This document shows, piece by piece, positions 1 to 64,000 of a DNA stretch of 64,000 nucleotides (positions within the stretch are counted from its first letter, which is position 1; each line of letters begins with the position of its first letter). Origin of the DNA: Octopus sinensis (taxonomy: Eukaryota); the NCBI RefSeq assembly GCF_006345805.1, contig NC_043021.1, forward strand, positions 23,250,001 through 23,314,000. The letters are read 5' to 3'. The position numbers and the translations under genes were made by a program. Under the pieces are notes generated by a model. The model did no database searches and was not told the origin of the DNA. It worked only from the letters and a program-made list of their open reading frames with translations.

Positions 1-599
1 TATTTACTTGAATAGGGTTCAAACTAAAAACATGAATAAACCACAATATGTCCGCGCAATAAATTCTGCCAAAAATTCTCTTACCTTTTTCAACAAATAT
101 TTAATATCTGCCTGTATAACAACCAGACTGCTGTCTAAGCAAGCCCCATCAAGTGTCGTCTGCTTCCTTGAAATATGGAAACAACAGACAAGAGAGATAA
201 CGTCACAGTGACATCACAGTGACGCTACAATATTGTAATTCATTTAAAAGATGACCTTTCTTCCTAAAAACCATCAATAAAAACAATGAAAGATAAATGG
301 AAATAATAATGCAAAATGTTTTTTGACATTAAAATAAATGGAACTTCATAAAAAACAATTCCATAGAAATAAAGGATTTTTTTTATTTACCTTCAACGGA
401 AAAAAAATACCAATGCAGAATTCCTGGTAAGTTGTTTGCGATGGAAAAGTTATTGGATTAAGTTCAGGGAGTTCGGATAAATTCAAAACATTTCTTTCTC
501 TCCCAGACGCATGGCCACTTTCGAAAAACAAATTTTACTTCTTCCCATTGTGCACAAACTCACCCAAATTTCTAAATTCCACTGTGACATTTTGTTCAA

Positions 600-747
600 C
601 GTGTTGTGTGTATTGTGGCGTAAGAAGCATGTTTCCCAACGATATGGCTTCGAGTTCAGTCCATCTGCGTGGCGTCTTGGACAAGTGCCCTGTACAATAG
701 TCTTGGTCTGACCAAAGCCTTGTAAATGGATTTGGTAGAAGGAAACT
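600..747 (+). mobile_element. Old tRNA-derived SINE (family B), 5' part; 3' part resumes at about 3580-3660 after the Tc1 insertion
   Basis: Diverged match to the intact family B copy at 54929-55357 (gagttcagtcc...accaaagccttgt.a.tggatttggtaga.ggaaact). Continuation gcttgacaacc lies just after the right Tc1 TIR. Confidence 0.6.
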
Positions 748-1054
748 TACAATGAACCGCAAAAGAAACGCGATTTTTTCAAATGTCATTTTTATATGGT
801 AAATTCTGGAAATTTATTTCAGTGATGCAAGTGTAAATATTTCAAGACATGCTGGTTTATGGCTGAGACCCAAATTGCAGGTAACCTTCCGACTTACCCT
901 GAAATGCGACACCAAAATGCAGCTGTGTTCAATGCTGTGAGTGACAGTCGCGAACAATTATCATGAAAACCGAAATGCACGTGCATCTCGTGGAGGCTAT
1001 GGGTACAAAATCAACTTGAATCGCGTTCCTGGTATTCATAATTTGGACACATCA

Positions 1055-1286
1055 AGGCGGCGAGTTGCCAGAATCGTTAGCACGCCGGCCGAAATGCTTA
1101 GCGGTATTTCGTCTGCCGCCACGTTCTGAGTTCAAATTCCGCCGGGGTCGACTTTGCCTTTCATCCTTTTGGGGTCGATAAATTAAGCACCAGTAATGCA
1201 CTGGGGTCGATGTAATCGACTTAATACCTATGTCTATCATTGTTTGTCCCCTCTGTGTTTAGCTCCTTGTGGTTAGTAAAGAAATA
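1055..1286 (+). mobile_element. tRNA-derived SINE family A (OK-like), copy 1 of tandem pair
   Basis: aggcggcgag...gagttcaaattcc (B-box)...gtaaagaaata, flanked by the 24-bp repeat ggtattcataatttggac(a/g)catca. Confidence 0.85.
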
Positions 1287-1310
1287 GGTATTCATAATTT
1301 GGACGCATCA

Positions 1311-1542
1311 AGGCGGCGAGCTGGCAGAATCGTTAGCACGTCGGGCGAAATATGTAGCCGTATTTCGTCTGCCGTTACGTTCTGAGTTCAAATTCCACCG
1401 AGGTAGACTTTGCCTTTCATCCTTTCGGGGTCGATAAATTAAGTACCAGTTACGCACTGGGGGCGATGTAATCGACTTAATCCGTTTGTCTGTCCTTGTT
1501 TGTCCTCTCTGTGTTTAGCCCCTTGTGGGTAGTAAAGAAATA
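1311..1542 (+). mobile_element. tRNA-derived SINE family A, copy 2 of tandem pair
   Basis: Same family as 1055-1286, flanked by the same 24-bp repeat at 1287-1310 and 1543-1566. Confidence 0.85.
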
Positions 1543-1569
1543 GGTATTCATAATTTGGACGCATCAGGT

Positions 1570-2597
1570 ATGACCCGATTGTCAGCAGCGCAGAGAGAAC
1601 AAGCCATCGGCCGATTGCAAGCAGGGCAGCATGTCCTGGTTGTTGCGAAGGCTTACAATGTCCATGTCGGCACCATCTATCGCCTGCAACAGCAATACAA
1701 CAACACCAACAGCATTGCAGACCGTGCCCGAAGAGGGCTTCCCTCGGGTGACCACGCCCAGGCAGGACCGCTTCATCGACCTGCAACACATCCGTGATCG
1801 CTTCAGACCGGCCAGCGTGACACCTCGGGGGAGACCATTGACACTGGAAAGTGACCCATCAGCGACAACACGATGCAACGTCGACTGGCCGCCAACAACC
1901 TGTGTTGCCGTCGTCCTGCTCGAGGGCCTGTCCTCACCGCCCGTCACCATCTGGCACGACTACAGTGGGTTACACAGCACCGACATTAGCGGCAGCAACA
2001 TTGGAGGTTGATGAGAGCCGGTACTGCGTTTTCTCCTCGGATGGCAGCGTGAGGTTGTGGCGTAGGAGGGGTGAACGCTACAGAGACGAACGTGTCATGG
2101 AGAGAGACGCGTGGGGTGGCCAAAGCATCATAGTTTGGAGAGCTGCAGGCCTGAATCAAAGAATTGGGCTCCATGTGTTCCAAAATGCTGGTGCAGGCAG
2201 AGGGAATGGTATCACAGCGCAGCGCTACGTTGACCGGATCCTAAGACCTTACATCGTGCCCTTCTTCGCGCGTCACCATAGCCACGTGTTCTAGCAGGAC
2301 AATGCTCCCTCCCACACGGCCAGGGTCACTATGGGCTTCCTGCGTCGGTATAACATCAGAACTATGTCGTGGACGGCTCTCAGCTCGGATTTGAACCCAA
2401 TTGAACACCTGTGGGATGAAATCCAGAGACAGCTGAATTAGGTGGTCCCAAGGCCGACAACTCGTGTGGAACTGGAAGCAGCTGTCCTCCGGTTGTGGGC
2501 ACAAGTACCAAGGGCTTTTGTGAACCGACTCATGCACTCCATGTACCGATGGCGTATGGCCGTTTTGAACACCCAGGGAGGGCATACACTGTATTGA
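1570..2597 (+). pseudogene. Tc1 (DD34E) transposase, frameshifted with in-frame stops
   Basis: Starts MTRLSAAQREQAIGRLQAG; contains WRRRGERY, WGGQSIIVW, QDNAPSHTA and WTALSSDLNPIEHLW (34 residues between D and E); ends GGHTLY*. TAG stops at 2292 and about 2439. Confidence 0.9.
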
Positions 2598-2726
2598 ACA
2601 TGTCACACCCTACAATCTCGATGTGCTGGATCCACCCACAACCAGAACACATGACAACGAACCACACACTGTAGTCAAAGTGCATCCAAGAAATTGACTT
2701 CATCAGATTTATCAAAATTTATCTCT

Positions 2727-3505
2727 TTACTCTTTTACTCTTTTACTTGTTTCAGTCATTTGACTGCTGCCATGCTGGAGCACCGCCTTTAATCGAGCAA
2801 CTCGACCCCGGGACTTATTCTTTGTAAGCCTAGTACTTATTCTATCAGTCTCTATTGCCGAACCGCTAAGTAACGGGGACGTAAAACACCAGCATCGGTT
2901 GTCAAGCAATGCTAGGGGGACAAACACAGACGCGCAAACACACACATACATATACATATATCTCTCTCTATATAACGGCAGTTTGTCTGTGCGTTTTTCT
3001 GTGTGTCTGTTTGCTTGTACCCACCCCTGACACGGCTTTCAACCGATTCTGATGAAACTTGACACACACATAGCCCAATGTCATAATTCAAAACTAACGC
3101 AGCGAAAATTTTGAAAAGTTCCCCCAGTTCTGAAAAAAATCGATAAATTCGACATGGGGTCGAGAATCAGAAACACAAACCGCAAACTGTCTAGGGACGC
3201 AACTCGACCTTTTTTAACTCTCAAAAAAAATTTACCATCATTTTTTTCCATTTTTTTGGCTATAACTCTCTAAAAATGCTTTATAGTTATTTCCCTTACA
3301 AACCTGAGCAACACCGGGCGATACTGCTAGTATATACATATATACGACAGGCTTCTTTCAGTTTCCGTCTACCAATCCACTCACATGGCTTTGATCGGCC
3401 CGAGGCTATAGTAGAAGACACTTGCCCAAGGTGCCACGCAGTGGGACTGAACCCGGAACCATGCAGTTGGTAAACAAGTTACTTACCACACAGTCACTCC
3501 TGCGC
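2727..3505 (-). mobile_element. tRNA-derived SINE family B, split by a Helitron
   Basis: 2727-2960 plus 3331-3505 reassemble into the reverse complement of the intact copy at 54929-55357. Possible TSD tatctct (2720-2726, 3506-3512). Confidence 0.85.
2961..3330 (+). mobile_element. Non-autonomous Helitron
   Basis: Begins TC after an A and ends CTAG before a T. Degenerate GC-rich hairpin cctgagcaacaccggg (3303-3318) just upstream of the end. No TSD. Absent from other family B SINE copies. Confidence 0.75.
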
Positions 3506-3980
3506 TATCTCTGACATAATGAAATTAAAACATATTTAACAGTCACACACGTCTCGCGTTTCTTTTGCAGTTCTGTGTATTTATATGTTCGTGTGTCTTT
3601 GAGACAGTGTTTCTACACTAGCACCGCTTGACAACCATGCATAGGTATGTCTGCATTAACCTTATTGTTGTTTATACTAATTTATGACAATAACTATTTC
3701 TATAACTGCAAATATTTTTATATTATGTATTAATCTTAATGGTACACTGTATTTTTCCTGTTTGATTTTTTAATGTTTTCATTATGTTTTCAATATGATA
3801 TAGAAAAATTTCTTTGTACGTTCTACTCTGATGATATTATGGCTTATAATAATTAACCAAATTAATTAAATTAAATTAAATTTGATTGATTTTATGCTAT
3901 AAATGATGAATTGAATCAATTATAGGTCTTGCCAATGTATTAATAAATTTTTATTAATCTTATCTCAATCTTCTCTCTTG

Positions 3981-4023
<43 letters not shown>

Positions 4024-4047
4024 AATATATATATATATATCTGTGTA

Positions 4048-4085
4048 TCTTTCTGTCGAAGAGCGTAGGCTCGAAACGTAAAAGA
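4048..4085 (+). ncRNA. Minimal type I hammerhead-like motif (core CUGUCGA) in a Penelope-like pLTR fragment (about 4041-4182) between (TA)n tracts
   Basis: Stem I tcttt/aaaga, core ctgtcga, stem II gagc-gtag-gctc, GAAA, palindromic ACGU stem III, GUA site. Confidence 0.6.
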
Positions 4086-4206
4086 CTTTTCTATTTCTAT
4101 TCCTGAGCGCTATACTAATACATTTGTTTGTTTGTACTCCACCTGCCTTCGTCTTTTGTTTATTTTCGTAAACTTTCCCTTTATATATATATATATATAT
4201 AATATA

Positions 4207-4238
<32 letters not shown>

Positions 4239-4273
4239 GTCTCAAAACCTCTGGACTAACAGGTGAAACGGGA

Positions 4274-4890
4274 GTGCTGACTACAAACAATTATAAAACC
4301 AAAATAATGAAAATAGGCCCCAACATCAAATGCAGAATGTGCAACCGGTACAATGAGACAGTTGACCACTTCATCTCGGGCTGCCCAGTCCTTGCCATGT
4401 CTGAATATGTATATAGACACGACAAAGTAAGCATTTATATCCATTGGACAATATGCCAACATTACAGCAAAACTGACAACAGGTGGTATTAGCGTGTGCC
4501 AAACAAGGTACAAAACAACGATCAGGCCACAAGCATCTGGGTGATGCCGGTTCAAACCAACAAAGAAATAAATGATAATCGCTCAGACATAATAATCAAG
4601 GATTGGGGGTAAAAAAACCTGCTTACTGATAGATATTGCAGTCCTTTCAGATCAAAATATTTCTCAAAAAGAAGTGGAGAAATTGTCGAAGTACAAAGAC
4701 CTCGAAATTGAAGGATTCAAGATGTGGAGCATGAAGGTTAAAAACAATACCTATATTAATTGGAGCATAGGGTATGATAAAAAATCATATGAATAAAAAC
4801 GCAGAGGCTATACCTGGATCCTCAACTCTACACACTATCCAAAAAAGATCCCTCCTAAGAACAGTCCACACCCTATGCAAGATACAACCA
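4274..4890 (+). mobile_element. 3' fragment of an RLE-type (R4/Dong-like) non-LTR retrotransposon
   Basis: CCHC knuckle CRMCNRYNETVDHFISGC, then RHDKV..IHW and RSDIII..LLIDIAV..EKLSKYKDL (restriction-like endonuclease). Stops and frameshifts present. Confidence 0.8.
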
Positions 4891-5200
4891 ATCCAATTAT
4901 AAAACTGAAACAAAACAACCCACAAATACGAGACACTCTATACAGCAATTATCCAGTGAAACAAACTTCCACCAACAATCTTAAAAAAACCAAAGCATTA
5001 CACACTCAACACAGTACAGGCAGTAACACGACAAAAGACTACACCACACCTCAAAAGGAAAAGAACTAACACAATACAGTCCTGGGAAGAGTTCGCACAC
5101 GCCCAACAGCAGAAAAGAACACACAATGCTGCACACAACCCAGCAACACGGCGGCGTAACAGGTGGTGCAGTAGAAAATAATAATAATAATAATCATAAT

Positions 5201-5240
<40 letters not shown>

Positions 5241-5268
5241 GTAATAGTAATAATAGTAATAATAATAA

Positions 5269-5299
<31 letters not shown>

Positions 5300-5354
5300 A
5301 GTAGTAATTGTAGTAGTAGTAGTAATAATAATAATAGTAATAATAATAATAATG

Positions 5355-5411
<57 letters not shown>

Positions 5412-5420
5412 GTAAAATAA

Positions 5421-5982
5421 ATGCCCTGATGCAGTACCAGGCAGTGGCTCTCATGGCTTCTGATCTTAACTGAACTGATTGGAAGTGTTATCATGTACAT
5501 TGTTTTGTCTTGGTATAAAAGATGGGCTACAGCAAATATTCTGCTCAATACCACAGATTTGCTTGTCAGTTGTTTGACCTTAACCAGTTGAGCATGTCCC
5601 TTAGTGGCTGACGATATGTGCATCTCTGATCACGAGCAGAAGTAGTGGGGGAGCATCATAGCCATGTGTTGAGAGGGATGCTTTGGGGTTTGAATAATTC
5701 ACCTCTGGAAACATGGGTGTTTCTTTCAAGATCCTTAAACAATCCTTATTCAGGGACCTTTTGAGCGGGATGGGCTACTCAACCTGAAGAAAATTCTAAC
5801 TGGGCCCCACCTGCAAGGTCATGTGCTGTTTATCTTGATATGAGATCACCATGTCGCGCGCACATATGGTTGTGATGCATGTGCCTGGTGTACCCTTATC
5901 AGACGGTAGTCATGATGGGTATATTGGGCTTCGTATATTTTACCCCAGTGTCACTTTGATGGCATGCACTGCTCTCTCACTC
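5421..5982. mobile_element. ~560-bp interspersed repeat embedded in (AAT)n, copy 1
   Basis: Near-duplicate at 6298-7186. Both copies are bounded by (AAT)n. No ORF seen. Confidence 0.7.
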
Positions 5983-6179
5983 AATAATAATAATAGTAAT
6001 AATAATAATAATAAAATAATATAATAATAATAATAAATAATAATAATAATAATAATATAATAATAATAATAGTAATAATAATAGTATAATAATAATAATA
6101 ATAATATAATAATAATAATAATAAAATAATAATAATAATAATAATAATAATAGTAATAGTAATAATAATAGTAATAATA

Positions 6180-6290
<111 letters not shown>

Positions 6291-6297
6291 GTAATAA

Positions 6298-7186
6298 TAT
6301 ACCCTGATGCAGTACTAGAGAGTGGCTTTCATGGCTTCTGATCTTAACTGATTGGAAGTGTTATCATGTACATTGTTTTGTCTTGGTATAAAAGATGGGC
6401 TACAGCAAATATTCTGCTCAATACCACAGATTTGCTTGTCAGTTGTTTGACCGTAACCAGTTGAGCAGAAGTAGTGGGGGAGCATCATAGCCGTGTGTCG
6501 AGAGGAATTCTTTGGGGTTTTTATGAATCACCTTTGGAAACATAGGTGTTTTGTTCAACAACCTTATCCAAAGCCTTATTCAGGGTCCTTTTGAGTGGGA
6601 TGGCTTACTCAACCTGAAGAAAATGAGCTGTTTATCTTGATATGAGATCACTATATCACGCACATATGGTTGTGATGCATGTGTCTGGTGTACCCTTATC
6701 AGACGCGTAGTCGTGATGGGTATTGGAGGCGCAATGGCCCAGTGGTTAGGGCAGCGGACTCGCGGTCGGAGGATCGCGGTTTCGATTCCCAGACCGGGCA
6801 TTGCGAGTGTTTATTGAGCGAAAATACCTAAAGCTCCACGAGGCTCCGGCAGGGGGTGGTGGTGAACCCTGCTGTACTCTTTCACCACAACTTTCTCTCG
6901 CTCTTTCTTCCTGTTTCTCTTGTACCTGTATTTCAAAGGGCCAGCTTTGTCACATTCTGTGTGTCACGCTGAATCTCCTCGAGAAGTACGTTAAGGCTAC
7001 ACGTGTCTGTGGAGTGCTCAGCCACTTGCACGTTAATATCACGAGCAAGCTGTTCCGTTGATCGTATCAGCTGGGACCCTCATCGTCGCAACCGACGGAG
7101 TGCTCCTACTACTACGTGATGGGTATACTGGGCTTCGTATATTTTACCTCAGTATCACTTTGATGTCTTGCACTGCTCTCTCACTC
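6298..7186. mobile_element. Same ~560-bp repeat, copy 2 (two internal deletions, interrupted by a SINE)
   Basis: Colinear with 5421-5982 once 6724-7126 is removed. Confidence 0.7.
6724..7114 (+). mobile_element. tRNA-derived SINE family C
   Basis: A-box tggcccagtggttag and B-box ggtttcgattcc; short (ctac)n tail; 12-bp TSD cgtgatgggtat (6712-6723, 7115-7126). Confidence 0.85.
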
Positions 7187-7559
7187 AATAATGATGATGA
7201 TAATAACAACAACAACAACAACAATAATAATGATAATAATTAAAAAAAATTTTTTGCACAAGGTTAGTAATTTGAGGGGAGGGGCAATTCGATTACATCG
7301 ACTGTAGTACTCGGCTGGCACTTTATTTATATCAACAACGAAAGGATGAAAGCCATAAGGCACAAGATCAGTACTTTTGGGGGAGGGTGTTAATCGATAT
7401 CGTTGATCCTAATGCTTGGACTAGTACTTATTTTATCGATCCCGAAAGATAGGAGGCTAAGTTGACCAAGGCAGAATTTGAACTTAGAACGTATGTAGTT
7501 GGAACGATTTCAGAATTTATAAATAAACAAGACAAAGCAGAATATAACACCAATAAGCA

Positions 7560-7934
7560 GCACGCTCACACACACGCACACACACACACGCACACACACG
7601 CGCGCACGTTTACATGCACACGCATACACACACACGCACGCGTACACACACACATACACACGCACGCGCACATACTTACACACGCACGCACGCACACGCA
7701 CTCACACATACACACACGCACGCGTACGCATACACGCACGCAGCCACACACACAGACACACATACACACACACGCACACACGCACGCACACGCACTCACA
7801 CACAGATGCGCACACATACACGTACGCACACACACACACTCACACACACATGCACACACACATACGCACACACACGCACACACGCACACACACACACACG
7901 CACACGCACACGGACACACGCACACACACACACT

Positions 7935-7965
<31 letters not shown>

Positions 7966-8050
7966 ACGCACACACACACACACACGCACACACACACACA
8001 CTCTCACACACACACACACTCACACACACGCACACATACACGCACACACG

Positions 8051-8082
<32 letters not shown>

Positions 8083-8095
8083 CGCACACACACAC

Positions 8096-8128
<33 letters not shown>
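7560..8128. repeat. Imperfect (CA)n microsatellite
   Basis: Direct inspection. Confidence 0.95.
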
Positions 8129-8370
8129 TTATGTAGAGCACTTTCAGAAACATTACAAACCCTGAAAGCCAAGCTAAAGCAAACTCCACACCTACCCGCG
8201 GCACACAGAATCGTGTCACGTAGTGACTGCGTGAGGTGAGGGCTTGTTTAGTCAATATATTTCAGCTCAGCTTCTACCTCTTGACAATAAACAACTTGTC
8301 TGTACAGTAACGTACAGGAACAACAAAAAAACCTGGCGTTTATTAACTGCGTAACTTTACAACAAAGCGA

Positions 8371-8458
<88 letters not shown>

Positions 8459-8462
8459 TTAT

Positions 8463-9140
8463 CTTTCATCATCTTTGTGGCTATGGCGAAAGAATGTATC
8501 TGGTGGACGCGTCTGAAAGGATTGGAGACAAACACTTTCCTCTCTGGTCAATCTCTCATCAACTTCTTCAAGTACCACTTGAAAAGGTAAGTGAGAGTAG
8601 AGAGGCAACTTTTGTCTAGCGAATGTTTTAAAAAAAGATGGGTGAATGTAGCAAGGATGGCACGTATGAATGACGAAGCCACCTTGAGCATAATCCTATG
8701 AACCCAGAAATTGAAAACAGAGGGTTACCCACTTGCAAACAAATGTGGTAACATATAACAATATTGACCAATGTCACCGTGGTCTTTTTCGTAGGCTTTT
8801 CTTCCCACGGATAAACCTTACTTGCTTTCCCCTTTACACCATACATCATAACACTGTGATACACGATCCCTATTGATCGTTTTTTTTCTTTCCCCCTTTT
8901 TTCCCCCTTTTTTCTTCTTTTTTTCATTTCTCTTTTCTTTTGTTCCTTTTCCTTTTTTCTTTCTTTTCTTTTTTTTCTTTTTTGTTCTTTTTTTCCCTTT
9001 TACGATCCCTTTTGAGCGAAAACCTACACCACCTTTTTTTTGTTTCTTTTGTTTTTTGTTTTTTTTCATCCCCCAAAAGAAAAGCTCTACCTTGTAACTT
9101 GTCCCATCTGTATGCAGCCCTGTGTGGCCAATAAAGAAAC
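8463..9140 (+). mobile_element. 5'-truncated Tx1/L1-clade LINE 3' end inserted in (TATC)n
   Basis: Encodes ...AMAKECIWWTRLKG...ARMNDEATLSIIL*; 3' UTR ends gcagccctgtgtggccaataaagaaac. Matches 25030-25659. (TATC)n on both sides. Confidence 0.8.
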
Positions 9141-9222
<82 letters not shown>

Positions 9223-9239
9223 GTCTGTCTATCTTTCTG

Positions 9240-9321
<82 letters not shown>

Positions 9322-9428
9322 GGTCTGTCTGTCTGTCTGTCTGTCTATCTGTCTGTCTGTCTGTCTATCTGTCTGTCTGTCTGCCTGCCTGCCTGTCTAC
9401 CTACCTACCTACCTACCTACCTGCCTAC

Positions 9429-9466
<38 letters not shown>

Positions 9467-9467
9467 G

Positions 9468-9538
<71 letters not shown>

Positions 9539-10028
9539 GTTATATATATAGCTCATGGACACCGGGCTTGTTTTATATATCCAAATCCGGTTTATTGACA
9601 CCTTTTTCTCCGTTTTCTTCTAATTTTCTCACGATTCTTTTCCCTTTCTTCTCTCTACCACGCGTGATATTGTTACACGTTTTTTTTTCATTCGTTTATT
9701 CTGAAATCTCACACGATGTCTTTACGACTTCCTTTTGCCTTTTCTTTACAAATGACAATAAGATGTTCTATTCAATATTTTGTATCGGATTATAGGGTAG
9801 CGCTCCTATTTACTCTCATTACGTCTACGTGACATTTTTTTCGGATTGCTGTATTTCCCTTTCGTTACAGCCAACGGACAATAAAATGCATGTCAGGAAA
9901 TCCAGAGAAGTAGTTTTTGTTGGACAACAACAAAAATATTTAATTTTATTGTTTCGCCTCTTTCTTCTTCGCGATTTTTTTGCTTAAATCTTAAAAATTA
10001 ATATTTCTAAACAGAAATATAATCATGT

Positions 10029-10444
10029 AAGGCGGCGAGCTGGCCGAACCGTTAGCACGCCGGGCGAAATGCGTAGCCGCATTTCGTCTGTCGTTACGTT
10101 CTGAGTTCAAATTCCGCTGAGGTCGACTTTGCCTTTCATCCTTTCGGGGTTGATTAAATAAGTACCAGTTATGCACTGGGGTCAATATAATCGACTTAAT
10201 CCGTTTGTCTGTCCTTGTTTGTCCTCTCTGTGTTTAGCCCCTTGTGGGTAGTAAAGAAATAGGTATTTCGTCTGTCGCTACGTTTTGTGTTCAAATTCCG
10301 CCGAGGTAGACTTTGCCTTTCATCCTTTCGGGGTCGCTTAAATAAGTACCAGTTACGCACTGGGGTCGATGTAATCGACTTAATCCGTTTGTCTGTCCTT
10401 GTTTGTCCCCTCTATGTTTAGCCCTTTGTAGGCAGTAAAAAATA
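10029..10444 (+). mobile_element. SINE family A head-to-tail dimer (full unit plus 5'-truncated unit)
   Basis: Single 16-bp TSD agaaatataatcatgt (10013-10028, 10445-10460). Second unit starts ggtatttcgtctg at 10262. Confidence 0.85.
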
Positions 10445-11189
10445 AGAAATATAATCATGTTTTGTAAGAACAATATTGATCAAACTTTAACAGCTGCACC
10501 CTAGCATAAACTTCTTCGTATGAAAAGGAGGTGGGGCGAAAATGGATAGTTTAAAATAAAATATATTTTATGCAGAATACAGCGTAAATCAAAAGAAGTG
10601 AAACAAATCTTATCACTACAAAGCCTCACTGTGGGATACATAAAAATGTAAACACAGTCCATCTGTTATATTGATATGCAGAGATAAAAGGGGTAGTCTT
10701 CTGATGGTTCGTTTCACGAATCTTTCACTGCTCATCAAAGAAGACTCATACGATTTTCTTCCCCCCTTTCGACCGCAAAGAAAATCAATCTCCTCTATAA
10801 AGCAGCCATAAATTAAGCTAGCTCCACAGGGGATGTTTTCCTCTCCTTCATTTTAAATTATTTTCTTTTTTTAATTGCCTCACTACCAATATAGATAATG
10901 GGAAACCAAGCTAATTAACCGAAACATCAGATACAAAGAGGAGGGAAATTAAACATTTAGTTTAAGAACTGTGAAAATCATGAATGATTTAACAGAAGGG
11001 CGATAGGAGCTTCTTTTTGTCATGTCTTCACAGTGGCGCTGAAAAGATTTCTTGGAGTATTCCTGTAACTGGTTCCGAGAGAGAAAGGAGAAATTGTCTC
11101 TAGCATTTGACAGGCACTTTATTAATTAATCCTGAAAGGATGAAAGGTAAATTAGACCTCGGATGAAATTATCGGAAGAGAAATTCTCC

Positions 11190-11785
11190 TAAAAGACATG
11201 GATGCGAAATTACGCCGAGCTGGGTTATGAGTTACGTCATCAGACTGAAGGACACGTGTGTCTGTGACGTCAAGCTTCTTCAGTTACAGACACCGAATTC
11301 ATCGGTCATCGCACACTAAGAACTGCCATCCTTATATGTAAGCAGTAAATAATAAATTTGCTGGCGTGTGCAAAGTTTTATCAAACTGGAATTAATAAAT
11401 TAAAGACATACTAAGCAGCGACGATTAAAATAAAGCCGTGTACATTTATATTCAACCCGTTTGTGTACACTGAAACCTGATAAGCCCTGCGTTGCGGAAA
11501 GTATGTTGTAGATACTGGTGTGTGACAACACACCGAACTGGACTATAGCTGATGTCATCGGAGTGTAGGATACGTGTTTCTGCGGCGTTACGCTTCATCA
11601 GCTACAGACACTGAGTCCGTCGTTCAAAGCCCACCAAGAACTGATGCTTTCTATATGTAAACAGCAAACAGTAAATTTGCTGGCGTATGCAAAGCTTTGC
11701 CGAGTAAGGATTGAAGGTGAACTAAGCAATGATGATTAGAATAACGTTGTGAACATCTATATTTAACGCGTTCGAGTCTCGGAGA
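11190..11785 (-). repeat. Diverged tandem pair (~318-bp period), each unit with a decayed type I hammerhead
   Basis: Shared landmarks tc(t/a)tcag at 11277/11595 and aaatttgctggcgt at 11354/11673. Hammerhead-like folds at 11246-11288 and 11564-11606 on the minus strand. Confidence 0.65.
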
Positions 11786-11872
11786 AGAAATTTTTGTATA
11801 TAATTATGTGCGAAAACATTAAATTGTAAAAGGAAAAGTGAAAGGACGAAAGGACGAAGGAAACAGAAACAG

Positions 11873-12127
11873 GTGGTGGTGGTGAACCCTACTGTACTCT
11901 TTCACCACAACTTTCTCTCGCTCTTGCTTCCTGCTTCTGTTGTGCCTGTATTTCAAAGGGGCCAGCCTTGTCACGTTCTGTGTCACGCTTAATATCCCCG
12001 AGAACTACGTTAAGGGTACACGTGTCTGTGGAGTGCTCAGCCACTTGCACGTTAATTTCACGAGCAGGCTGTTCCGTTGATCGGATCAGCTGGAACCCTC
12101 ATCGTCGAAACCGACGGAGTGCCACGA
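11873..12127 (+). mobile_element. 5'-truncated SINE family C
   Basis: Matches 6855-7103. Confidence 0.8.
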
Positions 12128-12129
12128 GT

Positions 12130-12406
12130 ACATACATGCATACATACATACATGCATACATACATACATACATTATTACATACATACATGCATACATACA
12201 TACATACATACATACATACATACATACATACATACATGCATACATACATACATACATACATACACATGCATACATACATACATAAATACATATATATATA
12301 TATATATGTGTATATATGAACACTCACACACATATATACATACACACACATGCATACATGCACACACACATACAGACACACATACATGTATATATGCATC
12401 TATGTT

Positions 12407-12443
<37 letters not shown>

Positions 12444-12479
12444 ATCATATAGATAGACCGAGAAAGAGAAAGAAATGGG

Positions 12480-12537
<58 letters not shown>

Positions 12538-30855: not shown

Positions 30856-31681
30856 TAATTAGTAATTCAGCTCTCAACCTAATTAATTGCATCGTTTTGG
30901 CAATGATGATCGAGATGTAAGCTACATTTGGAGCTAAAATAATTGGAAATTGATTCTTTAAAATATTTATTTCAAAGTTTTCGAGGTAAAAAATGGCAGC
31001 GTAAGGCAAAAAAGTGACTTTGAATCAAAATATCTCAGTTATTTCCAAAGGAAATGTGTAGATTAATCAAATTTAAAAGAACGTCTTCATTGGGAAGACT
31101 CTTTTAGTAAAAATCCCGTTATAAAATTCAACCGACAAAAAAGAAGTGTGGCTTTTAGCGACGTAGAATTGGTAACAATTAAATCCACGTCGAAGTGTTC
31201 TAATGCTTCTGATATTTGTTTGCCAAAGATTTCCAATAAAGTTTGATGAGTTATCCTTGTTCTTCATTGTCTTCTGAAGTGTTCAAATTGTAAAGTCAAT
31301 TTATAGGTACCCAGTATTTATCTTCTACCAAAAGGTGACCATTGTTTTATGAACTTTGAATAGGATTCTGATAGTTATGCACTGGTCTGAAGATGGTCAA
31401 TGTTATTGCAATAATTATTATTTTATTGTTTTGAAAACCTTTTTTATCATTACACTGCTACTGGAGTATGTACTTTTACTATTCCTTGTTTCAGTTATCA
31501 GATTGCGGCCATGCTGGAGTACTACCTTCAAGCGTTTACTCGAACAAATCATCCTTAGTACTGAATTTTTAAAATCTGGCACTTAATCAGTCGGATACCT
31601 TTTGAGGAATCACTAAGTTACGGGGGACGTAAACAAACCAATATTGGTTATCAAGCACTCGCATATATATATATAATATAT

Positions 31682-31748
<67 letters not shown>

Positions 31749-32253
31749 GAAGGGAATCCACACAGTTTCCTGCAGCAAATTTACTCACAACGCTTAGTTG
31801 ACCCAAGGTTATAGTTAATGTTATTTGTCCAAGGTGCCACACAGTTGGACTAAAGAATCCATGGATGTGAGATGTAATTTTCCTGCCACAGAACCTTGCC
31901 TGTATGGAGGAAGATATTTCTACCATAGATGAGAATGTTGACTAAAACCCATATTGTGCACATAAGAAAGTCTCCTTGTTATTTTTTTTTATTTTTGTAT
32001 TTTATTCCCTTCCATCTTTTGCTGTTTTGTTATCAGGTTTTCTGTTAGGATAATTAAGTTAGATTGAAGGAACCTATTCTTGTTCAAACAACACTTCCCA
32101 TAGAAATATAAAGAGGAATAAACAATTGTAGTGTGTAATATCAGCATTTACCCTGTTAGTGTTGACTAAAAAGCAATTTAGAAATGAACAAGAGTAAACA
32201 GATTTATTTAATTTTACTTATTTTAAAGTGTGTAATATTTGTCTCTTTTTCAG

Positions 32254-32325
32254 ATATTTGAACAGCAACCCAATAGAAAAATATGAAGATGGCGCTTTCT
32301 TATTCCTTCCCAGCATAGTTAAAAT
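32254..32325 (+). CDS. Host gene exon: 72-bp leucine-rich repeat, YLNSNPIEKYEDGAFLFLPSIVK (phase 2-2)
   Basis: tctctttttcag acceptor, gtaagc donor, 24-codon LRR consensus. Confidence 0.85.
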
Positions 32326-33879
32326 GTAAGCAAACAAGTTCTTTTGGGTTATAGGAAAATGAAAATAATAAAATGAGGTCATAAAATTCTCAATTCCTCG
32401 TTAAATGTTGTTGGTAATAAACAACAATGAGTTGATTTAAATTTCAGTGGATCAACATGATTTCCGAGCACTGTGTTTTATTATCGAAAAGATTATGTTC
32501 AAATATCAGAAGGTTGGTTTGATCTAGTTTACCCCATGTTTATAAATACTCATAATTAACTGGAGTCGAGAGAGTGGCCTACATACAAACCTTCATGCAC
32601 ACATATATAAATTTCCTGTGTGTGTATGCGTATGTGCATATATAGCATACACACACACACACATATATTATATTGTTATTACTTATTATATCCTTATGAC
32701 AACGGAGTTATCAGAAGGAATAAGAACCACAAAAATTCCATTCAAATATTTCTGATGATTGCTGTATTTGCCTCTGTTTTTCTACCACGAAGCCATTGGT
32801 AATTGGTAATCAAGGGGCTAAAATATTCTTCTACGATAAGCACAAGGCCTGCAATTTTGTGGCGGGGCTTGTCGATTACATCCACCCTAGTGCTCGGCTG
32901 GTACTTAATTCATCGACCCCAAAAAGATGAAAGGCAAAATCGTCCTCCAAATTTTGAACTCAGAACATGAAAAGAGAACACCCTGTAACTAAAGGGCCGA
33001 TTAATACGCAGTATTACTGTATCGCAAGATTTTGTGATTTGCCAATCTGATTCAATGTGTATGATATCTCCATTCTTCTGTGTTAATACACACACACACA
33101 CCACACACACACACACACACATGTATATATACACGTGTGTGTGGAGAGGTAAAGAAAGAGAGGGAAATTTAACACAATCCTATCCCTATTAAAGCTTAAC
33201 CACACTGCTTGGAATGGAGAACCTTTTAAGGGAGACAAATAGTAGTAAAACTAACAACGTTTGCGCAGTATTAGAGGTTGGGAGGTATACAAGCAGACCT
33301 ATTTCAAAATTGTATTTATCAGAACATTATAGAATTGCATTACGATGTAGCAAAATTCCTAAAAGGTTCAGAATATTCTCTTCTGAAAATCATATTCAAT
33401 AATTCAATAGCATATCATCTATATCTAGAATATCCTCTAAATCTAGTATGCCATTTATATATTCTCTAACCACATCCTACCTAATTTTATTTGGTATCTG
33501 TTATTTTCAATTATCATTTTCTCATTTCTCCTCTCTAATAAATCTACTGCAGTTTGTAGTACAGAGTGGTGTGAATGGATTACATTCATACCCCCATCTC
33601 TCTCTCTCTCTCTCTCTGTAACTCTAACTTTACTTTCTACTACCATATTCATGCTTGAATGTGTATGAAGATGTCTATGATTGCATGTGAATGGTCAAAT
33701 GAGAAGGTTAAACCTTCTTTTATTCATTTTCCCTCTAATTTCTACTCAGACATAAGACAATTGAACTGAGAGGTTTTTGGCTTTAGGGATTATCGGATGA
33801 CCTCCTCATCAATGGATTATTTGGTTTTGGTCAATACACAGCGAATGAGACAGACCAATGAGGCAGCGAGAGCCTGGTC

Positions 33880-34000
33880 TTATGCAACAATGATCAGGCT
33901 TTCAGTGGTACGCTTCAAATCACTTCGCTCAAGCCATGCCCACGATGCTGTATTATCCTTAACATCCTGTTTATTCTTTTCAAACTGTCCATGCATTCTC
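33880..34000 (-). mobile_element. R4/Dong-like LINE fragment
   Basis: MHGQFEK...SWAWLERSDLKRTTESLIIVA*DQAL. Confidence 0.6.
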
Positions 34001-34142
34001 ATTTAAAGAATGTATTCCTCCTCCTCATCATCATCAACATCATCATCATCATCATCACCTCCATCATCATCATAATCATCACCATCATAATCATCATCAT
34101 CATCATTATCATCACCATCACCATCATAATCATCACCATCAT

Positions 34143-34181
<39 letters not shown>

Positions 34182-34551
34182 ATGAAAACTCACAGCTTAC
34201 TTTTCTGGGTTTGATGGAAAGTGTTACTTGTTTACTGTTTATACTTCAAGAACCCTACGAAGAATTCTTGCGTTCCAAGCAATGCTGATTTCTTTTAGGT
34301 GTTCTACCTTCACACTTGTACCAATTGTTTTCAGTCATGCTGGGAGTTGAGTGCTAATACTTCCAAATGTACCAATTACTACTGGTATCACCTCTACTCT
34401 CTTCATTGTCAACAACCTTCTATTTCTCACTTCAAATAGTCATGGTTGTGTAATTATTATTATTATTGTTTTTGTTGTATTTTTGTTGATGTTGTTGCTG
34501 TTGTTCTTGCTGTTGCTCTTTTTTAAAAACACTGAAAATATTGTATAATAT

Positions 34552-34859
34552 CCATCTCAATATGGCTAACCACTAACGGTGGGTGTTACTGTAGCTTGTA
34601 GCCCCAGGAGATCATCGTCTCCAGCTGGCTTTAGGCACACTATCTGTGCCCTTATGGTATTTGCAAAGGGAGGTCATCCCTCTCTCATAAGCCTAAGTGA
34701 TACGCACGGACCGCAGTTTCGAGGTATTTGCCTCTTGTCAACGCACGGTAATCACCGGTTTACGATCGTAAACCGGTGAATACCGTGCGTTGACGATGAT
34801 CTCCTGGGGTTAAAAGCTATAGTAACACCCACCCTTAGTGGTTAGCCATATTGAGATGG
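34552..34859. mobile_element. Palindromic element: 68-bp terminal inverted arms plus a 58-bp loopless internal palindrome
   Basis: 34552-34619 matches the reverse complement of 34792-34859. 34737-34794 is self-complementary with one mismatch. Confidence 0.85.
34703..34747 (-). ncRNA. Type I hammerhead motif with U3-A8 core (UUGACAA)
   Basis: cgtgcg-ttgacaa-gagg caaata cctc-gaaa-c tgcg gtc-cgtgcg. Confidence 0.65.
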
Positions 34860-35472
34860 CTATTATACTTTACGTTGTCGAGCCGTTACTGTTTACATCT
34901 CGTTCAGAGATTTATTATTGACTGAAAATATTCAAATTGATATATCAAAATTGAATATTAATTTTCCCCTTCTTAATTAGGAGTATTACTATACATGTCT
35001 TTACCGCTGAAGCTATAAAATGTACAACACTGTAATCTCTCAGTTTCTGCGCTGGTACGTCTCTAGTTTTAAAACCAGTTGCTACATAGAATAAACACGA
35101 CCTTCTTAGCGCCAAAACCGCCCGTCTAAACGAGTTTTCTCAGACAGAGCGGCGCAAGATCCCTACCACCAAATTCCCGACACTAAAATGTCCCTAAACT
35201 ACAATAAAATAGAATCGTTTCAAGTGGCTAGTAATCTTATTTAAAGGTACTTTATTATTCAATATCTAAGCTAAAAGAGAAAAGAACCTTAGTGCTTCCA
35301 CTTTCTACTAGAAACCATTTCGCAATATTGATGTTATTAACAACACTTAGAAAAATGAATGCCATAGCGTTTATAAACCTGCTCAAATTTTATAATCTTT
35401 GTTTCTTGTCAAATCACATAGGAATTTCTCTGTTGATCTGAAACGCATTCAGAGTTCTCTTTATTATTACAG

Positions 35473-35630
35473 TTACCTCGAATACAATAAGCTTATGAAG
35501 TGTGGATGTCACTTGCCAGCCTTCGTTAAGTATATTAAAAAAGTCTATAACAGAACTGTTGCTGTCTCTGGCACGTGTCAGGAAGGCTCAGGGAAACGAA
35601 TACCTATACTGGATTATTCGCAATGTCAAA
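35473..35630 (+). CDS. Host gene exon: last LRR plus LRRCT, YLEYNKLMKCGCHLPAFVKYIKK...GTCQ...YSQCQ (phase 2-1)
   Basis: ttattattacag / gtaagt; 158 bp; CxC...C...C cap; phase joins 32325. Confidence 0.85.
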
Positions 35631-36715
35631 GTAAGTAAAATTCTCGTTTCTTCTTTTCTTTTATTATTAATACTAAGAAAATCCGGGTTATTCTCTGAAG
35701 CTTGCAATATAATGTCTTATGAAAGGGAAACTATAGATAAAGATATGAGGAATAAACGTTTTACCATTCGCACGCTTTACATTCACATCTTCTCTCCAAC
35801 GAACTTATAGATTCAACTGTATCACACAAACCATCAACAGCACACACACACACACACACAACAAAATGTCGCTAACAACCATAACTGGTTGATAGGTTAA
35901 CCAAACGGTTAATCAAACATTCATTTAGTTAATTCGTTAACAAATTGTTAACAAAGTGACGAATAATGAAGTGAAATAGAACCAGTACGTGTGTTTTTTA
36001 TTGGCTTAATGACCCTCCCGAGATACAAAAAAATGTTCCAGTATTCGATCCCCAGAAGAGGACAACTTGGTAACAAAGCCAAAACACTATCTTCAGTTTG
36101 GGTTTCGTGCCCATTCTCATCTGTTGTCATGAATATTGGCTAACGACTGAAAGAGTCTGATCTCAAACAGAAGCGGCCGAAATGGGATTCCTCCGAAAAA
36201 ACTGGAGTAGCTTTACTCGACACAGTGTGTACCTTGGAGATGAGGGAGTCTCTCCAGATCAGGTCGGTACTTTTCCGTATTGTGCCACTACATTTCCGGT
36301 AATGCGGACATGCGATTAGGATGTCACATGACAAAATCGCAAGATCGATTCTTTAAAATGATGAAAAACAGCAGGGAATGTAGAGTTAGACCAAAAAGTG
36401 ATAGCTAGAAAATATCCATAGCCTCATTTGGTCATGCTTGAGAATTCAATCAGTATGCGTATTGGCAGTTGCCTCTGATAGTACCCTATGCAGGAGGTAC
36501 CTGAGGCACCAGATGTCCTCATGACCCTCCCAGGAATAATGAGCGTTGAAGATGGTAGATGGATGGATATACAGAGTGTCGGTATTAAATATAACGATTT
36601 TATGTCCCATTATATTAAGGAAAACGTAGTGTATTGGTAAGCAAAGGCGTTAGAGAGCATAAAGTTGTAGCTGAGAAAAAAGCTGATATGGCGGACTGGA
36701 AGCCATCTAAATATT

Positions 36716-36917
36716 CTTTGCTACTCTAGGCACAAGGCATGAAATTTGGTGGGGAGAGGGCCAGTCGATTGGATCGACCTAGTACGCAACTGCTACCCCG
36801 AAAGGATAAAAGCAAAGTCGACCTCTGTGGAATTTGAACACAGAACGTGAAAAAACAGACGAAATACTGCTAAGCTTTGCGCCCGGTGTGTTAACGTTTC
36901 TGCCAGCTTGCCGCCTT
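36716..36917 (-). mobile_element. SINE family A-related
   Basis: 16-bp TSD aagccatctaaatatt (36700-36715, 36920-36935). Confidence 0.75.
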
Positions 36918-38529
36918 GAAAGCCATCTAAATATTGGAAGAGAGAAACCTGTATTCATGATAATTCATGACGGTTACCACAATTCAGACACCATCACTGC
37001 TGTTCAATGCTCTGGGAACACTGTAAAGTCGCAAAGACAGTGACATGGACAGTTGCAGTAGAATCTATAGGATAAAAATCGAATAAGAGAGAAAAGTTGC
37101 TTCAGAAGATCAAATACCAAGACAAGAAAGGGCAAAATGCAGGCAAAACATTCAGTAATGTAATTGTCTCTGAAAAAGATGGCACACTTCATGAAGGTCA
37201 AATAATGTAAACTGTACAAGCAAAGGGTTGGTACACATGGGTTAAGTGAGAGACAGAAAATGGCTGACGAAAGAAGGAGAGAAGAGCAAAAGTGGTTTTA
37301 TTCGAAGAAGAGTGAACACGAATGGAAAGGGAGAGAAGAAGGGTGCGGTATGTGTGCGTATAGGGGAGGTAAACTGTTAGTAGGAGCCAAGCAGTAGTGG
37401 GAGGAAAAAGGAGGAGGAGGAGGGGGAGAGAGAGAAGTGAGTGGTTTAGAGATACAAAGCAAAACGTTGGGTGCAAAAGTGAATGTGTGAGGGCAGCACT
37501 TGTGAGTATGGGTATGTGTGTGTGAGTGTGTGTATGTGTTTGAAGAGTGAGTGTGCGGGAATATGTATGAGTCTATGTACGAGTGTGTATGCATTTGTAT
37601 GTGTGTGTCAAATGTAGAATATCCAATGGGACAAAGTTGTGTGTATGTGTGTGTGTGTGTGTTTGTCTTTGTGTGTAATAAAGTGTGCAGAGAGTAACTG
37701 TGCTACCGAAGTGAGATGTGTAGGTAGAAACTGTGGTCTAGCGTGTGAAGTGTGTATAAAGTGTAAATGTGGGCGGAGGGACAAATAATGTGAGGATGTG
37801 GGTTGGTAAGAGTGATGCTGCGGAGGAGAGAGAGGAAGAAAACAAAGTAGAGAGGTAAAGTATATATTTAGCGCTTAGCCAGGAAGACAGTCAATGCTCA
37901 TGATCATTCAGAAGGCTGCTGTGATTGGTTGGGGGAAAGTAGGAAGATATCCTGAAACCAAAGACCAGCCTTGATTGTTTATAACGGAGAAGAATCCGGC
38001 ATAAACAGCGAAGGTTCCAAATGACAGACTTAAAATGGGGTCCGATGAAGCACATCACTCCAGAAAATATATGAGTCAGTATGTATATGTATGTACATAC
38101 GCACACACATACATACATAAATACATACATACATACATACATACAATACATACATACATACATACATACATACGTACATACATACATACATGCATACATA
38201 CATACATACATAAATACATACATACATACATACATACATACACACATACATACATAAATACATACATACATACATACATACGTACATACGTACATACATA
38301 CATACATACATACATACATACATACATACATACATACATACATACGTACATACATACATACGTACATACATACATACATACATAAATTCCCATGGATGCT
38401 AGAAGTCCTTCAGCTTGGTAAATTTCCAGTGAGCCATAATCAAAGCCATAGCTGACCTGATTCCATTGTGAGCCACCATCATGAAATTAAACACAAAGAG
38501 TGACTATTATCACTGACAGAATACAATAT

Positions 38530-39590
38530 CGCAAAGGCATATTCCAAGGGGACAACCTCGTTATGATGTCGTTTATACTTTCTGTAAACCTCATGTCATT
38601 CATGTTAAGGATATCTCATTGGTTCAAAAGGAAACAGAAATTACAAAATTGAACGCTGTTTCTTTGTGAATGACTTAAAAACTTTATGCAAAGAATATGG
38701 ATGAGATGAAAAAGAGCCTTGACCAAGTTACAACATTCTCAAAAAATGTGGGGTTGGCGTTTGTTCAGGATAAATGTTATATGGTTGTGAAAAGGGCGAA
38801 AAATGTAAACCAGACTAGCAACATCGCCATCAATGACCTGACAGTTTCCCCTATATCTGAAGAGGAATGTTACAGATATCTAGGGGTGGTTGAAAATATA
38901 TCTCATAACAGCACCTGTAACAAAACAAGTGCTTTTTTACAGGTACCATTAACTTACAGGTGTCATTAAAGTATAAACAAAGAACATTACAGCTGAATAA
39001 ATAAAATTTCGACCTCAGAAATCTATGCATTCAATAAAACATTGGCCCACAACGTGTTTGCTGTGCAAGTACTCATACTGACATTTGGGCTGTTTTATTG
39101 GTCACTTGATGAGATCCGAGCTGTTTATGTGAAAACCCGGAAAATACTGACAAGTACACATAATTTCCACATAAACGGTGAAGTAGACCCCCTCTCCTTA
39201 AAACGAAAACAAGGCGGCAGGGGCTTAACATCGATGCAAAATGTCTTTGAATGTCGTATCATATCCTTTCGGTAACATCTTATAACCACAAATGTCAAAG
39301 TGCATCCCTTGACCAAGTTTGCATAATTCATATGACTTGGAAGGCAGCTCCTTGAGCAACATTCCTTATCTGATAACAGAATACATGCTCAAAGATGTCG
39401 CACGACTCTACCGCAACGTATCATTAGATGAACAGATGAGTATCTATAAACAGAAGACTATGCATGGATATGTTGGTAGAAAGTTCCGAGATGATGGCAA
39501 TATTGATGTTGTTGAAATTCCAATGAAGGAGCCGTAGGTGTAGGATAGAAACTCTCTCCTTCTCTATTGCCAACAAATCTTGAAATAACA
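38530..39590 (+). mobile_element. Decayed R4/Dong-like LINE RT fragment
   Basis: IFQGDNL...FVNDLKLYAKN...DQVTTFSKNVGLAF..DKC...RKILT..HNFH...KQGGRGL. Confidence 0.7.
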
Positions 39591-39764
39591 GTGAATAATG
39601 ACATACATACATACATAATAATACATGTATTATTATGGCTGCCCCCTTGTTACCGAGTATGGCCATTGCACGAAGCTTAACTGTTACTGGTGCTGTGATC
39701 GAATGTGACTTTTTAGCCCAGCTAAATATCTACAATGTATTTTACAGGATTGGCAACTAAAACC

Positions 39765-39796
<32 letters not shown>

Positions 39797-39824
39797 CATA
39801 CATACATACATACATACATAATAC

Positions 39825-39855
<31 letters not shown>

Positions 39856-40373
39856 CATACATACATACATACATACATACATAAATGTGTGTATATTGGA
39901 AAAAGCACAATATTAGTGATCATAATTTTTATTGTTTATCCAAATATTGTTTTGCTCACTTCACATATTATGGCCTTCTTCACATACTATATGACATTGC
40001 AGCATAACTTAAATGAGATTCTCAGGTTTCATTAGGGAGTTCCCACTGCATCAATGGTTGCAACTTACAAATTTAATCCCTTTATTTGACTTGTTCAACG
40101 ATTTTCACGTGTTTGTTACATCAGAATACTAAAAGGACAACAAGTGGCTTTCATGCTTCTCTCAGTTGAATTTGTGACATTATTGAAACGTTCCGAATGA
40201 ACATGAAAATAGGTTTATAGTCTTTGTTAATAATTTGCTTTTATGTCTAACATGTATTGATTTCAATACTAACACGCATACATTTGTTTTTACATCTGAA
40301 AGAAAAATTTTTGTTATTGCTATGCATTGCATTATTTGGTTCATAAATACAGATATTTACTTGTATTCTGTAG

Positions 40374-40459
40374 ATTACTCGTTATTTCAACGGAATTTAC
40401 AGTGTCAAACATGTTCAGGAATCATATGCAATGAAGTGACAAGCTGTCCAGGAACAGAG
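40374..40459 (+). CDS. Host gene exon: N-half of LU (Ly6/uPAR-like) domain, YSLFQRNLQCQTCSGIICNEVTSCPGTE (phase 1-0)
   Basis: ttgtattctgtag / gtaaac; 86 bp; CxxC start. Confidence 0.8.
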
Positions 40460-42411
40460 GTAAACTGGAATATTACTTTCTTCCTTTTCGTTAAAATATA
40501 TCCACAACCGTCACTCGAAAGCCATTAAGGCCACATAGATTGTACTATGCTTTCGCTAGTTTTTTTTATGCGCCTGCGTAGACATACACACACCCTGTCG
40601 ATCTTCTTATTCATGACTCAATGGGACGAGAAGGATGTGACGATTGAAGAGAGAAATAGATGAACATCACTAGGTTGGGACACATTTCACTTGATTAGAC
40701 TGGGACAAAGTGAAATGAAGTGCCTTGTTCAAGGACGCAACGTTCTACCCTGTCCAGGAATCCCTATTCAAGAAACGAACACACGAACTTAGAGTGACCT
40801 TTCTCCGACAAACATGGCTGTCCTTAGAGTAGGATGCATGAATGTATGTGGCTATAAGTCAACTTGGAATCAAGGTTCCTTGTCGAATGACCTCGGGTCA
40901 CCAACCTTAGAGGGGTAACTGGAAGTCGAACCTGGCCCTACCAGTTCGCAAACATTACAGGGAGCGGATTGAATAAGTAAGAAGCAAATGAGACTTTCCT
41001 TCATCTGCTGGCCATAGCAAAAGAGGTTGTTTGATATACGAGGTTATGAACTATTCGAAACAGATTAAATCTTCCCTCACATCAAGTAGTACAATAAGCT
41101 CTCCAGAACATAATAGGTGGGGGTCATATTGTTTCACAGAAAGGTAAAACCTATAACTTTAAAACGCAGCTAAAACACAAATTAAAATTGTCAGGCATAT
41201 CTCTGAATACACAGTTGTACATTGGTGAAAGAAACACAAGAGAAACAATAAAAGACACCGGTAATGTCACAGATCAATGCTTCACATTACGAGAATATAG
41301 GAGAATAGAGCGTGACATAAGAGCATGGCTGCTATCTGTTGCCTGTTTCATTGTCTGTTCTGATCTCAGACCTTTCTGTTTTCTTGAAGCTGAGTTAGCT
41401 TATGTAATGATTCATTCATTTGCAATCACCGACTCTATTGGCTCTTTTGAAGACGCCAGCCTTCGGACACTATCATTGGTTATGTCTTCATGACATCCTC
41501 ACTCAGTTTGGGAGATCCAATTTCCTTTCTAAAACTTTTCCAACATTGGAAGAAACAAGTTTCAATTTCAAACTAAGGCAATGCAAATCTTATTTCTAAC
41601 TTCAATGTCTACATTTTCATTGCTTTTATTATTGTTAGGTGTTTGCGATTATTAATTGCGTTTTCGTGATGGATTCTTTTCTTTAAATATTCTTCTCCAT
41701 TTTGATATTTTTCGTTTTCAGAATGTCCCTTATTAAGTTAACAAGACCTTGGTTGTTTTCTCTCCAAATTTTATACTAATATACCGTATTTTCATATAAA
41801 ATATACTTGCAAAATAAAACGAAGTTTCTCTTGTGCGTTTATGTATTTTCTGTTTTATTTGCTTGGACTGAGGAGTTCAATCTGACAATTATATTTCTTT
41901 CATCTTTGGGTAAAGGCATATTAGGTTCTCTTGTTGGTGAGTTTTGTACGCATGATTTTCCGTAAATTTTATATGAAAAATTCCTCTTGAGCATTCCTCC
42001 AGTAAGAAGAAATTTTAGAGAATTGATACATCTTTATTAGGATAATTTAACCTATTTTAAGTTGGGCAATGGGTGACAGTCGATGCGATGCGGTTTTGAT
42101 ACAGACCGTGATCCGATGGCCATATCTCCTTGTGATCCGAGAGGTTTGGACACTGTAAGCATTTAAAACATGATTTTTGAATACTAAATAGCAATAACTT
42201 TTACGGAATTTTACTTATGCTGTTAACTTTCAACAATTCGGCAACTCTTTTACGGTTTCATTATTGCTTTTGGGTATTTTAAAGCAATGATTAAACTTAC
42301 TTGCATGGTAAACACCCAGTGGTGTTGTTTCTGTTGTTGTTGCTGTAATTAGCAGTAATCGTCCTAATAAATATTGTTGTTGTAGTGTATAATTTTCATA
42401 TATTATTACAG

Positions 42412-42595
42412 CCTGTATGCCGATTCGCAATATCAATGAACGGTGCTAAACTGAAGACTGAAAGGTCCTGCAGCACATACAGAAAATGTGTTGAAGCTAT
42501 GAGAAACAATACCCTTACATGCAATAAACGGACGAATGGCACGTCTTGTACTGGTTGTTGCGTCGGACACTTATGTAACAAGAATGATTTCATTG
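42412..42595 (+). CDS. Host gene exon: C-half of LU domain, PVCRF...SCTGCCVGHLCNKNDFI (phase 0-1)
   Basis: tattattacag / gtaagt; 184 bp; terminal CC-x4-CN motif. Confidence 0.85.
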
Positions 42596-42791
42596 GTAAG
42601 TGTTATTTATTGTCTAATATAACACTAACAAGTTTATTACAAATTGATAGTTAATAAGAACATTTTATAGTAATTAATATACGGGAAAATATTTTGATGA
42701 GTGTATACGTGTGTGTATATATATACTGTTTGCAATGCTCTCTCTCCCTCTCTCCCTCCCCCCTCTCTCTCTCTCTCTAACACACACACAC

Positions 42792-43084
42792 AGATGGAAT
42801 CAAACATCACGACATGAAGGAAAAGAGTAAAAGAGAGCACTTTTGGCGAGTGAGCAAAATATTGGTTAGAAAGCTGAATGCCTGGAACATAATTTCGGCG
42901 ATAAACTCGCACGCAGTCGCAGTAGTTCGGAATGATGCTGGAAAACTGAAGTGGACGGAGGAGAAGCTAAAGGAGTTGGACAGGAAGTCAAGAAAGGTCC
43001 TAACGATGTATGGAACCAATCATCCATGGGCAGGCATTGATAGCCGATACACGAAGAGAGCGACAGGAAGAAAGGGAATGATAA

Positions 43085-43088
<4 letters not shown>
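42792..43088 (+). mobile_element. R4/Dong-like LINE fragment; longer duplicate at 53341-53880
   Basis: LKWTEEKLKELDRKSRKVLTMYG.HP...R.Y.KR..G.KG.ISV. Both copies start at the same point after (CA)n. Confidence 0.75.
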
Positions 43089-43121
<33 letters not shown>

Positions 43122-43536
43122 TTATTATTTGAGTGAATAAAATCCAAACTTACAAGGGAAAAATTAAATTTAGAAATACTAAATCAAATTTCACACATTA
43201 TAAGATGTATATAAAAAATTAAAATAAAAAAAAACACTTTTTATCAATTCAAAATGAACAATTAAATTACACCATCTAGAAAATTACATATAATAGAAAT
43301 ATAAAAAATAAATAATAATTAAATGTCAATGCTTAAGTAAATTGCAAATAATAATAATAATAATAAAAACGTATATAATAGGTAGAATAAGAATAATATA
43401 TATATATATATATAGTATTTTAAGTGTATATGTGATTATGAATGTATATTTTTATCTACGTATGTGGGTTTTATGTGCATCTATGACGTGTGTCTCATTT
43501 ATAAAAGCAGAGATTATTTTCTATATCAATCCATAG

Positions 43537-43619
43537 GCTGGACCAAATCCCTCGTATTTCGTTTGATTTTTAAAAAGTTCAACGAATATAAAATCCCCGC
43601 TGAGAACATATCAAGAGCC
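43537..43619 (+). CDS. Host gene exon: SEA-like module part 1, GWTKSLVFRLIFKKFNEYKIPAENISRA (phase 1-0)
   Basis: caatccatag / gtgagt; 83 bp; conserved in the duplicate at 57610-57692. Confidence 0.8.
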
Positions 43620-44190
43620 GTGAGTAGATATCTGCCCTCTCTCTCTCTTTCTCCGTACACAGACGCACATGCGCGCACACATATGCACTGAACATGCGCA
43701 CACATGCATACAAATACACACTCTCACGCACACATACACACACACACATGCATATTTTATAGAAGAAATGTGAAACGTCAAATAAATAGTGAGGTTTCAT
43801 GAAATTCAGACAATCAACTCCATTTACTGATAGTAAACTATTACATAAAACTTTCTTTTTTAACTTACTGAATTTTTGCTGGTCAATAAAAAGACTGTTC
43901 TATCCACTATTTTGTCTTAATATATTCCGTGATATAATTTCCGATTCTGACAGTAAATAAAATCCTACTCAAATATTCACTAATCTTATGTTTACACACA
44001 CACACACTTCCTTTTGGTAATATTTTTCTTCTCAACATTTTCGTTTTCCTTTCTGAAAAAGAGATATGCTCGGAACATTAAAAACCCTCTCATTTCCCCC
44101 ACTTTACCGAGTGTCAAGCTAATATATTTATATATAATTATATTCTCAAACGCAGGATAATGCTAATAGTATAGCATGAACAGGATAAAG

Positions 44191-44389
44191 TATTCACCTG
44201 TTGCCGAAAACTCTGTCGGCGGCCAGATTACGCGTCTTATAAAGCTAGATGTATATAGCCTAACTTTGCAGAAGTATTTGTCGTTCGCGCAGTTTAGCTT
44301 AATGGTAAAGCACTTAAAGCGTAATCACAGGGGTGTGAGGTGTAGTCACATAGCTGGCCGCCGACAGATTTTTCTGCAAATTATGGATA
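44191..44389. mobile_element. Putative MITE
   Basis: Perfect 14-bp inverted core ctgtcggcggccag (44213-44226, 44354-44367) within degenerate ~38-bp TIRs; absent from the duplicated intron. Confidence 0.55.
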
Positions 44390-44511
44390 TTTCATCCGGT
44401 TCACGTTATATCATTAGCATTATCCTGCGTTTCAGAATAAAATTATTTCTTTATCTATTTTTCAATACATCTCAACGATTTTAAATCAAACTCAGTTTCT
44501 TTCATTTAATG

Positions 44512-44561
<50 letters not shown>

Positions 44562-44602
44562 ATATATATATATTTATTATTATATACATCCGGCTTTTGC
44601 AG

Positions 44603-44655
44603 ATGGAGCATGACCTTTCAACCGTGACGGGAACATTTAGAGTTGAAGACTGTGG
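44603..44655 (+). CDS. Host gene exon: SEA-like part 2, MEHDLSTVTGTFRVEDC (phase 0-2)
   Basis: ggcttttgcag / gtaagc; 53 bp; duplicate at 58032-58084. Confidence 0.8.
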
Positions 44656-44731
44656 GTAAGCAAATGCTTCTAGCACATTTATTCAAATTTATTTGCTTTT
44701 GTTCCAAACATTCGATTTTATCGCATGTATT

Positions 44732-45710
44732 GTTTGGCATCCTTTCTGTCTCGGGAGACAATGGAGTTGCGCATTTTTTTTTTTTTTCTAGGTCTAGTCC
44801 GGCTGTTATATTTTATTTCCTGTTACATTTCTTGCTGTGGCTGTGTAGTCCTATCCTGGACAAACACTCCCTCTGGCAGGTACTGCAAATGTAGCGAAGA
44901 CTGTTCCTGGCTGGTTGTAGTGCCAGGGTCTCTTGTTTATGTCTCTTCCTTTCTTTGCATTTCTCCTCTCTCTTTCTGTCACTCCTCTGTATACCCTCTT
45001 TTACTGTACGACGCCATTCTCCACGGTTGCCGGCGACTGCATCCCAACCGCTAATGTTGATGTTGCAGGCCTTCATGTCCCTTTTGCAAACATCCTTGTA
45101 ACGTAAGATCGGTCTACCCACAGACCTGGTACCGCTAGCAAGCTCTCCGTAGAGTATGTCCTTGGGGATTCTGCCATCTTTCATACGGCTAACATGCCCA
45201 AGCCATCTCATACGTCTTTGTGTGAGGAGTGCAAACATGCTTGGTATTCCTGCTTGCCTGAGGACATCTTTGTTGGGGATATGATTCTGCCATTTGATGT
45301 GGAGGTTTTTCGGAGGCAGCGCAGGTGAAAGATGTTTAGGCGACGCTCTTGGCGTGTGTATAGCGTCCAGGTCTCGCTTCCATACAGTAGAGTGCTGAGT
45401 ACACATGCCTGGTAGATCTTCATTTTTGTGGTCTTGGTCAGCTTATTGTTGTCCCAAGCCCGTTTGGAGAGTTGGGCCATCGCAGCAGCTGCCTTGCCAA
45501 TGCGTATATTGAGCTCAGCGTCAAGGGATAGGTTGTAGGTGACGGTAGAGCCCAGATAGGTAAACTTCTCCACCTCTTGTCCGATGTAGCCTGACCCATG
45601 ATGTTGGTCTTCTTAAGGCTGATAGCTAAGCCAAAGTCGTTACATGCTTGCTCAAAACAGTTAATGAGCCTTTGGAGGGCTTCTTCTGTGTCTGTTACCA
45701 GAGCGGCATC
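44732..45710 (-). mobile_element. 5'-truncated RTE-clade LINE
   Basis: DDAALV..FTYLGS..STLLYGSETW..LRWLGHVSRM..CSTCQRECLSRIGLHSH. 12-bp TSD atcgcatgtatt (44720-44731, 45711-45722). Confidence 0.92.
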
Positions 45711-46471
45711 ATCGCATGTATTATACGTCACAATAATCAACAGTGTTGTACTTGTGACCCACAATATACTAATTCATACATTCAATGAAATGTTTAAGTG
45801 TTTTATCAATGTTTTATTATACAAAGGACAAACAAACCCATATAAAGATACAGAGAGAAATGTATATATATATAGAATAAGTACTGGGCTTACAAAGAAT
45901 AAGTCCCGGGGTCGATTTGCTCGACTAAAAGGCGGTGCTCCAGCATGGCCGCAGTCAAATGACTGAAAATAAAGGTAAAAGAGTTAAAAGAGTAAAAGAG
46001 TAATGAGTAGGGTAGACGTTGATACCAATAGTAATTGGCAACTTGGAAGTATCACCACTCAACTACCAGCATGGCTGAAAATGATTGTGCGGGTGTGAAG
46101 GTAGACATCTATAACAATCAGCGTTGTTTGGAACTGCAAGAATTCTTCGCGGGGTCTTGAAGCACGATAGTAAACAACGTCACCCTCGACTGCTGGCTGT
46201 GGACAGCTGAAACTTTCCCTCATACCCGCAAAATAGCTGTGAGTTTCAGCACTAATAATAATAATATCTTCTTTAGGCACGAAGCTTAAATATATGGATA
46301 CAGTTGTGTATCAAATAGCTATTATGGCCTCATGGAGCTAATAAGCGGTCAGCTTTTTTTTATTTTATAAGAATGCCATATAGTATGGCGATAACTATAT
46401 ATATATATATTAATATATATATATATATTATATATATATCTATATATATATGCATATATATATACATAATA

Positions 46472-46516
<45 letters not shown>

Positions 46517-47879
46517 TATATATATTATATATATATATATATATATACATATATATACATACGCATTGAGTCGAAACAGGAGCAGCTGAAGAAGGGGAAT
46601 GTTCCTTGTATTGTTTGTCTTGTACTCTGTTTTTTCGTTGTTGAAAAGAGTCCGTTTCCTTGTTTGATTTCATGTTTTCTCGTTGTGTTCTACGCTTTTT
46701 TGTAGTGTCCTGTACTCATATATATATGTATATATACGTATAGATGTAGGTATGTACATATATGTATGTATGTATGCATATGTTTTATTTATTAAATTGC
46801 TGTATATATATATATGTATATATATATACATACATATACATCACACATATATATATACACACATATATATACACACATATATATGGGTGTGTATATATAT
46901 AAATTGTGGTGGCTATCGGCAATTTGAAACCAACAAGGAAATAATTCACAGTCACTAAGTGTGAAAAGAGTGCAGTGAGCACCAGCATTATTAGAAATAT
47001 TAGTCATAGACTCCTGAGCCACAAAAAGACATATGGTCTGTTTGCACTGACAGTGGGGAGAACATTCCCCACGGTAAGCCAGATGGATTAGATTAGCATG
47101 GTAATCTCTTATAGGAAGTTAATACTCATCAGCAATGCTCACTCCATTACGGCTGGTGGAGGCTAACTCACGCCTCTCAGTATCATTGAGAATGCCATAG
47201 GAATTAGGGACTGATTTCACAAAATGGCAATGTGAAGATTATAAAATATTGAAGGTAGCTAACACGCAATTTAAAACCAACCAGGTAATTATATATATAT
47301 TATATATATATATATATATATATTATATATTATATATATATATGTATATATATATAAAGTGTATTTAAAGATTTATGCAGGGAGTGAAGGCCTTCATGTG
47401 GATTTCTTAGTGGACGAATATATTCTTAAGACCAACTTTTAGTCACCCGCTTGTAGTTCGAGCCTTCTTAACTAATTCTGTTCTCAACCATATTGAATGC
47501 GGTTATTTTAGCTATGATAATCCAATCCTGAGCTATATTTGAATATAGTGATAGAAAGCGATGTGAAAGACAGTGGTGATGGTTGTGGAGGGGGAAGTGA
47601 TGAAAAGTATTGATGGTGATGGCGTCAGAAGTCTGGATGGCGTGTGTATGGCAGATATGGTGGCGATGGTGGTGGTACTGTTGTTTATCATGAAGCTTTG
47701 CAATAAGTTCCGAGTCGACAAATTATATCATTGCTTTGATGAAAATTGTTCATTGCTTGAGAAATATTCATGTTTCATGAAACTTAATATGTACTCAATG
47801 CATGGTGTCATTGTTGGACCCAAAGATTAACAGGGCAGCTTTTAAACGAATGTATATATATATATATATATATATATAA

Positions 47880-48459
47880 TAATAAATATTAGGGAATGAA
47901 TCCAAAATTACAGGGAAAAATCAGATTTAGGGTTAAATCCAATTTATAGTAAAATATTATATAATATAATTCGAGACAAAACCACTATTTTAAAACCAAA
48001 CAAGGAAAGACTTAATCAATACATAAAATTTTAATATAAATTAAATAAACCGCCACTACAAATGTTTCATGTCTGTGGTTTTTTGGTTTTTGTACATTTT
48101 TAAATATGAGAACTTTTATAATAGGTTTTTATATTCAATTGTTTATAGGGTTTATTTTAGATTATTTTAGATTATATATTGATTATATATAGATTATATA
48201 TAGATTATATATAGATTATATTTTTATTTTTTTACATTCTTTCATTGATAATTTTATTGTTTTATTAATTTAAATTATTTTAAATTATATTTTAAAATAT
48301 TGCTATTTTTAGATCGAAAATCCACCTGAAGATTGTCGGAGCAGACATGAAACATTTGTAGTGGCGGTTTATTTAATTTATATTAAAATTTTATGTATTG
48401 ATTAAGTCTTTCCTTGTTTGGTTTTAAAATAGTGGTTTTGTCTCGAATTATATTATATA
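47880..48459 (+). mobile_element. Penelope-like pLTR with inverted partial copy, between (TA)n tracts
   Basis: Perfect 118-bp inverted arms 47958-48075 / 48342-48459; related direct copy at about 57160-57305. Confidence 0.7.
48322..48364 (+). ncRNA. Type I hammerhead motif, canonical core
   Basis: ccac-ctgaaga-ttgtc ggagca gacat-gaaa-c attt gta-gtgg. Confidence 0.7.
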
Positions 48460-48463
48460 TATA

Positions 48464-48524
<61 letters not shown>

Positions 48525-48612
48525 ATGTATGTATATTTCTAGCTAGCTAGCTAGCTACATACATACATACATACATACCGACATACATGTATGTATTTAT
48601 TTTTTATTTCAG

Positions 48613-48767
48613 CTCAAACAGAAATAAAATATTTGCTATTTACTGTACAGTATTTAGCGAAATGACTGAAAGTCAACTGCGGCGCAATATCTCCCAAGTT
48701 TTGAACAAATCCCAGGAATTGCTTAACTTAGGAGTTAAGAAAAGCCACATGAAATTCCTTGATGAAA
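48613..48767 (+). CDS. Host gene exon: SEA-like part 3, SNRNKIFAIYCTVFSEM...KSHMKFLDE (phase 2-1)
   Basis: ttttatttcag / gtaagt; 155 bp; phases join both neighbours. Confidence 0.8.
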
Positions 48768-49661
48768 GTAAGTATCGTGTTTCTTATTAATTTATCATCA
48801 TTACCGTCATAATTAGCTTCATCAATCACCAACCTCTTCGTCGTTGTCGTCATCATCAACCACAGTAGATGATACCAAGCACACAGACTCTCTCCCTCTC
48901 TCTCTCTCTCACACACAACTATTTATTTACATTTTCTCAAAGCTTGGATAATTTAAAAACAACAATTTTATTTTGCGCTTTTCCGTTTCTTGTCCCTACG
49001 GAACTGTTTGTCTTTGCTCAGTTTCTTTTTAATTATACCAATTAACCGAGGGCAAAAATGTTTTCTTCTAATTTTGTATAGAAGTAGAAGATGCAGACTC
49101 TACTGGGCAGAATAATTCAAACAATTCCAGTACTTTCTTTAATTCACTCAGGAAAATTATTCAATGCTGCAAATATTTTTCCTCAGCGGAATTTCATTTT
49201 GTTTGAAGTGATCATATTAATTTTTGAATAAGAAACGATAGATACACACACAGCTCATACGCTTTAAACAATGTCTAAGAGATATAAGAGAGGAACAAAT
49301 CATATCCCATTGCCGAAAAAGGATATATTTTCGCTTCGTTTCCATTCATTTCATTTTACCATCGCCAAATCAATATAACGTCTACCTATTTCTAGCATAC
49401 ATTAGGTTTTGCGCTTCCGGTCAGTATGTCTAAAGAGTGATCAATATATTGACGAAATTCAACACTAGAGGTCGCGAAACAGACTAGCATTCTGAGTAGT
49501 CATATCCCGTAACCAGTTATATATTGCTCGAGAAAATATAAAAATATATATACATATACACACACCTCTATTTCGGGATGGCATTTTTTAATATATTTTT
49601 TTAAGAATATAAAAGTAAATATATATTTAGAAGCATACATACATACATATATATACATATG

Positions 49662-49709
<48 letters not shown>

Positions 49710-50003
49710 CGCGCGCGTGGGTGTTGTGTGTGTGTGTATATATATATAATTTAAATCAGAGATAAAACCACGATTAGGCAAATCAAGCAGTGAAAAACAT
49801 AAACCAAAACATAAAAAAAATTAATATAATATACAAAATATATAAACTATAAAATATAAAATATAAAATTTAAATTATTTAGATTGAAAATTAAAATTAT
49901 TAATTTATATTTATAAATTTTTATGAATTTTAATTTTTTTTTCAATTAAAAACTTTAATATAAGATGTATATATGTATATATATATGTGTGTGTATATAT
50001 ATA

Positions 50004-50034
<31 letters not shown>

Positions 50035-50039
50035 GTATG

Positions 50040-50070
<31 letters not shown>

Positions 50071-50596
50071 ATATTTATATATATATATATATGTATATAT
50101 ATACATAGATAATATACAGGATATCAAGTGGTTATGGTGTTTCAAGCAGCTTAATTTAATTGAAACAATAGAATCATTACATCAATTTAAATGCAATGCC
50201 ATCTTCAGCTGCATAAATAAAGAAATAGAATTTTAATAAGTAGGACACTTTGATGTAATTTTTCTCAAATATTTTAACAGTGCAAAAGATGGAGAAATTC
50301 ATGTTGTCGCTATTTTAGTTAAGAATAGACTACACTTCCAAGAATTGCATGGAGCCTGGTTGGGGTGGGGGGTCCTTGTGTTGTAAGGGATTGTAATTCA
50401 TTTCTAAATCATTTATCTCTTTATAAACTACTAAATGAAAAACTAGAAATCTGTCTATTTTGAATAAATATATATGCTCTCCGTGTATGTTTGCAACACT
50501 TCGTGTATAATTGTCCTCAAATCAGCCAGCAGGTCCAAACAATATATTTCCAAAATTAACTACTGCTGCTGCTGCTGCTACTATTACTACTAATAT

Positions 50597-50630
<34 letters not shown>

Positions 50631-50666
50631 GGCTTCTTTCATGTCCATATTTTGCTTCTTTTTCAG

Positions 50667-50781
50667 TATTTTGTGATAAAAGCACAACTTCAACTAACAA
50701 TGGAGCTTTCTCTTGGCCAATGACAAAAATAGGAACTACTGCTGAGATCCCATGTAATGGAAATGTAGCCACCAGGCATTG
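50667..50781 (+). CDS. Host gene exon: HRM (hormone-receptor) domain N-part, IFCDKSTTSTNNGAFSWPMTKIGTTAEIPCNGNVATRHC (phase 1-2)
   Basis: cttctttttcag / gttcgt; C...G.F.WP.T..G..A.IPC....ATR.C pattern. Confidence 0.85.
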
Positions 50782-51029
50782 GTTCGTTTGTATTGATTTA
50801 TTTCTACTCAAAGTTTGAAGTTTTCAGCGCCATCCTATTGTGAGAGAATGTTACTTGGTAGAGCAAATAACAGCTTTATAGATTAACAAGATAGAATTAA
50901 ACGTCTATCGGTTGCAATCTCTTGTCCCAGCATTTTTACATTTTATACATTATTTGATATAATTTAGCCTTGTCCTAACTATCTACGTTTGCTTTGTCGC
51001 CAATATTATACAAAGCTTTCATTTCATTC

Positions 51030-51190
51030 GTTTTTATGTTCTGAGTTCAAATTCCGCCAAGGTCGACTTTGCCTTTAATTTTTTCGATTCGATGAAATAA
51101 ATACCAATTGAGCACTGGGTTTGGTGTAAACGACTTATCCCTTCCCCTGAAATTGCTGGCCTTGTGCCAAAATTTGAAACCAATATTAGA
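51030..51190 (+). mobile_element. Diverged SINE family A-related copies (also about 32820-32970, 51210-51400, 52997-53200)
   Basis: gagttcaaattccgcc.aggtcgactttgccttt motif. Confidence 0.65.
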
Positions 51191-52191
51191 CAAGGCTTTA
51201 TGGTGCTGACCTGGCGGAATCGTTTCCATGCCGGACAAAATGCTTAGCAGCATTTCCTCTGACTTTACATTCTGAGATCAAATGCTACCAGGGTAAACTT
51301 TATCTTTTACCCTTTCGGGATCGATAAAATAAGTAAGCTGGGGTCTATGTTATCGAACTATCCCCACCCAAAATATCTGACCCTGTGGCAAAATTTGAAA
51401 TCAGCATTATTCAAAGATTTAAAGATTCTTGTAAGTTCCAGAATTTCACAAAATAATTGTAGCAAAGAAAGCACATACCTAGATACAGCCAATAGAATCT
51501 ATCAGTGATTCTGTTGGATTCAGGCTAATACTATTTATTCAATTTTATGATTACTGTAGAGCTATATATCTTGCTAGTACATGATGGTCATCCTGGGATT
51601 TCACTCATTACAGACTATGTAATACGGTCTCTCTTCTCTCATTTCTACCACGTCATTCCACAGGTTAAGCATCTAACTTGACTCCCAGAGGCTGAGCTTT
51701 ATTAGTTTTAAGACAAGACCAACTGGTGGAATCACTCAAATCTGTGCATATGTAGGAAAATATACATAAATCCATTGCTGCCGCTGTTGCTACTGATGTC
51801 TATGGTGGCGAAATATTAGCAACTAATTCCCCCATTCAACTTGAACTAACAACTTGGCTCCTTAATGCTGCATCACCTACACCGTTCCAACTAATCTTGT
51901 ATTGAATAATCATAAAAACAAGAAATTATTGTAAATAAAAACAGATGCAGGAATATTGTTTTTATATCTGAACTCTAGTTAGAAAATATTTGACATTAGT
52001 TTTGAGGATAGGGGTCAGGAGTAAATAATAGATTTCTCCCCCAAATGCAAGACACCATTTATCCTTCTTTCACTAAATTATGAGTTCAAATCACGACCAG
52101 TTCGAAGGTTTCTTATATTCCTCTGAGATTGATGAAATTCTCCTCAGAATGAATAAACTCGACTGACAATATTTAACATTTATTTTTTCAG

Positions 52192-52330
52192 TTCTCCAGA
52201 ACGATGGGGCATCCAGAAATGGCATCAAGTCAAAACCTGTCATCACAAAAGTGTTCACCGTTACTGGTATCTGGCAAGAACCAGACATGTCTCAATGTTA
52301 CAGCAGAACAGAGCAAAGGCATTGATGATG
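52192..52330 (+). pseudogene. Host gene exon: HRM C-part, frameshifted as assembled (TGIWQEPDMSQCY lies out of frame)
   Basis: tattttttcag / gtgagc. The G.W..PD.S.C motif starts at 52263 in a different frame from that imposed by the upstream exon. Confidence 0.7.
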
Positions 52331-54263
52331 GTGAGCGAGCAAATTATTTTTAAATGACTTTTACAGTAGTAGAAGTAGCAGGATGAGAAGAAGTAATTTT
52401 TGTGAGTGACTTTCTGTCTGTTTAAATACGACCACTCTGGTGGGGGTGGGGGTGGTGAGTGTGTATGTGTATGTCTTTCTATGTCTGTTCCATTATGACT
52501 GTCCTGTGTGTGTGTGTGTGTGTGTTTGTAATTAAAATGATTTATCAAAAGGTAATGCAACCTATTCTCCCGTTTGAGTCCTCCAGGAATGTGTCCATCT
52601 CGTTCAACGGCAAATCATTTGACTCATTTATGGAAACGTTATTAAAAAATTTATTACTTTGGAGGGTTGAGTTCATTATTGTAATATCGTTAAAACCACG
52701 TTTTCGTAAACATTCTGCAGACAGGCTGAGTAGATAGAGAAGCAGAAAAACAACAGGGATATTACTGGTACATACCACTTTGCATACATTACGTTGGAGC
52801 GGTGGTTGTAGAATCTTCAAATATTCAATGACATACCCTACATATCTGTTTGTCATAGAATATAAGCAATTTACTTCTCTCAAATGTTATTATGGCACTG
52901 TCAAATTGAATAGATTTTCATATGCATTTAGTGATGTGATGATTTCAATTTCTCATTAGACCATTATGAAAACTTATCACTATTAATCCTTAAATTAGGC
53001 GGAAGCTGGCAGAATCGTTAGCAGAGCGGGAGAAATGCTTTGCAGTACTTCGTCTGTCTTTACGTTCTGAGTTCAAATTCCGCCAAGATTGACTTTGCTT
53101 TTCATAATTTCTGTGTCGATAAAATAAGCGCAAGTTGAGCTCTGGGTCAATGTAATCAACTTAACCCCCACACCAAATCTGCTGGTCACGTACCAATATT
53201 TGAAACCTATATTATTCCGTTTATTATGTCCTTTCATTTACACGATTTTTTCATTTCATGTTCATTTCATTCATCGCTTACAATGCTTCCCCCCCCCCCC
53301 CAACAAACACACACTCTCTCTCTCTCCAACACACACACACAGATGGAATCAAACACCACGACATGAAGGAAAAGAGAAAAAGAGAGCATTTTGGTGAGTG
53401 AACAAAATATTGGTTTGAAAGCTGGAAAACTGAATTGGACAGAGAAGCTAAAGGAGATGGACAGGAAGTCAAGAAAGGTCCTAACGATGTATGGAGCCCA
53501 TCATCCACATGCAGACCTCGATCGCCGATACACGAAGAGAGCGAATGGAAAAAAGGGACTGATAAGTGTGGGAAACTGCGTGCGTTTCGAACTCGAAGTC
53601 TTAATGAGATACCGAACCCAAAGTAAGGAAACCTTGTTAGTGACAGTTAGGAATGAGGGAGTATTGAAAGCAGGAAAAACGAAGGAAGAAACACAAAAAG
53701 AAATGAAGAAGAATGGCGCAAGAAGGGAGAACACATGGAATTTCCATATAACAAAAATAGGTGGGATTGGCTGATGAAAGGAATTCTAAAGAAAGAGACC
53801 GAGAACACTATATTGGCAGCGCAAGAGTAAGCTTTGGCCACAAACTGGAGGGTCGACATTAGAATGAGCAAGTGTCCAGGAACTCCCACAATGCAAGCAT
53901 CAAGGAACTCCTACAAAACCTGTGATAAAGAGAAATAATAATCAAAATAAATAAATTTGACAAAAACTAATAAGTTGCTGAAAATATGTGGAGCTCAACA
54001 TCCGAAAGCAGATATCAACCGACTGTAATTAAGGAAAGACCAGACTGGGAGATGCTCAATAGCAGTAGAAGAACGTATAGAGATGGAAAAAAAAGCTTAG
54101 CCGAGTATTTACAATGTGGCACAGAAAAACTACTAAAGACTAAATAAAAAGGCAGGTAAAAGCAGACTTCTCTTGCTAAATTTCTAATGAAAAGGCCTGA
54201 AAGTGTGAAAAGTGCAGAAACTGTGTCCAAAAAGCCTAAATTAAGCGACGCGACAGAGAAAAG

Positions 54264-54548
54264 GCCCCAGTACTTATTCTTTGTAAGCCTAGTATTTATT
54301 CTATCGGTCTCTATTGCCGAACCGCTAATGTACATGGTCGTAAACACACCAGCATCGGTTGTCAAGCGATGTTGGAGGGGGGGAAACAAAAACAGGCACA
54401 AACATATACACACATACACACACATAGATATATATACATATACATATATACGACAGGCTTCTTTCAGTTTCCGTCTACCAAATCCACTCACAAGGTTTTG
54501 GTCGGTCCGAGGCTATAGTAGAAGACACTTGCCCAAGGTACCACGCAG
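54264..54548 (-). mobile_element. SINE family B, partial
   Basis: Reverse complement of 54997-55273. Confidence 0.85.
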
Positions 54549-54853
54549 GTTCTTCCTGAAATTTCAATTGAAAGCGATTCTCCTTCCAAACGATAATATC
54601 CCTCTTTCTTGCACACATTGTATCCCTCGTACACAGGGTAATCAAATTAATAAAAACCGTTTTAGATATTTCTCTTGCGTTCTATTTTACTGTGCTTTTA
54701 TTATTGTCATTTTCCTTGTAACTGTAGGCTTTTTGTTTCGAAACCCATAAAAATGGCCATTGGATGGTTTTGTGTTGCTGGAAAGGAACAATCATATTCT
54801 AATACATATGTATGCAAGTGACGGCATGGTTGCATGTATATATGTATATATGT

Positions 54854-54928
<75 letters not shown>

Positions 54929-55357
54929 GCGTAGTAGGGGGTGTGTGGTAAGTAGATTGCTTACGAACCATATGGTCCCGGGTTCAGTCCCACTGCGTGG
55001 TACCTTGGGCAAGTGTCTTCTGCTATAACCTCAGGCCGACCAAAGCCTTGTGAGTGGATTTGGTAGACGGAAACTGAAAGAAGCCTGTCGTATATATGTA
55101 TATGTATATATATCTATGTGTGTGCATGTGTGTATATGTTTGTGTCTGTTTTTATCCCCCCTCCAACATCGCTTGACAACCGATGCTGGTGTGTTTACGA
55201 CCCTGTAACTTAGCGGTTCGGCAAAAGAGACCGATAGAATAAATACTAGGCTTACAAAGAATAAGTACTGGGGTCGACTTGCTCGACTAAACGCGGTGCT
55301 CCAGCATGGCAACAGTCAAATGACTGAAACACATAAAAGAGTAAAAAGAGTAAAGAG
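54929..55357 (+). mobile_element. SINE family B, near full length
   Basis: tRNA-like head gtgtggtaag...gggttcagtccc; internal (TA/TG)n; (agagtaaa)n tail. Confidence 0.85.
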
Positions 55358-55792
55358 TATATATGAATCTTTAGTCAAATACATTCAATGAGAATATTAT
55401 ATACTGAATATATATTGAGTGCTCTATTGTATCAAAGTATTAATATTATTAAGGTATTTATATATTTAATGCGAGCGATTATATATATTTTTAAATAATA
55501 TATTATTATTAATATTAAGAATTCAATATCAGAAAACTTCTCTGAAAGATATACACGTGTGAAAAAAAATGGTTGTATTAAAAATATATAAATAAATAAA
55601 TATAATATTTATAAAAATATATGTATATATGTATACGTATAAATATATAATGTATATGACAGTTTATAAGTTTTGAATTAAATATTTAAACCTTTTTTAC
55701 GATCGTTTCACAGAAGGGCTGTCCCTATAATGAAATCCTATATTGGATACGTGTACGTGCACATAGATGCAAATAAATGTTTCTAATGTATA

Positions 55793-55865
<73 letters not shown>

Positions 55866-55979
55866 TACTTATGTAAGTACATATGAATATAAACTTATAT
55901 ATATATATATATTACGTATGTATGCAAATGTGGGCTGATTTGCATATATGTATATATAAATAGATGAGTGTATTTTTAC

Positions 55980-57305
55980 CTTGTTAACAATTAACACGGA
56001 AAAAATAAATAAATAGTTACCAGGGTAGCAAAAATCTCGCAAGTAAAGATGTTGTAACTCCTTGTTTATAAAGGTAGAACTTCGTGTTTACGTTGAATAT
56101 TTTGAATAATATATGAATAAATAAATGGAGTTTAACGCAAGTGTAATCAAATATTTTACTTTCGACACATGTTTCGACAATTCCACTGTTACTATTCAAA
56201 AGAATAAATGAAAGAATGCAATCTTCTCTTCAGGAAGGTGAAAAAAGCGAAACTTGTCAATAAGACATTTTAGCAAAAAATGATGGATTTGTAGAGTGAT
56301 AGACAGCACGCTATTAATATTGTTAAAAAAAACGTTATATGGTATAACGTCATAAGTAGCTAATAGAAAGAGTAGGGATACCCATAGTGAATGTTAAATA
56401 TAAAGGAAATTAAAGTTTAAATTATATATAATTATAGAGACTACTTATATGCACTAAATGTACGTTTTGCCAATGCTTACATCTGTATGCTCGCTCTATA
56501 ACCGTGCTTACTAGAGTATTTTTAGAAAAAATAATGAAAAATAGCTCAGAATTGCAGAGAAGACAGAATTTCTGCCTTTGTCATATGGTATCGAAATTGA
56601 GAGAATCAACCATTCTAACTGAAATTGTTCATATATATTTCATAATTCTAAGTAGTGTTCGTTTTACCAAGTGAATATAATTTTTAATTCCATTTATTCC
56701 ATTTCTCCGTTCATAATTTTAAGTGATGTCCGTTTTCTAGAGCGTGAATGTGGGTTGTATGTGTGGTGTGTGGGAGTATGAATAAGTATTGTGTTGAAGT
56801 ATTAGCTATTTTATTTATTTATAGTTGCCTAGACGTTTTTATGTGTATGTATAGGGATATATATATGGGGGTGTGATTTAGTGTATGTAGTTAGATATGG
56901 TTATATATAATTAGGTATATGTGTATGGGTGTATATATATTTATTATATTATTATTATTTTTTTGTTTTGTTTATATTTTATATTTTATATTTTATATTT
57001 TATATTTAATGTTGATAGGTTATTTTAGTTTATATATTGTTATATATTGATTATATATGGATTATATATAGGTTATATATGGATTATATATTTATATTTT
57101 TTCATTCATACTTTAATTATTTTAAAATTATTATTTTTATATTTTAAAATATTGATATTTTAGATTGGAAGTCCACCTGAAGATTGTCGATCAAGACAAG
57201 AAACAATTGTAGTGGCGGTTTTTTTTACTATTTATTAAAATTTAATGTATTGATTAAGTCTTTCCTTGTTTGTTTTGCAAAATAGTGGTTTTGTCTCTAA
57301 TAATA
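55980..57305. mobile_element. AT-rich Penelope-like remnant ending in the same pLTR as 48310-48459
   Basis: 57160-57305 aligns to 48308-48450; flanked by (TA)n. Confidence 0.5.
57173..57215 (+). ncRNA. Type I hammerhead motif, canonical core, fully paired stems
   Basis: ccac-ctgaaga-ttgtc gatcaa gacaa-gaaa-c aatt gta-gtgg; stem III ACAAUUGU is palindromic. Confidence 0.78.
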
Positions 57306-57327
57306 TTTTATACATATATATATATAT

Positions 57328-57374
<47 letters not shown>

Positions 57375-57609
57375 TACATGGAACTGTGTATGTGTACAAA
57401 CATGCATTTATATATGTGTTTATACATGTAGATGCAGATGTATTAATGTGAGTCTGTATGTTCGTATATATATATATTTATTTATAGTATTTTTAAGTGT
57501 ATATGTGATTATGAATGTATATTTTTATCTACGTATGTGGGTTTTATGTGCATCTATGACGTGTGTCTCATTTATAAATACAGCAATTATTTTCTATATC
57601 AATCCATAG

Positions 57610-57692
57610 GCTGGACCAAATCCTTCGCATTTCGTTTGATTTTAAAATCTTTCAACGAATATAAAAAACCTGCTGAGAACATATCAAGAGCC
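57610..57692 (+). CDS. Duplicate of exon 43537-43619, GWTKSFAFRLILKSFNEYKKPAENISRA
   Basis: Same length, frame and splice sites. Confidence 0.7.
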
Positions 57693-58031
57693 GTGAGTAG
57701 ATATCTGCCCTCTCTTTCTCCGAACACACACACACACACGCGCTGAACACGCGCACACATGCATACATTCACACACACACACACACACACACATGCATAT
57801 TTTATACAAGAAATGCAAAACGTCAATTTAAATAGTGAGTGAGCTCAATACGTTTCGTAGATAGTGATATCGATTTTGTTAGCCTGATCAGCTTAAACAC
57901 AAATACATACATATGTAAAATTATTTCCTTATCTGTATCTTTTTATACTTCTCAACGCTTTTAAATCAAACTTTGTTTCTTGAATTTAATGTATGCATAT
58001 ATATATATATATACACATCTGGCTTTTGCAG

Positions 58032-58084
58032 ATGGAGCATGAGGTTTTAACCGTGACTGGAAAATTCCGAGTTGAATATCCTGG
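58032..58084 (+). CDS. Duplicate of exon 44603-44655, MEHEVLTVTGKFRVEYP
   Basis: Same length, frame and splice sites. Confidence 0.7.
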
Positions 58085-58296
58085 GTAAGCAAAAGCTTCT
58101 AACACATTTATTCAAATTTATTTTGTTTTGTTCCAAACATTCGATTTTATCGCACGTATTATACGTCACCATGATCAACAGTGTTTTACTTGTGACCCAC
58201 AATATACTAATTCGTACCTTCGACGAAATTCTTAAGTGTTTATCAATGTTTTATTATACAAAGGACAAACAAACCCATATAAAGATAAAGAGAGAA

Positions 58297-58330
<34 letters not shown>

Positions 58331-58429
58331 CATATATACATACACATACATACCCATATATATATATAATCTAACAATAATTTAACATTACTTGAAAAGG
58401 TAGTGGGTAGCGAACTTCTTCACTACTTC

Positions 58430-61400
58430 AGGGAGTGACGACCCTGCCTGACACGAGTTCCGGGCTCAGCTGGCTCCGGCTGACAGTACCCGGTATGGGC
58501 CCCTATCAAGGGTTACGGAACGGAAACAACCTTCAAAGAAATCCGGAGTGGAGCCCCGAAGGCGGTCTAGTGTTCGACTCGACACTCTTCCGGCAGCTCC
58601 TGCAACCAAGCTGGTGCCAAACGTAATGCACTGCACTCCTTTGGACTACATCAGCAAGGTCGAGAGAGGAAACCTGACGATTGGGTTACTCAGGACTTTC
58701 TTATCTATAGCCCAGACCTGCGCAAACCTGGAGAGGACACTTCAGTGCTGCTGTAAAAAGCTGCAGAAACAACACAGGAGGTAACGGTCACGAGTGATAA
58801 ATCTATTCAGACTGGCGTAAAATATGGGCGCTACGGGTTACCTCTGACGGTGGGAGGGACCTTCGTGTCCTATTGGTTAGCTACTGCCCACCTCAAGCTG
58901 GGCAGCCCCCAGTCAATAAGGTGCTGACTCGCCACAGGTCGCCTGCTTCATTGGGTGCTTGAAGCTAAGAGTATGACTTGAAAAGCGGCCTGCAACCTCT
59001 GCACCAGGCAAACAACTAAAAGTCAAGAAAACACCAGTTGTGCGGTTGGCAAGCTGGAATGTGAGGACCATGTGCCCTGGAATATCTGATGATCTACTCA
59101 GGGTTGAAGACACAAGGAAAACGGCCATCATTGACCGTGAACTAAAGAGGATCAACATAGATATTGCTGGCTGCAGGAGACAAGTCTCCCCTCAAACGGC
59201 AAACTCAAAGAGCAGGATTTCACCTCCTTTTGGCAGGAAGCGATCCAGAAGAACCTCGTCAGCATGGCGTTAGCTTTGCAGTGAGAAACTCATTACTCTC
59301 CTCAATAGAACCACCATCAGGAGGCACTGAGCGTATCCCCTCACTGCGCCTCTCGACTTCTTCTGGCTCAGTACATCTACTCAGCATCTCTGCTCCCACT
59401 TTCTACAGCTCAGAGGAGACCAAGTACCAGTTCTACAAAGATCCCAACTGTGTCATAGAAAATATACCAACGACTGAAAATATCTACCTTCTGGGGGATT
59501 TTAACGCTCGCGTGGGATCTGACCATGATTCGTGGCCCATTTGTGTTGGACACTTTGGTATTGGCAACATGAATGACAATGGTCAGAGACTACTCGTATT
59601 CTGTACATACCACACCTGTGCATCACAAACACATTCTTTACCAACAAGCCTTCCCACAAGGCATCTTGGAGACATCCAAGATCTCACCACTGGCATCAGC
59701 TGGATCTCATCATTACACGGAGATCCTTTCTGAATTCTACTCTATTGACCCGCAGTTACCACAGCGCGGATTGTGACACAGACCACTCACTAATTAGAAG
59801 TAGGGTGAGGATTCTGCCTAAAAAAGTCCATCGCTTCAAGGAAGTGGGCCGACCACGCATTAACACTGCCAGAACCTCGGAACCTACACTGCGAAAATGT
59901 TTTGCTGCTTCTATCAAAGTTGCCCTCAGTAGCTGCCCAACCTCCTCTGCTGAAAGTAGGTGGAACTATATCAGGGAAGCTTTGTATACGACATCAATAG
60001 ATACTTTCGGCATGAGAGAAAGGCAAAACCCAGATTGGTTCAATGCTGGGCTCTCAGAGCTGGAACCAGTTATCAAAGCAAAGCGTGCAGCTCTGATGCA
60101 ATACAAGAGTGATTCTTCTACAAAGTCCCTCGAAGAACTCAGAAAGACACGAAATAAAACCCAACTGACAGCCAGACGTATTGGCAGGAAATCTGTCAGA
60201 GTATCCAGTCAGCTGCTGACAGTGGCGACACCTGTGGGATGTATACCGGTTTGAAGAAGGCCCTCGGTCCATCCGCAACCAAGTCAGCCCCTCTGGAGAT
60301 CTCATCAGGGATCAAGGCAAGCAAATGGATAGATGGGTGGAGCACTACCAGGATCTCTACTCACGGGAGACTACAGTGGCTGAGGCTGCAGTCGAGAGTC
60401 TCAAGATCTTGCCAGTCATGTGCGAACTTGACAGTCCGCCATCTATAGCAGAGCTCACCAAGGCTGTTAACTCCCTAGCAAGAACTAAGTCTCCGGGAAA
60501 AGACGGCACCCCCTCAGATATCATCAAAGCCGGTAAAAACCCCATCCTGCTTCGGCATCTTCATGAGCTTCTGTGTCAGTGCTGGGAAAGGGGTACAGTC
60601 CCTCAGGATATGCGGGATGCTAACACCATTACGCTTTACAAAAACAAAGGTGACCGTGGTGATTGTAACAATTACCGTGGTATATCTCTTCTAAGCACTG
60701 TTAGAAAGACCTTTGCCCGCGTTATCCTGGCAAGGCTACAACTACTTGCTTCTCGATCTATCCGGAATCGCAGTGTGGCTTTAGAAGAAGCAGATCAACT
60801 ATCAATATGATATTCTCCGTACGCCAACTTCAGGAGAAGTCCAGAGAGCAGAAAATGCCATTATATATGGCCTTCATTGATCTAACAAAGGCTTTTGACT
60901 CGGTAAGCAGAACAGGCCTCTTAATCCTGCTCCAAAAAATCGGATGTCCACCAAAGCTGCTGAGGATCATCAAGTCTTTCCATGATGACATGCAAGGCAC
61001 CATACAGCACAACGGTTCAACATCAGCCGCCTTCCAAAAAAAACGGGGTAAAGCAAGGTTGTGTCCTCGCTCCTACATTTTTGGGCATCTTCTTCTCGCT
61101 CTTACTCTCACAAGCCTTTCAGACATCAGATGATGGAGTGTTTCTGCACAGTAGAAGTGACAGGAAACTGTTCAATCTCTCGCGCCTGTGTGCCAAGACC
61201 AAAATCAGAAACGTCCTGATCAAGGAGATGCTATTTGCTGATGATGCCGCTCTGGTATCACACACAGAAGAAGCCCCCAAAGGTTCATTGACTGTTTTGA
61301 GCAAGCATGTAACGACTTTGGCTTAGCTATCAGCCTTAAGAAGACCAACATCATGGGTCAGGCTACATCGGACATCCCAAACATACCTATTGGAGACCAC

Positions 61401-62255
61401 AGATTACAAGAGGTGGAGAAGTTTACCTATCTGGGCTCTACCGTCACCTACAACCTATCCCTTGACGCTGAGCTCAATATACGCATTGGAAAGGCAGCTG
61501 CTGCGATGGCCCAACTCTCCAAACGGGCTTGGGACAACAATAAGCTGATCAAGACCACGAAAATGAAGATCTACCAGGCATGTGTACTCAGCACTCTACT
61601 GTATGGAAGTGAGGTATGGAAGTGAGACTTGGACGCTATACACACGCCAAGAGCCTCACCTAAACATCTTTCACCTGCGCTGCCTCCGAAAAATCCTCCG
61701 CATCAAATGGCAGAATCATATCCCCAACAAAGATGTCCTCAGGCAAGCAGGAATACCAAGCATGTTTGCACTCCTCACACAAAGACGTATGAGATGGCTT
61801 GGGCATGTTAGCCGTATGAAAGATGGCAGAATCCCCAAGGACATACTCTACGGAGAGCTTGCTAGCGGTACCAGGTCTGTGGGTAGACCGATCTTACGTT
61901 ACAAGGATGTTTGCAAAAGGGACATGAAGGCCTGCAACATCAATATTAGCGGTTGGGAGGCAGTTGCCGGCAACCGTGGAGGATGGCGACGTACCGTAAA
62001 AGAGGGAATACAAAGGAGTGACAGGAGAGAGAGGAGAAATGGAAAGAAAAGAAGAGACGTCAACAAGAAACTATGACATTACAACCAGCCAGGAACAGTC
62101 TTCGCTATATTTGCGGTACCTGCCAGAGGGAGTGTTTGTCCAGGAAAGGACTACACAGCCACAGCAGGAAATGTATCAGGATATGAAATATAAAAGCCGG
62201 ACTGGACTATTTTATGCGCAACTCCATTGTCTCCCGAGACAAAAAGGATGCCAAC

Positions 62256-62260
<5 letters not shown>
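58430..62260 (+). mobile_element. Near full-length RTE-clade LINE (APE plus RT; disrupted ORF about 59040-62190)
   Basis: RLASWNVRTM, LLGDFNARVG, DCDTDHSLI, NYRGISLLS, FIDLTKAFDSV, GVKQGCVLAP, LFADDAAL. Several frameshifts, including a 13-bp duplication gtatggaagtgag at about 61601-61626. Confidence 0.95.
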
Positions 62261-62291
<31 letters not shown>

Positions 62292-62604
62292 CAAATTAAG
62301 GAACGTCCATAATAGGCCGTTCAACCCACTAGAAATAACAGCCAAGGCTTCAACCGCAAAATAGTAGTAATTCCGTAAACCAGGAGAACATTAAAAAAAA
62401 ACATTTACCCTGTTACACTTTATACAATGCATTGTTTCATCGTTTTTTAATGGTAAATCAGCCTGATTAAATTAAATCAAGCTAATCTTCCATACGCCAA
62501 CAGATTCATCAGTAAAGTAAGCCAGGAGGGAGAGATATTTACACGAGGCAGCACCACTACCGCTTCGGCAATATCTAACCTAAAATTTTTTGCTACCCTA
62601 TATG

Positions 62605-62647
<43 letters not shown>

Positions 62648-62655
<8 letters not shown>

Positions 62656-64000
62656 AAAGGGCTTAGTATAAATAAATTACTTTGCCGCATACTGAACTCG
62701 TTAGAAATAGCAGCTAAAAAAACTATTTCTAACACTTAAAGAAAACTCTCTCATATAGTGTTTGCTCAATTCAACTCAAGAAAGTATGAGGGTAGAGACA
62801 TTAAAAAATCAAATGCAAAGGTTATTTGAGTACGTACGTTTCAAGATTAGCCAAAATCGACCCTCTCTCATCAGCTCAGAATGCCCTTGTTTGAGTTTGA
62901 AAACACTGAAAATGGGAGCATACCTTTCGGCTTGTTATCGCTTCTGAAGATCTGCTCCAAACTAACAGTGCTAACTAACTCAAATATGCAAGAGAAAAAT
63001 TTCTGTTCTCCCCTTTCCACCAGCGTGGTTAAAATCAGCAAACACTATGCTTTTTTCGGTAAAATCCGAGACAATTAAGTAGAGAGAGATGAATTATAAT
63101 TTCAACAATTGAGGTAAAATTAATTAATTAATTAATCAATTCACCAAGTATTCAGTATGCAAAGGGACCATTTAAGGCAAATTCAAATTATTACATTATA
63201 TAAAAGGGCTTAGTAAAATAAATTACTTTGCCGCATACTGAACTCGTTAGAAATAGCAGCTAAAAAAACTATTTCTAACACTTAAAGAAAACCTCTCTCA
63301 TATAGTGTTTGCTCAATTCAACTCAAGAAAGTATGAGGGTAGAGACATTAAAAAATCAAATGCAAAGGTTATTTGAGTACGTACGTTTCAAGATTAGCCA
63401 AAATCGACCCTTCTCTCATCAGCTCAGAATGCCCTTGTTTGAGTTTGAAAACACTGAAAATGGGAGCATACCCTTTCGGCTTGTTATCGCTTCTGAAGAT
63501 CTGCTCCAAACTAACAGTGCTAACTAACTCAAATATGCAAGAGAAAAATTTCTGTTCTCCCCTTTCCACCAGCGTGGGTTAAAATCAGCAAACACTATGC
63601 TTTTTTCGGTAAAATCCGAGACAATTAAGTAGAGAGAGATGAATTATAATTTCAACAATTGAGGGTAAAATTAATTAATTAATTAATCAATTTCACCAAG
63701 TATTCAGTATGCAAAGGGACCATTTAAGGCAAATTCAAATTATTACATTATATAAAAGGGCTTAGTAAAATAAATTACTTTGCCGCATACTGAACTCGTT
63801 AGAAATAGCAGCTAAAAAAACTATTTCTAACACTTAAAGAAAACCTCTCTCATATAGTGTTTGCTCAATTCAACTCAAGAAAGTATGAGGGTAGAGACAT
63901 TAAAAAATCAAATGCAAAGGTTATTTGAGTACGTACGTTTCAAGATTAGCCAAAATCGACCTTCTCTCATCAGCTCAGAATGCCCTTGTTTGAGTTTGAA
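62648..64000 (-). repeat. Tandem array, ~547-552-bp unit, at least 2.5 near-identical copies (runs off the window)
   Basis: taaaagggcttagt at 62654, 63201 and 63753. Differences are mostly single-base indels. Confidence 0.95.
62827..62878 (-). ncRNA. Type I hammerhead ribozyme motif, unit 1 (repeats at 63374-63426 and 63926-63977)
   Basis: Minus strand tgag-ctgatga-gaga...tctt-gaaa-c gtac gta-ctca. Canonical CUGAUGA/GAAA/GUA; palindromic stem III ACGUACGU. Confidence 0.8.

Follow-up and report, generated by a model that had tools for sequence, protein, structure and literature searches.

The window, a stretch of 64,000 nucleotides belonging to Octopus sinensis chromosome scaffold C25, carries on its forward strand the middle part of the gene LOC115224386, laid out in nine exons:

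32254..32325, + strand: exon 1, last LRR, 72 nt, phase 2-2; AG/GT borders; 100% identical in P0003
35473..35630, + strand: exon 2, LRRCT-like cysteine cap (CxC...C...C)
40374..40459, + strand: exon 3, LU (three-finger) domain, first part
42412..42595, + strand: exon 4, core of the LU with CCxGxLCN at its end
43537..43619, + strand: exon 5, SEA-like domain, part 1
44603..44655, + strand: exon 6, SEA-like domain, part 2; in P0003
48613..48767, + strand: exon 7, SEA-like domain, part 3; in P0003
50667..50781, + strand: exon 8, HRM (HormR), first half
52192..52330, + strand: exon 9, second half of the HRM; the assembled version lacks 4 bases

We observed AG and GT borders at all nine intervals, with donors of the GTAAG/GTGAG type in eight cases and GTTCG in one, and the joined exons form a single open frame of 348 codons. 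The preliminary description had proposed these GT-AG exons with chained phases, and our recomputed intron phases (2|2|1|0|1|0|2|1|2) are the same; it was also correct in claiming a perfect chain through exon 8 only, exons 1-8 (906 nt) being open. The NCBI model of LOC115224386, isoform X2 (P0003), contains exons 1-7 letter for letter at 100% identity, exon 7 is 94-98% identical to O. vulgaris models, and exons 8 and 9 correspond to the HRM cassette in models of paralogues, e.g. P0001, P0006 and P0007. Since every exon has tens of paralogous copies genome-wide (116 matches), the observation is far beyond chance, and the nine exons are confirmed as real. A look for transcripts or splice junctions turned up none.

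Domains of the predicted ectodomain

Domain identities were assigned by searching family profiles against the PDB and by AlphaFold modelling, and this recovered the LRR, LRRCT-like cap, LU, SEA-like and HRM domains named beforehand, with a confident model (pLDDT 77-95 across LU, the first SEA-like domain and HRM). The LU and SEA-like domains are each encoded by a phase 1-1 cassette (exons 3 and 4, 270 nt; exons 5-7, 291 nt), as is the HRM (exons 8 and 9, 258 nt) given the family length of 143 nt for exon 9. Exon 1 has an LRR_8 match over residues 2-31 (E 0.013), and in paralogues each LRR is a separate 72-nt exon. Pfam LRRCT gave no match to the cap in exon 2; its four cysteines show little or no variation among molluscs and annelids, and it is modelled with a pLDDT of ~90.

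For the LU domain we looked for 8-10 cysteines in canonical spacing, ending in CCxxxxCN, within a beta-rich three-finger fold. Ten cysteines are invariant and CCxGxLCN is conserved among 20 diverse members, the model is beta-rich (pLDDT 77-91), and the profile matches Lypd1/Lynx2 (9.6e-8), Lypd6 (5e-7) and SLURP-1, in a range to 3e-3. Pfam UPAR_LY6 had no match to this region, and nothing that Foldseek returned reached significance, Lynx2 (TM 0.67, rmsd 3.4 A) being the best among the relevant matches. Cysteine pattern and modelled fold together argue for a member of the Ly6/uPAR (LU, three-finger) domains. The exon encoding its core appears to be under constraint, as exon 4 DNA is 100% identical in seven paralogues whose flanks and introns are only 89-97% identical.

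The SEA profile has SEA domains as its top matches (ADGRF1, 4e-4; 1ivz, 2.7e-3; mucin-1, 0.2), and in a Haliotis orthologue Pfam SEA reaches 23.7 bits, just below the cut-off of 26.4. The model has a beta-alpha-beta-beta-alpha-beta order (E143-149, H159-173, E174-184, E187-196, H202-215, E229-232; pLDDT 80-95), which is consistent with the ferredoxin-like SEA fold of about 100-110 aa. Only some SEA domains have a G/SVVV cleavage motif; there is none in this domain, where the beta2-beta3 turn reads ...EDCGSNRNKIF... and is not conserved among members.

The HRM profile matches ADGRB2 (1.9e-6), BAI3 (4e-6) and the ADGRG6 HormR (1.3e-4; 6v55), as well as the CRFR2 and PTH1R ectodomains. Residues C3, W17, C30, A35, R37, C39, W67 and C75 do not vary among 20 members, pointing to the HRM/HormR pattern (C..W...C...A.R.C...W..PD.S.C), even though Pfam HRM remains sub-threshold (14-18 bits vs a cut-off of 26.2).

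Assembly gap, frameshifts and duplication

Two further features bear on whether the gene is intact:

28787..28886, no strand: scaffold gap, a run of 100 N separating the gene from its 5' half
29204..44542, + strand: arm of a 15-kb inverted duplication (self-megablast, 91-98% identity)

Taken at face value, the scaffold gene is broken, having no signal peptide and a frameshifted exon 9. Exon 9 carries three deletions (1+1+2 bases) relative to about 20 paralogues and to its twin on the unplaced contig C9761. As assembled, it shifts the reading frame of the second half of the HRM (GxWxxPDxSxC) and of the following exon, where a stop comes after nine codons. The translation of exon 9 given in the preliminary description was frameshifted accordingly: the family reading is ...RHCSSRTMGHPEMASSQNLSSQKCSPFTGIWQEPDMSQCYNAEQSKGIDDG, and the stop-free reading 'SPERWGIQKWHQVKTC...' was rejected as an out-of-frame artefact of these deletions.

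The locus could be a dead fragment, that is, a 5'-truncated partial duplicate with a frameshifted HRM exon and no functional protein. Besides the three frame-breaking deletions, several observations favour this: the 52 kb of scaffold upstream of exon 1 contain neither an LRR nor a signal exon, the NCBI model is forced to start at an intronic ATG and omits exons 8 and 9, and the locus lies in an inverted duplication, of which it forms one arm. The partner arm, at window-equivalent positions 104684-88891, carries a convergent paralogue (P0014/P0015), and over exons 1-6 the two arms show 99% identity and a single 3-nt indel that keeps the frame. However, C9761 aligns to the window from base 28887, the first after the gap, to 74655 at 98.4-99.6% identity, and runs 32 kb further upstream, where it carries a signal/LRRNT exon and 11 LRR exons. 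Because the 5' truncation meets the gap to the base and C9761 supplies the 5' half, the signal peptide and LRR exons appear to have been lost in the assembly gap rather than being absent. The earlier statement that the signal peptide and earlier LRRs were not found thus holds for the scaffold but not for the gene.

C9761 has private defects of its own: its exons 1, 4 and 5 carry deletions of 1 nt, and 4 nt are inserted in exon 3. Differences between window and C9761 consist of fewer mismatches than gap positions (48 vs 106, 67 vs 174 and 4 vs 29), strike exons and introns alike, and include private 1-nt deletions where the other copy is intact. This dominance of gaps, with the private 1-nt deletions, is the signature of long-read consensus error, and on this comparison the exon 9 deletions are probably errors of that kind. 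Furthermore, exons 1-8 are open and the exons are more conserved than the introns. We therefore regard a dead fragment as unlikely, though it is the alternative that survives best.

The end of the gene

Downstream of the HRM, the gene continues into a second, partial SEA copy (SEA2), which is poorly modelled (pLDDT <67), and into a small terminal exon:

57610..57692, + strand: SEA2 exon a, AG/GT borders; encodes GWTKSFAFRLILKSFNEYKKPAENISRA; in P0003 and O. vulgaris models
58032..58084, + strand: SEA2 exon b, second SEA-like copy
68859-68942, just past the window end: SEA2c
70347-70396, beyond the window: terminal exon, 1.4 kb after SEA2c; encodes ...SSTGNGTEDRTAETNF* with an in-frame stop

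SEA2c is a copy of exon 7 with a 5' truncation, homology beginning about 5 nt into the exon, and the ORF ends ...ETNF* after SEA2. The preliminary description had taken the gene for a GPCR on the strength of its HRM and proposed that GAIN and 7TM exons be sought past position 64000; what lies there is SEA2c and the terminal exon. Using the GAIN/GPS of P0031 and P0038 and a paralogue's TM5-7 exon as tblastn queries, we found no GAIN, GPS or 7TM over 134 kb, a span that takes in the window, 20 kb on its upstream side and 50 kb on its downstream side, and there is no 7tm_2 match on the scaffold near the locus. LOC115224386 thus lacks the GAIN/GPS and 7tm_2 features of an adhesion GPCR (class B2) at this locus, the outcome that the preliminary description itself had equated with a non-GPCR surface protein.

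That the gene nevertheless encodes a full adhesion GPCR whose GAIN and 7TM exons lie past the window or were lost in assembly would fit the close copies that go on into GAIN/GPS/7TM (O. vulgaris P0009, P0038, P0043) and an assembly that is imperfect here, as the gap at 28787 attests. Against it stand the negative tblastn search and the in-frame terminal exon; C9761 has the same ending and extends another 4 kb beyond it, the same SEA2c, intron and terminal exon occur at no fewer than 25 genomic places, and the next downstream gene is convergent. O. sinensis and O. vulgaris gene models at NCBI (P0002, P0004, P0007, P0010, P0012, P0016 and P0039) end in the same way. A complete receptor is very improbable on this evidence and largely refuted; judging from these sequences, this copy and about two dozen near-identical ones appear to encode the extracellular part only, without the membrane receptor half.

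Receptor family and predicted product

The family itself is one of adhesion GPCRs, as had been supposed: paralogues and orthologues have GAIN, GPS and 7tm_2, and the full plan is signal-LRRNT-LRRs-LRRCT-LU-SEA-HormR-GAIN-GPS-7TM. Pfam GPS scores 45-58 bits in P0031, P0038, P0042, P0046, P0071 and others, and 7tm_2 scores 84-177 bits in full-length members. One paralogue locus (C29:1441958-1486602) has colinear LRRCT, LU, SEA, HRM, GAIN, GPS and TM exons, and in at least 15 loci an LU exon is followed, 28-59 kb downstream on the same strand, by a 7tm_2 exon. Full-length proteins with LRR, GPS and 7tm_2 occur in Octopus, Nucella, Haliotis, Dreissena, Saccostrea, Ylistrum, Plakobranchus and Capitella.

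Among solved structures, the family GAIN and 7TM come closest to ADGRG2 (6.8e-69) and ADGRG6 (8.8e-66). In P0008, P0042, P0044 and mollusc orthologues, SEA and then HormR precede GAIN, and this SEA-HormR-GAIN-7TM order is the membrane-proximal plan of ADGRG6/GPR126 (zebrafish ectodomain structure 6v55); NCBI likewise calls most family members 'ADGRG6-like'. By domain order and closest 7TM, the family belongs to an ADGRG6-like subfamily, of which the gene in the window keeps SEA-HormR without GAIN and 7TM. It differs from ADGRG6 at the N-terminus, where no CUB or pentraxin was found (Pfam gives only LRR families) and LRRNT-LRRs-LRRCT-LU replaces CUB-PTX, and its SEA-like domain is without the GSVVV-type motif, unlike that of ADGRG6. 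The preliminary description had instead proposed the ADGRA plan with Ig exchanged. ADGRA2/ADGRA3 (GPR124/GPR125) are alike in having LRR and LRRCT N-terminal to HormR, but they have an Ig domain in between and neither LU nor SEA, whereas here Pfam finds no Ig between LRRCT and HormR, and LU and SEA stand in its place; on these sequences, ADGRA membership does not apply. An ADGRA-type receptor of octopus-specific design is hardly credible: LRR and LRRCT lie ahead of the HRM as in ADGRA and NCBI names one O. bimaculoides member 'ADGRA3', but the family HRM-GAIN-7TM scores 348 bits (32% identity) with an ADGRG6-like protein from a hemichordate and only 105 bits (23% identity) with an insect ADGRA3, and gastropods, bivalves and annelids have an ectodomain of the same layout.

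We consider it likely that LOC115224386 derives from an ADGRG6-like receptor, keeps the ectodomain only and encodes a secreted protein. With the 5' exons of C9761, this protein is predicted to be some 750 aa long, comprising an LRR solenoid, a three-finger LU, a SEA fold and HormR, then the partial SEA2 and the small C-terminal exon. Outside the cell it may be a free ligand-binding or adhesive module, and it could act as a soluble competitor (decoy) for, or a partner of, the ligands of its 7TM-bearing paralogues. Shed N-terminal fragments of adhesion GPCRs are known to function independently of the 7TM, and if our reading is true, the gene would be a gene-encoded version of this.

The gene family is the octopus-specific 'group 3' expansion of adhesion GPCRs (Ritschard et al. 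2019; PMC6408891), since the O. bimaculoides proteins A0A0L8FLR8 (a Death-domain member) and A0A0L8HDZ7 lie within family clusters P0042 and P0046 and its supplement assigns both to class B group 3. Group 3 was defined by the 7TM domain, so that the gene in the window would fall outside that collection; only LRR, GPS, 7TM and Death were noted, the loci are clustered, and expression was reported in axial nerve cord, suckers and skin, while LU, SEA and HormR modules and receptor-less copies were not described (PMC6408891). LU-domain GPCR-like proteins of starfish, molluscs and arthropods (PMC11595613, 2024; PMC13719153, 2026) are alike in bearing an extracellular three-finger LU on a 7TM protein, and the 2026 survey includes 7TM proteins with LU in Mollusca, its figure legend naming LRR, LU, GPS and 7TM (PMC13719153); both works are at survey level and do not cover SEA/HormR, the octopus expansion or ectodomain-only genes. 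With the octopus expansion and LU-bearing mollusc GPCRs already published, and the same ectodomain order in gastropods, bivalves and annelids, the proposed lineage-specific receptor design does not hold; in lophotrochozoans the family is of ancient origin, and in octopuses it has undergone a huge expansion. The best solved relatives of its LU domain, Lynx2/Lypd1, Lypd6 and SLURP-1, have the same 10-Cys pattern and likewise end in CCxxxxCN, but these are single-domain, GPI-anchored or secreted proteins, whereas the octopus LU is an internal module of a large multidomain protein.

Exons and domain composition of the window gene

The nine-exon gene noticed in the preliminary description is real; its exons and domain calls are correct, the family to which it belongs is an adhesion-GPCR family, and the window gene is a receptor-less derivative, i.e. 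an ectodomain without GAIN, GPS or 7TM. All nine intervals (32254-32325, 35473-35630, 40374-40459, 42412-42595, 43537-43619, 44603-44655, 48613-48767, 50667-50781 and 52192-52330; exons 1 to 9) have an AG acceptor and a GT donor and join into a single open frame of 348 codons. The proposed borders hold, and the recomputed intron phases (2, 2, 1, 0, 1, 0, 2, 1, 2) are identical to those first given. Exons 1-7 are exactly those of NCBI LOC115224386 isoform X2 (P0003, 323 aa, 100% identity), a model without exons 8 and 9. Against the O. vulgaris paralogue models P0001, P0006 and P0007, exon 8 matches at 87-92% and exon 9 at 64-69%, and paralogous copies of each exon are numerous (116 matches) in the searched genome (a 2.72-Gb assembly of 13,516 contigs).

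Exon 1 encodes the last LRR, exon 2 an LRRCT-like cap, exons 3 and 4 an LU domain, exons 5-7 a first SEA domain (SEA1) and exons 8 and 9 the hormone-receptor motif (HRM, or HormR). On the joined peptide, Pfam returned LRR_8 (E 0.013) and HRM (E 0.057), both sub-threshold; even intact paralogues reached 16-18 bits for HRM against a cut-off of 26.2, and single-sequence PDB searches gave weak LRR-cap matches only, so that profiles were required. A profile of 12 family members was compared with 1.84 billion representative proteins, yielding 72 hits, from which per-domain alignments were cut and searched against the PDB. The LU profile, with ten invariant cysteines and CCxGxLCN, matched Lypd1/Lynx2 (9.6e-8), Lypd6 (5e-7), Lypd6B and SLURP-1, and the HRM profile matched the HormR domains of ADGRB2 (1.9e-6), BAI3 (4e-6) and ADGRG6 (1.3e-4), followed by CRFR2 and PTH receptors. 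For SEA, the best matches were the SEA domains of ADGRF1 (4e-4), 1ivz (2.7e-3) and mucin-1 (0.2), and the Haliotis orthologue scored 23.7 bits with Pfam SEA.

From 30 octopus sequences, AlphaFold gave models of the LRR and SEA1 regions alone; enlarging the input to 71 sequences, other phyla among them, resolved LU and HRM as well, and pLDDT was 77-95 for LU (beta-rich), SEA1 (beta-alpha-beta-beta-alpha-beta) and HRM (beta-rich), with poor modelling of an octopus-specific HRM insert and of a partial second SEA copy. Foldseek with the whole multidomain model found no significant match (Lynx2 at TM 0.67). Taken together, family profiles against the PDB and AlphaFold confirm the LRR, LRRCT, LU, SEA-like and HRM calls; the cap is called LRRCT-like from its four conserved cysteines and the high confidence of its model, without Pfam support. 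Some 20 residues long (SSRTMGHPEMASSQNLSSQKC), the HRM insert lies after the fourth Cys and ahead of GxW (e.g. P0010 residues 275-295; window exon 9), has pLDDT <50 and is missing from other molluscs and annelids.

LU (exons 3 and 4, 270 nt), SEA1 (exons 5-7, 291 nt) and HRM (exons 8 and 9, 258 nt in the family) are phase 1-1 cassettes, and every LRR is its own 72-nt exon of phase 2-2. The cassette structure fits the variety of module combinations among the models, in which LU leads to GAIN directly (P0031, P0032), via HRM (P0035), via SEA (P0009, P0043) or via SEA-HRM (P0008, P0042).

Exon 9 and the 5' end

Aligned against 20 paralogous copies, exon 9 of the window is four bases short: one directly behind the acceptor, a T within CCGTTTACT and two within TACAATGCAG. 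The family exon has 143 nt, encodes ...C SSRTMGHPEMASSQNLSSQK CSPFTGIWQEPDMSQC YNAEQSKGIDD G and includes the canonical GxWxxPDxSxC end of the hormone-receptor motif. The continuous reading originally given for exon 9 (SPERWGIQKWHQVKTC...) is, by this comparison, an out-of-frame artefact that happens to contain no stop. In the assembly, exons 8 and 9 sum to 254 nt and a stop follows nine codons into the next exon; this broken frame explains why the NCBI model omits both.

Signal-peptide and earlier LRR exons were missing in the preliminary description, and on the scaffold none was found in 52 kb upstream, even at E=50. There is, nonetheless, a 100-N scaffold gap at 28787-28886, and an unplaced 76.8-kb contig (C9761) aligns from window position 28887, the first base past the gap, to 74655 with 98.4-99.6% identity. 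This contig reaches another 32 kb upstream of the aligned part, where it carries an exon encoding MFHHVVSYRRSLVLILCTILFLETQA/DSDICKICTC... (signal peptide and LRRNT) and eleven 72-nt LRR exons. The simplest reading of this alignment would make C9761 a haplotig, or an alternative assembly, of the window locus, the 5' half of the gene having been lost in the gap.

A decaying partial duplicate would also account for the deletions in exon 9 and the lack of 5' exons; the comparison with C9761 favours an assembly gap and consensus error. Between the two sequences, gap positions outnumber substitutions (mismatches/gaps 48/106, 67/174 and 4/29), and each has private single-base exon deletions where the other copy is intact, the window in exon 9 and C9761 in exons 1, 4 and 5. 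To judge from the alignments, differences of this kind are typical of long-read consensus errors. Because the differences are gap-dominated and private deletions occur on either copy, we do not consider the frameshifts in exon 9 to be biological, and the HRM exon of the window gene is probably marred by consensus errors.

Receptor relatives and published families

At a paralogue locus in the same genome (C29:1441958-1486602), LRRCT, LU, SEA, HRM, GAIN, GPS and TM exons are colinear, and an LU exon is followed by a same-strand 7tm_2 exon 28-59 kb downstream at at least 15 loci. Full-length proteins with LRR, GPS and 7tm_2 (Pfam) and a matching ectodomain order (alignment) occur in cephalopods (O. 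bimaculoides, Argonauta), gastropods (Nucella, Haliotis, Plakobranchus), bivalves (Dreissena, Saccostrea, Ylistrum) and annelids (Capitella, Paralvinella), so the design is not lineage-specific as had been proposed; a hemichordate ADGRG6-like protein also has an N-terminal CC..LCN motif. Nor does the suggested ADGRA plan stand. The best solved structures for the GAIN and 7TM of an octopus member are ADGRG2 (6.8e-69) and ADGRG6 (8.8e-66), and the same region scores 348 bits (32% identity) against the hemichordate ADGRG6-like protein versus 105 bits (23%) against an insect ADGRA3, so that ADGRA membership is rejected. These scores, and the SEA-HormR-GAIN order common to ADGRG6 and the octopus proteins, make the family ADGRG6-like; it differs from ADGRG6 by its LRR-LU head.

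Adhesion GPCRs with GPS and 7TM are described as having undergone an octopus-specific expansion, named 'group 3' (Ritschard et al. 2019, PMC6408891); 5/22 members have LRR and one a Death domain, the genes cluster together with signs of positive selection among them, and expression was seen in axial nerve cord, suckers and skin. The supplement of that paper assigns two of our O. bimaculoides matches to group 3, namely A0A0L8FLR8 (the one with the Death domain) and A0A0L8HDZ7. LU-bearing GPCR-like proteins have been reported in starfish (2024, PMC11595613) and in molluscs and arthropods (2026, PMC13719153). The family is thus already known and our finding is mostly an annotation correction, NCBI models of these genes being split and mislabelled 'slit-like', 'LRRC15-like', 'ADGRG6-like isoform X2' or 'uncharacterized'. 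What is added is that molluscs and annelids alike retain the full order LRR-LRRCT-LU-SEA-HormR-GAIN-7TM, which ties these receptors to ADGRG6 and not ADGRA, and that a recently amplified subfamily codes for the ectodomain alone; we found no description of the SEA/HormR modules or of receptor-less copies in PMC6408891, PMC11595613 or PMC13719153.

Two 7TM-bearing close relatives from O. vulgaris (P0038, P0043) have CSCDRLKSFAVLMDV as GPS, not CxCxHLT(S/N)FALLMD; since this changes both the His and the Thr of the HL/T cleavage site, they may not autocleave. More than 40 intronless 7tm_2 genes (ORFs 550-730 aa) are densely packed in tandem at C10:79.83-80.58 Mb (loci L001-L008), a cluster that probably corresponds to the Methuselah-like 'group 4' expansion in octopus from Ritschard et al. 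2019.

The receptor-less ending and its amplification

Four further exons lie 3' of exon 9, the last two beyond the window:

57610-57692, + strand, SEA2a, second copy of exon 5
58032-58084, + strand, SEA2b, second copy of exon 6
68859-68942, + strand, SEA2c, 5'-truncated copy of exon 7 (homology from ~5 nt into the exon)
70347-70396, + strand, terminal exon, encoding ...SSTGNGTEDRTAETNF and a stop

The tail ending in AETNF also closes 7TM-bearing relatives, e.g. P0038. GAIN/7TM exons, which the preliminary description expected past 64000, were not found: tblastn with paralogue sequences detected no GAIN, GPS or TM in the window or in its flanks of 20 kb upstream and 50 kb downstream. Together with the terminal exon after SEA2 and the next gene downstream, a convergent minus-strand paralogue (P0014/P0015), this indicates that the window gene lacks a receptor half. 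SEA2c, the terminal exon and the intron between them form a 1.6-kb unit present at at least 25 places with 88-100% identity, a lower bound as 40/1351 candidates were scored, and NCBI models from O. sinensis and O. vulgaris have the same receptor-less ending (P0002, P0004, P0007, P0010, P0012, P0016, P0039).

The arms of an inverted duplication on C25, the window's own contig, are 91-98% identical overall and 99% in exons 1-6 (six substitutions and one in-frame indel in 636 nt). The 184-nt LU exon (exon 4) is 100% identical in seven paralogues amid 600-nt flanks of 89-97% identity with many indels, which does not fit neutral decay; either selection or exon-focused gene conversion would have kept it unchanged.

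N-terminal fragments of adhesion GPCRs (Gpr126, latrophilin) have functions independent of the 7TM half. Judged from its exons, the window gene most likely encodes a secreted LRR-LU-SEA-HormR protein, which could serve as a soluble decoy or trans-acting binding module for partners of the receptor paralogues. More tentatively, and on balance doubtfully, a 7TM-independent, trans-acting ectodomain function might have become a multigene family in octopuses (at least O. sinensis and O. vulgaris): at least 25 near-identical secreted LRR-LU-SEA-HormR genes, in which an intra-exonic rearrangement removed GAIN/7TM and spared the C-terminal exon, and selection or gene conversion held the LU exon identical, would supply sucker, skin and arm nerve cord with soluble recognition or decoy molecules beside the expanded set of receptor paralogues. 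A natural stand-alone ectodomain family would be handy for finding ligands of orphan octopus receptors.

The convergent paralogue (window-equivalent 88541-114000+, minus strand, L019-L021; NCBI 'LRRC15-like'/'slit homolog 3-like') includes a signal peptide and numerous exons of one LRR each, then LRRCT, LU and SEA exons one and two, after which homology stops, so that it looks 3'-truncated. LINE-type reverse-transcriptase fragments at 44730-45612 (-) and 59161-62258 (+) are 92% identical and mutually inverted; the former lies 190 bp past the inner end of the inverted duplication (44542) and may mark its breakpoint. Within the 10.8-kb SEA2b-SEA2c intron, ~550-bp units of 98-99% identity form direct and inverted sub-arrays (62641-64000, on to ~67500 in L017). 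The window is AT-rich (36% GC), with abundant microsatellites and LINE fragments. A 5-kb trinucleotide array at 16857-21827 passes gradually from (TAA)n to (ATG)n; in it GC falls as low as 15% and GC skew reaches +0.9. Other long microsatellites are (TATC)n (9142-9538, 23331-23794, 25661-25913), (CA)n-like (7561-8128) and (TTC)n (29203-29643). Short tandem duplications at 1031-2294 and 10081-10444 (256-bp and 184-bp units) have a common tRNA-like/SINE-like core, and ORF fragments noted with them resemble, by eye only, Tc1/mariner-type transposases.
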